Source: Leucoraja erinacea (lineage: Eukaryota). Taken from it: a DNA stretch of 64,000 nt. Below the pieces are notes generated by a model. The model was given only the letters and a program-made list of their open reading frames with translations. It was not told where the DNA came from and made no database searches. The translations under genes and the position numbers were made by a program. The DNA is taken from the NCBI RefSeq assembly GCF_028641065.1, contig NC_073403.1:24490001-24554000 (forward strand), read 5' to 3'. How positions within the stretch are numbered: the first letter of the stretch is position 1; each line of letters opens with the position of its first letter. This document shows, in pieces, positions 1 to 64,000 of this stretch.

Positions 1-97
1 CAGTCACGGAGAGAATGTACAAACTCCATACAGACGGCATCCGTAGTCAGAATTGAACCCGGGTCTCTGGAGCTGTGATGCAGCAACTCCACTGTGG
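1..97 (-). mobile_element. V-SINE/HE1-type tRNA-derived SINE, 5' part (cut by window edge)
   Basis: Reverse complement reads GAGTTGCTGCATCACAGCTCCAGAGACCCGGGTTCAATTCTGACTACGGATGCCGTCTGTATGGAGTTTGTACATTCTC: B-box plus V-domain, as in the other copies in the window. Confidence 0.8.
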
Positions 98-846
98 AAA
101 AAAATAATATTTTTCCTTTTCTAATCGTTGAACCAATGGATAACCAAGGTGGGAGAAAATAATGGGGATAGGCGGAAATGTAGGGTTGGTGTTATGATAT
201 TAAATGGAACATCCTTGAGAAATCGAGAGGCCTCTAAATCATATCTTCATGGCATAATTTACTTGAAACCTGTTATTTTAATGACAACTTAGATCCCATA
301 TAATCATTACACACAGGTATTAATTATCATGCACCAGATCTATCCAAAGCTGCTGCCTTAACAATGAAATTCAGTGCTCAGAAAAAAGATGCTGGGAGTC
401 AAATATTTAAACAACCATACAGCTTCTAACAGATGGACAGCTGAAATATCCAAATAAAGTTTCTGAGTCATATAACAAGGCCTAAAAATAGTGAGTGGAA
501 GTTTTCCAAATTTTTTTGCTTGGAAGCTTTACGAGATAGTGCCAAGAAAAGTATCATAAAATGTAAAATATTCTTGTAAATTAAGACTTGTGTTGAAAAA
601 CAATGTTGAAGCCATAACTTATTTGTGACTCTCTGAGAGGCACTTAGTTAAATTATCATTGAAATCATTAGCAGTCCCTTTGTGACCTGAACAATATCAG
701 ATTATATAAAGTAGCATGTTAAGCTTGCCCAGAACTCAATAGTGTTGTTATGTTAGTTTAGTTTAGTTAATTTTGGAGATACAGCATGGAAACAAACATT
801 TCGGCTCACCGAGTCTGCGCCAGCCAGCAATCACCCGTACACTAGT

Positions 847-1054
847 GTGTAGGAAAGAACTGTAGATGTTGGTTTAAATCTAAGATTTACACCAGCATTT
901 AGTGTCTCTCAGTGGGACAGGCAGCATCTCTGGAGAGAAGGAATGGGTGATGTTTCGGGTCGAGTCTGAAGAAAGGTCTCGACCCGAAACATCACCCATT
1001 CCTTCTCTCCAGAGATACTGCCTGTCCCGCTGAGTTATTCCAGCATGTTGTGTC
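847..1054. mobile_element. Penelope-derived inverted-pLTR (fold-back) element
   Basis: Arms ~908-964 and ~978-1036 are reverse complements; central CTGAAGA..GAAAC motif; 9-bp TSD TACACTAGT at 838-846 and 1055-1063. Confidence 0.8.
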
Positions 1055-1153
1055 TACACTAGTTCTATCCTACACACTAGGGACAATTTATTAACGGAAG
1101 CCAATTGGCGTACAAAACCTGCAAATCTTTGGAATGTGGGAGGAAACTGGAGC

Positions 1154-1233
1154 AAGTCAAGTCAAGTCACATTTATTTATATAGCACATTTAAAAAACAA
1201 CTCTCGTTGGCCAAAGTGCTTTACATTTGTTAT
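1154..1233 (-). mobile_element. L2-type LINE/SINE 3' tail inserted in the SINE
   Basis: Reverse strand reads TGTAAAGCACTTTGG..GTGCTATATAAATAAATG(TGACT)n. Confidence 0.6.
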
Positions 1234-2292
1234 AAGCACCCGGAGAAAACCTGCACAGTCATAGGGAGAACTTGCAAACTCAGTGCAGGCAAGATCGAAC
1301 CCAGGTCTTTGGCGCTGTAAGGCAGCAACTCTACCGATGTGCCCCTGTGCCATCCCTATAAAATTGCACGTGGTCAGTTTCTCCCAGCTAATTCATGAGT
1401 GAGCTGATTGTTCCACATTCATGATCAGCCATGATCACAGTGAATGGCGGTGCTGGCTAGAAGGGCCGAATGGCCTACTCATGGACCCATTGTTTACTGT
1501 CTATTTTGAGAAACTACACTAGTTGACAGGGAAGGGTAAGGAAAAGAGGAATACTATCGGGCTATTATCCCAGAGGTGGGCAGGGAACTGAGCTGGGCTG
1601 GGTTGATCTGAGTAAATCCAAACAAATATGTTTCCCTCCACACCCTGTGGAAACAGGCTGACTACCAGGTGGCACCTTTGTCATCAGCAAGGAGCAGGAA
1701 CAAAGAGAGATCTGAGACATTTGAGGAGATGAGAAGAGTTAACATGGAGATCTGGAATCATATTGGAACGGAGATGACCTTACAAACTGACTACATATCA
1801 TCACAAGAATGGTTATTTCCACCAATGTAATATCTTTATCCTTGCCCTCCCTAAATTCATTGTAAGCTTAAACTGCCATCTGATTCCCACCATCTACCTC
1901 CAGAACTTTAAGGCAATCAAAACATCTTCTGCCCTTGCACAACAAAGGCCTAATTAGCCTGCTCACAAATCATACTTTATTAATTAATCTAATTAAGTTG
2001 CAACAGAATTTTAAAGTCCCAACCCTGTCATCAAATTCTTTCTATAACTCACCATCTCATAACTCTGTGATCTCTTCAGTCAAGTGTGTTTTATTGTCAT
2101 ATGCCCCAAAACGGAACAATTAAATTCTTATTGGTAGCTGCACGACAGATATATAAACTGATATGCTTTGCGTGACATTGGTGTGACAACATTTGGAATA
2201 TCTTGTGCATTTCCGGTTGCCATGCTGTATAGAAGATCTGAATGAGCTAGAGAGGGTGCAGAACTCTGTAAATACCATACGAAACAACAAAA

Positions 2293-2646
2293 TTAGAAGT
2301 AGATGGCGGCGCTGGCTTAACAGCTGTGGCCCACCTGCAGTCCGTCTGTTTTTTTTCTTTCGTTTTGTTCCTTGTCATGTTTTAGCTAATTTTGTTTTAT
2401 TAAGTTGTGTATGTATGTGGGTGGGGTGGGAGAAACAATGCTTTGGCCTCTTCCTTCGGGGGATGCAACTTTTTCTTCAGTCGTATCCCCCGTCTCCGTC
2501 TGCGCCGAGGCCTAATGGCGGAGCTGGCGGCAACGGAGCTGTAGCGGAGGCAGCAACGGCGGAGACCTGACTCGGCCCTGGAGCTGTGGCAGCAGCAGCA
2601 GCAGCGGAGACCTGACTCGGCACCGAAGCTGTAGCGGCGGCGGCGG

Positions 2647-2677
<31 letters not shown>

Positions 2678-3018
2678 GACCTGACTCGGCACCGAAGATG
2701 TAGCGGCGGCAGCGGCAGCGGCAGCGGAGACCCGACTCGGCCTCTGAGCTGTGGCGAGGCAGCGACCACCCGCGGAGTTTGAACCGTCGCCTCGGCGCAG
2801 AGGGAGAACAAAGAGGGAAGAGCCAGAGACTTTAAGATTTTGCCTTCCACCACAGTGAGGAGGTGTTTGGTGAACTCACTGTGGTGGATGTTAAATTTGT
2901 GTTGACTATGTGTTTTGTCATTTTTTAAAATTATATGTATGACTGCAGGGAAACAGAATTTCGTTCAGACCGAAAGGTCTGAATGACAATAAACAAATCT
3001 AATCTAATCTAATCTAAT
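2293..3018 (+). mobile_element. Structured non-autonomous retroposon with Rex1/Babar-type tail (copy 1)
   Basis: Hairpins at 2457-2492, 2846-2888 and 2961-2986; ends TGACAATAAA plus (TCTAA)n; shares domains with 4911-5633, 51378-51810 and 54333-55002. Confidence 0.7.
2530..2762 (+). repeat. GC-rich minisatellite with (GCA/GCG)n tracts inside the retroposon
   Basis: GCGGAGACCTGACTCGGC occurs four times, separated by variable GCN triplet runs. Confidence 0.9.
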
Positions 3019-3083
3019 ATAAAAAACAATCAATAATGGTGCAAAGACAAAAGCAATGCTCACAAGTCTATGCAATTTGAAGC

Positions 3084-3250
3084 TTAGCTGGAGGCAATGG
3101 TTATCGAACAGGAAATGTTGCTGCCAATTCGTACTGGTGTTCTGTTCATGAGGAAGTCATCAATCCAGTTTCTGAGGGACGGGCAGAGACTCAGTTCCCT
3201 GAGCTTGGTGACCAGTTTGGAGGGGATGATGGTGTTAAACACTGAGCTGT
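3084..3250 (-). pseudogene. Rex1/Babar LINE reverse transcriptase fragment (its 3' tail is probably at ~2070-2160)
   Basis: FNTIIPSKLVTKLRELSLCPSLRNWIDDFL..VRIG matches the Rex1/Babar RT motif. Confidence 0.8.
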
Positions 3251-3394
3251 TCTTTAAGGGATCCTTCAAGGAATTTGCATTTCACACCCTCAACCCCACT
3301 CCAGACATACACCACAATTTTAGTCTCTTGGACATCTGCATGGTATTCTAGCCTGGACGATTCGATCACATAAGATGCAATGTGAACTAGCCAA

Positions 3395-4445
3395 ACAGAC
3401 ACAAAATTGGCTTGGTGGAAGGAGTCAGAGGGTTGTTTTTCAGATTGGAGGCTTGTGACCGATGGTGTGTCATTAGTTTTTCATTGCTAAATCCCTGTTT
3501 TTTGGCATTTATTAACAGTTTGGATGAGAATGTAGGTGGTATGATTAATGAGTTCGCAGATGACACCAAAATTGATGGTGTAATGGACAGTGAAGTAGGT
3601 TACAACAGGGACTGGACCAAATGAAAAAGTGAGCAAAATAATTGCCGATGGGATTTAAGTCAGACAAGTACAAAGTGATGCTTTTTGAGACAGTGAACCT
3701 GAACAATAAAGTTGATGGCAGGACCCTGGAGAGTGTGGAACTGAGAGACCTTGGGATACAACCACATATTTCCTTGAAAGTGGCAACACAGTTATACAGG
3801 ATGATGAAGAAGGTGCACGGTGGGTTTGCCTTCATCGGTTGGGGCACAGAGTACAAGGGTTGAGATGTCCTGTTACAACTTTGTATGACAGAGGTGAGAC
3901 CAGATTTGGAGTATTGCATGCAGTTCTGGTTACCATGCTGTAAGAAAGACCTGATTGAAATAGAGAGGGTGCAGAAAAGATTAATTCACAAAGATGTTGC
4001 TGGAGGGCTTGAGTTGTAAGGAGAGACTGGATAGATGGGAACTTTTTCTCTGGAAATAAAGAGGCTGAAGGGTGACCTTATTGAAGCATTAAACCATGAA
4101 GGGCATTGTTTAGGTGGATGGTCACAGTTTTTTTCCCCAGAGTAGAGAATCTAAAACTAGAGGCCATAGGTTGGTGGTAAGAGAGGAAATATTTAAAGGC
4201 ATCTGAGGGGCATGTTTTTCACACTGAGAGTAGCAGATATGTGGATCGCTTTGCCAGAGAAAGTGGGAAAGACTGGAACAATTATGAAGAGATTATAAAA
4301 GCATTTGAATATATACATGGTTAGGAAAGGTTTAGAGGAACATGGCCAAAATGCAAGATAATGGGACTGGCTCAGTTTGGCACTTTAGTTGGCATGGATG
4401 AGTTGGACCCAAGAGCCCATTTCTGTGCTGTTTAACTCTATGACT
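3395..4445 (+). mobile_element. CR1 LINE, degenerate 3' RT region and tail
   Basis: FINSLDE..FADDTKI, RDLG, LEYCMQFW motifs with stops; CR1 tail ..GCCCATTTCTGTGCTGTTTAACTCTATGACT. Confidence 0.9.
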
Positions 4446-4517
4446 ATCTCACATTTGATTCACTGGGGTGGCACAGATTTGCAGCAGTAGAGTTGCTGCC
4501 TCACAGCACCAGAGACC

Positions 4518-6701
4518 CAGGGCCAGATTTAGGTGAAGAGAGGCTCTAGGCTATTCCATTTGTGTGGCCCCTGCCAATCCCCCACCCCCACGATGAGAGG
4601 AAGACGGAAGAGTCCACCTGATCCACCAATATGCAGCCGAGCGTGGCCAATGAGATAAGGGCTGGAAAGCTGAGCTTTTTATTTATTGCCAGTGTTAGTG
4701 TCGAGTTATCGCCTTAAAACGCTATTATTCTGAATTGGAGGGCAAGGAAAATTACTGAAGTGTTGTTTAGAGACTACATTGCGTTGTGACAGCATATATA
4801 AGAAAGGCCTATGATAGTGTCAAAAATATTATACACCAGGCCCGTATGAAACTTTTCAAAAAGGTGGGAGGCATGGCAGGATTACAAAAAATGTATGTGA
4901 AATAAGTGCAACAACAACAACAACAACAGACATTTATTATCACATACACCAATTGGTGTCGTGAAATTTGATTTGCCATTGCAGCACACAAATAAAAATA
5001 AGACACAACATTAAAGAATTTAACAATAAACATAAAAACATCTCCCACAATGGTACCCACTGTGAGGGAAGGCAGCAAAGTCCAGTCCTATCCCCTGTTC
5101 ACCCATGGTCGGGCCTATTGTGCCTCTGCAGTCGCCGCTTCAGCAGCCCGATGCTTCAGGCCCTCTCACCGGATGATGGAACTCCGGCATCAGAAGAACA
5201 CTCTCAGCGGCTTGGAGTGTCTGGAGCGGCCGCTTCCTCCCCGGAGACCACGGCTCCCGAAGACCACGGGCCGCGCTGGTCTGAGCTCCGACACTGACGA
5301 CCTCGGCGTGCGATTCCAGGCTCCACGATGTTTAAAGTACAGCGCGGCCCGCGGCTGGATGCCCGCAGCCACAGCTCCTCGGATGTTGGAGTCGGCGGTC
5401 TCAGCACTCTGGAGCCCACCGACCCAGGTAAGGCATCGCCCACTCCACGATGGTGCTTCAGTGCTCTGCCGCTGTTCTGGCAGGAAAACGCAAGGAAGGG
5501 GCGAAAATACGGCTCTGAGAAAAGCCGCATCTCCGACCAGGTAAGGACTGAGAAAAATAGTTTCCCCCTTTCCCCCCCCCCACCCCCCACACAAAAAAGA
5601 CTAGAAGACCTCGAAAACAAACACTTTTAACTCATAACTGCACGCAGCACATATCACAAGCACGAAGCTCAAAGACCCTTGCGGCCAGCTTAAGGGCCCT
5701 GGAAGCTCTGGTACATTCTGAGCCTTATTTTGGATCATTTTTGCGCCAAATTTATGGCCAATATTTCAGAAATAATTTTGCTTGAGTCAAGAGTAATGAG
5801 TAGTTGGAATGGGATGATTGGGGTCATTGTTGTATACATTTTTTTTAAATCAAGAATTGAAGCTGTCCTTGTTTTAATAATCAAGTTGTACTGTAAAATT
5901 TTATGTAAAATGTTATAAAGGAGCATGCAAACAATGCAAATAAAATACTGTAAGTTTTTGCAGTAAATAAAACCATTTTTTAGAAAATGTTTTGTGTGTT
6001 GATTTGATTGCGTGTTACTGTTCGACTGTGTTAGTGTGTGCACATTAAAAATATGATGCAAAATAAAAGTCACAAACTATGGAATACATATTTTTCAGTA
6101 TTGTTATCAAGGAAAAGAAAGCAGTTACAATTGTTTGATATTATTCATATGGAGGAGAAAATATAATTGCTCTAAAACCTACCTTAATTTTGCAATCTCA
6201 CTAAAGATAATCCCCCTTTCCCTCTCCCTCTCCTCCTTCCCCCTCCCCTCCCTCCCTCCATCTCTCCCTCCCTCCCCCGCAGCGAGGCTCCGACTCCCAC
6301 AGACAGCGAGCCCCCCCCGGGCCAGAGAAATGGGCACTCCGCAACGCAATATTCCACTACTTACCAGACACCTAGGATCCGCACGAGGCCCCCCCCCCCC
6401 CCCCCGCCCGGGCCCACCGGCCCGGAGAGACAACGTCGCCACTCCCGCTTCCCCCAACGCAATGGTCGCAATTTTTATCCCACTACTTCCAGTGGGCCAG
6501 AACCAGAAGTGGTAACCTAGCGATCAATTTTTTTTTTAGACACGAGGATTTTGACTTGGCTGAAAAAAACCCTTGGCTAGATTTTGAGGCCCTAGGCTTC
6601 AGCCTATGAAGCCTGTAGGTAAATCCGGCCCTGCTGAGGTCCCCCTAGATCTCGAGGCTCTAAGCTTAAACTTGTGAAGTTTATACGTAAATCCGGCCCT
6701 G
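4518..6701. mobile_element. Non-autonomous TIR DNA transposon, probably hAT
   Basis: Left end CAGGGCCAGATTTA; right ends TAAATCCGGCCCTG at 6620-6633 and 6688-6701; no transposase ORF; no TSD visible. Confidence 0.7.
4911..5633 (-). mobile_element. Structured non-autonomous retroposon (copy 2), nested in the hAT-like element
   Basis: TSD ATAAGTGCA (4902-4910) and ATAACTGCA (5634-5642); tail TGATAATAAA plus (GTT)n; shared hairpin domains. Confidence 0.75.
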
Positions 6702-7685
6702 ACTGTGGGTGCTGTCTGTATGGAGTTTTACGTTCTCCCTGTGACGGTGTGGATTTTCTCCGGGTGCTTCAATTTCCTCCCACATTCCAAAGGCGTATAG
6801 ATTTGTAAGTTAGTTGGCTTCAATAAAGATTATAACATTTTAGTTTACAGTGTGTTTGTTGGTTGGCATGGATTCGGTGGGCCGATGGGCCTATTTCCGT
6901 GCTGTATCTCAAAAGTTTAAAGTCACTCCAGCATTGGCTTGTATATGGAACAAACATACGGAGGAGGTAGTTGAGGCAGTTATTATCATAACGTTAGAAG
7001 CATTTGAACAGTTACATAGATAGGATAGGTTTAGAGGAATATTGGCCAAACGCGTGCAGGTGGGACTAGTGTAGATGGAGTATAGTTAGTGGAGTGGGCT
7101 AGTTGGGCCACTGTTTTCATGCTGTATGACTACGATGTTAATGTTGTAAAAAGTGGAGAAATCCTGCATGTTGAAAGGAAATAATTGCAAATAAGACAAC
7201 ATTCAATGCAGTGCCAAAAAATTCTCATCCAAATAACAGTTAGCTGATCTTTATTATGCCATGGATCTTCACCAGCCAGCTAAATTCACTTTATGTCAAA
7301 TGATAAAGCGTGAAGATATAAAGATGATACTGCATTAAACATGATCTACAAATAATTTTTAAATTGTAATCTTTTTATTATTGTCTTCATGCATATACAG
7401 TATGAAATGTTCCCTGTAATTATAACTCAGTCATGAATTGTTTGTTTTCTTGTTTTGCATAAACTATTTGGAACATTGAATTAAGTTTGACATAATGTTC
7501 CATTATTTTTTAAGATAGCAGTGATGGTTTATGATCACATTCAATAAATTTAATAGCTAAAAGCAATTACCAGACAAGGTTTATGATAATTCCGCCAATA
7601 TCAACAGAGCCTTACCAGAACCAGTTTAAGGAAAGTCATTCTCACAAGTAAGGTCACTTAAAAGTGATCTAAACACGAGAGATAA

Positions 7686-7980
7686 TTTAGTTTAGTTTAT
7701 TGTCACGCAGAGGAACAGTGAAAAGCTTTTTTGTTGCTTGCTATCCAGTCAGCGGAAAGACGATACTTGATTACAATCAAACCATCCGCAATGTGCAGAT
7801 AAGGATAAAGGGAATAACTTTTAGCACAAGATAAAGTCCAGTAAGGTCCAATAAAAGCTAAGACAAGGGTCTCCAATGAGGTAAATGGTAGGTCAGGACC
7901 GCTCTCTAGTTGGTAATAGGATGGTTCAGTTGCCTGATAACAGTTGGGAAGAAACTGTCCCTGAATCTGGACGTGTGCGC
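7686..7980 (-). mobile_element. Rex1/Babar-type 3' tail element (duplicated at ~12440-12740)
   Basis: Reverse strand encodes RFRDSFFPTVIRQLN, followed by a 3' UTR ending TGACAATAAA(CTAAA)n. Confidence 0.75.
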
Positions 7981-8174
7981 AAAGTGAAAGCCTCTGAGAG
8001 GCATGAAACCAATATCATTCTTACAGCAGACGGCACAGAAAATAAAGACACTAGGAACTGCAGATACTGTCTCACAAAAAAAGACACAAAGTGGGCTGGA
8101 GTAACTCAACGTGTCAGGCAGCATCTCTGGAGAACATGGATAGCTGATTTTTCAGGTCAGGACCCTTCTTCAAC

Positions 8175-9109
8175 TAGAATTTAGAGGATTGAGGGGGGAT
8201 CTGATAGAAACATACAAAGTTCTTAAGGGGTTGGACAGGCTAGTTGCAGGAAGATTGATCCCGATGTTGGGGAAGTCCAGAACAAGGGATCACAGTTTAA
8301 GAATAAAGGGGAAATCTTTTAGGACTGAGCTGAGAAAAACCTTTTTTTACACGACAGTGAACCTGAACAATAAAGTTGATGGCAGGACCCTGGAGAGTGT
8401 GGAACTGAGAGACCTTGGGATACAACCACATATTTCCTTGAAAGCGGCAACACAGTTATACAGGATGATGAAGAAGGTGTACGGTGGGTTTGCCTTCATC
8501 GGTTGGGGCACAGAGTACAAGGGTTGAGATGTCCTGTTACAACTTTGTATGACAGAGGTGAGACCAGATTTGGAGTATTGCATGCAGTTCTGGTTACCAT
8601 GCTGTAAGAAAGACCTGATTGAAATAGAGAGGGTGCAGAAAAGATTAATTCACAAAGATGTTGCTGGAGGGCTTGAGTTGTAAGGAGAGACTGGATAGAT
8701 GGGAACTTTTTCTCTGGAAATAAAGAGGCTGAAGGGTGACCTTATTGAAGCATTAAACCATGAAGGGCATTGTTTAGGTGGATGGTCACAGTTTTTTCCC
8801 CCAGAGTAGAGAATCTAAAACTACAGGCCATAGGTTGGTGGTAAGAGAGGAAATATTTAAAGGCATCTGAGGGGCATGTTTTTCACACTGAGAGTAGCAG
8901 ATATGTGGATCGCTTTGCCAGAGAAAGTGGGAAAGACTGGAACAATTATGAAGAGATTATAAAAGCATTTTAATATATACATGGTTAGGAAAGGTTTAGA
9001 GGAACATGGCCAAAATGCAAGATAATGGGACTGGCTCAGTTTGGCACTTTAGTTGGCATGGATGAGTTGGACCCAAGAGCCCATTTCTGTGCTGTTTAAC
9101 TCTATGACT
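8175..9109 (+). mobile_element. Chimeric CR1 created at the duplication junction (8352/8353)
   Basis: Frame RGDLIETYK..RKTFF jumps back to TVNLNNKVDGRTLESVELRDLG of the other CR1 copy. Confidence 0.85.
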
Positions 9110-9181
9110 ATCTCACATTTTATTCACTGGGGTGGCACAGATTTGCAGCAGTAGAGTTGCTGCCTCACAGCACCAGAGACC

Positions 9182-11456
9182 CAGGGCCAGATTTAGATGA
9201 AGAGAGGCTCTAGGCTATTCCATTTGTGTGGCCCCTGCCAATCCCCCACCCCCACGATGAGAGGAAGACGGAAGAGTCCACCTGATCCACCAATATGCAG
9301 CCGAGCGTGGCCAATGAGATAAGGGCTGGAAAGCTGAGCTTTTTATTTATTGCCAGTGTTAGTGTCGAGTTATCGCCTTAAAACGCTATTATTCTGAATT
9401 GGAGGGCAAAGAAAATTACTGAAGTGTTGTTTAGAGACTACAGTGCGTTGTGACAGCATATGTAAGAAAGGCCTATGACAGTGTCAAAAATATTATACAC
9501 CAGGCCCGTATGAAACTTTTCAAAAAGGTGGGAGGCATGGCAGGATTACAAAAAATGTATGTGAAATAAGTGCAACAACAACAACAACAACAGACATTTA
9601 TTATCACATACACCAATTGGTGTCGTGAAATTTGATTTGCCATTGCAGCACACAAATAAAAATAAGACACAACATTAAAGAATTTAACAATAAACATAAA
9701 AACATCTCCCACAATGGTACCCACTGTGAGGGAAGGCAGCAAAGTCCAGTCCTATCCCCTGTTCACCCATGGTTGTGCCTATTGAGGCCTCTGCAGTCGC
9801 CGCTTCGACAGCCCGATGCTTCAGGCCCTCTCACCGGATGATGGAACTCCGGCATCAGAAGAACACTCTCAGCGGCTTGGAGTGTCTGGAGCGGCCGCTT
9901 CCTCCCCGGAGACCACGGCTCCCGAAGACCACGGGCCGCGCTGGTCTGAGCTCCGACACTGGCGACCTCGGCGTGAGATTCCAGGCTCCACGATGTTTAA
10001 AGTACAGCGCGGCCCGCGGCTGGACGCCCGCAGCCACAGCTCCTCGGATGTTGGAGTCGGCGGTCTCAGCACTCTGGAGCCCACCGACCCAGGTAAGGCA
10101 TCGCCCACTCCACGATGGTGCTTCAGTGCTGTGCCGCTGTTCTGGCAGGAAAACGCGAGGAAGGGGCGAAAATACGGCTCTGAGAAAAGCCGCATCTCCG
10201 ACCAGGTAAGGACTGAGAAAAATAGTTTCCCCCTTTCCCCCCCCACCCCCCACATAAAAAAACTAGAAGACCTCGAAAGCAAACATTTTTAACTCATAAC
10301 TGCACGCAGCATATATCACAAGCATGAAGCTCAAAGACCCTTGCGGCCAGCTTAAGGGCCCTGGAAGCTCTGGTGCATTCTGAGCCTTATTTTGGATCAT
10401 TTTTGCGCCAAATTTATGGCCAATATTTCAGAAATAATTTTGCTTGAGTCAAGAGTAATGAGTGGTTGGACTGGGATGATTGGGGTCATTGTTGTATACA
10501 TTTTTTTTAAATCAAGAATTGAAGCTGTCCTTGTTTTAATAATCAAGTTGTACTGTAAAATGTTATGTAAAATGTTATAAAGGAGCATGCAAACAATGCA
10601 AATAAAATACTGTAAGTTTTTGCAGTAAATAAAACCGTTTTTTAGAAAATGTTTTGTGTGTTGATTTGATTGCGTGTTACTGTTCGACTGTGTTAGTGTG
10701 TGCACATTAAAAATATGATGCAAAATGAAAGTCGCAAACTATGGAATACATATTTTTCAGTATTGTTATCAAGGAAAAGAAAGCAGTTCCAATTGTTTGA
10801 TATTATTCATATGGAGGAGAAAATATAATTGCTCTAAAACCTACCTTAATTTTGCAATCTCACTAAAGATAATCCCCCTTTCCCTCTCCCTCTCCTCCTT
10901 CCCCCTCCCTCTCCCTCCCCCCCCTCTCTCTCCCTCCCACGCAGCGAGGCTCCGACTCCGCGCCACAGACACCGCAGCCCCCCCCCGGCCCAGAGAAATG
11001 GGCACTCCCGCAACGCAATATTCCACTACTTACCTGGAGTAGACACCTAGGATCTTCGGTAGACACGAGGCATCATGATTGTGTGGAGTGCAAATGGAGA
11101 TCTGAACCCGCCCGGGCCCACCGCGCACGTGCGGATAGACAGCGTCATTTTGCGTCGCCACTGCCTCACTGGCTTCCCCCAACTGCGCAGGAGCGGATGG
11201 TCGCAATTTTTATCCCCAAAACTTCCAGTGGGCCAGAACCAGAAGTGGTAACGCAGATAGCGATCCAATTTTTTTTTTTTTCTCAGGATTTTTTTTACTC
11301 TGGGGAAAAAAACACCTTGGCTGGAAGCCCCCTAGATTTTGAGGCCCTAGGCTTCAGCCTATGAAGCCTGTAGGTAAATCCGGCCCTGCTGAGGCCCCCC
11401 TAGATCTCGAGGCTCTAAGCTTAAACTTGTGAAGTTTATACGTAAATCCGGCCCTG
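9182..11456. mobile_element. Second copy of the hAT-like element
   Basis: Same TIRs and double right end as 4518-6701. Confidence 0.7.
9575..10295 (-). mobile_element. Duplicated copy of the structured retroposon at 4911-5633
   Basis: Near-identical sequence with the same TSD. Confidence 0.75.
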
Positions 11457-12933
11457 ACTATGGGTGCTGTCTGTATGGAGTTTTACGTTCTCCCTGTGAC
11501 GGTGTGGATTTTCTCCGGGTGCTTCAATTTCCTCCCACATTCCAAAGGCGTATAGATTTGTAAGTTAGTTGGCTTCAATAAAGATTATAACATTTTAGTA
11601 TACTGTGTGTTTGTTGGTTGGCATGGATTCGGTGGGTCGATGGGCCTATTTCCGTGCTGTATCTCAAAAGTTTAAAGTCACTCCAGCATTGGCTTGTATA
11701 AGGAACAAACATACGGAGGAGGTAGTTGAGGCAGTTATTATCATAACGTTAGAAGCATTTGAACAGTTACATAGATAGGATAGGTTTAGAGGAATATTGG
11801 CCAAACGTGTGCAGGTGGGACTAGTGTAGATGGAGTATAGTTAGTGGAGTGGGCTAGTTGGGCCACTGTTTTCATGCTGTATGACTACGACGTTAATGTT
11901 GTAAAAAGTGGAGAAATCCTGCATGTTGAAAGGAAATAATTGCAAATAAGACAACATTCAATGCAGTGCCAAAAAATTTGCATCCAAATAACAGTTAGCT
12001 GATCTTTATTATGCCATGGATCTTCACCAGCCAGCTAAATTCACTTTTTGTCAAATGATAAAGCGTGAAGATATAAAGATGATACTGCATTAAACATGAT
12101 CTACAAATAATTTTTAAATTGTAATCTTTTTATTATTGTCTTCATGCATATACAGTATGAAATGTTCCCTGTAATTATAACTCAGTCATGAATTGTTTGT
12201 TTTCTTGTTTTGCATAAACTATTTGGAACATTGAATTAAGTTTGACATAATGTTCCATTATTTTTTAAGATAGCAGTGATGGTTTATGATCACATTCAAT
12301 AAATTTAATAGCTAAAAGCAATTACCAGACAAGGTTTATGATAATTCCACCAATATCAACAGAGCCTTACCAGAACCAGTTTAAGGAAAGTCATTCTCAC
12401 AAGTAAGGTCACTTAAAAGTGATCTAAACACGAGAGATAGTTTAGTTTAGTTTATTGTCACGCATGCGGAGGAACAGTGAAAAGCTTTTTTGTTGCTTGC
12501 TATCCAGTCAGCGGAAAGACGATACTTGATTACAATCAAACCATCCGCAATGTGCAGATAAGGATAAAGGGAATAACTTATAGCACAAGATAAAGTCCAG
12601 TAAGGTCCAATAAAAGCTAAGACAAGGGTCTCCAATGAGGTAAATGGTAGGTCAGGACCGCTCTCTAGTTGGTAATAGGATGGTTCAGTTGCCTGATAAC
12701 AGTTGGGAAGAAACTGTCCCTGAATCTGGACGTGTGCGCAAAAGTCAAAGCCTCTGAGAGGCATGAAACCAATATCATTCTTACAGCAGATGGCACAGAA
12801 AATAAAGACACTAGGAACTGCAGATACTGTCTCACAAAAAAAGACACAAAGTGGGCTGGAGTAACTCAACGCGTCAGGCAGCATCTCTGGAGAACATGGA
12901 TAGCTGATTTTTCAGGTCAGGACCCTTCTTCAA

Positions 12934-13349
12934 CTAGAATTTAGAAGATTGAGGGGGGACCTTATAGAAACTTACAAAATTCTTAAGGGGTTGGACAGGC
13001 TAGTTGCAGGAAGATTGTTCCCGATGTTGGGGAAGTCCAGAACAAGGGGTCACAGTTTAAGGATAAAGGGGAAATCTTTTAGGACTGAGCTGAGAAAAAC
13101 ATTTTTTACACAGAGAGTGGTGAATCTCTGGAATTCTCTGCCACAGATTGTAGTTAAGGCCAGTTCATTGGCTATATTTAAGAGGAAGTTAGATGTGGCC
13201 CTTGTCGCTAAAGGGATCAGAGGGTGTGGAGAAAAAGCAGGTAGAGGATACTGAGTTGGATGATCAGCCATGATCATATTGAATGGCGGTGTAGGCTCGA
13301 AGGGCCGAATGGCCTACTCCTGCACCTATTTTCTATGTTTCTTTGTTTC
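12934..13349 (+). mobile_element. CR1 LINE 3' end, relatively young
   Basis: Open frame RGDLIETYKILKGLDR..SRTRGHSL..FFTQRVVNLWNSLP..FKRKLD; tail AAGGGCCGAATGGCCTACTCCTGCACC plus TTTCTATG repeats. Confidence 0.92.
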
Positions 13350-13561
13350 AGATCATGCAACTGGAAATAAATTAGACTAGCCATATTTATTGCAAACTAA
13401 TGACACTCATTTTGAATATTTCAAGATCTTATTATAAAACAAAATGAACCTGGAGCAAAAGCAAAATATTATCTTGTAAAGACAAAAACAGGACAGGCTT
13501 CATAACTGCTTGAGGAATCAAAATGGTGAACCAAAAAAGTATTTTGTTCGAACAACATTGA

Positions 13562-14110
13562 ATATAGAACAGGACAGCACAGCACAGGAACAGGCCCTTC
13601 AGCCAACAAAGTCTGGGACAAATATCATGCCAAGTTAAAGTAATATCCTCTGCCTGCACATGATCCATATCCTTCCATTCCCTGCATATCTACAAGCTTC
13701 TTAAATGCCCCTATTGTATCTGCCCCTACCATCTGCCTGGGAAATGCCTCTGGCACCTGCCACTCTCTGGAGAAAAGGAATTTGCCCCGCACATCTCCTT
13801 TAAATATTGCTCCTCTCACCTTCAACCTATGCCTTCTCACCCTGGGAAAAACATTCTGGCTATCTACCTCCCATAATTTTATATACTTCTGTCAGCTCTC
13901 ACGTTAACCTCTGACGTACCCGCGAATAAAATCCATGTTTTTCCAAAACTCTCCTTTTGGCTAATGCCCTATAATCCAGGTAGCATTCTGGTGAATCTCG
14001 TCTGCACACTCTCCATATCCTTCCTGTAATGGGGCAAACAGAACTCCATACAATATTAAAAATGTTGCTAATAAAGCCCGATATAGCTGCAACATGACTT
14101 CCCGACTCTT
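13562..14110 (-). mobile_element. CR1 LINE 3' fragment, degenerate
   Basis: Reverse strand HRLKVRGAIFKGDVRGKF; CR1 tail GAAGGGCCTGTTCCTGTGCTGT. Confidence 0.8.
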
Positions 14111-14329
14111 AGATATTACCTATCTGTATTTAACTGGTTCCCTTTAGTCTGCTTCATGAACATTATTTTTATTGAGTAAAGCCTTTTATTGGTGCATTTT
14201 AAACCTTGGGACAATTAAACAAATCAGTATTTTTCACTGAACAGCCATGGCTTGCATTGGACTGATTTTTGACCTATGCAGGATTCATACTAATGAAAAT
14301 ATTTTGCTTCATGCACACTTCCTCATTTC

Positions 14330-14547
14330 AAAAATGCTGGAGAAACTTAGCAGGTGAGGCAGCATCTATGGAGCGAAGGAATAAGTAAACGTTTTGGGTC
14401 GAGACCCTTCTTCACCAGTCTGAAGAAGGGTCTCGACCCAAAACGTCACCTTTTCCTTCGCTCCATAGATGCTGCCTCACCCGCTGAGTTTCTCCAGCAT
14501 TTTTGTCTACCTTTGGTTTTTCCAGCATCTGCATTTCTTTCTTAAAC
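14330..14547. mobile_element. Penelope inverted-pLTR fold-back element
   Basis: Arms ~14330-14414 and ~14421-14504 are near-perfect reverse complements. Confidence 0.85.
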
Positions 14548-15244
14548 ATTCTCTTGTTTCAAAAATCTTTTGGGTATCAACACACTTGCTGATTTTTGAC
14601 GTGCAGCTCACACCAGAAAAGATCTAATGATGGAGACAAATGAGAGAGAGGTATTACATAAAAGGCGAAAATATATAATTACAGTACGACAGAAAACTTC
14701 ATAATTACACAGAGACAGAGATAGATGTACATGTATGATTAGACAGAGTAAAGTGAATATATGATTACAAATGGAACACTGAAAGAGTAAGCCAAAATAA
14801 ATTATACAGTGACAATGAATACATTTATAATTATTCAAAGAGAGAGCGTGTATATAATTACAGTGACACTGGAGCTTTTAGAGTTCTTACAGATAAAAAC
14901 CGATGAACCCACACTTAAAAGTGTTAATGGAAAAATTCAAGCTAAAGCTCATTGTTTTAACTTCATGTGCCTTGGCTTGCAGCTTGTGGATAGCAATGGG
15001 CTTCACTGTTGTGATTAGTATTTCAAGTATGCTTTCTACATCGAAACCTTACACTTATCAACTCCCACCTGATTCAGTCCCGAATTTCAAGAATGATATT
15101 ATTTTCAGGTTGCCACAAACTTTGACTCAGACACAAGCATTGAGGGCAACAGGATCCTGGCACTAAAATCAGTAAACATGCCATGCTACGGGTGACTAGT
15201 GGGAAAAGCCCTTTACCGTACCGCGCTAGGTACCGCGCTAGGTA

Positions 15245-15497
15245 CAATCCTGACTACAGGTGCTGTCTGGACGGACTTTGTACGTTCTCTCCCTGACCAC
15301 ATAGGTTTTCCCCGGGTGCCCCAGTTTCCTTCCACACTCCAAAAGACACACAGGTTTGTAGGTTAATTGGCAATAGTAAAGAATGTAAATTGTCCATAGT
15401 GTGTAGGATAGTGCTAGTGTATGCAGAACCCCGATCGGCATGGACTCAGTGGGCCGAAGGGCCTGTTTATGCTCTGGATCTCTAAACTAAACTAAAC
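15245..15497 (+). mobile_element. V-SINE/HE1, head missing
   Basis: ATCCTGACTACAGGTGCTGTCTG..GGGCCGAAGGGCCTG..(CTAAA)n. Confidence 0.85.
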
Positions 15498-15596
15498 AAC
15501 ATAGGACATCATGGTGTCTCACTTTGTAAAGTAGAGTATAATGTAGCATATATTATACTGTAGTGTATACTATACTATAGCATATATTATATTATA

Positions 15597-16582
15597 GCTT
15601 CACTGTGGATTGTCACCTTGTCGTGGTGGAGAAGCCTGTGTAGACCTGAGATCCTGCGAGCGATGCCGTCTGGAGCTGTGCTCCTGGTAGGGCCACCCAT
15701 GGCAGTAAGGTCGAATGGGAAGTCTCTGACAAAGAGCAATCCAACCAAGACCTCAACGGTGGAACAGGCGGAAGACGATGGCTGACCTTAGTGGAGCGTC
15801 ACAACGGCTGGGAAGGCGGATGAAGGCTGCTGCAGAAAAGGGTCTCCGATCGTCTTGGACTCCATTCCACCAGATCCTGACCCAGATCTGTCAAGGACCG
15901 TGGGGTGGCTGGCTGCCTGTGCACCAGTCTCCCTACTTTAAACAAAATCACGCACAGGCATCCTCCATATAGCACCCTGGGGGGGTGAAGGAAAACACCA
16001 AATGCAAACCTCCAATGCCTTGTGGCTATTACCTTATTCGGGAAAGGTGAAGACTGGATCCGGCAGAATACGCGGAGGAGGCCACCATTCAGCGGTCCAA
16101 CGGGTAGGAAGATGGACCCAGCAAAGCGTAGCATTGCGAAGCGCAATTAGGGCACAATATTCACGCAGAACACTGGTGGATGTCCACTGCATCCTAACCT
16201 ATCACCAACCGTTTTGACTATGTCTTGCCACTGGATTCAGATAGACAGGGACGAGAGAGTGAGGCTGATGATTTGCGCAACTCTCCCTCACTTTACTCCA
16301 AGTCAAGTGCAAGTCATGACTTCAGAACCCGTACCGTCCAACTAGGCGAAGCAAGATCACCACGGGAGCGCGTGCAGCTGAGAAGAAGCGCACAGCAAAA
16401 ACTCTGAGGAAATGCGCCGCGCGCAAGGCTCGAGCCACCAACGTCTACTGCAGCACCCACCCAGCTGTGTCCCATATGCGGGCTAGCCTTCCGGCCCCGG
16501 ATTGGTCTCACCAGTCACCTCCGGAACCACAAACAAAAAAAAAGTCATGGTCTTCTTCGACTACGAAGGACGAACAACAACA
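15597..16582 (+). mobile_element. Internally deleted RTE-clade LINE (5' UTR joined to ORF C-terminus and tail)
   Basis: 5' CACCTTGTCGTGGTGGAG..AGGGCCACCCA..GGTC..CTGACAAA resembles RTE/BovB 5' ends; 3' encodes LCPICGLAFRPRIGLTSHLRNH; tail hairpin TCTTCGACTACGAAGGA plus (CAA)n; probable TSD ATATTATA. Confidence 0.8.
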
Positions 16583-16779
16583 ATATTATACAGATAAGGA
16601 ACAATTCTTTCAATTCCCATTCCAGATGTCTCTCTTCCATGCTGCTCTCTAACAAAACAGAATAACTGTAGTCAACTCTTTTGAAATAGAGAGAGTCATT
16701 GATCCCACACTGAATGATGGATTCAAACGGCAAGATGTTGCAGATATCTGCAGCACCAGCATGGGTGAAGGGATGTTTA

Positions 16780-17225
16780 AAAGCTCTTTAGTTTTTTTTT
16801 TTAACTTAGAGATGCTATTCAGTGATAGCATGAAAATAGGCTCTTTGGCCCACTGGTAGACACAAAATGCTGGAGTAACTCAGCGGGACAAGCAGCATCT
16901 CTGGAGAGAAGGAATGGGTGACCTTTCGGGTCGAGACCCTTCTTCAGTGAGTCCACGCCGACCATCGATCACCCGTTCACATTAGTTTTATCTTGTCCAA
17001 CTTTTGCATCCACTCCCTACACACCGTGGGGATTTACAGAGGACAATTAATCTAGAGACCCGCCAGTCTTTGGGATGTGGGAGGAAACTGGTGCACCCGG
17101 AGGAAGCTCACACAGTCACAGGGAGAAGATGCAAGCTCCACACAGACAGCACCCGTGGTCAGGATTGAATATGGGTCACTGGTGATGTAAAGCAGTGGCA
17201 CTACCAGCTGTGCTGCTGCGCCCCT
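16780..17225 (-). mobile_element. V-SINE/HE1 with a Penelope pLTR inserted at ~16856-16947
   Basis: SINE head at ~17160-17225; insert reads GTAGACACAAAATGCTGGAGTAACTCAG..GACCCTTCTTCAG. Confidence 0.8.
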
Positions 17226-18747
17226 CCTGACTACCATTGTTCTATCTTTGCCGATACTGCAGATCATGCCTTACTCTGAGGTGGTAGTTTTCATCTGGAG
17301 CAGGTGGAAAATTTCAATCTTAAATAGCATTTCAAAATATATGTCAAAGATTTAGTAGAGAGAATTGTTTCTTGAACACACTGGGTGGATGGGGCCTCCC
17401 AAGTGAAATTTTTATTTCTCTTCTGTGGTTCGCCTTATTCTTATTGCTCTTCAATCTTTCGTACAAAAAGATTTTCTACTTTTCTACTCTTACATTCATA
17501 TCTATGAGCAACTTAATTTTGCAGGAGCCCTACAGTCAATACTACTTCTTGCCAGGGCCTCAAAGTGAAATTCTTCCTGTCCTTCTCCTTATGAAATAAG
17601 AATGGTTAGCCTTTTTCTTATTTCTCTATGATCTTTCTCACGAAAGGATTTTCTGCTCATATATTCATATCTATGAGCAACTGATGTTTGCAGAAGCCCA
17701 ACGGTCAAGTCAAAATCCATCATTACTTGTCATGTTGTTCACTTCTGGAAGTTTTAAAGAATACCCGAAAGCAAGGCAACATTAACCAGTGAAAATCAAT
17801 CGACAACTAAACGGCTACTGGGTAATTTATGTACAAGGAGCTGGCAGGAGGTCATTCCTGCTGCTGAACAAATGTTTAGCTGTGCTGGGTTAGCTGGGGT
17901 TCTAATATCACCATGTCAATGTTAAAGCTATGTTGCAGGCTGCTTGACAGCATGATTTCCAGAGGGCATTAGCTACACACTGGCTAACACCTCACCAAAG
18001 GAGGAGGCAACTTAACAAATTCCACAAATATATGCATGCGCAGCTATCATTATTTTTGAACCAATAAGTATCATTGAACCATTTTTTGGCAAAAATGCTG
18101 CAAATAAATAAAATTAATGATACAATAAAGTTCAAAAATTCCAACGACTATCCATCCTGAATATAGTAGGATTGCTCGGAGATCATAGGAGTTAAGAATT
18201 TATAGAGAATTACATGTTAGCCGTGTTGTGGGTCTGGCAGAGTAGTCGCTGATTGTGGTAAGTTGTCAATAATATCTGAAGCAAAGAATCGTGTTCCTTT
18301 GCTTTGAGGCTGTTTTGTACATATAAAGTAATGCGAAAATGGTGCCAACTTAACATGGAACACAGCACAAGAAAAGCCCTTCAGCCCACAATATATATGC
18401 CGGACATGATGCCAAGATGAACTATTCTCCTCCGCCTGAACGTGATCCATATTCCTCCATATCTGCCTCCACCACAACACCTGCCAATGCGTGCACCACC
18501 TTCTGTGTTGAGAAACGTCCACCGCACTTCTTTAAACTTTGCCCTATGACTGGCAACGTCGTTGTTTCTTTCAAATAAAGTTTGGAGAGATGAAATGAGA
18601 CCATTTTGCATCAGCCCACAAATTCCTCAAAATGTTTCTCAACAAAATGACACTTGCACTTGCAATTGATTTTCACGTTGGTCCTCAACCAGCTAAATGG
18701 AGGAAAGAGAGCACCACCTCCCAAGATATCCACTGCCTTCTTTGTCA

Positions 18748-19135
18748 AGGGGGATCTCATTGAAACTTACCAAATAGCGAAAAGGCCCAGATGGAATGAA
18801 TCATGGAGCGGATGTTTACACTAGTGGCAGTCTGGAACCAGAGGCAATAGCCTCTTAATAAAAGGACACACCTTAAAAAAGGAGATGAAGAGGAATTTCT
18901 TCAGTCAGAGGGTGGGAATTTGTGGACTTCATTGCCACAGATGGCGGTGGAGGCCAAGTCATTGGGTATTTTAAAGGCGAAAATTAACAGGCTCTTGATT
19001 AGTATGGGTGCCAAGAGTTATGGGGAGAAGGCAGGAGAATGGGGTTGAGAGGGAATGATAGATCAGCCATGAATGAACGTCAGAGTAGACTCGATAGGCA
19101 AATGGCCTACTTCTTTTCCCATGACATGAACTTAT
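18748..19135 (+). mobile_element. CR1 LINE 3' end, degenerate (another CR1 tail on the minus strand at ~18350-18550)
   Basis: GGGGATCTCATTGAAACTTAC (GDLIETY)..TTCTTCAGTCAGAGGGTG..AATGGCCTACTTC. Confidence 0.8.
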
Positions 19136-20636
19136 GAACACATCCTGCCTCATTTGTATCAGAGTCTGTGAAACCTACAAAAGCCTCAACAGCCACCTCT
19201 AAACACATAGAATAAGAGCAATAACAAGTCATCCTGACTCTCAAGGAACTGCAGAGCAGACAACTACAATTTCGTGCCCAATGATTAATGCCCAAAGTGT
19301 GCTGAATAAGGGAACCTCAATAGACCTCAATGACAATGGTTCACTTTCCACACTGTGAATGATGTGACCAGTCATAGGATGTGATAGAAACATCTCATCC
19401 CTTCCGCCTTGTGGCGTCAACAAGATTTTAAACAGTATTTTTTTAAGAACCTGATGAAACTAATCACTTTTTAGCTAAAGCTGTTCTTCCTGCAGATGGG
19501 GAGTAAGATGAAACTGGCTAGTAATTGATAAACAAAGGACAAGTTTCCAGCTTCCTCATCATAAAGTCATTACAGGCATCAAGGACAGAAATAAACTCTC
19601 CACCAGCTCAACAGTGGTGAAAGTCACTGCATCTGACAAATTGGCTCGAGAACACAAAATTGATGGTTAAGCTGCCCTGAGAGCCTAAAATACGAGAAAC
19701 TATAGAATTAATGACCATATATGGACAGACAATGTAGTGTATCTCTGCTCACAATGCATAATGTTGGATGAGGACATAATCAAGGTGATTCTAATGATGT
19801 GTGAAAAAACAATGGCAGTCAATAGAACCCAGACAAAGTACTGACATTCATCTGCGGAAGCACACTCCAACCAATAATTTATTGACTCAACTAGCGAGGT
19901 TAATCTGAAGAGAAAAAATATGTTGTAATTTTAAACTCTCTCACGCAGTAGCAATTTGAAGGAAAGTAAAAACTAAGAATGAAAATGGAGCCTAATTCAA
20001 GGGTCTGAAACTGTAGTTTGTTAAATATATTTGAACAGTTGATAGCATATTTGAATAGTTTAGTTTGGTTTAGCTCATTGTCACATGTACTGAGCTACAG
20101 TGAAAATCTTTTTTGTTGCGTGCTGTCCAGTCAGCAGAAAGACTATACATGATTATAATCAAGGGAAATATGTTTAATGTAAGATAAATTCTAGTAAAGT
20201 CTGATTGAAGATAGTCCCATGGTCTCCAATGTCGTAGATAGTAGGTCCGGACTGCTCTTTAGTTGGTGATAAGATGGTTCAACAAAGAAAAGCTGCTCCT
20301 CATGTAATTTAATAAAAATGTTTTCACATTTGTTAACCTCCTTGCCCTGTTATTTCAACTTGGACAGGAGTTACAATAAAAATGCCAAACTCCCTATGTT
20401 ATACGACTGAATCTTATGTTGTACCAAATAGGCAAAACCACTGTCCCAAAATAATGTCACCATTCATCTCCCACAATCTCACTCATCAAGATGCCTTCAT
20501 CTCTTTCAGTAATCCAACCTCATGATAAATTAAGGTTGGGCTATTGAAGGAGTGTGGAGAACTATCACCACACCTTTCCTGACCTGCCAATACTTCCCAA
20601 AAATACCAGCCTGGGGTTGTCTTTATACATTATTTA

Positions 20637-20960
20637 GGGGTGGCACAGTGGCACAGCTGGTAGAGCCACTGATTCATAGTGCCAGAGATCCTGGTTCAAT
20701 CCTGACTTCGGGTGCTGTCTATGTGGAGTTTGCATGTTCTCCCTGTGACCGCTCGAGTTTCTTCCAGGTGTTCCGGTTTCCTTCTACATCCCAAAGACGT
20801 GTGGGTTTGTAGCTTAATTTTGCCTCTGTAAATTGCGCCTAGTGTGTCGGGAGTGGATAAGAAAATGGGACAACATAGAACCAGTGTGAACGGGTGAGCG
20901 ATGGCCAGTGTGGATTTGGTGGGCCGAAGGCCCTATTTCCACGCTGTGTCTTGCAAAGCA
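20637..20960 (+). mobile_element. V-SINE/HE1 full length
   Basis: A-box TGGCACAGCTGG, B-box GGTTCAATCC, V-domain, CR1 tail. Confidence 0.88.
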
Positions 20961-21111
20961 AATTCCAATTCAAACTCCAAATAAACAGTGGGATGCAGTT
21001 TAAAGTTGGCCTGAACAAAGTGGAACAATATTGCACTAATTTCTGTATTTTTTAGCAATGGTTGGGTAATTCAACGTCTGACTCTTCAGCGATGTTTCAT
21101 TTGCCCTGGAT

Positions 21112-21637
21112 CTGTGTTTCCCAAAGTGGGGTGTTAGTCCCCCTCTGGGGGGGGGGCTGTGGGGTTATCTAGGGGAACAGGAGAAGGGCAGGTGTCTGTA
21201 TGTACTTGACCTGCTTATGGGGCAGTTGTTCTGCCGTGCTCTCCACTGACCTTCACTCTAAAAGCATGCACTGTTGCTAATAGTAAATGGTATCTAAGGC
21301 TCTCGCTAAGTAACTCAGATTTTCAAAAGATTCAGATTCAGATTCAGATTCAATTTTATTTGTCATTGTCAGTGTACAGTACAGAGACAACGAAATGCAT
21401 TGGCATCACTGGATCAAATTCATAAATTTTGTTAAATGAATGATACAAAAAAAGTTGTAATTGGATTTTGAATAAATGCACAATTAATTATTACTCTTTT
21501 GAATGTTATTGTTTTATTATCTTCCTAAGTGGGTCATGCAGACTGTTATTTCGCTTTTTATGGGGTAGAATAGGGGGCACGGAGGATGAGTTTACAGAGC
21601 AAAAGGGGCGGTGGCCGAAAAAGTTTGGGGACCACTG
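21112..21637. mobile_element. hAT-Charlie-type MITE with a nested Rex1-type tail (~21328-21400, minus)
   Basis: Ends CTGTGTTTCCCAAAG and GTTTGGGGACCACTG; degenerate 8-bp TSD CCCTGGAT/CCCTAGAA. Confidence 0.7.
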
Positions 21638-22014
21638 CCCTAGAATATTTTTTCTAACATGAAACTCTTCCAATCAAAGTCAACAGTAGTTCAATATTCA
21701 AAATTTGTCTGCAGCAAGATTTCCCATGCCACTGATCTGACAAAGAATAATTCTATATCCTCAAAGAACAATCAATGCTCCATAATCCCAACACACCTGA
21801 GACTTTGCTGCAATAGGATCCACGTTCATGCTGCATGTGTTGCTTCTTTGAGATCTATGCTCTTGCATCATCAAGTAGAGCCTCACATGTCCCTGGGTCC
21901 CTTTGCTGTTGAAAATCACGCCTACAATTTCAGTTTTGTAGCCTCACCATTATTCCATGCTATTGATAATGATCTCAGCCATGTCTCACAGATTCTTGCT
22001 CACTGCTGCACTAA

Positions 22015-22136
22015 GGAAGTCATCCAAACTCTATGCACAGAGAAGACTTCATCTACTTTTCCTTTAGAGTATGGGAAGTCATCCAAACTCTATGCACAGA
22101 GAAGACTTCATCTACTTTTCCTTTAGAGTATGGGAA
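22015..22136. repeat. Perfect 59-bp tandem duplication
   Basis: GGAAGTCATCCAAACTCTATGCACAGAGAAGACTTCATCTACTTTTCCTTTAGAGTATG x2, plus GGAA. Confidence 0.95.
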
Positions 22137-23348
22137 CAGATAGAGTGAACATTGCATTTGGCTGATTTGTATTTGGCTGCATTCGATCCTGACCTCGGGT
22201 GCTGTCTGTGCGGAGTTTCCTCCGGGTGCTTTGGTTTCCTCCCACATCCCAAAGACGTGTGGGTTTGGAGGTTAATTGACCTCAGAGAATTGCCCCTAAA
22301 CTGTGGGGGAGTGTGAACCTGTACTATGACCGCACTCGTGTCCTTACTCACACCGCCCTAGAAACCTCCTGCTGGAATGCATGGCTATGGCCCTGATATC
22401 TCATCATTCCCGATTTTCACTACTCTACTCTTCTTAAATAGTGGGATCACATTTGCCATCCTCCAATTCATAGGAATTATTTCAGAATCTATTGAATTTT
22501 GGAAGATGATAACCGGAGCATGCATTACCCCCATAGCCACAGCTTTCAGGATTTAAAAGTCAGGTTCCTGCGATTTATCAATTTTCAGACTCATTAATTT
22601 CCCCAGAGTCAATGTTGTTACTATTTTTCTTTAATGCACAAAATGTAGAGGACTTTTGTTTTTCCAGTAGTTTGGGAGGGTTTTTTTTAATCCCTATTTC
22701 TCATCTCAGTCTCAAATGAGTCTGCATTTCCCCTCACTAGTCCTTTCCTTTCACATCCCATTTTGTACCAGTTGTCTGAAGAAGGGTTCCAACCTGAAAC
22801 ATCACCTATCAATTTTCAACAGAGGAGCTGCCTGACCTGCTGAGTTACACCAGCATTTTGTGTCTATCTTGTATCACTTTTCCTATTCTGCTTTTCTATC
22901 TTAATTTATTGCAAATCGTGTTTTATTTCCCTTCAACACTGCTCACCTCATTGAAACCGCACTCCCGTCCCCTGCAATCAACAATTCCCATTGAGGCTAT
23001 TTGTCCACCACCTCTCTCTGTCCCCGGGTCACTCTCTGATTCATTACTCCCACCAGCCACGATTCCTCCAGTCCAGGCCATACCCAAACTTACAGTCTCC
23101 CTTGTGATACCCTAACTCTTCCTGGGTTGCTGCTTCTGCTGAAGAGTTGCCTAACTTGACAGGATGCCATATTTTTAACCCTTCCAGGCAAAGAATCGGG
23201 TTGTAAATAAAAAACATGATCATACAGAGTTAAATTCTGACAAAACTATTCTTTTTTTAAAACTGCACTCAGTTTTCTGAATCTAGTCACACTCATGATT
23301 CATACACAAGCAGATTGTCTCAATTGTGTACCTATTCCATTTTAAGAG

Positions 23349-23645
23349 AGGCGCAGTGGCTCAGCAGTAGAATTGCTGCCTTACAGTGCTGGAAACCTGG
23401 GTTCAATCCTGACTACGGTGCTATTTGTCCAGAGTTTCTACGTTCTCCCTGTGACTGCGTGTGTGGGTTTTCTATGGGTGCTCTGGTTTCCTCCCGCACT
23501 CCAAAGATTTACAGGTTTGTACATTAATTGGCTTCTGCAAATTGCCCCTCATACGTAAGATAGTGCTAGTGTACAGGGTGATCGCTGGTCGGTGCAGACT
23601 CAGTGGGCTAAAGGGCGTGTTTCGGCGCTGTATCTCTAAAGTCAA
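23349..23645 (+). mobile_element. V-SINE/HE1 full length
   Basis: TGGCTCAGCAGT..GGGTTCAATCC..GCTGTATCTCTAAA. Confidence 0.88.
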
Positions 23646-24872
23646 AAGTTTCCTATTACTTTCAATTACCTTCACATCGTACCTCATCCATGTTCTGTTT
23701 AATTCTCAATGCCTGTTACTTATCTCGGCTGCAGTGCCTTATTTTGCTCTGTAGGAAGCACTTTGCTTTTCCCCATTGTTACAGTTCATTCATCAGCTGG
23801 CTGCCCAGCACTCAAGTATATTTTAAAAATAGTCCTTGTCATCATTCATCATATGCATCTGATAATGGCAATAATTACTTTGGTGTCTATAATACAGGAG
23901 CAGTTTGTTGAATATTATGCATTTCGAGCGGCCAATACGTATCGATTCCATTTCAAAGGTTGTGAAGATTTCAGCCAAAATTGAATGTTCAGGGAATTAT
24001 CAACCAACTATACGAACGTTAAAAATTATAGATGATAGATATCTAAAATAAACATACAGAAGAAATACTCAACAGGTCAAGCAGCAAGTGCAGGGGGAGA
24101 ACGAGAGCTAATGTTTCAGATTGTGATCTTTCATCACAACTATTCTAATGTAAGTAATCAATATGATTATCTTTAAATCAGACTTTATCCTGCACTAAAT
24201 GTTGTAACCTTTATCTGTGCACTGTAGACGGCTAGACTGTAATCATGCGCAGTCTTTTATTTGACTGGATTGCATACAAACAAAAGCTTTTCACTGTACC
24301 TCGGTACACATGACAATATTAAACGAAACTAAACTGAAAATGAAACACTCTCCAGAGATGCTGATCAGTTTGTGGATAATTTTTAGTATCTTTTGTTTTT
24401 ATTTCCATCACGAGTTCATTCTTCATATTCTATGAATCAAATGCAAAAGTTCCGATATAAGAGCAACTCGTGGCTTCAACTATTTTCAATCAACTATTCA
24501 CATTTTAAGGAGCAGATCGTGTCTGCAGATGCAAACAGGTTTTACCATCTATACTGCATAGTGAATAAATTGTATTAAAACACTATAGATTGTCATCTTT
24601 AAGGAGCATCCTGTTTAGTTTTGCAGTCTACTTTCATCAAATTGATATCTTCTGCAAACACCTTTTGATTATCTACTGCAGACCATTTATCAAGATATAA
24701 CGCATAATGAAGCCCAGAATCACATTCCTGTGGGACCCCATTAGAAGCACATTCTCCATAATTTATTGACAAAACTCAGAATTTCACCTTTTTTCTGACT
24801 GCTGCTCTTTAAATAATGAGAATGTGCTAGATTTCACCTCGTAGCCACTTGCAAATTCATTTTTTTCCTTTG

Positions 24873-25108
24873 AAATAATAATAATAATAATAATAAATTT
24901 TATTTATTGGGCGCCTTTCAGACATCTCAAGGACGCCTTACGTAGATTAAATTGGAATAAAAACATATAATCAGAATAAAATAAATAATAAAGACATCAC
25001 AGAAACACAAATTAAAAACAGAATTCAGTACAAAAACAAAAAATCAAAAACACAATGTGAAGAGAGAGCAGCGGCAGCTAAAACACGCCAGCATCCACTC
25101 TCCCTTCA
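24873..25108 (-). mobile_element. L2-type LINE 3' end
   Basis: Reverse strand GTAAGGCGTCCTTGAGATGTCTGAAAGGCGCCCAATAAATAAAA plus (TTA)n. Confidence 0.65.
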
Positions 25109-27524
25109 AAGAGAAATTGAAAAGCTAATTATTTAAAAAGAACAGAAAATACAAAAGCCAAGAAAGCAGTTGTGAAGAGTAAAATGGGGTTATTGTTTTA
25201 GACCTTTTGTTGGAACAGGTCTAATGCCAGAGTTGAAAGCAAAATATGGCAGATGCTAAGTAAAATAAAAAATACTGGAAATACTCAGCCGGTCAGGCAG
25301 CATCCATGAATAGGAATTTGATTCATCATCTCAAGTTATTGCTGAATGACTTTTTCACTGGTACGAAACTGGGGGCATGATATCAAAATGAAGGCTTGTT
25401 TTCTTCTAATGAAAGGTCATCAAGCTGTGACCTTGATGCTGAAGCTAAAACTATGAGCCAGAATTTTCTCCACAGATGTCTGTGTTTGTGAAACACGGTC
25501 TGTGTTTGTGAAACATAACTGAGTTTGTGAAACATAACTATATTTCTCTCTTGATTGTTATTTTAACATGATATTTTCTGTCGTTTCTGGGGGTTATTTT
25601 TTATTTTCAAGTATTTGCAGTATTTTTGCTTTTGTATACAAATATAACAGAGGGTGTATGGAACGAGCTGCCAGAAGCGGTGGGTACAAAAAGAACATTT
25701 AAAAGACATTTGGACAGGTTCATGGATAGGAAAGGTTTAGAAGGATATGAGGCAAACATGGGCTGCTGGGACTAGTCATAGAGTCATAGTGATGCAGCGT
25801 CCAAATCTGCCCATACCAGCCAACATGTCCCCGCTACACCAGTCTCACCTTCCTATGTTGATATCCCTCCAAACCTGTCCTATCCATGTACCTGTCAAAC
25901 TGTTTCTAGTGTAGGCGCAACATTTTCGTCGGCATGGGAAGTTGGTCGAGGGTTCTGGTTCTGTGCCATATGACTCTATAACCTTCTGTTTGTAGTTCCT
26001 TCTATTCATTAAATAAGCTGGCCACGCAAAAACAATATCACATTCTCCTTGCCTGCATGCAGTTATCATCATTCATGGCACAAAAAGTGTATGAAAGATC
26101 ATTTAAAAGAATATAAAGTGCTGTCACCATCCCTTACATAATGTGAAAGGCAAGTGATGAATTCAGACAAGGCGAAATAGTGATTTACTGTAACTCGCTA
26201 GTTATGTGCTTTTCAGATGTGACTCGGTTTATCTGATATCAATATGACATACAATTAACAATAATTAGTCTGTCATTTTAGGTGCAGGAGGCAAAAAAAA
26301 CCAGGAGCCATGTATGCTTTGCATGTATGTGGAAATCCAATGAGTACCGCAACTAATCCAAAGCCTGCATTACAAATTGTATTGTGTCATGAATATGAAC
26401 GACTGCAGCAAATCATTTGTCTTGCCGATCCATGTTAGTGCAGTGTACACATTCAGTATGTGCTACTCTATGCGTTGCATCACCCTCACCTCCGGGCCGC
26501 TTTTAAAACCTTTACACTGTCAGCCCATCGCAGTGGGCTGCGGCCCTCGTGTCAGCCTCTGACTATGTCTGCTGCCACCATGGAATTTTAATCGGCAATG
26601 CCCACTTCAAGAAATGTCAGTTTAAGCAATCATGGGCAGCAAACACGGCCAGCAACAAACAATATTAAACCTACATAAGAGATTTACAAACAAATGGGAA
26701 TGGAAATTTAGCAGACTGGGAGAGTCACATAAAACAATGAAGAGATACAGGGAGAGTAATATGAAAATGAACAAAAATGATCTGTGGTAGCTATCTGTGA
26801 TAGCTAGAAAATATGGTAAATATATTAGAAGAGAATAGCAAAGAGGAATGCAGAACTATTAAAAATAGATATAAGTGGAACTACAATGAATAATAACAAA
26901 ATATAAAATATTTTAATTGAGCATTTAAATGATTTCAACACAAGTAATTTTCAGGGACAGGATCCAATGCATTCCTGCTACTTTATGGTGTACTTAACCC
27001 TGTTGACGGGTTGAATTTCTGGGCAATGTTATAATGGATTTGTGCCTTCTCATCAGGGAATACTTGAGATGAAAGACACAGCACACACGCAAGGCTAAGG
27101 AATCTAGGTCAAGTATGATAGAGGATTGTATTTAATATTTGGGTGGAGAGAGACAGCAGTAGCTTCTAATAATTAATTTCCAATGAGTCACAGACAGATA
27201 TTACATCCTCAAGCCGTATTACATTGCATTCCCCAATTATGTTGTATGCAAGTCCACATACTGCTGATTATTTATCTGCTTTGGTTTATTGCGGTTGCCC
27301 AAAGCTTCACTTGGGTTCACAGTGAAAACGCATTTGATGAAGAAAAATGAGAGACCAAAGTGGGCAATGATTTTTCAAAAAGGATAGAACAAGGTCAAAT
27401 AAGAAATGAGTTGTGAATTTAAATGAAAAGATTTATTTATTCATGGGCTATGACCAGGGATCCTACAGTTACAGATGTCAAAGCTTTAACTATTACAATA
27501 AAGTATGTCAGAGAAATGAATCTG

Positions 27525-27960
27525 CTGGAGACATAAGGAACTGCAGATGCTGGAATCTTGAGCAAACACACAAAGTGCTGGAGGAATTCAACAGATCAGG
27601 CAACATCTGTGGAGGGAAAGGGCAGGCAATGTTTTGGGTTGGGACTTCTTCAGACTGATTGTCATAGGGGGAAGAAATCTGAAAAAGAGGGGTGACGGTG
27701 GGACAAAGTCTGGCAAGTGATGGGTGGATACAGGTGAGGGGGGAGAGAGGGTTCATGGCAGATGCCTGGAGCAAGCGACAAAGCAGAGAGGTGAAAAGGA
27801 GGCAAAAGGGGTGACAGATAAGGTGAGAAGAGGAGGAGTGAAAGGTAAAGGAGGGAGGGATGTGGGTTGAAGAAGAAAGGGGGGGGGGAAAAGGGGGGGG
27901 GGGGGGGGGAAGATAAAAGGGGAATGAGCGACTGGAAAGGGAGATGAATTTAGGAAGGAG
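27525..27960 (-). mobile_element. Penelope-like element 3' region with pLTR
   Basis: GGAACTGCAGATGCTGG..CTTCTTCAGACTGA followed by the purine-rich reverse of the pyrimidine-rich 3' UTR. Confidence 0.7.
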
Positions 27961-28900
27961 GGGTATGGATCCACTACCCAGTCCAAACAGTCTAACCCCA
28001 GTCCTGCACCTTCTTGTATTCTACCGGTCTCAGCAGTGACCTTCCATTGTATAATTCAATTCTCATTAGCTTGCACAAAAAACAGTTTGCCAGCATTGTA
28101 CAAAGCCCAAAAATGACCCACTAATTCAGATAAATCAATTTTTAACAAAAATGGTTATACTTTTACGTGTTAAGCATTCAGTTATCAACCCGGTTGAAGC
28201 TAAAAAACTTTTTCAATTGATATTACCCATTGGCTGCCAGGAAGATTGCAGATATAGCTGTGACCCAATTTAATGCACCATATAACTAGGAAATTTAACG
28301 TCAATTATTCCTTGACGCGTCTCAAGAAAATCAGAAGGTCTGATTAGAACAGATTGTACACCACCTAGTGTGCAAATGTAGACACTGCATCCCAATCCTC
28401 AAGAATATTCAGTAAATGCTCCTTCCCTCACCTCTGTCCACCTATGGCTTGCCCAGCTGCATCCTGCCTCACACTTTCTTCCCTAGCTTTCTCCCCCTAC
28501 CCCCATCAGTCTGAAGGAGGGTCCTGATCCAAAGCATCATTTGTCCATTCCCTCCCCAGATGCTGGCTGACCCATCGAGTTCCTCCAGCACTGAGGTTTG
28601 CTCATGGTTCCATATCTAGTTTCATGTGTCTCCAAAGCTTCAACACCCTAGTGCACAACAGGCACAATATAACAAGTCAATAGAACAGGCACAACACCCT
28701 TTCTTGCTTTCGATCTTCCCTTGTAGAGTGATTAGATGATATGTTAAACTTTTTACTGTGGATATGGGTGGATAATTATAGTGTGGAGAGGCTTTGAATT
28801 CCCAGGAGAACACTGTTGCCTTCAGGGATCAGTCAGAGGCTGAGAAAGTCAAGGTGAACTTGTCACTAGCTGTGTAAATGGAGCTGGGTGCACTAAAAGT

Positions 28901-29690
28901 GGGCGGCACAGCGGTGCAGCTGGTAGACCTGCTGTTTCATAGTGCCAGAAACCCGAGTTTGATCCTGATCTCGGATGCTGTCGGTGTGGAGTTTGCACGG
29001 TCTTCCTGTGACTGTTTGGGTTTCTTCCGGGTGTTCCGGTTTCTAGGTTATTTACCCTTTAGAAAATTGCCCCTTGAATGCAGAGCGTAGACGAGAAACT
29101 GGGATAACAAATTCAAGTACAGTTCCTTCCCAGCTGTTATCAGGCAACTGAACCGTCCTTTCACCAGCTAGAGTGTGGTCCTGACCTCTCATCAACCTCA
29201 TTGGAGACGTTTGAATTATCATTAATCGGACTTTATCGGATTGGAACTTGCACTAAAAATTGTACTCTTTATCCTTCATCTTTACACTGTCGATGGCTTA
29301 ATATTAATTAACGTAACAAAAGCTTTTAACTGGACCTTGGTACATGTGACAATAATAAACTAAACTATGCTGTATGACTCTATGGAATTCATTGCCACAG
29401 AAGGCCAGTCAATGGAAATTTGTAAGGTGGAGATTGATAGATTCTTGATTAGTACAGGTGTCAGGAGTTATGGGGAGATTTTGGGAGAATGGAGTTGAGG
29501 GGAAGAGACAGATCAGCCATACTTGAATGGCGGAGTAGACGATGGGCAGAATGGCCGAATTCTGTTCCTATGACTTGTGAATTTATGACAATGACTCTCA
29601 ACCAGTGTGAATGGGTAATCAATTGGCAGCATGGACTTGGTGGGCTGATGTTGTTTCCATGTTGTATCTCTAAAACCAACATGACCTAAG
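28901..29690 (+). mobile_element. Nested cluster: V-SINE (28901-29110, tail ~29600-29675), Rex1-type tail (~29111-29366), CR1 tail (~29380-29580)
   Basis: Diagnostic head and tail motifs shared with other copies in the window. Confidence 0.75.
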
Positions 29691-30379
29691 TTGCCATGTA
29701 AATTGCATTGCTGCTGACAATACAGCCACAGAAAACACGCTTTACCTGTCGCTAATCAACAAGTAGAAGTGGGAAAAATGTAGCCCACTTTGTTCCAGCA
29801 GCTCCGTGAACATTCGAGGCAAAGGGAAAAACATCAATTTATGATACCGGGTGATGTGCTTTCGCAGCCTTGCAACTGGGAACGCCTGGTTTACCTTCCC
29901 ATCCAGTGCGATTTGCAGGTAAAAAATAACATCCATTTATTGCTACCCATTTTCAATTTTCAATCCTGTGTCGCTGAAAAAAGAGCAGCACAACATGAAA
30001 GAATTTATTGTCGAGGTTGTTCCCGGAGCTTACCAAAGAGTTATATGGTGCGGAAACTGAGGTGGAGGGAGGGATGGAAAAGATGCAAGGAATTTCTGAT
30101 CAGGTAAAGCTGAGGGAATTAGCTGTTGATGAAGCTATCTGATTGATTAATTAGGGAAAGAAAGCACAAAAACAACAAACATAAAAGCCATGAATTCAGA
30201 GCCAAAGAAAATGTTCAGCAGCTCAGCCACGGTGACGGAGAGAGGGAAAACCGAGATAATTTTACCGTTGAAAGATCTTCAACAGAAATGAAAAATTGTG
30301 AAATAAACAGAGTGTCCTGGTCTTGCTTTCCAGTGCAGGGGGCCTCACTCCAGCATATTCCGTTCCAAAAGCACAGCAA

Positions 30380-31023
30380 CGTGGCACAGTGGCACAGCTG
30401 GGAGGACATATGGCTCACAGTGCCAAAGACCCAGGTTCGATCTTGATCTCAGGAGCTGTCTGTGTGGAGTTTGAGTGCTCCAGCTTCCTCTCACATCTCA
30501 AAAATGTGCAGGTTTGTAGGTTAATTGGCTTTGGTAAGATTGTAAATCGTCCCTAGCGTAGAGGATAGGTATAGGGTGATCGCTGGTGGGCACGGATTCC
30601 GTAGGCCAAAGGGCCCGTTTCAATGCTGTATTTCTAAAGTTTAAATTCTCAAGTAAAGTACTAATATCAGCAAACCGTCCCCTGATACAGTAGGCCATAA
30701 TTCCTGAAGAAGGTGGGCAATGCAGTGGTACAGCTGGTGTCTCACAGCATCAGAGACTCGGGTTCAATCCTGACCTCTGGCACTGTCTACATGGAGTTTG
30801 CATATTCTCCCTGTGACTGCATGTGTTTCCTCCGGGTGTTCCGGTTTTCTCCCACATCCCAAAGATGTGTGGGTTTGTAGGTTAATTGGCCTCTGTAAAT
30901 TGCCCCCTAGTGTGTAGGGAGGGGATGAGAAAGTGGGATAACATAGAACTAATGTGGATGGATGGTCAGTGTGGACTCAGTGGGCCGAATGGCCTGTTAC
31001 CATGCTCTATCTCTAAACTAAAC
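30380..31023 (+). mobile_element. Two neighbouring V-SINE/HE1 copies (30380-30645 and 30712-31023)
   Basis: Each has A/B boxes (GGTTCGATC, GGTTCAATCC), V-domain and CR1 tail. Confidence 0.85.
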
Positions 31024-31305
31024 AATGATCATGTCTTTTTGCTATGCTGAGGGAAAATACAATTTCACAGTGCACTATGGGAAAGGCAATGGAAGCCGGT
31101 GAAATGGACTATAGATGGGAATGATGGAGGAATAGGAAGGTAATGCAAACAATAATGAGCTGGAAGAAGACAAGAAAGGACAAAGATATCAGAGAGAAGC
31201 AAAGAGAGGAAACAGAATGTTGGCTTTCCAGAAGGGTAGTGTGGAAATGAATGACTAGAGGTCCTTGGAAGTAAAAGTCTAGCTTTAAGTGGCAGCATAT
31301 CAGTT

Positions 31306-32025
31306 ACATAGAAACATAGAAAATAGGTGCAGGAGAAGGCCATTCGGCTCTTCGAGCCAGCACCGCCATTCATTGAGATCATGGATGATCGTCCCAAATC
31401 AATAACCCGTGCCTGCCTTCACCCCATATCCCTTGATTCCACTAGCCCCTAGAGCTCTATCTAACTCTCTCTTAAATCCATCCAGTAATTTGGCCTCCAC
31501 TGTCCTCTGTGGCAGGGAATTCCACAAATTCACAACTCTCTGGGAGAAAAAGTTTTTTCTCACCTCAGTCTTAAATGGCCTCCCCTTTATTCTAAGACTG
31601 TGTGGCCCCTGGTTCTGGACTCGCCCAACATTGGCAAAATTTTTCCTGCATCTAGCTTGTCCAATCCTTTTATAATTTTATATGTTTCTATAAGATAACC
31701 CCCTCATCCTTCTAAACTCCAGTGAATACAAGCCTGGTCTTTTCAATCTTTCCTCACATGACAGTCCCGCCATCCCAGGGATCAATCTCGTGAACCTACG
31801 CCGCACTGTCTCAATCACAAGGATGTCCTTCCTCAAATTAGGAGACCAAAACTGTACACAATACTCCAGATGTGGTTTTACCAGAGCCCTGTACAACTGC
31901 AGAAGAACATTTTTACTCCTATACTGAAATCCTCTTGTTATGAAGGCCAACATTCCATTAGCTTTCTTCACTGCCTGCTGTACCTGCACGCCAACTTTCA
32001 GTGACTGGTGTACAAGGACACCGAG
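31306..32025 (-). mobile_element. CR1 LINE 3' end
   Basis: VKKANGMLAFI..LYRALVKPHLEYCVQFWSP..RRFTRLIPG..RMRG; (TTTCTATG)n tail. Confidence 0.93.
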
Positions 32026-32657
32026 GTAGTATTAGACTTTATTAAGTATGCAATTGTAAGATAATTATTACCAAAGTGTTTAATCCAGAAAGATTGTTTC
32101 CTAACAACACTCACACAGATTGTGTCCTTAATCCGAAAGGTTCCGTTTTTTTCTAAACACTGTCAGCTCGAGATTTTGCATGCAAACAATGCAATAGCAT
32201 TCCAAATAATATAAGCAGAAGTGTGACTCTCACAAAGAGTTATTTATGGTGCAAATGTACTTTCAGTGAATGAAGTACAAAGTCACAAAGTGATGATGTC
32301 TGTGCTTCATGTGTTTGAGCAGATCACAGACTGTCTTGTTCCCTGTTTATCTCTACAGCCTGTAGCAATTCATATCGATGTCTAACCTAATTCCTTTTAA
32401 CCCCTTATCCAGGGAGAGCTAACCTATTTTACTAGCTGAAGTTTTGCAAGAATGCATTTTTACGCCAATTACATGCTCTAAATTATAATTAGGAAAACAT
32501 ACATGTGGTTTGATCAACTTATCATTAGTTGGCAGCATTATTAAAGCATTCATATTAGAGGGACAGGCACAACTACAAATGATGCTCTCCTATTGTATGA
32601 CAAATCTTCAAAATATAAAATCAATTTCATTTGTCTGAGCAAAATTTTAAATGAATA

Positions 32658-34048
32658 CTAGACCAAGTGCAGACCCAGTGGGTCTGCTCCCCAATGCAAG
32701 ATTCCACCACTCACCTGTTCCCCCAACGCAAGCTGTTCCCCCAACGCAATATTGCACCACTCATGCATATCCCCCAACTGTGCAGGCGCGGATCATTTCT
32801 CCTCACCCACAGCACTCGCTCCTCCTCCTCGTCACTCCCCCTCATCAATCTCTAGAGAGGGAGGTGGGTAGAGAGGGAGGGGTGGTAGAGGGGTGAGGGT
32901 AGAGAGGGAGGGGGGGGGAGAGAGAGAGAGAGGGGGCAGATAGGGAGGGGGGTAAAGAGGGAGCAGGAAGGGGTAGAGAAGGAGGGGAGTAGAGAGGGAC
33001 AGGGGCAGAGAGAGAGGGGGGTAGAAAGAGGGAGGGAGGGAGTAGAGGGAAAGGGAGGGGGATAGAGTGGGGGAGGAAGGGTAGAGAGGGAGAGGGCGAG
33101 GGAGGGCGAGGGAGAGGGGGTAGAGGGGGAGGAGTAGAAAGGGTGGGAGTGAGGGTAGATTGGGAGGGAGTAGAGAGGGAGAGGGAGGGTAGAGAGGGAG
33201 AGAGCGAGAGAGGGAGTGTAGGCATGGCAACCACCCTCCCTACCCCCTCCTCTCCCTCAATCCTCCCACTCTCCTTCCTCACCTCCCCAGGATCTTTCCC
33301 CTCTCCACCCCACTCCCCACCTCCCTCTACCACCCCACTCTGCACCCCATCTCCCACCTCCTCCTCCCCTTACTCCCATTCTCTGCCCCAGCACCTACCC
33401 ATGTCGTAGAGCGGCGCCAGAGCCTGGTTCTTGTACTCAGCCCAGCCCTGACTGTAGACTCCAGCCGTCAGCTCGGCCACTGCCTTGGCTCCAGTCCAGG
33501 CCCCGATTACATCTCCGGGCTTGTCCCTGACCCCGAACCTAGGCTGATCCTTGGTTCCAGCGACGGTTTCTTTCTCGGCCCCGGTCAGGGCCCCATCTCA
33601 AGCCCCGGGCTCGGCCCTCACACTAGCTCCAGCACCAGGCTCGGCTCCAGCCAGGTCCAGTCCCCAGGCTCGGCCCTTGGCACCACCCTCTCCACCAGAT
33701 ACCGCCGGCAGCAGCCACCACTCCTCGTTCACCGCGAGCGCTGGAGTGCCCCTCCCTCACGGAGTGTTCCGCCCTGCCTTGCAAGTGCATTGTGACATTA
33801 CTCGGATATTTTTTCCTAAAGTGGTTGAAGAAATCAGGCGGTTTTTAGCACTTCAAGGATTAATTACTTCGGAAATATAGGTGGGAAAGCGACGGAAAGA
33901 TGGTTATCGCCACATCGGGAAAAATGTGAGTAGGAAGAGTGAAAATAGGAAGGCTGTGGCCTAGCGCTTGGACGAAGATAGGAAAACCAGATTGACACAT
34001 CGTGGGCTCATCGTGGGCACAAACAAGACAAAGACCTTTAGCATTATA
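32658..34048 (-). mobile_element. Non-autonomous Helitron, family A
   Basis: Minus-strand 3' end: 8-bp stem GCAGACCC-agt-GGGTCTGC (32669-32687), 7-nt spacer, CTAG, then T; 5' end TATAATGCTAAAGGTCTTTGTCTTG resembles the other Helitron heads. Confidence 0.75.
32855..33400. repeat. Polypurine tract followed by a polypyrimidine tract
   Basis: G/A-rich 32855-33220 built on GGGTAGAGAGGGA-like units; C/T-rich 33230-33400. Confidence 0.9.
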
Positions 34049-34237
34049 CTAGAATAAGTGGACATGTTCACAGGGGAGGGCTGGTCCCCCAACGCAATAT
34101 TCCACCTTTCCACCAATTCCAATATTGCTGGCCAGTGGGAGGGGGGGGACTTTCTGAAGCGCTAGTATGGGTGTTGTGGGCAGAAGGGACTGGTTTCCTG
34201 AGGGCTAGTATGGACATTGTGGGCCGAATGAGTTCCT

Positions 34238-34462
34238 GGGCTGGCAGCTCAGTCACTCAGGCCTGGTGGGCTGGCAGCTCAGTCACTCAGGCCTGATGGG
34301 CTGGCAGCTCAGTCACTCAGGCCTGGTGGGCTGGCAGCTCAGTCACTCAGGCCTAGTGGGCTGGCAGGTCAGTCACTCAGGCCTGATGGGCTGGCAGCTC
34401 AGTCACTCAGGCCTGATGGGCTGGCAGCTCAGTCACTCAGGCCTGGTGGGCTGGCAGCTCAG
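34238..34462. repeat. 30-bp minisatellite, ~7.5 copies
   Basis: GGGCTGGCAGCTCAGTCACTCAGGCCTG(G/A)T, near-perfect copies with no spacers. Confidence 0.97.
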
Positions 34463-34734
34463 AAACTGCCAGAAATTCTGCCCAAAAGAGATGAGAGACT
34501 GTGAGAGAGAACGGGGAGAGGGTGGAGAATCAATTTTAGGCATTTTTCATTTTTTCTGCTGATCACAGCAATGGAGGAGGAAAGTCTACCCTGGCCTGGA
34601 TCTCACAGGGAGCAAATGAAGGGAGGGAGAAAAATACTGGGATGAGGTTTAATACTTACTGATGGGCCAAAGGGACTCCTGGGCTAGTACATGCTAGTAA
34701 TAGGGGGTCTTGTGGGCTGAAATTAGTGGTTTCA

Positions 34735-35300
34735 GGCAGGCCAAACAACACATTTAATTTAATTTCCAATTGCATTGCAGTTTCAAGCACAGGGCAGGCC
34801 AAATAGCTCATTGCATTTTCATTTCACTTCCATTGCCATTGCAGTTTCAAGCACAGGGCAGGCCAAGCCAAACAGCTGATTGCATTTCCACTTAATTTCC
34901 ATTGCCATTACACTTACAAGCATAGGGCAGGCTTAAGCCAAACAGCTGATTGCATTTTCATATTACTTCCATTGCCATTGCCATTTCAAGCAAAGGGCAG
35001 GCTCAAGCCAAACAGTTAATTGCATTTTCATATTACTTCCATTGCCATTGCACTTTCAAGCACAGGGCAGGCTCAAGCCAACCCGCTCATTGCATCTTCA
35101 CTACATTTCCATTGCCATTGCAGTTTCAAGCACATGGCAGGCTCAAGCCAAACAGCTCATTGCATTTTCATTTCATTTCCATTGCGGTTTCAAGCACAGG
35201 GCAGGCCCAAGCCAAACAGCTCATTGCATTTTCACTTCATTTCCATTGCCATTGCAGTTTCAAGCACAGGGCAGGCCAAACAACTCATTTCATTTTCATT
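34735..35300. repeat. ~60-70-bp tandem repeat inside Helitron B
   Basis: Unit GCAGG(CTCAAG)CCAAACAGCTCATTGCATTTTC..CCATTGCCATTGCAGTTTCAAGCACAGG, about 8-9 copies. Confidence 0.92.
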
Positions 35301-37315
35301 AAGGGCTAACTTATCATTTATTCACGTACGTTGCATACTCACAGTGTTCTGTAGTTTCCCAAGTCAGACACTGTCATGACCTCTCCCTCACCATCTTGCA
35401 GACTGAGCCAGACACTTCTGGGTTTTATAGACCCTCCCACCAGAAGGGGTGTGGCCTTCATGGCGGTGATTGACAGGAGAGAGAATCTCAAGGTTTTTTC
35501 CGGATAAAACCCACATGGTCACAGGGGGAAGATACAAACTCTGTGCAGACAGCATCTACAGTCAGGATTAAAACAGGGTCTCTGGCATTGTAAGGCAGCA
35601 GCTTTACTGCAACCCCACTATGCTGGGATATTGGAAATGCGGGAAAACAAGCTCATGTGCAGGTTTCTTGGAAGTCACCTGGGATACATGATCATGGGGG
35701 AGTGCCGCGACAGTCATAAGGCCAAAGTTGATAAGCCAGAATTAGGCAATTCGGCCCATCAAGTCTACACCATTCAATTATGGCTGATCTATCTCTCCCT
35801 CTAAACTCCATTCTCTTGCCTTCTTCCCATAACCCCTAACACCCGGAATGGTAAGATGGATTCTAAAAAATCCATTGTGGGCTTTGCTGGCAGACTGGTG
35901 AGAGGGAGGAGGGTTGGCGAGGAATCGGTGGAGCCGTTAGTAGCAGAGTGAGACCCTGGAGCAACCCTGTGAAGAGAGACTGTTGGAGCAGCCTAGTGCA
36001 GATCGAGACCATAAGACCATAACATGGGAGTCCTGGAATGTGTTGCCAGGGACGGTGGTCGAAGCAGATAGATTAATGGTATTTTAAAGTCTTTGGGATA
36101 GGCATATGCATATTCATTGAATGGAAGAATATGAGTTATGTGCAGGTAGACAAGTGATTACTTTCAAACCACGTTCGGCATAGACATTGTTGGCCCAAGG
36201 GCCTGTTCTTGTGTGTAGGAATGAACTGCAGATGCTGGTTTAAACCGTAGACACAAAAACCCATAGTAACACAGCGGGACAGGCAGCATCTCTAGAGAGA
36301 AGGAATTAACTCCCCCTCTGTGTTTCATCTGGTCCAGTGCGAAATCTCCTCACGGTATGTTTACTTTGAAGACTTTCTCCTGCTCTCTGCGACGAGAGTT
36401 CTACAGCTACCTCTCTCGCTGCTCCCCCTCTGTAGTTGTTCATGTGTTGTATGCAATGTTCTAGTGTATCTACTACCATCAAATGCCATGCCAGATTCAA
36501 GAGTAAAGGAAGCATCCAAATGAAAGCTGTGGATGGCTAAGTCATGATTCACGAGTCAGTAAACATTCTGTGGAGAGCAGCTGTTGCTGTGGATTTATTG
36601 GCAGTCCAAGGGAATAGTGGTGGTTTGAAAAAGTGCGACTGATAAAATCTTGTCTTCCCACAGGCAACCGAGCAGCCAGTTTAGCAAGTGAAACAAAAAC
36701 GATGGAGGTATTCAGTACTGGAACAACACTTTTCAGCTTCAGTGAATTAAAGCTTACAGGAGCAAACAGTTTATTTAGTTAACTAAAAAGAGAATTGCTG
36801 GTGATGAGTTCACTTTTACCATTAACATCCATCACTATTGATCCCGATCCCATAGATTTCATTCAAAAAGGAGCCCAGACACTCGTAATGATCTGCAATA
36901 AACTAAAAAATACTAATACATACTCTATGATGGCCAATTTTCTGCTCTCTCCATTCAAGCTTACACTGAGAACAAAACTAAACATCGCTGTGTCTCTGGA
37001 ATCAATCTAAGCAGCCATAAGGAAGAGGACGATTTCCTCAAAACAAGCTTGGTTGATAATTGCCCAATCATTCATAATCCAGCAGATGGCAAGTTTAAAA
37101 ATAATACTTACATTGCTTGACTTCAAATTCATGTTTTCTAAGTAAAAGTCACTCAATTTGTAACCAAACTCACAAAACCAAATTCAAATTTAAAGCAAAT
37201 GCTAAGAAATCTGAATTCTGTAGCTGAAAATCTCTGAATTTTTATAAACATTGAATTCGTTGAAAGCTGTGCAACAAATACATAAAATTATATTGTAAAT
37301 AACAATGTGGACACA

Positions 37316-39062
37316 TCTGTCTGTCTGTCTGTCTGTCCGTCCGTCCGTCTGTCCATCCGTCCATCCTTACGTCCGCCTATCTATCTATCTATTCCCATGT
37401 GATCCTGAAATTACGGCAAAATGATACACGATTGCGGTAAAACTTTTTGCACCACCTTACTCACCGTTATCCTGTGGTGGTCTGTATCAAGTTTCGTTCA
37501 GATTTATGTTATATTTTACAAGTAAATCGTAATTTTTTACATTAGAAATTTACGGTAAAGAAAAAAATAGCAACTTTCAAGCCCAGCTTGCAACAAAGTT
37601 GCAACAAAGTTGCAATTGAGGAACACTCAGTCCTTCCAGCAAGTTTTTAGCTGAACAGGAAGGGGAGGGGGCAATTGCATTATTTTTTAAAGTCCTCGAA
37701 GCAAGGGGAGAGGGAGGCAGTGCTGGGTGATACACCCCTGCACAGTTGGGGGCTATGGGTGAGTGCTGGAATATGGGGGGACAGGTGAGTGGTGGAATAT
37801 TGCATTGGGGAACGGCTGCGTTGGGGAATGGGTGAGTGGTGGAATATTGCAATGGGGACGGGTTGCGTTGGGGGACCAGGACTCCTGTGAGGGCTATGGG
37901 TTAGTGGTTGAATTTTTATTGGGGCAATGGGTTGCTTTGGGGGTCCAGGACTCCCGTGTGACCAACGGGTCCCACTTGGTCTAGTATGTTGCTAAAACTC
38001 TCATCTTGTTTCTATCTATCTATGTTTATGATCCCATGTGATTATGGACCTATGCCAAAATGGTACACGATAGCGCTAAAATGTTTGCACCACCTTACTC
38101 ACCATTTTGTTCAGATTGATGTTATATTTTACAAGTTGTTCATAATTTTTAACTTTAGAAATTCAAAGGTTAAGATGAATTTAGCAGCTATTGGCATCAA
38201 GAACCATTGCTGGACAACTTGCAACTTTGTTGCAATCCAGGAACACTCAGTCCTTCCAGCAAGTTTTTAGCTCAACGGGAGGAGGAGGGGGCAATTGCAT
38301 TCTTTTTTAAAGTTCTCAAAGTCAGAGAAGGACAGTTGGGGGCTATGGGTGAGTGCTGGAATATGGGGGGAACAGATAAGTGGTGGAATATTGCATTGGA
38401 GAAACCAGTTGCATTGGGGGGCCAGGCCTCCCGTGTGGGCTATGATTAAGTGGTGGAATATTGCGTTGTGGAAATGGGTTGCATTGGGAGACCAGGCCTC
38501 CCATGTGACAGGGACCCAATGGTTCCCTCTGGGTCTAGTATATATTACTAAAACTCTCATCTTGTTTGTTTGTTTGTATATATGTGTGTGTGGAAGAGTG
38601 TGTGTTCCCGAAAATCAGCCAAAACAGTACATGATAGCTTCACAATTTTTGGCCCACCTTAATCACCATTGTCCTGCTAGCAAGTTTAGTTCAAAAGGAT
38701 ATTATATTTTACAAGTTATTGACATTTTAAATGTTAAAAAATCACGTTTCCATTTGCTCTGCCTGTCAGCCACGTTCGACGTCACAATGACGTCACAATG
38801 GGCTCCCAAATTTCTATTTTTTAAAATCGCCATGTTTTTCTTTCGTGTGTACTTGCCTGGCCTCACAACGGGGACCCAACAGCTCAACGGATAAGTTTCC
38901 TTCTGCTTTACAAATGCCTCCATGGGTCTTCTATTCACCTTATTAACTTTAATTTAATTTCAGCCGTCAACGGCACAACTTTGAACGTGACAGCCGCGCA
39001 TGCACAATTTGGTGGAATAATGCGTTGGAGGAGCGCGCCCAATGGGATCACACTTGGTTTAG
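37316..39062 (+). mobile_element. Chain of three non-autonomous Helitrons (37316-37984, 37985-38538, 38539-39062)
   Basis: Units end GACC(C)AA(C/T)GG..CCC.CT.GGTCTAG (third degenerate, CACTTGGTTTAG); units 2 and 3 start TAT..CTAAAACTCTCATCTTGTTT plus a microsatellite. Confidence 0.75.
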
Positions 39063-39112
39063 TTATATATTACTTATTGTGTTTATGGGCCAATTAAACT
39101 ACATGAAGTAAG

Positions 39113-40292
39113 AATTTCAGTTCAGTTTCAGTTCAGTTTATTGTCATGTGGCCCGAGGTATAGTGAAGAGATTTTTTTGCGTGTTAACCAGTCAGCAGAA
39201 AGGCAATACATGATTACAATCAAGCCATTTGCAGTGTTTAGATACATAAAGGAACAACATTTAGTGTAAGGTAAAGCCAATAAAGTCCAAGGGTCACCAA
39301 TGAGGTAGATGGTAGTAGTAGGACTGTTCTCTAGTTGTGTTAGGATGATTCAGTTGCCTGATAACAGCTGGGAAAAACTATTCCTGAATCTGGAGGTGTG
39401 CGTTTTCATACGTCTATCCCTTTTGCCCGTTGGGAGAGGGAAGAAGAAAGAGTGACCAGGGTGCAGCTCATTCTTGATTATGCTGTTGGCCTTGCCGAAG
39501 CAGCGTGAGGTATAAATGGAGTCAATGAAAGGGAGGTTGGTTTGTGTGATGGTCTAGGCTGTGTCCACAATTCTCTGCAATTTCTTGGGGTCTTGGATGG
39601 AGCTGTTCCCAAACCAAGATGTGATGCATCCTGATAAAGTGTTTTCTGTAGCACATCTGTAGAAGTTGGCGAGAGTTGGTGGGGGCATGCCGAACTTCCA
39701 AAGCCATCTGAGGAAGAAGAGGTGTTGGTGTGCTTTCTTGATCGTTGCTTCAATATGGGTGGTCCAGGAGAAGCTGCTGGTGATAGTGACTTGTATGAAT
39801 TCGAATTTTCAACAATCTCTATTTTGGTGCCATCAACGCAAACTGGGGTATGTGTATCGCTTTGCATCGTGAAGTCGATCACAGTTTCCTTCGTCCTGCT
39901 GACATTGAGAGAAAGGTTGTTTTCTCAACACCAGGACACAAGATTCTCGATCTCCTTCCTGTACTCCGTCTCATCCTTATTTGATATCAATCCCACAATG
40001 GTGATGTTGTCTGCGAATTTGAAAATTTAATTAGATTTACATGGCTGCACAGTGGTACGTGTACAAGGAGTAAAGAAGCGGGCTGAGAAGGCATCCTTGT
40101 GGAGCACTTGCGTTAAGGATTATCGTAGAGGGTGATTTGTCCCCTATCCTCACTGATTGGGGTCCGTTGATCAGGAAGTCGAGGTACCAGTTGCAGAGAT
40201 TTATGCTAACTCCAAGTTCCGCGAGTTTGGTGATAAGCTTGGATGGTATAATAGTATTAAAGGCAAGGTCTATGAATAGGAGTCTGATGTTC
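39113..40292 (-). mobile_element. Rex1/Babar LINE, RT C-terminal part and tail, degenerate
   Basis: RLLFIDLAFNTIIPSKLITKL..QSVRIG..PQGCLLSPLLYSLYT..KFAD; tail TGACAATAAA(CTGAA)n. Confidence 0.92.
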
Positions 40293-40629
40293 CATTGTTG
40301 GTAAATATGATAATTAAACACTTTTAACTCTTGACTCTTGACTAAATAGCACACCTACAACTAAGTGAATAAGAAAAGTGCACCATTCAGGAATGAGCCA
40401 GATTATGAGGATGAAAGACTAACAATCAGGCCCTTCAATGAAGGGCAATCAGATGGTTGGGAACCCCTTTGGCGGTTTGGTGCATTGTGAAGGAGGAATG
40501 TGGGGGTAAAAGTTATTGAAACATGTAGGATCAGGGACAGATTGTTCTGCAGAAGAACACTGGGATGTGTGAGTGAGAGCAATTTGTAATAGATGGTGGA
40601 GATTGCAAAGAACATATGGTATTAATCGA

Positions 40630-41125
40630 AAATAGACACAAAAAGCTGGAGTAATTCAACGGGACAGGCAGCATCTCTGGAGAGAAGGAATGGGTGATGT
40701 TTTGGGTCATGACCCTTCTTCAGACTAGTTAGGGGTAAAGGAAACGAGAGATATAGAAGATGATGTAGAGAGATTAAAGAACAATGAATGAAAGATACAG
40801 TATATCAAAAAGTAACGATGATAAATTAAACAGGTCATTGTTAGCTGTTTGTTGGGTGAAAACAAGAAGCTATGCGACTTGGGTGGAGGACGGATAGAGA
40901 GAGAGGGAATGTCAATGCTACCTGAAATTAGAGAAATCAATATTCATACCACGGGGCTGTAAGCTCCCCTAGCGAAGTATGAGATGCTGTTCCTCCAATT
41001 TGCGTTTAGCCTTACTCTGACAATGGAGGAGACCTAGGACAGAAAGGTCTGTGTGGGAATGGGAAGGAGAATTAAAATGTTTAGTAACCGGGAGATCAGG
41101 TAGGTTCAGGTGGATGGAGCGAAGC
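40630..41125 (-). mobile_element. Penelope-like element 3' end (GIY-YIG C-terminus, 3' UTR, pLTR)
   Basis: LRSIHLNLPDLPVTKHFNSPSHSHTDLSVLGL..RKLEEQHLI. Confidence 0.88.
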
Positions 41126-41193
41126 TTACCTTGTTGGTGCCATGTGATGGTGCCATATTGACGATCTTTCACTCCCCCATGCAAGTTTCTAAA

Positions 41194-41495
41194 AGGAGCA
41201 CGATGGTGCAGCAGTAGAGTTGCTGCCTTACAATGCCAGGGACCAAGGTTCAATCCCAACTATGGGTGTTGGCTGTGTGGTGTTGGTATGTTCTCCCTGC
41301 GACCACATGGGTTTTCTCCAGGTGCTCCAGTTTCCTCCCACACTCCAAAGACATATGTTTGTAGGTTAATTGGCTTCGGTTAAAAAAATTGTGACTTGTC
41401 CGTAACGTGTAGGATAGTACTAGTATATGGGGTGATTGCTGCTCGGCACAGACTCGGTGGGCTGAAGGGCCTGTTTCTGCGCTGTATTTCCAATG
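41194..41495 (+). mobile_element. V-SINE/HE1 full length
   Basis: Head, V-domain and CR1 tail present. Confidence 0.85.
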
Positions 41496-42754
41496 TATAT
41501 AGTAAATTCTGAAATAGAGAGCACTGCACAGGAAATTACATCACTTGGATGCATCAAATATTTAAATTACATTAAATAGATGAGAGCAACTCACAAAGTA
41601 AAAAATTACACTTTACATTTCTAGAGCGCCACCAAGAGATGAAGAAATGATCATCATATTTTTGTCGCACACGGTGCCTTTTAAGTTGTGTAGAATGGAA
41701 ATTATCATATTGGTAATTGAATTTCTAGGTCCATCTTTTATGCTGAGTACTTCAAGGAATGAAACAGTAGTTTTAACTGTAACTTTACTATGAGATAAAG
41801 ATATAATATTTAATGCTTGAATAAGAAAATTAGGGTGCACCTAACCATTCCCTAAAAAATTGGTATGCAGCAACTGAAAATCAAAAAGGAGGGAAGGCAC
41901 TCCATTTTACTCATGTTCCACCTGATGACATTTTAACATGCACCCACAGCAGGATGACGAGCCTACACATTAGAAATCTCCAATTCTCAGGTACAATTGA
42001 ACAGAACATGCACCATGGCCCTCTTTGGGACCCAAAATGTCACTTATCCATGTTCTCCAGATATGCTTCCTGACTCGCTGAGTTACGCCAGTCCTTTGTG
42101 TAAACCAGCATCTGCAGTTCCTGGATTGTACTTCAAAATCTCTTGCTCAGAGTTGTTCTAGTTAAGCATCCTCACTTGCTATACCTCCCTGAAATTGGCT
42201 CATCCTTCTCCATCACAAATGTAACCTTCCAGACTGGTCCAATGTTGAAAGCAGAAAAATATATAATAAAATATATATAATGTTGGAATGTTGACTCTTA
42301 AGGACTTCAGATGTCTTTACTGTCAACATTCTGAAGAGGGAAATACAGGCAAAATAATGCCCACAATATATTATGTCCAACATTATTAATATTTTATAAA
42401 TGACCCAATTATTTTTGCACATTGCAGATTGTATTGCCTCTAAGCAATATACTGTATATTTCAGTTGAACCTTAGTATTTCTCCTTTGACATTTGAATTA
42501 ATTAGCAAAATTATTATCATATTTTTTTCTGAATAAGCTTTCAGGGAGCCTAGAGGGCTTTCAATTATTTCAATTCTCATTGATGTCTTTTGTGAAATAT
42601 GAAATACATGTGGTACTGTCACTATGAATTATCTGAAAGAAATGACTTTTTACTTTGATGATTTCCAATAAGCCAAAAAACCTGAAAATGACAACAGCTT
42701 GAAATGGAGGCACATGACTAATGATTCATCTTAACAACAATCATAGTTCTTTCA

Positions 42755-42943
42755 AAGATAAACACAAAATGCTGGAGTAATTCAACGGAGCAGACAGCAT
42801 CTCTGGAGAAAAGGAATAGGTGACGTTTTCGGTCGACCTGAAATGTTACCTATTCCATTTCTCCAGAGATGCTGTCTGACCCGTTGTGTTACTCCAGCTT
42901 TTTGTGTCAGTTTTAAACCAGCATCTGCAGTTCCTTCCTACAC
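42755..42943. mobile_element. Penelope inverted-pLTR fold-back element, centre deleted
   Basis: Arms ~42762-42830 and ~42840-42908 are reverse complements. Confidence 0.8.
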
Positions 42944-44664
42944 ATCCTAGTTCTTTCGCAAACTATAGTTCTTTCGAAAACTGTAATTCTTGAGAACGTT
43001 TGCTTCATTCAAATGTATCTCTTGTTAAATCCCTTTTTTTTAAATATTCCTCTCCTTTTTAGCTCATTCTTCAGCTCAAGGCAGACAGGATTACTAATAA
43101 AATGTCTGCCCACTATGTGGAAGGAAACAAAAAGTGCCAGCAATAACTTTATCATTATTAGTTCCTCTTCTTTTATGAATTACATTATACGGGTCATCAT
43201 GGTGTCGAATTCCAATGGATAATATTGCATTAAAGAACCAGAATGTTATATCACAAGATCACAAAGGCAACAAAAGGGCGGCATGGTGGCGCAGCATGAG
43301 AGTTGCTGCCTTACAGCGTTTGCCAAAAAAAGAAATGCAAAACATCTCAAAGATTGAAACTTAACGTGGAATAAATCAGCCAAGGAATATATTACATGAT
43401 CGGATGATGGCAGCAAAAGCAAGCACTTTTAACATACCTGAAGTGTGCATAGCCTCCCAAGATACTAAACAGAATCACTAATGATTCCTCAAACGACCTC
43501 TGCCTCTCATTTACTTGTAGGTTCTTGATGACTCAAGAGCCTGATCCTAGAACCTGCTGAAGGTGCATATCCTTCCTTTTATTTCTCAATTCGATTTTAG
43601 ACAAGGTATTTCAGCAAAGGCAGCTGCCTGATATAGGATGTATTACCATAAAGGCCAATTAACTCATTGTAATATCCAGCTAGTGGTGTCTGTACCTGCG
43701 CTCATGTAGCAGATCTTCTGGTCATCAGTGAGCCTCTGACCATGTGTGATTTGGGAACAGATGGCTTGCTTGGGAAAATAAGAATCTGACATCCAGGTCT
43801 GGTCCTGCAGAATTGGTACATGAAGAGCATTGACTGAATCATGCTGGCTTCAGTGAAGTGGCCTTCCTACTGAATGTACAAGAGATAGACACAAAGTGCT
43901 GGCGTAATGCAGCGGGTCAAGCCACATCTCACAAGAAAAAGGATGGGTGATGTTAAGGGTCACCAAGAAGGGTCCTGTCCCAAAATGTCACCTATATACC
44001 TTTTCTCCAGAAATGCAGCCAAAATGTCACCTATTCCTTTTCACCAGGCTTTTGCAACACTGAAAGTTTACTCTCTAGAGTTTTATATAAATGGAGAGAA
44101 AAAATATTCACCAATTGCCAAGGAACTTGCAAATTCTAATGGCTTACTTATCCTGAGAGAGACAGGTTATTCAGGTGAAGGTCAGGTAACAGTGGAAGCT
44201 GGAGGGGACACATTGTTCAGGAAAGGAAAACACACGGAAAACAAGAACAGCCATGATGCTAGCTCACAGTCAGCTCACAAATGTCTTTAAATAGTTTAAA
44301 GCCAAACAACTACCACATATCAGAATAATATTTATCGGAAAGGGGGAAGTTTAAGGGATGTCAAAGAAATATGCAAAATTATGTTTCAATGGGGTTTTTT
44401 TAAAAGAGGGAGAAGAAAGGTGAATTTCACGGAGTTCTAAGAAAAGAGTCTACATATCTGAAAGTGCTATCACTGAAGATGAAAGGAGAGAATGAACAGA
44501 TAGATCGTTACAGCTGAGCTCCTGAAGAATAGAAAACTGGTTAGAGTTAAGTCGCAGTGATGAAATGGAGAGACTCAAGGTTTTCAGTCTATTAGAGGAC
44601 AGTGACAATATGGTGCCCAAGCCCAAAAGAATGCAGTGATCTCTAAGCACAATTTTGTTTAAGA

Positions 44665-44890
44665 TGGAGATACAAGAGACTGCAGATGCTGGGATATTGA
44701 GCAAATACAAACTGCTGGAGGAACTCAGCGGGTGGCGAAGCATTCTTGAGAGAAATGGACAGCCAGTGTTTTAGGTTGGGACCTTTCAGAAGAAGAAGTC
44801 TGAAGAAGGATCCTGTCCCGAAATGTCAACTGTTCATTTCCCTCGATGGATGCTGCCTCACCTGCTGAGTTTCTCCAGTAGTTTTTTTTA
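44665..44890. mobile_element. Older Penelope inverted-pLTR element
   Basis: Degenerate inverted arms around GTCTGAAGAAGGATCCTGTCCCGAAATGTC. Confidence 0.7.
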
Positions 44891-44988
44891 ATATGACAAG
44901 ATACCTATATGTATATTGATCAAATATTAATATCTTGACAATACCTTAAAATCAAATAAAACTGGGCAATCAAACTGACATAAATTGT

Positions 44989-45122
44989 TCAAGAAGGAAC
45001 TGCAGATGCTGGAAGATCGAAGGTACACAAAATTGCTGGAGAAACTCAGCGGGTGCAGCAGCATCTATGGAGCGAAGAAAATAGGCGACGTTTCGGGTCG
45101 AAATCCTTCTTCAGACTGATAA
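44989..45122 (-). mobile_element. Solo Penelope pLTR insertion
   Basis: 12-bp TSD GACATAAATTGT at 44977-44988 and 45123-45134. Confidence 0.88.
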
Positions 45123-45184
45123 GACATAAATTGTGCTCTTATTTTCAAATAATCCTGCCTTTTCCTAGACTAGGCAGAATATGT

Positions 45185-46078
45185 TATCTACACTATAAAC
45201 CCACTGACTCCCATGGCTATCTGGACTACACTTCTTCCCACCCTGCTTCCTGTAAGGACTCCATCCCCTACTCCCAATTCCTCCGTCTACGCCGCATCTG
45301 CTCCACGGATGAGGCGTTCCACACCAGGACATCTGAAATGTCCTCATTATTCAGGGAACGTGGGTTCCCCTCCTCCACCATAAATGAGGCTCGCACCAGG
45401 GTCTCTTCCATACACCACAACACTGCTCTCTCTCCCCATCCCCCCACTCGCAACAAGGGCCGAGTCACCCTAGTCCTCACCTTTCACCCCACCAGCCGTC
45501 ACATACAAAAAGTAATCCTCCGCCAGTTTCGCCACCTCCAACGTGACCCCACCACTCGCCACATCTTCCCATCTCCCCCCATATCTGCCTTCCGCAAAGA
45601 CCGCTCCCTCCATAACTCCCTTGTCAATTCTTCCCTTCCCTCTCGTACCACCCCCTCCCCGGGCACTTTCCCTTGCAACCGCAAGAGATGCAACACTTGT
45701 CCCTTTACCTCCCCCCTCGACTCCGTTCAAGGACCCAAGCAATCGTTCCAGGTGCGACAGAGGTTTACCTGCATCTCTTCCAACCTCATCTATTGCGTCC
45801 GCTGCTCTAGATGTCAGCAGATCTATATCGGTGAGACCAAGCGGAGGTTGGGCGATCGTTTCGCCGAACACCTCCGCTCGGTCCGCAATAACCAAGCTGA
45901 CCTCCCGGTGGCTCAGCACTTCAACTCCCCCTCCCACTCCGTCTCCGACCTCTCTGTCCTGGGTCTCCTCCATGGCCACAGCGAGCAGCACCGGAAATTG
46001 GAGGAACAGCACCTCATATTCCGTTTGGGGAGTCTGCATCCCGGGGGCATGAACATCGAATTCTCCCAATTTTGTTAG
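45185..46078 (+). CDS. Penelope ORF fragment: RT thumb, Cys-rich linker, GIY-YIG endonuclease (5'-truncated, no own start codon)
   Basis: YKPTDSHGYLDYTSSHP..IPYSQFLRLRRICS; CNRKRCNTC; NLIYCVRCSRC..YIGETKRRLGDRFAEH; HFNSPSH; G-G-M-N end; no stops over ~297 codons. Confidence 0.9.
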   Translation, partial: YLHYKPTDSHGYLDYTSSHPASCKDSIPYSQFLRLRRICSTDEAFHTRTSEMSSLFRERGFPSSTINEARTRVSSIHHNTALSPHPPTRNKGRVTLVLTFHPTSRHIQKVILRQFRHLQRDPTTRHIFPSPPISAFRKDRSLHNSLVNSSLPSRTTPSPGTFPCNRKRCNTCPFTSPLDSVQGPKQSFQVRQRFTCISSNLIYCVRCSRCQQIYIGETKRRLGDRFAEHLRSVRNNQADLPVAQHFNSPSHSVSDLSVLGLLHGHSEQHRKLEEQHLIFRLGSLHPGGMNIEFSQFC

Positions 46079-46190
46079 TCCTTGCTGTCTCCTCCCCTTC
46101 CTCAGCCCCCCTGCTGTCTCCTCCCATCCCCCAGCCTTCGGGCTCCTCCTCCTTTTCCCTTTCTTGTCCCCGCCCACCCCCGCCCCCGAT

Positions 46191-46226
46191 CAGTCTGAAG
46201 AAGGGTTTCGGCCCGAAACGTTGCCT
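46191..46226 (+). ncRNA. Minimal type I hammerhead-ribozyme-like core in the pLTR
   Basis: CTGAAGA (46195-46201), extra A, stem GGGT-TTCG-GCCC, GAAA (46215-46218), palindromic AACGTT in place of stem III; stem I is weak. Confidence 0.55.
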
Positions 46227-48899
46227 ATTTCCTTCGCTCCATAGATGCTGCTGCACCCACTGAGTTTCTCCAGCTTTTTTGTGTAACCTTCGATTCTCCA
46301 GCATCTGCTGTTCCCTCTTAAACGCAGAATATGTATTATTTTGTGCAATTAAAATATCAAATTTTAACTCAGGTTTAGATATACTGTAGTCTTCAAATTA
46401 GGTTCTGACTTAATCATGTCACATATTGGATGTGGACATATTTATTAAGCGCATTACAGAATATGATTCAACTGGATGCACTTATGCAAAATCTTGTCGT
46501 GCAACACATGAAGTAACAGTTTTTTGCAATAAATGATTTAGGATAATATATACTATTCCAGAACTCATCAAGGACAATTAAAAGCATAATTTATACCGTA
46601 ATTACTGACTTATAATACTAAATCAAAGCATAGCTTCAAACAATTCCTCAAATTATGTTTTTAATGCTGATTTTTCTTGAAGCCATGGTAGCAAGTAGTT
46701 GAAAGCATGATAGAAATGTCAATCAAACTAATCATTGTAACTAACTCATGGTTCATTAAATATTTATGGAAAGCTAAATGATCAGAATATTATGCTTATA
46801 TATTTGCAGACTTTGCCTGCATCTATTTTCAGTGATACGTTACAGAACATCGTTGTACTCTGTGGACTGCTCGATTGTAATCATGTATAGTCTTTCCGCT
46901 GACAGGTTAGCATGCATCAAAAAGCTTTTCACTGTACTTTGCTACGCATGACAGTAAACTAAACTAAAATAAATTAGAGATATACACAATAAGCTGGAGT
47001 AACTTCTGCAGCACAGGCAGCACCCCTGACAGAAAGAGCAATGGTTGGGCCAGGCAGCAGCAGCAGCAAGAGCGGAAATCCTACTCAGAAACATCGACAA
47101 GAAGATGAACCCACAGTGGTTGAATTTATAGATTACATTTTGATTTTTATCTTTTCATAACAAAGAGATGATTTTGAGAGACTTAAGACCAAAAAAAAAA
47201 TGATTTTAGATATTTTAGTCATCATCTAAATTCTCGATGTCAAGGTTGTTCCTAATTGTGTATCAGACAATAATTATCCATAGCAGCACAGTTTACATGA
47301 TTATCGATTGAAAACACTTCGAAGTGCCCTGTCTCCTACTTTCAAACGGACTTCAAGGATAAAAAAAAGTGCTGAAATCGCTCAGCGGGTGAGGCAGCAT
47401 CCCTGGAGTGTATGAATAGGCGGTGTTTCTGGTTTTGTTCCTTCTTCAGACTTCAAGGATACATTTTTTTCAGAACAATAGGGATGTTAAACTGAATATT
47501 CCACTGGGGTTTGAGAGAAATTATCTTCATGGCGATGATCAGTGTAAGCATCAAGTAAAAACAAGCACTGTTCAGCAACTTTCACCTTTTTTTCCATGTA
47601 ATGAAGTCTTTTTATTTTGTGTTGTTATTCTATTGTTAGTTGGTAATGATAGAATTGCAAGACCTTTTTTTAAAGGAGCCTCGCACCTTTCTACCACTTT
47701 AATGTGGATGAAATAATACATAAAACGCAATCAGTAATGTACAATATTACGATGAAAATCTAACATTTCCACTTCATAGATTCATTCTATCTGGTGGTTT
47801 CTTTGCCTGTTGTGAATTATGCAGTTCTGTTTGGAATGGAACTTCACTAGTAGTTGATCAAGTCTCTTTACAAGTTGTGTTCCCCTTCATTACACCCATT
47901 TCAGAGCTGAGTATTTTCTGCACTTTGTGTTTTGATTTTAGATTTCCAGAAACTGCAATTTAGTTTTATTTTCACATCTAAAGCCAAATGCTAATGTCCA
48001 TTATTCAACATCAATATTATTATTTTTTTTTTATATATCACTGATTTTGTTGGTGTGGAGGAGAATATCTAACTGCAGGGTTGTGGATGGTGTGGTAAGG
48101 TGTGGTAACTGAGGAAGGGTTTGATTGTGAGGGCAGGGCCATTGACCCTGAAGTGAGGGAACAACAGATAGACTTCCGGGAGACATTCATGGCTCCGCCT
48201 TGGCTATCAGCAACATGTGTAAAGGAATTTCTTCTGGATTTAAAATCAAAATCTGCAGATGCCAAAAATCTGAAGTAAAAACAGGTCAGGTAGCAAGTTT
48301 GGAAGTGAACAGTTCAGGTTCAAGAGTTTTCATCAAAACTGGGAAAGATAGAAAATAGATTGCAATTTTATGTTGCAAAGAGAGTGTAATGAATCGAGTC
48401 GTATGCACGGCAAGATATAACACACTTATTAAAATCCACTTACAGCATTGCTCTGCAGGACACTGCAGTAACTAGCAGCTACTCAGACTGAATTACATAG
48501 GGAAGCTTTTGTTAATATAAATTGCATATTAGGCGGAGCAACTACTAACAAGCACTACAATTGGTTAGTAGGGAATAACCAATCTACATCTTTCCTTGTA
48601 AAAACAAAATGAAGCATAGATACGTGGAAACACGGTGGCTAAACAATATAGTAGTCGGAACTTTAATAACGCATATGGGGAAGTATAGATAGTTACACAA
48701 AATCACCGTATCTAATGGGTGGCTACTGATCCGTCCGGCATGTATCCAGTACGATTCCGCATCTCCTCCTTTCACCGATGAAGTGACTGGGGAGGTAACC
48801 GAGGATGTGACCGGGGACCGACCGGGTGGAGGTGGTGAAATAGGCGAGGTAGGCGCTGCGTGCCATGGGGAGGCCGCGGGGGGCACAGTCTCTGATAGT

Positions 48900-49094
48900 T
48901 GTAGATTGGCTATTTCCTACTAACCAATTGTAGTGCTTGTTAGTAGTTGCTCCGCCTAATATGCGATTTATATTACCAAGAGCTTCCCTACGTAATTCAG
49001 TCTGAGTAGCTGCTCATTACTGCAATGTCCTGCAGAGCAAGATTTTAATAAACATATGTTATATCTTGCCGTGCGTACGACTCGACTCATTACA
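48900..49094 (+). repeat. Third LTR, inverted relative to the host element
   Basis: TGTAGATTGG..AATAAA..CATTACA is the reverse complement of the flanking LTRs. Confidence 0.95.
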
Positions 49095-49120
49095 TGGTGT
49101 CAGAAGTGGGATTTGAACCC
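49095..49120 (-). other. 26-nt copy of the 3' end of a mature tRNA-Leu, including CCA
   Basis: Reverse complement GGGTTCAAATCCCACTTCTGACACCA versus vertebrate tRNA-Leu(CAA) ..GGGTTCGAATCCCACTTCTGACACCA (recalled), one CpG-type mismatch. Confidence 0.8.
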
Positions 49121-49299
49121 AGGATGTGGATTCGTACCGCACACGTGCCGGACTGATCAGTAGGCCACCTTTAGGTATGGTGATTTTGTGTGACTATCTA
49201 TACTTCCCCATATCGTTATTAAATTTCCGGCTACTTCCCCATATGCGTTATTTAAGTTCCGGCTACTATATTGTTTAGCCACCATGTTTCAAGTCGCTA

Positions 49300-49652
49300 A
49301 TAAAACATTCTATCGGCTTGCCAACTTGTTGCATACGAGCATAAAACTTGGTACGTTCAATGATATAGTTCAAGGGGAGTCACACAACTGTCTAAACTTT
49401 GCAAGTAGGACAGCAGGTCATCAATCGTTTCTGCAGGCACTTGGAACAGCAGGCTCAAAAGTAAAACAATCCGTATGTTTCATTGCCTCAGGACCAGCCA
49501 GGTTCAGTAACACAGAAGCACGTACATCTGGAGGAACGTTGCGATGAACAATGCAAACCTAGTGAATGTAGTCGCGCTCGAAAAGGTGCCAGCATTCAGC
49601 AATGTCAGAATCAAAGATCAGAGGACTAGGACGGCAAGACGAGTTTGCTATG
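49300..49652 (-). pseudogene. Gypsy gag N-terminal remnant
   Basis: Manual translation: RPSPLIFDSDIAECWHLFERDYIH*VCIVHRNVPPDVRASVLLNLAGPEAMKHTDCFTF. Confidence 0.7.
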
Positions 49653-50529
49653 ATAGAGATAACAGGCACATAAAACAAATATAAAAAACAAATCCCGATA
49701 AACATGAACGGAGTAGGTAAGACTCACTTCTTGACACCATGTAATGAGTCGAGTCGTACGCACGGCAAGATATAACACATGTTTATTAAAATCCACTTAC
49801 CGCATTGGTCTGCAGGACATTGCAGTAACTAGCAGCTACTCAGACTGAATTAGGTAGAGAAGCTCTTGGTAATATAAATCGCATATTAGGCGAACTACTA
49901 ACAAGCACTACAATTGGTTAGTAGGAATTAACCAATCTACAGAGAGTAAGGAGGAGGCTTGATATGGCAAAGGGGATGTACCTGATAGTGTGTTGGACAA
50001 TTTACAGAGCCATCTGGTTAAAAGATTAATAAGTGTAGTTTGAAGGAAAGAAGACATCGAGTGCTGGAGTAGCTCAACGGGTCAGGCAGTATCTCAGTAG
50101 AACATGGATAGCTGACGTTTTGGGTCGGTACCCTTCATTAGGCTGAATGGAAAAAAAACATGCAAAAGGATGTGTAAAGCTGTGAAAAGTAACCCAGTTG
50201 CCAAAACGTGCAAACTAATGGAAAATACTGGAAATGATGAGTAAATCAGGCAGTGGATGTGGAGGGAGGAAAAAAACAGTTAAAATTACAGATTGCAAAA
50301 CAGGCTACTTCTGATACAAACTGAAAAAGCATCTTCACTGAAATGTCTCAATGCTACAATGCAAAGGCTTCCGCTTATCTAGACAGAAGATGAGGTACTC
50401 ATATTTTCATACAACGAGAGGAGGCATTTGAGTTCATTGCATCAATGCTGTCTCTCAGCTCATTCCCATCAATCCCTCTCTCTCATTTACTTCTCACTAG
50501 TCTATTCTCTCTCCAATGCTCATCAACTT

Positions 50530-50753
50530 CACACTAATTCTCTTTCCAGGCAACTATGCCAGGGACGATTACAATAGCTAGTTAATCTACCAACCAGTCC
50601 ATCTTTGGATTAGGAGAGGAAACTAGAGCACCTGAGGAAAGTCTATGCTGACCCAGAGTGAAATTGCAAACTCCACAAGGACAGCACCAGAGGTTAGGAT
50701 TGAAGTTGGGGTCACTGAAGATGTGAGACAGCAGCACTACACACTGCGCCACC
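50530..50753 (-). mobile_element. V-SINE/HE1, degenerate
   Basis: Reverse head TGGTGGCGCAGTG..GTTGG..AATCC and V-domain. Confidence 0.7.
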
Positions 50754-51377
50754 ATGACAACCTGTTCCTCAAGACTATATTTGGGCTTCATTGGGACAAT
50801 GTGGAAGCCAACAAATTGCTATATTTGAGCCATTCTAGCCATATTAGCACATCTGCTGCTGTCTGTGTTTAGTTTGCACGTTCCCTCTGTGTCAGTGTGT
50901 ATTTCTCTCGGGTGCTCTAGTAATATTTATGTGCCATTTGGCTAACAGATATCCTACAATTTTTCCCTCTCCACAGTCATTATCAGATGTTTCCAAAGAT
51001 GTGCTGGTTAGTAAGCCAGCTATATTGGAGTCGGATGTTAGGCAACTGGAAACTCAGGATCACCATAACAGAAAGGGTTTCAGTAAATTTATAAGCTGAT
51101 CTTGGTTTCTCTACTGTCGAAGGAACACATGGATTCAGCTGCTTGCACGCTGTCTATTTCTTGTATTTTGCCAAATGGAAGGAAAATAATGCAAATCAGT
51201 TGCTGAAAAGCACCCAGAAAACAAAGCAATAAGATTTCCTTAATCAATTTCTTCTTGAGTGCATCAGTATCTCCAAATGAAATGCCTACTGCGAGCATGA
51301 CTAATAATGCTGCTCATTAAAAATCAGTGAATGCAACTTCAGTAACTAACAGCTTTCTCAACATGTATGCAACAATA

Positions 51378-51810
51378 GAGGGAAACCGTTTTTCAGTCAC
51401 TTACCTGGACGGAGATGCGTCTTTTCTCTGTGTCGCATCTTCGCCCCTCTCACGGCCTACCAACTGGATTGGCATGGCCTTTTCGACTGGAGACCGGCCC
51501 AGAGCTTCAGCAGCAGGCGCGGTGCGGAATTACCATCACAGAGCCTGGGATCCTTGTCGTGGATCGCCACTGTTGGTGCTCCGATCGCGGGGCATGATGA
51601 CTTTAACATCGCAGAGCCTGGGCTCTTTTGGCGAGGATCCCTAGTGTTGGTGCTCCATCCAGCGGGGCCTATAGACTTCAGAAGCCGTGGTCTCTGGTAA
51701 GAAGCGACCGATTCAGGAACTCCAAGCTGCAGAGTGTGTTCCGATCCATCCCGACATCGGAGTTTCGATCATCCCGGCAAGAGGGCCCGTACATCAAGCC
51801 GTCCGTAGCG
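51378..51810 (+). mobile_element. Structured non-autonomous retroposon (copy 3, 3' end lost)
   Basis: GGGAAAC..ACTTACCTGG, hairpin 51410-51443, CGGCCTAC; CpG-rich body. Confidence 0.6.
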
Positions 51811-52550
51811 GTGACTGCCAAGCATGGGGGGGTGAGAGTAGTGTCGTTGGGGCATGTTGGTTGGCATGAGCAAGTTGGACCAAAGGGCCTGTTTCCATGC
51901 TGTAAACTCAATTACTTTATTGGAAAACCAAGGCCTTATTTAATATTTGGATCAACATATACACATGTTGGTATTCCCCTTCAACAGGGGTAGACATGAA
52001 TAGGTTTTCTGGCTGATGTTTGGAACGTGATTGAAATAGGGATTTATACCATAGGTTAGGCTGCAGTTCATACCTCGGTGACTGCCAATCACCACCACCC
52101 CCCCCCCCCCCCCCCCCGGACACTTATTATTATTTATTCAAATCGTTTGCTATGTCGCTCTTCAAGGGAGATGCTAAATGCATTTTGTTGTCTCTGTACT
52201 GTACACTGACAATGACAATTAAAATTGAATCTGAATCTGAATCTGAGTTGAGTTGAGTTCCAATCTTCCAACGTACTTCCGCTGCAGATGCTGGACTTTT
52301 TCTCTGTAACGGTAACGTTACAATGTTGGAAAACTTTTTCCAAAGTCTCCAAAGTTCCATGTATAGCTTGATGGTACTTCATGTACAGCTTGATCTGATT
52401 AGATTACACACAAATTAAAGCTTTGGTACGCATGACAATAATAAACCAATACCAAAACCTCTGCATGTAACCAATTATCCAAATCAATCGTGTTCTTTTT
52501 CTTTCAATATCAGAATCCTCAAGCAACACTCTCAGGAGGATGTGGAAGGC

Positions 52551-53301
52551 CAGGGGTTCCCAACTTTTTTCGGCCTGTTTACCCTTGGCAGCTTTTCAAA
52601 AGTAAATTGATCCCCACCCTGTTTTGCTCAGTAATTTGAGTTTGCACAGTAGAGAGCATGCTGACCGGTTGCATCGTGGCTTGGTACGGCAACTTGAGTG
52701 CCCTGGAGAGGAAAAGACTACAAAAAGTAGTAAACACTGCCCAGTCCATCATCGGCTCTGATCATCCTTCCATCGAGGGGATTTATCGCAGTCGCTGCCT
52801 CAAAAAGGCTGGCAGTATCATTACAGACCCACACCATCCTGGCCACACATTCATCTCCCTGCTACCTTCAGGTAGAAGATACAGGAGCCTGAAGACTGCA
52901 CAACCAGGTTCAGGAATAGATACTTCCCCACAGCCATCAGCCTATTAAACCTGACTCGGACAAAACTCTGATTATTAATAACCAATTATCTGTTATTTGC
53001 ACTTTATCATTTATTTATTCATATGTGTATATATTTAAATTATAGTATATGGACACATTGATCTGTTTTGTAGTAAATGCCTACTATGTTCTGTGTGCTG
53101 AAGCAAAGCAAGAATTTCATTGTCCTATCAGGGACACATGACAATAAACTCACTTGAACTTGACTTGAACTTTAACTCACTTCTACCATAATAAAGCAAC
53201 AGACAAAGGGGAAATTTTAAAATACTGTTTTTAACAAATCCAGAATTAAGAAACTCCTACCCTCTGGGTAGGCAAAATTCACCCCCGGTTGGGAACCCTT
53301 G
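52551..53301. mobile_element. hAT-like MITE containing a LINE insertion
   Basis: Ends CAGGGGTTCCCAAC and GTTGGGAACCCTTG; no clear TSD. Confidence 0.6.
52646..53172 (+). mobile_element. Rex1/Babar LINE 3' end
   Basis: ESMLTGCIVAWYGN..RKRLQKVVNTAQSIIG..DPHHPGH..LLPSGRRYRSL; tail TGACAATAAA plus (CTTGA)n. Confidence 0.92.
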
Positions 53302-54035
53302 TTCCAGACCCTTCTTGGAAAGTAGGATGTACATGACTGAAAGAAATTCAAAAGATGAACATATTTTGATAATATTATGGAGTGCTCAAGCAGTTGGACA
53401 AGTATGAATGTTTCGTAGGGCTTAAATTATGCTGAGCACACATTTTTAACATGTAATGACGTAGACAGTCAAGTTCTGGACAAATGCTTTACATTTGGAA
53501 GGTAGGCTCTGCTTGAGGGAATTCAATAGCTTCTAGCATCAGTGAAATTGAAGGTTTTGGTCACCAGCTCCGCATAGCACTGCCTTTGTCCCGCAATATC
53601 CAATGCATCAACATTGATATGTCAAGATAAAGGTTCACCATAAACTGGTTCCCCTGATAAGAGATTCCTCTGGACTCAATACTATAAACCTATTTGCTGG
53701 GCAAATTAGATGGTAACACAGCTGTCAAGTCTGTTTTGTTTAGCTGAGACCATTATATGTTTAAAAAATCACCTGCCTTGACCAATATGGAAAGCACGTG
53801 CATTTTGTTAAAGAGTCTGTGTGAAAACTGTGCAATTGTCTATGTTCCAAATGAGCATTGCATGACAAATGACTCTATTAACTCATTCATGTCTATCCCC
53901 GTACAAAGGGAATACCAAAATTTGTTTGTGTTGATCCAAATACCCACTAAATCACGATTTTCCAATAGAGAATCATTGAGTATGAGTGTTTCGTAGGGCT
54001 TAAATTATGCTGAGCACACAATAGCTTGTTTTACG

Positions 54036-54332
54036 TGAAGGGCATGACTTCAGAATTAAGGGACAGAAGTTTAGGGGTAATATGAGGGGGAACTTCTTTA
54101 CTCAGAGAGTGGTAGCGGTGTGGAATGAGCTTCCAGTGGAAGAGATGGAGGCAAGTTCATTGGTATCATTTAAAAATAAATTGGATAGGCATATGGATGA
54201 GAAGGGAATGGAGGGTTATGGTATGAGTGCAGGCAGGTGGGACTAAGGGAAAAAAAGTTGTTCGGCACGGACTTGTAGGGCCGAGATGGCCTGTTTCCGT
54301 GCTGTAATTGTTATATGGTTATATGGTTATAT
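54036..54332 (+). mobile_element. CR1 LINE 3' end
   Basis: GHDFRIKGQKFRGNMRGNFFTQRVVAVWNELP; (TTATATGG)n tail. Confidence 0.9.
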
Positions 54333-55002
54333 GGGTGCGGTTGGGGGAAACGCTTTCTAATCTCTTACTTCGACGGAGATGCAATTTTTTTGTATCGTAT
54401 CTCCATCCACACTGCGGCCTAACATCGAGGAGTTGGCAGCCTTTGCTGGAGACCGATTTTGAGAGCTCCACCCCGGTCGCCTGCAGACTTACCATCGCGG
54501 AGCTTGCGATCCCTTTGCCAGGGGTCGACCTCGGATTTCCAACTGTCGGTGCTTGCGAATTTAACATCAAGGAGCCCGCGGTCTCTGGTCGCAGGGGTTT
54601 TTGATCGCCCCGACACGGGAGTTTCGATCGCCCCGACGCGGAAGTTTCAATCGCCCCGAAGCGGGAGTTTCAATCACCCCCCGACGCGGGAGCTTTGACT
54701 GCCCTGATGCGGGGGCTTCGACCACCGGCTGTGGGAACTTCAATCGCCTCGACGGATGGTTTGACTGCCCTGACCACGGGAGAATAAAGAGGAAGAAGCT
54801 TGGACTTTTTTGCCTTCCATCACAGTGAGGAATGTGAGAATCCGCTGTGGTGGATGTTTATGTTAACTTTTATGTAGTGTGTCTTTGTTTTAATATATGG
54901 ATGTATGGTAATTTACACATTTGGCACATAAATTTGGAACATTTGGCACCTAAATTGGCACATGTGACAATAAAAGGCCTTTGAAACCTTTGAATCCTTT
55001 GA
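54333..55002 (+). mobile_element. Structured non-autonomous retroposon (copy 4) with an internal ~23-bp CpG-rich tandem repeat
   Basis: Hairpin 54372-54407; GCCTTCCATCACAGTG..CTGTGGTGGATG domain; TGACAATAAA plus short-repeat tail; ATCGCCCCGACGCGGGAGTTTC-like repeats at ~54600-54780. Confidence 0.72.
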
Positions 55003-56204
55003 GTCATACCTGCCTATCCTATGTGACAAATAACTGGCACGTTCTACTTATGCAAAACTGATTGTTCATTTTCACTAACTGCACAAAAGGAAGATTATTG
55101 AAACTTACACATGAAGATACTGAAATTCAATCACATTGCATTGAAAACACAGCGGTGTGCAATCTAATCTCAAAATAATCATTTTTATTAGTACAAAGGC
55201 TGCAAATCAAAGTGCAGTTAAATTCAGTACGTGAATACCATTTTTGCCAAGACTGGGTTTTAAGTACGGATTATCTTGTGTATAATGCCTTTTCATTACT
55301 TTCAATCATTAGTGTGCTGCAAATAGTCTCTCATTCATCTGACTAATATTTTCTATTTGCTTTATTTACACGAAAAATACTCCAACTAGTGACGTTGTAC
55401 AAAAAGGAATCTGCTTTAAGGCTGGACATGCCTTGCACGGAATCAAATTTAATTCAGAGGACTGATGCCTGCTGTGATCTCAGAAAGACATTTTGTGCAG
55501 AGGCAATTCATCTTATTGTTTATATTGCAGAGCTTCAAACTAATGTACTACTTTTCAATAATAAATGAAAAAATACATGTAATTACATTTTGTACGGAGT
55601 AAGGAACAAGCTCGGGTTCGCAGAAATTAAATCCGTCTCAGCAAGTCAAAACAGCTCTAATAGCATTTCTGACAATCCAGTGACACTGTTAAGAAAATGG
55701 TTCAGATGAAAAAATAACTAGAACCCAAGATTTCTCCTCATCCCTTCATTACTGAAAACTCTGCAGTCTTCCATTGCCTCGCAATCATGGCATGTTCATC
55801 CTGGTCAGACCATACCAACAATCCCAGGTTCAGGCTTGAAGCTTGCTAGGCAATAGATCAGCGTGCTCATAATCCTCTATCCAGAAGATTGGAGGAAACT
55901 CAACTGCAGGTATTAGATTGTACACCAGCAGCAATGAGATTGAACATTGGCTTGGAAAGATTCTTGAGAACATCGCAGCTCCCAACATTGCAGGATTTCA
56001 TCATTACCACAGAGGTATTAGATTACATTTTACGCTTGAAACCCTAACCGGATATGAATCTCTAGCCTTCTAAATGAAAGAGTCCTGTCATCTGAAAAGT
56101 CATTTAATTTCTTTCAACTCCATGAGTTTTGCCAAAGATTGCCAGTTATGTGAATGTTGTCTTTTTAAAACTGCTAATTATTATCATAAATGGTGGAGTA
56201 ACTC

Positions 56205-56344
56205 TTCTTCTTCTTGTGTATGGCGTTCACAGCCTAAAGTTGTAGGACAACTTGTTCTATTTGATCTTATTTGATTGTGCACGCCAGGTTGATTGCATTC
56301 GTCAAAACAGGGCAGACCATGTGAAGGTTGCAATCTTCCACCCC
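56205..56344 (-). mobile_element. 140-bp 3' end of a non-LTR retrotransposon with a (GAA)n tail, inserted in a Penelope pLTR
   Basis: 12-bp TSD GTGGAGTAACTC at 56193-56204 and 56345-56356; clade not determined. Confidence 0.75.
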
Positions 56345-56832
56345 GTGGAGTAACTCAGCATCTGTGGAGGGAATGGATCAACGAGGTTTTGGATCGGGAC
56401 TTCTTCATACCGATTTTAGTAGGGAAGGGAAAGTTGGAAAAGAGAGGTGGGGATAGGGCAACGCCTGGCAAGTGACAGGTGGATCTAGCCAGGCTTTGTA
56501 CTGCCCTCACGGTGCACATTAATATCACTTGCAATTTTTTAATCAAAGTACAATTTGCTAAGCAGGTGACAAAATATGACGAAGATTAATAAGAATATGT
56601 CAACCTCTTTTTTGACCTCAGCCCTTCCACAATGTACCACCATTACATCCCTCACGAGGATTAGGATGTACTGGTTCACCTTTTCCCCTCCAGTTCATTC
56701 ACAATTTTAACCAGCTCCAGTTAGCATGCACTCACATGCCACTTTGTCCCCCATGATCAAGGATAGTGTCTGCAATGTGTTTGGGGGGGATGTTTGCCAT
56801 TTTGAGCTCAGTTTCCGTCAAACTGATCATAA

Positions 56833-57195
56833 TAGAAACATAGAAACATAGAATAGAGATGCAGGAGGAGGCCATTCGGCCCTTCACGCCATTGTGATCA
56901 GGGCTGATCATCCACAATCAGTAACCCATGCCTGCCTTCTCCCCATACCGCTTGATTCCACTAGCCGCAAGACTATCTCACTCTCTTTTAAATTAATACA
57001 GTGAATTGGCCTCCACTGCCTTCTGCGGCAGAGAATTCCACAAATCGAATCTCAGTTTTAAATGGCCTCCTGTAGTGGCCTGGATGAGGTCAGGAAAAGG
57101 CCAGACGCCAGGCAGGTTCAAACAGTAGTCTTTAATCACAGACTGTGGCCCTTGTTTCTGGACTCCCCCATCATTGGGAACATTTTTCCTGCTTC
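56833..57195 (-). mobile_element. CR1 LINE 3' end with an internal foreign insert
   Basis: Homologous to 31306-31655. Confidence 0.85.
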
Positions 57196-57394
57196 ATAAT
57201 ATTCTATTGTTTTCACCAATGCTGGCACAAACACAAACACGACCCATTAAGTAACCAATGGCTCAGCTCTTGCCGATGGAGCTCAGTTACCCACAATCAC
57301 CATTCACATTCCTCTAACATTCTCTCCTGCCTGGTAACAAGGTAAACTATATTGCATCCATGTGCTTATCCAGAAACTGATTTTGAAATTCTAC

Positions 57395-57795
57395 AAAACC
57401 CATGGATGCTGGAAACCCATCGCATCACATATTCTCCATCCTGCCATCTGGGAAGAGGTACAGGAGCATTAGCTGCAAAACCAGCAGGATGTTCCTCAGC
57501 TTCTTCCCGCAGGCTATAAGACTGCTAAACGGACTTTGCCCCCTGCCAAAGTATCGCGCACCAACCACCAACCTGGACACACTGCAGCAGAGCCACTGTC
57601 GTGCCGCTGCCGATCGGAACGTCTGTTGATGTTTAGTAGAGTGTTAATTTGTTCATGATATATGTATTTTTATTTCTATTTATTTTTAATGCACACTGAA
57701 TGGACACTGGTTGAGCAATGTTTTTTTGTTTCCTCTGGGTATGTGAATACTCAGGAAATGACAATAAAGATATACAATACAATACAATACAATAC
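57395..57795 (+). mobile_element. Rex1/Babar LINE 3' end
   Basis: PSHHIFSILPSGKRYRSI..SFFPQAIRLLN; tail TGACAATAAA plus (ATACA)n. Confidence 0.85.
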
Positions 57796-58049
57796 CTGAA
57801 CATTAAAATAGAAAATGCTAGAAACGTAACAGGTCAGCAGTCTTTAAATCTTTACACTAGTCAGCAGTCTCCTTCAAGCTTTGTTGCTGGGTGGTATATC
57901 ACTACACTCTATGTTCTTCCTAAATCACAGCAGCAATGTTGGTACCTACAGGGCTTCCTTCTCTGTGCAGTCATTTTTGTATTGCAGGTATCCTAACAGA
58001 AAAAAAACATTTTTAAGCAGCAATTTCCCACCTACAGCCAAGGGGAAAA

Positions 58050-58432
58050 AGTGCTGGAGTAACTCAGCAGGTCATGCAGCCTATGGTATATGTAACCGCA
58101 GGAGATGCAACACCTGTCCCTATACCTCCTCCCTCTACTGCGTCCAAGGCACCCGACACTCTTTTCAAGTGAGGTAGGGGATCACTTGCACCTCCTCCAA
58201 CCTCATCTACTTTATCCGCTGTTATATATCGGCGAGACCAAGCGCAGGCTTGGTGATCGTTTGGCTGAACACCTCCGCTCAGTCTGCCTAAACCTACCCA
58301 ATCTCCCGGTTGCAATACACTTTAACTCGCCCTCCCATTCCCATACTGACCTTCTGTCCTGGGCCTCCTCCACTGTAAGAGTGAGGCTCAGCGCAAATTG
58401 GAGGACAGCACCTCATATTTTGCTTGGGCAAC
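58050..58432 (+). mobile_element. Penelope GIY-YIG fragment preceded by an inverted pLTR stub
   Basis: CNRRRCNTCPY..YIGETKRRLGDRLAEHLRSV..HFNSPSH, frameshifted. Confidence 0.88.
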
Positions 58433-60201
58433 ATTTTTTTTTGTTCTTCAGTTTCTCCTTACAAGGAGGGCCCATTCCCCCTATGTGATCTTTCTATCTT
58501 GATGGTCTCTCATTAGTCCAAACATTTTCCAAACTCTTGCACCTTGTTTCCTCATGTCAAAGATGTTCTCCTTTTCAAAAACACTTGAAAGCTATTAAAG
58601 TACGTAATTTAAAAACATTTTTTTAAGTTATATTTAATTAAACATGTTCAAGCAAACATAAATTATTTACTTAACAAGATGTAACTTGCCTGTTTTCACA
58701 CAATCAAATTTGTATTTCCAGTGAAATTGAAACAACAGCAAATGAAGATAGATGTAGAATGAGCTGCCACCAAGATAAGAACTACACTGGCACAAGAGAC
58801 TGTAGATGCTGGAATCTTGAGCAAAACATAAGGTTCTGGAGGAAGTCAGCGGGTGAGGCAGCATCTAGGAAGGGAAAGGAGGGAATGGACAAGATAAGAG
58901 CTACGTAAGTCTGCAACTAACACAGAGGTTTATTACCAAGTCTGACCCTTACATCAATATTCACAATTTATGAGATGCTGCATACAACATTCCAAATAAA
59001 TAGCATATTTTCTCTTCTGTGCTGTAATATTATTAATTTACAATTGGCTAAAATTATGGCAACATTGACCTTTCTCTTAGCATGAATTGACTTTGCCTTG
59101 CATTCTTTGAAATAATTTAGCAGGCAGTATAAATTTATACAGATGGAATTTTGTGCCTAAAGACAATTTTGAAGCAACAAGAAAACTTATAGATCTTTAA
59201 TTTCTTTGGATTTTATCGGCAAATCATCAATAGCTGCTTGCATTAAATAATATGAAAATTGTTGATTGAGTCAGACCAATTTACCAGTTTACCAAAGGAT
59301 AACCGATAGTTAAAAGGTAACTCAGAAATCGCTCTGGATGAAACTGTCATTAAATTATACAACATCCAGAGAAATAGCAATCAGACTGTCAGGCATTTTA
59401 AGATCTTATTAAATGTAGCATAAGAGAGATCAACAAAATCCTGTATAATAATTGAAAAACTGTTGAAGGCGAATAGATTTGCTCCATGGTGATGATCTCC
59501 CTATCTGCCAAATACCAAAAATGATTAGACACTCAAACTCATCTTGAAGTGGTTAGAGGTTCACACTTCACTGAAGAGAGGTGCTAATTATGTGAAAGGG
59601 GAAAACTGTTTCCAGGGAAATATGAGAAATGCAAAATCAGGTTTAAAGAAATAAGAGAGCATTTAAAGATAATCGTAGCGTTGAAAGGAATTAAGACAGA
59701 GACACAAGGAATTACAGATGCTGGAAGCTTGAGCAAAACACAAAGTGCCAGAAGAACACAATGGGTCAGACAGCATCTATGGAGGGAAGAAAGGTTCTTA
59801 CCCCTTAACACCGCTTGTCCTTTCCCTTCACGGATGCTGCCTGACTGCTGAGTTTCTCCTGCAATCTGTGACCAATTCAGGAATTATGTTTTTACAAAAG
59901 TGACCAAAGCAGCAAAAAAATATTGTTTTTATTAAATACAGAAATAATTAACGAGAGAGGTAAGCTGAATAGTTTATGCAAGAGAATGAAACTGCAAGAA
60001 AAGATTATGATAATCAAAGGAAGTTCAAAAGTGCAGAATCAATGTCACAAATGAGTGGATACTAGGAGCAAAACTAAAAAATAGAAACAACTTGCATTTA
60101 CAAACTTATTTTAACATATTAAGATATTCATAACAGCTTCACAGTGTGAAAAACAAATGCTCAGCAATAATGGGAGGCTTTCAGAAGCTGAACCAAAACA
60201 T

Positions 60202-60410
60202 GTATAGGAAGGAATTGCAGATGCTGGTTTATACCGAAGATAGACACAAAATGCTGGAGTAATTCAGCAGGTCAGGCAGCATCTCTGGAGAAAAAGAATA
60301 GGTGATGTTCTGGGTCAAAAACTGAAAAAGGGTTCCGACCTGAAATGTCACCTACTCTTTTTCTTCAGAGATGCTGCCTGACCTGCTGAATTACTCCAGC
60401 ATTTTGTGTA
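60202..60410. mobile_element. Penelope inverted-pLTR fold-back element (another, older one at ~59697-59870)
   Basis: Arms ~60244-60316 and ~60337-60409 are reverse complements. Confidence 0.85.
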
Positions 60411-61948
60411 TTTCCCTCTCTTTCACTTTTTTACTCCAGAATTTTGTGTCTATCTTGAGCCAAAGCTTAGTCAGCCAGAAAAAAATAAGGGCACAGCTAC
60501 AGTACATTGTAAGCCTAGATAGGCAAAGTGAGCAAAGATCATAAAAGTGAAAGAGAGGGAAACATGTTAATTTTAGATTTGCAATAGGAGTCAGTACGGA
60601 AATTGGTAACTGAGAGCAAATGGGAGACGAGGATATTGGAATTTTGAATGGAGTGGGACTTTAATTAATGACGTCTATTTAACACATCGACTGCACGGGA
60701 TCTCAATGGCATTTATATATCTATACAGTAACTACCATTCATTTTCACTTTATCTATTTTTGTGTCTTTTCCTCATTAATCATGGTTTTGAATATTATTC
60801 CAAGTCAAATTATGCATTATTTGTCAGAACTCTAAAATCCTATTTTCATATTATAGCCTATTATTAATATCTTGCTAAATAATCATCTAATTTATTATTT
60901 CCCTCTCTTTCACTTTTTTAAACAATTTTTAATAATCCAAAGGCCAAACAAATATTGTTGGCTAAAGAAGTGAATTGAGGATAATTAAATGAGATAACAG
61001 CATAATGCAAAGATATACTGCAAAAAGGACACAATTAATTGCTTTAAACATGTGTGAAAGAAAAGAACCATGTTCATAATTTTAAGGATTGATTTCTGGT
61101 TTATTTCCAGCTGATTATATACACAAAGTTAAAAATGCAATCATTCTTCTTGTTCGTGCAAACTTCAGGAATCATGCCATAGTATTGCATGCTTACAAAC
61201 AAGATGAGAAATTCTTGTAATTAATTTATAGGGTGAGGGCATCATAGCAAGGCTAGTAATTATTGCCCGTCCTCAAATGTTCTGGATAAGGTGATGGTGA
61301 GCTGACTCTCTGAACATTGGCAGTCCTTCTTGTGGCATTGCTCCAATAATGATGTTGAATGAAATAGTCAGTTCTGGGATTAAAACCGAGTGCCTAATCA
61401 AAATGGTGTTTGATGCAGAGAAGAAAGTGCCGATGATGCCATACGCCTCCATTCTCTGTCCTTCTTGATCATATATGAACGCTTAATGTAGTTGGAATGG
61501 CAATCAAGTGGGCTGCTTTGTTGTACTCAGCTTTCTGAATGCTATTGGAGAATACACTATCACAGTCCTGATGATGAAGAGTCTTTAGATTGTCTCAGTC
61601 AGTCGCAATAAGAAACCCATCCTCTAACCTGCTCGTGTACCTACTAATAGACACTCTGGATAACAAAATGATGTGATAAGAACACTGCACACTGCACTTG
61701 GAGCTTCTGGCAAGTCTGGTTGTACTGCAGACCTGTACCACAACATTTCCCACAGCAAGATGTTCAATGAAGAGAAATAACACTTACAACCAATGACAAT
61801 GTGGGAGGTTGCTGAGATAGCCACAGAAAGGGACAGAGAGAGTAAATGGAATTAGCTAAAATTAACTAAAAACAAAATAAGAATTAGAGATTAGAGAGCA
61901 AAATTGCAAGAACTTCTACAACTTTATTAAAAGGAAGGGAGTAACATT

Positions 61949-62870
61949 TCTATATAAATAAAAGTCTCATCTTGACCACTTCCTGTATATTGCGCTGCAT
62001 ATTGATTTTAGAACAACTGCTACCCTATATCACTCTGATTTTTTGGCTATCTTACTCACAGTCCTCCTAAGGCAGTCCCGAGGATTTTTCCGATCGATGA
62101 AAAATGAAAAAATTATGAGTGTTTAAAAAATCTTAAGATCAGCTGATTGGTCCTCTCGTCTGTCAATCACTATGATGAAGGTAACGCCCCTTCCGGGGGG
62201 CAGGACTATAAAACCCTGGATGCCTGGACATGAGTCAGTGACTCTGGAAGATCATGAGGGAGAGGCCACAACTGTGATTTTAAGCTGTCAATTAACTGAA
62301 CTGTGAGTCTGCAATGTACTTGCAATAAATGATTTGTTAGCCCTTAATAACAATGCAATGATTTGTTTGGCCTGCCCTGCCTGTGCTTGAAACTGCAATG
62401 CAAATTTGGAAATGAAATGACAATGCCATGAGTTGTTTGGCCTGCCCTGCATGTGCTTGAAACTCCAATGCAAAATTGGAAATTAAATGACAATGCCATG
62501 AGTTGTTTGGCCTGCCCTGCCTGTGCTTGAAACTCCAATGCAAAATTGGAAATGGAATGACAATGCCGTAAATTATTTGGCCTGCCTTGCCCATGCTTGA
62601 AACTACAATGCAAAATTGAAAATGAAATGACAATGCCATGAGTTGTTTGGCCTGCCCTGCCCGTGCTTGAAATGGATTGACTTGACTTGACTTGAAATGG
62701 ATTGCCTTGACTTGAAATGGATTAACTTGACTTGAAATGGATTAACTTGACGTGAAATGGATTGAAATGGATTGTTGGACCTACACTCACGGAACTTGAC
62801 TTGACCCACAACACCCATGCTAGAGCTCCAGAAATCCACCCAACTGGAAAATTGCTTAAATTGGATACCT
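61949..62870 (+). mobile_element. Non-autonomous Helitron family B (3' end lost), with a ~60-bp tandem repeat at ~62350-62670
   Basis: Starts TCTATATAAATAAAAGTCTCATCTTG; homologous to the reverse complement of 34120-35498. Confidence 0.7.
62146..62240 (+). promoter_or_regulatory. Pol II promoter-like cassette inside Helitron B
   Basis: ATTGG 62146-62150, CTGTCAATCA 62160-62169, GCCCCTTCCGG, TATAAAA 62207-62213, TCAGT with its A 30 nt after the TATA start; motif evidence only. Confidence 0.45.
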
Positions 62871-62901
62871 AGGAAATCTAAATTATGTGTACAGAGAGTT
62901 A

Positions 62902-63207
62902 AGGGCCTGTCCCACTTTCCCGAGTTACTCACGAATTCTCCCGAGTTTTCCCCTTGATTCAAACTCGGAGAATGTCCGTAGCGAGTCCGTAGGAGCGCGT
63001 AGATATTTCCTAGCGGCTCGTAATGCCAGTCGTAGGTACTTGGGGCATCAGGTAAGTTGGGACGTTTTTTCATGTTGAAAAATGTCCACGAGTAAAAAAA
63101 GTAGCCCCGAGTACCTACGGCTAGCTATTACCATAATTCTCCGAGTTTGAATCAAGGGGAAAACTCGGGAGAATTCGTGAATAACTCGGGAAAGTGGGAC
63201 AGGCCTT
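62902..63207. mobile_element. PIF/Harbinger-type MITE
   Basis: ~70-bp near-perfect TIRs AGGGCCTGTCCCACTTTCCCGAG..; 3-bp TSD TTA at 62899-62901 and 63208-63210. Confidence 0.85.
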
Positions 63208-64000
63208 TTAACGTAATTTGATTACGAGTAAGGTCAAATTTATATCATTTTATGGAATCTTTTTTAGTTTGTTACTAGTAAAATCAATGAGAAGGAACAA
63301 GTGAATGGAGAACATGTGAATTTTCAAAAGAGTGCAAAGTTGCTCCATTAAGCAAGAATCTTATGTTAACATATTCATATGGATAAATGGATTGGATAGA
63401 TAAGCTGTAGAAAATAATGGGTCTTGGTCATCACTGATGCATCCATATTGGGCTCTATGGCCTACTGCAGCTTTCATTTCTGATGTCTTTGATCTTCGAA
63501 AAGCATTATTGTATAAAGACTAATTAGCAGCCTGCCAGGTTCAAATAATAGTTATTGACAATGTGGCTTAATTAACAATGTGGCTGATGTACATTACGCA
63601 CTGATCCTGTTTATTCTGTTTCATTCCATTCCACGTATGTACCCTATAGAGAATGATGAGCACCAATGCACCAATATGTAAATGGACATCCTGCTCCTGC
63701 AACTCCAAATGAGACCAAGAACATCTGTGCTCTGGAACACAATCGCCAATTAGTTCACATCCATCACACACCTTTCTGCCTTGGACATATCATTATTCCT
63801 TCACAAATGGCAGTTCTACCAAAAAGCACTATTTACAGTGAGCAGCAACCCCACAAGTATGAGACCAATTATAAGAAAAAGTCTATCAGGAAAATGAAAG
63901 ATGAATAATAATAATAATAATAATAACTGCCTCATTATAATTGCTAAATTACAAAAACAATAAAAATCCGAAACACATTGTTCTTCAGATGCTTTGAGTG

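Follow-up and report, generated by a model that had tools for sequence, protein, structure and literature searches.

ORF-less retroposons derived from a LINE, the bipartite LINEs, are described for RIME/Ingi, NARTc/L1Tc, RTE-N, Bov-A, Vingi and R2 derivatives. In the excerpted account (PMC5786205) only RTE, Ingi, Vingi and R2 are reported as their sources; three of these four LINE clades bear ribozymes, and that account leaves open whether the bias is real. The element described here belongs to a multicopy family of about 700 bases, without protein-coding capacity and with a Rex1/Babar-type tail, found in a 64,000-nucleotide stretch of Leucoraja erinacea DNA (the window). It resembles the bipartite LINEs in having no ORF and no Pol III head, in its LINE 3′ end and, judging by sequence, in a LINE-like 5′ end and likely Pol II transcription. 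As the excerpt defines such elements, the coding region is indeed absent, and LINE derivation of the 3′ end extends over about 65-70 bp of tail. The skate element differs in its Rex1/Babar-type partner, in the variable tandem repeats of its middle and in that no ribozyme was found; moreover, the 5′ part of the bipartite LINEs covered there comes from the 5′ UTR of the same LINE, whereas for the skate element a LINE-derived head is a proposal only.

Rex1-type tails are also carried by SINEs, namely SINE2-5_NV with Rex1-24_NV, and the salmonid SlmI, HpaI and OS-SINE1 with RSg-1; according to the excerpt of PMC3747384 they share with our element a Rex1-type 3′ end for mobilisation in trans but have tRNA or 5S heads. 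The chondrichthyan SINEs HE1, SacSINE1 and CmiSINEs come from the same animal group and are likewise non-autonomous and of high copy number, but their tRNA heads, V/Deu/CORE domains and HER1/CR1/L2 tails, as partly described in PMC5499810 and PMC3747384, set them apart (the former, in excerpt, gives its SINEs tRNA heads and L2 tails). Bird SINEs, as far as the excerpts of PMC7245038 and PMC5786205 extend, have a similar GC-rich 5′ part without a small-RNA match but carry bipartite RTE sequences, whereas the skate element has a Rex1 tail and a YY1-like start. According to the excerpt of PMC6274825, which describes no ORF-less derivative, the 3′ UTR of Rex1 itself is conserved and ends in an oligonucleotide repeat. 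Neither the element nor an ORF-less Rex1 derivative was described in the literature that we searched, whose scope excluded most subscription journals, Repbase Reports and supplements. Our comparison takes RSg-1 to be a member of the Rex1 clade and was made without Dfam or Repbase; by this comparison, the family is probably a new variant, an ORF-less retroposon that has a LINE tail and a Rex1 partner and no Pol III head. Automated skate repeat libraries may already contain the family, nameless or as LINE/Rex-Babar.

Primate SVA offers a parallel of another kind, being composite, ORF-less and transcribed by Pol II, with a GC-rich variable tandem repeat mid-element and frequent 5′ truncation. We liken these features to those of the skate element, with no homology implied; SVA is mobilised by L1 and ends in a poly(A) tail, whereas the skate element ends in a structured Rex1-type tail. 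We consider it probable, from its sequence, that the skate element is an ORF-less retroposon transcribed by Pol II and copied in trans by Rex1.

Copies, boundaries and abundance

A preliminary description of this DNA had claimed four independent related elements, and all were found at about the positions given there (Table 1). Their common order runs from a G-run/GAAAC motif and hairpin 1 through a CpG-rich middle to hairpin 2 and a Rex1-type tail. The motif, described as GGGAAAC in every copy, is exact in three of the four but reads GGGAGAAAC in copy 1; copy 3 lacks its 3′ half, as had been noted, with neither hairpin 2 nor tail present. Hairpin 1 with its flanks is homologous in all six copy pairs and the hairpin-2 region in all three, each with a score that 0 of 200 shuffles reach. 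The three complete copies measure 668-724 bp (SINEBase sets its limit at about 700 bp, PMC3531059), and intact elements may exceed this length. For CpG, the observed/expected ratio of the copies (0.78-0.97) is higher than that of the window (0.43). A fifth copy is 97.7% identical to copy 2. Copy 2 lies inside a 4.7-kb tandem segmental duplication, 95.7% identical between 3689-8359 and 8353-13119.

Table 1. Coordinates of the element copies, their parts and the Rex1-type LINE fragments in the window
Feature	Position	Strand	Remarks
Copy 1	2301..3022	+	Sole long-headed copy; probably complete; 5′ end within 2291-2301 (depth rise and contig)
Copy 1, head	2301..2427	+	YY1-like motif AGATGGCGGC at 2301-2310, T-rich stretch, G-run
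Copy 1, motif and hairpin 1	2428..2492	+	GGGAGAAAC; arms 2457-2466 and 2483-2492
Copy 1, middle	2516..2795	+	CpG-rich, tandem units; arrays 2528-2725; array missing from other copies
Copy 1, purine-rich stretch and hairpin 2	2800..2888	+	14-bp stem at 2846-2888
Copy 1, Rex1-type tail	2940..3022	+	Hairpin 2961-2986; TGACAATAAA 2984-2993; (AATCT)n 2996-3022
Copy 2	4910..5633	-	Shorter 5′ end than copy 1; (TTG)n tail
Copy 2, hairpins	hairpin 1 about 5535-5502; hairpin 2 about 5069-5041	-	
Copy 2, target duplication, left copy	4902..4909	.	8 bp, one mismatch; empty-site joints 4890>5634, 4890>5707
Copy 2, target duplication, right copy	5634..5641	.	8 bp
Duplicate of copy 2 (fifth copy)	about 9574..10297	-	Within tandem segmental duplication; non-independent insertion
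Copy 3	51377..51818	+	Motif, hairpin 1 (51410-51443), copy-2-homologous middle; then tail fragment of another repeat
Copy 4	54335..55002	+	Motif, hairpin 1 (54375-54404), hairpin 2 (54816-54854)
Copy 4, repeats	23-bp tandem array 54604-54722; 22-bp repeat internal to tail; 9-bp terminal repeat	+	
Rex1/Babar-type LINE 3′ fragment	52640..53172	+	ORF2 end, 3′ UTR, tail; candidate partner type
Second Rex1-type family, 3′ fragment	57400..57795	+	Tail unalignable to element past TGACAATAAA
Third Rex1-type family, 3′ fragment	7696..8000	-	Further at about 12451-12750 and 39115-39450

Copy 1 had been placed from 2293 onwards, but a start near 2301 is more likely: a contig from another copy agrees with 2301-2414 and is unlike the window further upstream, and the boundary near 2301 depends on this single contig. 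The 5′ ends of the four copies differ, with about 130, 65, 8 and 3 bases before the GAAAC motif, and the heads of copies 1 and 2 are unalignable (z 0.2). Copies 3 (51377) and 4 (54335) both start within about 8 bases of the motif, which may mean that truncations cluster there or that the element has a second natural 5′ end.

Empty sites of copy 2 appear in all three DNA runs as contig joints from 4890, to 5634 in one run and to 5707 in two; copy 2 is therefore bounded at 4910-5633, lies inside another repeat and has an 8-bp target duplication. No convincing target duplication was found around copies 1, 3 and 4, so that it is clear in only one copy of four. Hallmarks of target-primed non-LTR elements are thus seen in that duplication with its empty sites, in repeat-ended tails (3/3) and in four distinct 5′ ends. 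The repeat that hosts copy 2 occupies about 4620-4909 and 5634-5750 or beyond; it is of high copy number and its empty form occurs in the three runs. The 3′ end of another repeat, which we take to be a CR1/HER1-type tail, follows copy 3 (51823-51916) and precedes copy 4 (54050-54334); after copy 3 it could represent a deletion or a tail swap.

Contigs of four of 24 listed runs were compared with 2150-5750; abundance was assessed as contig depth in the three DNA runs, which have three species labels and come from three studies, and run X18, presumed to be RNA, is given no weight for expression. In each of the three, depth sums to 99-266 in the flank bin, to 69,000-140,000 in the bin of the copy-1 head and to 0.7-1.3 million in that of hairpin 2; the bins of copy 1 from the head through hairpin 1 to the first middle bin range over 62,000-470,000, and single contigs at the element have a depth of about 20-50. 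Summed contig depth, which is not a copy number, points to thousands of copies or more.

Other repeats share the window. An open frame of 364 codons at 44984-46078 (+) matches GIY-YIG weakly (E 0.0013) and likely belongs to a Penelope-type element. Two related elements with 70-bp tandem arrays and common flanks (34734-35483 and 62153-62672) form one repeat family, and tandem copies at 37377-38744, with 47- and 70-bp internal repeats, belong to a helitron-like or other repeat. A MITE-like element at 62901-63208 has 73-bp terminal inverted repeats that are 97% identical, and a repeat at 48385-49941 with direct and inverted copies of about 200 bp is possibly of DIRS type.

Tails and the Rex1 LINEs of the window

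The ending TGA(C/T)AATAAA plus a copy-specific short repeat terminates all three complete copies, in agreement with the preliminary description. The same architecture of hairpin, TGA(C/T)AATAAA and short repeat is found in the Rex1-type fragments of the window. The proposed likeness to Rex1/Babar tails stands for copies 1 and 2, whose ends can be aligned with that of the Rex1 fragment at 53.1 kb (z 6.4 and 4.8; 65-70 bases, 61-66% identical; 0/200 shuffles each), but not for copy 4, whose internally duplicated tail gives z 1.2; no copy's tail aligns to the Rex1-type tail at 57.7 kb. Covariance models of hairpins 1 and 2 recovered in the window only their own five and four training copies, none of them in the Rex1 3′ UTRs there. 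For this reason hairpin 2 is not a general feature of Rex1 3′ UTRs and, as far as sequence comparison goes, sharing with the LINE is demonstrated for the last ~70 bases only.

The ORF2 part of the candidate partner (52640-52897) is 87-89% identical to little skate proteins and to an ORF with PF00078 (RT) and PF09004. Half of its eight matches are named skate proteins; the fragment alone has no Pfam match, and we assign it to Rex1/Babar by its C-terminus and tail. Rex1 ORF2 sequence also forms the end of an isoform of a named skate EF-hand protein. Another Rex1-type tail, at 52163-52190, forms a small hairpin whose 5′ arm GGAGATGC is identical to that of hairpin 1; the hairpin-1 model omits the site, and the match is probably due to chance.

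A search with Rex1 protein found no match in viral contigs and two loci in prokaryote genome contigs, in one contaminated assembly (G001). This 17.8-Mb bacterial assembly has 156 LINE reverse transcriptase matches and many microsatellites (L002-L007) and must therefore contain heavy contamination with animal DNA. An AATAAA-type end and terminal repeat lie downstream of a Rex1-like ORF2 in three of six loci there; the upstream DNA of L002-L004, L006 and L007 has no intact Rex1 5′ end, and copy 4 has no match in the assembly.

If the copies were 5′-truncated pieces of an autonomous Rex1-type LINE with a long, structured, GC-rich 3′ UTR, there would be no separate element. We find this improbable, even though the 5′ ends of the copies vary and the summed depth of copy 2 drops from 122,000 to 12,000 in the 3′ to 5′ direction (run X1; parts cannot be ranked by contig depth). 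All three complete copies are alike in length, no ORF lies upstream of any of the four, and both hairpin 1 and hairpin 2 are missing from the Rex1 3′ UTRs of the window, which span about 200-260 bp. Copy 1, moreover, stops at a promoter-like motif, and the match of the other contig stops there too. P0010-P0014 correspond to the 5′ end of copy 2 and continue upstream for about 90 bases more, so that copy 2 is probably truncated; in P0010 the extension is pyrimidine-rich and of low complexity, not polymerase-like, which also speaks against such a LINE as the source. The N-terminus of P0010 reads M-V-A, like a CpG-decayed YY1 motif, and its fit to the copy-1 head is weak (0.64-0.68 versus a mean of 0.48-0.52).

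Hairpins and middle region

Hairpin 1 folds better than shuffles in all four copies (folding z -4.6, -4.3, -3.3 and -2.2), against a background of 150 random 70-nt windows in which 6.7% reach z ≤ -2 and 2.7% reach -3.3. In copy 1, the 14-bp stem of hairpin 2 is perfect and the tail hairpin has 11 bp and a GAAA loop, both exactly where they had been located. Conservation of these two among copies was partly borne out: hairpin 2 is strong in two of three copies (z -6.0 and -2.6) but weak in copy 2 (z -1.2), and the tail hairpin is strong in one of three (z -5.1) but not in the others (z -0.8 and -1.1). The sense strand folds more stably than the antisense in just five of seven hairpins. The compensatory change claimed for hairpin 1 is present but not significant, with double-sided changes at 2 of 11 pairs, a count that 65 of 500 shuffles reach; hairpin 2 has them at 1 of 12 pairs (408/500). 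Pairing is retained in 93-96% of cells for hairpins 1 and 2, among four independent copies only, and 12 of 500 shuffles reach the covariation score of hairpin 1 in an alignment that includes the duplicate copy. Conserved RNA structure of the hairpins is plausible, not proven.

The hairpin patterns had no match in viral contigs, and their single match in metagenome contigs, within a bacterial gene, was set aside as chance. We also rejected a ribozyme head: a relaxed HDV-like descriptor did no better than shuffles, and the hammerhead core is absent in all five copies.

The middles, thought to be dissimilar and exchangeable, are diverged homologues in copies 2, 3 and 4, and copy 1 alone differs. 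Copies 2 and 3 align at z=19 (63% over 350 columns), copies 3 and 4 at z=11.5 and copies 2 and 4 at z=3.8, each with 0/200 shuffles, while the three pairs that involve copy 1 are at chance level (z 1.2-1.8). Variation takes the form of tandem duplication, with units of 45-69 bp in copy 1 and of 23 bp in copy 4, and an internal repeat in copy 3; contigs without the copy-1 array exist (joints 2589>2756 and 2590>2759). An 11-base word is common to the copy-1 tandem unit (2554-2564) and the end of Rex1 ORF2 (52949-52959), possibly by chance.

These results bear on the idea that the copies are loose chimeras, i.e., unrelated GC-rich sequences that independently gained a module of hairpin 2 and tail, or 3′ read-through copies. 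Such an origin would fit the unrelated middle of copy 1, the variation of tails among copies and a hairpin-2 bin about 8x deeper than the copy-1 head bins (run X1). We nevertheless judge it quite improbable, as hairpin 1 and its flanks are homologous throughout and three middles are homologous. An unrelated predicted ORF, P0009, follows copy 2 colinearly all the way from GAAAC motif to tail and is therefore an independent copy with identical layout, which argues in the same direction.

Head, mode of copying and meaning

According to the excerpt of PMC5381506, L1 5′ UTRs open with a YY1 site, CAAGATGGC, and contain CpG islands, tandem duplications and T-rich stretches. Copy 1 begins with AGATGGCGGC, followed by T-rich sequence and then the CpG-rich tandem-repeat region; the likeness of its head is one of design, and the YY1-like start is present in one of four copies only. 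By analogy with the L1 5′ ends of that excerpt, the head is not featureless, having a YY1-like motif at the copy 1 start.

Absence of tRNA A/B boxes and of an ORF had been reported from the letters. Indeed, no tRNA gene and no sense-strand A+B pair was found, by a scan that detects tRNA-SINE heads elsewhere in the window, but copy 2 has open frames of 130-180 codons in several frames, none of them conserved between copies. One sense frame of the element had no relative in a protein search; later protein searches with element frames returned two matches in one and only self in another, and the ESM Atlas gave no usable match to them. An A-box-like 12-mer lies at 2304 in copy 1, with no B box after it. 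The sense strand has 4-9 runs of at least four T per copy, the first, a T8 run, lying 48 bases into copy 1. As T-runs stop Pol III, their presence throughout the sense strand makes transcription by this polymerase unlikely. Rfam at gathering score had no match in the whole window, and at E≤5 two stretches gave three and six weak matches, all far under gathering score, with none to tRNA, 5S, 7SL or snRNA. A ten-base likeness of copy 3 to the U1 snRNA 5′ end was discarded: there is no U1 match and the motif varies among copies.

Against the definition of SINEs in PMC3531059, the element is non-autonomous without a conserved ORF and has a LINE-shared tail (two of three tails align), but the sequence gives no sign of an internal Pol III promoter or small-RNA head, be it an A+B box pair, a tRNA or an Rfam match. 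The SINE-like retroposon of the preliminary description therefore holds as a multicopy, non-autonomous element with a Rex1/Babar-type tail and conserved hairpins, but not as a Pol III SINE in the strict sense, which it probably is not. The alternative of a genuine superfamily of Pol III SINEs, its head taken from an unknown small RNA, is very unlikely, since the size of ~700 bp, the LINE-type tail, the conserved hairpins, the A-box-like motif and the precedents in excerpted accounts of Rex1-tailed tRNA SINEs (SINE2-5_NV with Rex1-24_NV, PMC3747384) and of bird SINEs with GC-rich heads of unknown origin (PMC7245038) are offset by the missing B box, the T-runs from the first T8 onwards and the lack of any small-RNA match.

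We hypothesize instead, with Pol II transcription and copying by Rex1 as the preferred reading, the following course of events. The YY1-like, CpG-rich head would act as an internal Pol II promoter. The copying enzyme is likely borrowed from Rex1, because the element ends in a Rex1/Babar LINE tail: the ORF2 protein of Rex1 would bind to the stem-loop of the tail and prime reverse transcription at a nicked target. Copying would often halt short of the 5′ end, giving truncated copies and leaving a short target duplication. Hairpins 1 and 2 may be retained as RNA signals, whereas the GC-rich middle would grow and shrink by tandem duplication, so that subfamilies diverge; the subfamily of copy 1 may have had its middle replaced. 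With the usual SINE promoter missing, the element has the appearance of a LINE-derived hitch-hiker. Within the reading of Pol II transcription and Rex1 copying, the most likely origin, at about even odds, is from the 5′ UTR and 3′ end of a Rex1 LINE whose coding part was lost; a captured non-LINE head, the main alternative, is somewhat less probable.

A bolder reading, which we put forward as doubtful, is that of a batoid superfamily of Pol II composite retroposons in thousands of copies, an SVA-like parasite of Rex1/Babar. Hairpins 1 and 2 would then be functional domains of its own, not of LINE origin, and subfamilies would keep pace with different active partners by exchanging their GC-rich tandem-repeat middles and Rex1 tails.

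A ribozyme-free Rex1 case would bear on whether the clade bias of bipartite LINEs, as raised in the excerpt of PMC5786205, is real. A composite Pol II element, if true, would be a fish parallel of SVA. Repeat-derived sequence occurs in the predicted proteins P0003, P0009 and P0010. The family matters for annotation because its sequence leaks into predicted proteins (P0009 and P0010), and such an abundant family would spread CpG-rich, promoter-like sequence across skate genomes.

Follow-up and report, generated by a model that had tools for sequence, protein, structure and literature searches.

How does a run of tRNA complement come to stand directly behind an internal LTR in a skate retroelement, and does it record the chemical state of the primer from which it was copied? 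The first-pass annotation of the 64,000-nt stretch of Leucoraja erinacea DNA analysed here (the window, part of NC_073403.1 in the 2.19-Gb assembly GCF_028641065.1) had proposed that plus-strand strong-stop synthesis copied a tRNA-Leu primer past A58 and that the product was then joined to a wrong internal site. With a probability of roughly 0.8, we favour a mechanism in which a permissive reverse transcriptase (RT) reads through the modified primer, the product undergoes a mis-targeted transfer, and the resulting DNA is integrated. All of the steps are variants of chemistry already known. The locus by itself is a modest case, and what matters is the population of such copies.

A tRNA-Leu complement inside a rearranged LTR element

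The tract (49095-49120, plus strand) directly follows the CA end, at 49094, of a full TG...CA LTR that we call LTR_B. It is complementary to the last 26-27 nt of mature tRNA-Leu, from CCA through the acceptor strand and the T-arm to position 51/50, and runs past A58, with the templated base opposite that position; the 27th base, at 49121, may equally come from the landing site. An 18-mer of the tract has one match in the window, with 0.07 expected. A 5' exon search of the genome found 13 tRNA-Leu(CAA) genes, all intron-bearing and none encoding CCA, and the complete genome list of loop-spanning matches contains one further gene-like locus. The tract matches seven of the 13 genes, those of the A57 type, over 27/27 nt, four others over 19 nt, and two divergent genes over 5 and 9 nt. 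The sequence as first read, its place behind the LTR, and the origin of its extra bases in the tRNA primer beyond position 58 are thus borne out; the match extends beyond 18 nt, whereas a match ending there had been named as arguing against this origin. Leu-CAG genes share the same 3' end, and 27 nt cannot separate Leu-CAA from Leu-CAG, the A57/CpG position aside, a point that goes beyond the earlier description. The A57-type base of the tract could also derive from CpG decay of the G57 type. Run without introns, ARAGORN detected no tRNA gene, either in the window or among 35 loci. When introns were allowed, it recovered the gene in locus L038 but misplaced the intron and misnamed the gene, and the gene structure was therefore read from the 13 aligned genes.

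The tract sits inside a rearranged LTR element whose host portion lies on the minus strand between identical 5-bp target-site duplications (TSDs; 48380-48384 and 49942-49946). Along the minus strand, the TSD copy at 49942-49946 is followed by the 5' LTR (LTR_A, 49740-49941), a short primer-binding site (PBS, 49739-49725), a leader and stop-broken 5' gag remnant that reaches to ~49286 (49286-49724), an inverted block, the pol 3' end with the 3' untranslated region and polypurine tract (PPT; 48589-48899, the PPT ending at 48589), the 3' LTR (LTR_C, 48385-48588), and the second TSD. The inverted block, read on the plus strand, comprises LTR_B (48900-49094), whose TG end abuts pol with 0 microhomology, the tRNA complement, and a landing segment (49122-49290) that copies the last ~25 codons of pol and then the 3' untranslated region. 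A ~31-nt tandem duplication (49201-49235 / 49232-49267) lies inside the landing segment, and the block joins gag through a 6-nt microhomology (49285-49290). The tract is accordingly continued by the element's 3' end, a wrong internal site, as had been proposed; the inversion of LTR_B and the tract relative to the host is an addition to that description. The host element carries the Ty3/Gypsy hallmarks of TG...CA LTRs, PBS, PPT and a short TSD. Its sister copy L181 encodes RVT_1, RT_RNaseH, Integrase_H2C2 and rve in Ty3/Gypsy order, and the window copy, which is without ~3.5 kb relative to sister copies, lacks the pol region concerned.

The LTRs bear on the history of this arrangement. LTR_A and LTR_B are 4.2% different, and LTR_C is ~7% from both. 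Compared with 71 other LTR copies, LTR_B has its closest relative at 6.2% and a median distance of 11.8%, and medians across comparisons are 12-14%. These divergences favour one parent for the host element and LTR_B, and the clean junction of the TG end with pol is like an integrase join. We consider it somewhat more probable than its converse that the architecture is the product of one event; the tRNA-bearing LTR piece would most likely have entered a sister cDNA from the same parent in inverted orientation, via an integrase-type join at the TG end, either before insertion or shortly afterwards. Between the two 3' internal copies of the window element, 16/113 nt (14%) differ, which exceeds its LTR divergence and is left unaccounted for under a single parent. 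This difference would agree with a history, concerning the local architecture only, in which a small LTR-tRNA-3'end-LTR copy was inserted later in reverse and a subsequent deletion removed the second LTR and ~3.5 kb; the clean join at the LTR end and the 6 nt of microhomology on the opposite side of the block would fit as well. We regard this two-step history as possible but rather unlikely, because LTR_B is nearer to LTR_A than to any of the 71 other copies, which points to one parent and one time.

Elsewhere in the window, a near-identical tandem duplication (3689-13040; ~4.7 kb spacing, 95-99% identity) is either real or an assembly artefact, and minisatellite arrays with 30-nt and 70-nt units occupy 34177-35277 and 62346-62695, respectively. 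At least 13 copies of a ~83-nt SINE-like repeat, which presumably resembles skate and shark SINEs, are scattered across the window, often as inverted pairs.

Copying errors and end points in the genome-wide population

The window element's own PBS (49739-49725, minus strand) pairs with tRNA-Leu over 8 nt, carries an extra A, pairs over a further 6 nt, and then gives way to leader and gag, in agreement with the ~14 nt reported before. The same design recurred among unselected junctions with this type of LTR end, sampled as the first 30 of 225 matches: 21/30 have a PBS that pairs exactly over 8-14 nt and is followed by leader, so that a 26-nt PBS is not the normal state of the family. Nine of the 30 have at least 18 nt and six at least 23 nt; a by-eye count over the first 100 listed junctions gave ~19 with at least 23 nt. 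The short PBS retains bulges and mismatches, which would be as expected, by analogy, for a PBS that is not renewed from the tRNA. Ty1 and Ty3 are described as behaving in this way in the portions available of PMC5371799 and PMC7472051.

Over-long tracts are numerous, and the description of the window copy as a rare record did not hold. A 22-mer spanning A58 has 216 exact matches in the genome, a pattern requiring at least 34 nt of tRNA complement found 297 loci genome-wide, and the 6/30 unselected junctions with at least 23 nt tell the same story. The trinucleotide ACA followed by the 18-mer gave 740 matches; among the first 100, inspected by eye, 56 read through and 44 stop at 18-19 nt (two are ambiguous, and some of the 44 may belong to families with an 18-nt PBS). 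For closer analysis we used 99 loci from the first 100 matches of the 34-nt pattern, which come from contigs 1-6 only, are selected for a length of at least 34 nt and exact flanks, and include one duplicate pair and a few fold-backs. The tract directly follows a CA end in 94/99, and the loci fall in 40 LTR clusters with shared junctions in just two pairs. The window copy is atypical of this population in its length of 26-27 nt, at which few other tracts end, its templated base at position 58, its landing microhomology of at most 1 nt, and its inversion within the host.

The base opposite A58 is T in 54 of the 99 tracts, A in 33, C in 7 and G in 5. Position 58 is thus mismatched in 45/99, against 7/396 at four neighbouring non-CpG sites (Fisher p ~1e-28). 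In loci whose LTR pair has at least 97% identity, the mismatches number 10/25 (1/100 at the neighbours); at 99% they number 3/12 (0/48), and below 93% 14/23, so that on these small numbers the misread rate may differ with age or family. The locus at G000:C7:26530068 has a one-base deletion at position 58 rather than a substitution. A second hot spot is the C that precedes the final U in the variable loop; this C is misread in 44/61 tracts that extend past it. The complete genome list, counted by eye, has this C misread in 43/55 non-gene matches (A 33, T 6, C 4) and intact in 13/13 genes. As a positive control, Leu-CAG tracts misread it in 3/3 cases, and it is present in 12/13 Leu-CAG genes. 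At the corresponding C, Leu-CAG and Ser of human and zebrafish have m3C47d/e2 according to the accessible text of PMC5066629 and PMC11417395. The skate tRNA-Leu(CAA) tracts display the combination of RT mismatch and stop that such a mark would leave; the accessible text of PMC11574265 and PMC13023127 has no passage on a Leu-CAA variable-loop modification.

End points tell a similar story. They fall just before loop C, at 34-36 nt, in 25/99 tracts, a count to which the 34-nt cut-off contributes, and immediately ahead of G37, at 47-53 nt, in 26/99; 0/99 match beyond G37. In the unbiased list, 3 of the 55 non-gene matches reaching position 38 clearly continue as spliced tRNA and 2 do so partly, and none continues for more than 4 nt as intron. 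A dedicated search found six genome matches that cross G37, two of them near-identical; 3/6 misread G37 and two end exactly before G26. The spliced form is present in 6/6 of these, but the search pattern specified it. With CCA present in the tracts, though encoded by no gene, and the intron removed, the template was mature tRNA. Human tRNA-Leu gives mutation or stop signals at m1A58, m1G37 and m2,2G26 in the available portion of PMC5066629. Taken together, copying errors and end points cluster at tRNA positions that are likely to be chemically modified, and we infer the identities m1A, m3C, m1G and m2,2G from position and from other species. Two other causes were considered and rejected. CpG decay does not apply to position 58 or loop C, neither of which lies in a CpG (CpG sites have 4-19 changes per 99), and isodecoder diversity is at odds with the presence of A58 in all genes found and of loop C in 13/13.

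Several loci deserve separate mention. L068, L116, L117 and L246 pass from tRNA complement into the tRNA sense strand, as if the cDNA had folded back or switched strong-stop DNA. L089 (G000:C2:3734095-3734165) has two tRNA tracts in tandem behind a single LTR; they differ in the base at position 58, which points to two separate primer molecules. Seven tRNA-Leu(CAA) genes with A57 form a tandem cluster at G000:C12:6.29-6.33 Mb (L163-L169). The base matching this cluster occurs in just 7/99 tracts, a level that CpG decay could give, and six of those seven misread position 58; the cluster seems to be little used as a primer.

State of the primer and fate of the product

The most likely reading of the errors and end points is that the primer was modified and misread by a permissive RT. 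A short, bulged PBS would not be renewed from the tRNA, and the first, tRNA-bearing strong-stop DNA would normally be a dead end, as in Ty1/Ty3. RT would stop at m1A58 (18 nt) or cross it, inserting a wrong base about half the time, would cross the modified variable-loop C with ~75% error, and would nearly always stop at m1G37, the rare survivors stopping at m2,2G26. The 3' end of the tract would then anneal through a few bases to either the minus or the plus strand of the element itself and be extended, and the product, a deleted or inverted element, could still be inserted by integrase. This scheme builds on tract identity, copy number, occurrence in many LTR families, the short family PBS, scattered landing, TSDs and the position-specific mismatch and stop pattern, all of which are observed directly.

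The first-pass annotation had offered two causes for the passage of position 58, a hypomodified primer or a permissive RT. If primers without m1A58 were the main cause, the fossils would record under-modification, and the templated base at position 58 in 54/99 tracts and in the window copy would agree with this. Loss of m1A58 relieves the stop in HIV systems (PMC8599865), and m1A58 is substoichiometric on some tRNAs (PMC8062790), as far as the available parts of these papers report. Passage of position 58 is, however, not error-free in the population, and misreading in 45/99 is not expected from an unmodified A. Moreover, tracts with the templated base misread loop C in 23/32 cases and still stop before G37, which indicates that their primers were mature and otherwise modified. 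We therefore judge hypomodification improbable as the main cause; it may help to explain the tracts with the templated base, but not the mismatches. Of the two proposed causes, hypomodification is disfavoured as the general one by the 45/99 tracts misread at position 58 and the 44/61 misread at loop C, which fit a permissive RT acting on a modified primer. The templated base fits correct insertion opposite m1A as well as an unmodified primer. Because it carries this base, the window copy alone is uninformative about its own primer, and the record of primer modification state that had been claimed for it lies in the population of tracts instead.

The tracts are joined to many places in the element. 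Gypsy internal sequence follows the tract in 75/99 loci, compared with 10/99 in an upstream control; 62 of these loci continue in sense and 13 in inverted orientation, with landing sites distributed over the length of the element. In the remaining 24/99, the sequence behind the tract has no match to Gypsy. For the 47/99 loci with a donor copy, the mean junction microhomology is 2.6 nt, against 0.45 in a shifted control that is too lenient and understates chance, since the end-point rule adds chance matches. A second LTR lies within 4 kb in the same orientation in 53/99 loci and inverted in 3, with none in 43. Among 42 LTR pairs with callable ends, a 5-bp TSD is exact in 19 and has one mismatch in 6 (25/42), and 17/42 are without a clear TSD. 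A group of 18-nt strong-stop copies (L191, L237-L245, L012 and L013) lands recurrently at a few antisense protease/RT sites; 12/12 of those examined, which were chosen for recurrence, are inverted, whereas the long tracts are mostly sense (62/75). The landing sites resemble the tract end strongly at three sites and weakly at the site used most often. To explain these recurring junctions, amplified non-autonomous families were weighed against landing hot spots, and the latter were preferred after comparison of 10 small loci.

RTs are able to jump onto free 3' ends, and the genome is SINE-rich. The tracts might on these grounds be pieces of tRNA-derived SINEs or retropseudogenes, or free tRNAs acquired by template jumping, rather than the covalently attached primer. 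Such an origin is contradicted by the data and very improbable: the tracts start exactly at CCA right after the LTR CA in 94/99, the TSDs flank the whole element and not the tract, and only the cognate tRNA-Leu exceeds chance. With a tRNA-agnostic pattern, 86 of the first 100 matches are tRNA-Leu, and non-Leu matches occur at about the chance rate (by eye).

That the family or a sister subfamily simply inherits a long PBS, like the primer over-extension sequence of lentiviruses, whose complementarity extends beyond 18 nt (PMC13191261, in the portion available), is contradicted by the evidence and can be given next to no weight, despite the recurrence of certain 18-nt junctions on different contigs: 8-14-nt PBS followed by leader prevail (21/30), fixed extra complementarity leading into the leader was not found in intact copies, 0/9 of the unselected junctions with at least 18 nt enter the start of the leader, the 99 long-tract loci comprise 97 different junctions, and those 18-nt junctions that recur lie in antisense orientation within pol, several of them at sites resembling the tract end.

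Significance and comparison with known systems

We consider it probable that Gypsy-rich vertebrate genomes with tRNA-Leu-primed elements hold a natural, datable library of tRNA modifications, which the RT of these elements wrote in cells of the germ line or the early embryo. Among PBS junctions of this LTR type, about 1 in 5 would be an integrated "dead-end" strong-stop product, and the errors would reveal m1A58, m1G37 and m2,2G26 together with an m3C-like loop mark in tRNA-Leu(CAA) that we did not find reported. RNA modifications normally leave no trace in DNA; such copies would report primer modification and RT fidelity from any assembly, and could be read by family and by age (LTR divergence), including in species without tRNA sequencing. 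A modified variable-loop C in tRNA-Leu(CAA) is a direct prediction. The findings further suggest that the second strand transfer is the source of a sizeable share of Gypsy copies with internal deletions. A literature search, with most subscription papers outside its reach, did not turn up any account of read-through copies that are integrated in a genome and bear modification signatures.

Whether m1A58 is the plus-strand stop in vivo has been argued mostly from reconstituted HIV reactions (PMC8599865), as judged from the available text; PMC6088434 sets out the standard model. The skate genome holds hundreds of natural insertions in which stop and read-through stand side by side and the RT error spectrum is preserved, so that the strong-stop question becomes countable in genomes. 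HIV-1 (PMC8599865, PMC13191261, PMC1785368, each in the portion available) resembles the skate element in stopping at 18 nt, in reading through past A58, and in a further stop at modified position 37. Its minor read-through products end at positions 55, 54 and 37 (PMC8599865, PMC13191261); the long ones are described as non-functional and unable to complete transfer (PMC8599865, PMC13191261) or to integrate (PMC8599865), and one provirus survey reports no extra tRNA sequence (PMC1785368). The HIV-1 products come from in vitro reactions and cell culture, whereas the skate copies are germ-line insertions, have no stop peak at 54/55, and preserve misincorporation.

Modification-sensitive tRNA sequencing offers a second comparison. 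In the accessible passages of the DM-tRNA-seq, mim-tRNAseq and tRAM-seq papers (PMC5066629, PMC8062790, PMC11417395), signatures appear at A58, the variable-loop C, G37 and G26 of tRNA-Leu, the positions seen here. In the skate, the copying enzyme is the RT of the element itself, at work in vivo, and genomic insertions take the place of sequencing reads. Our loop-C signature is found on Leu-CAA, whereas the text available from those papers (PMC5066629, PMC8062790, PMC11417395) refers to Leu-CAG and Ser only.

Yeast Ty1 and Ty3 are close parallels in strategy. The accessible text on their dead-end plus-strand strong-stop DNA and PPT recycling (PMC5371799, PMC7472051) describes the features shared with this Ty3/Gypsy-type element, namely a short, unrenewed PBS and a first product that runs into the primer. 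The yeast product stops after 12 nt and is described as accumulating in particles as a dead end, whereas the skate products reach from 18 to ~70 nt and are integrated, many with a TSD. For the inverted block of the window, the autointegration inversions of Ty1 and of Arabidopsis SISYPHUS (PMC7197481, in the portion available) are the nearest likeness, with an LTR end joined precisely to inverted internal sequence of the same element. Those products are extrachromosomal circles, known in the plant from particles, whereas the skate block is part of an element that sits in a chromosome and has two outer LTRs and a TSD.
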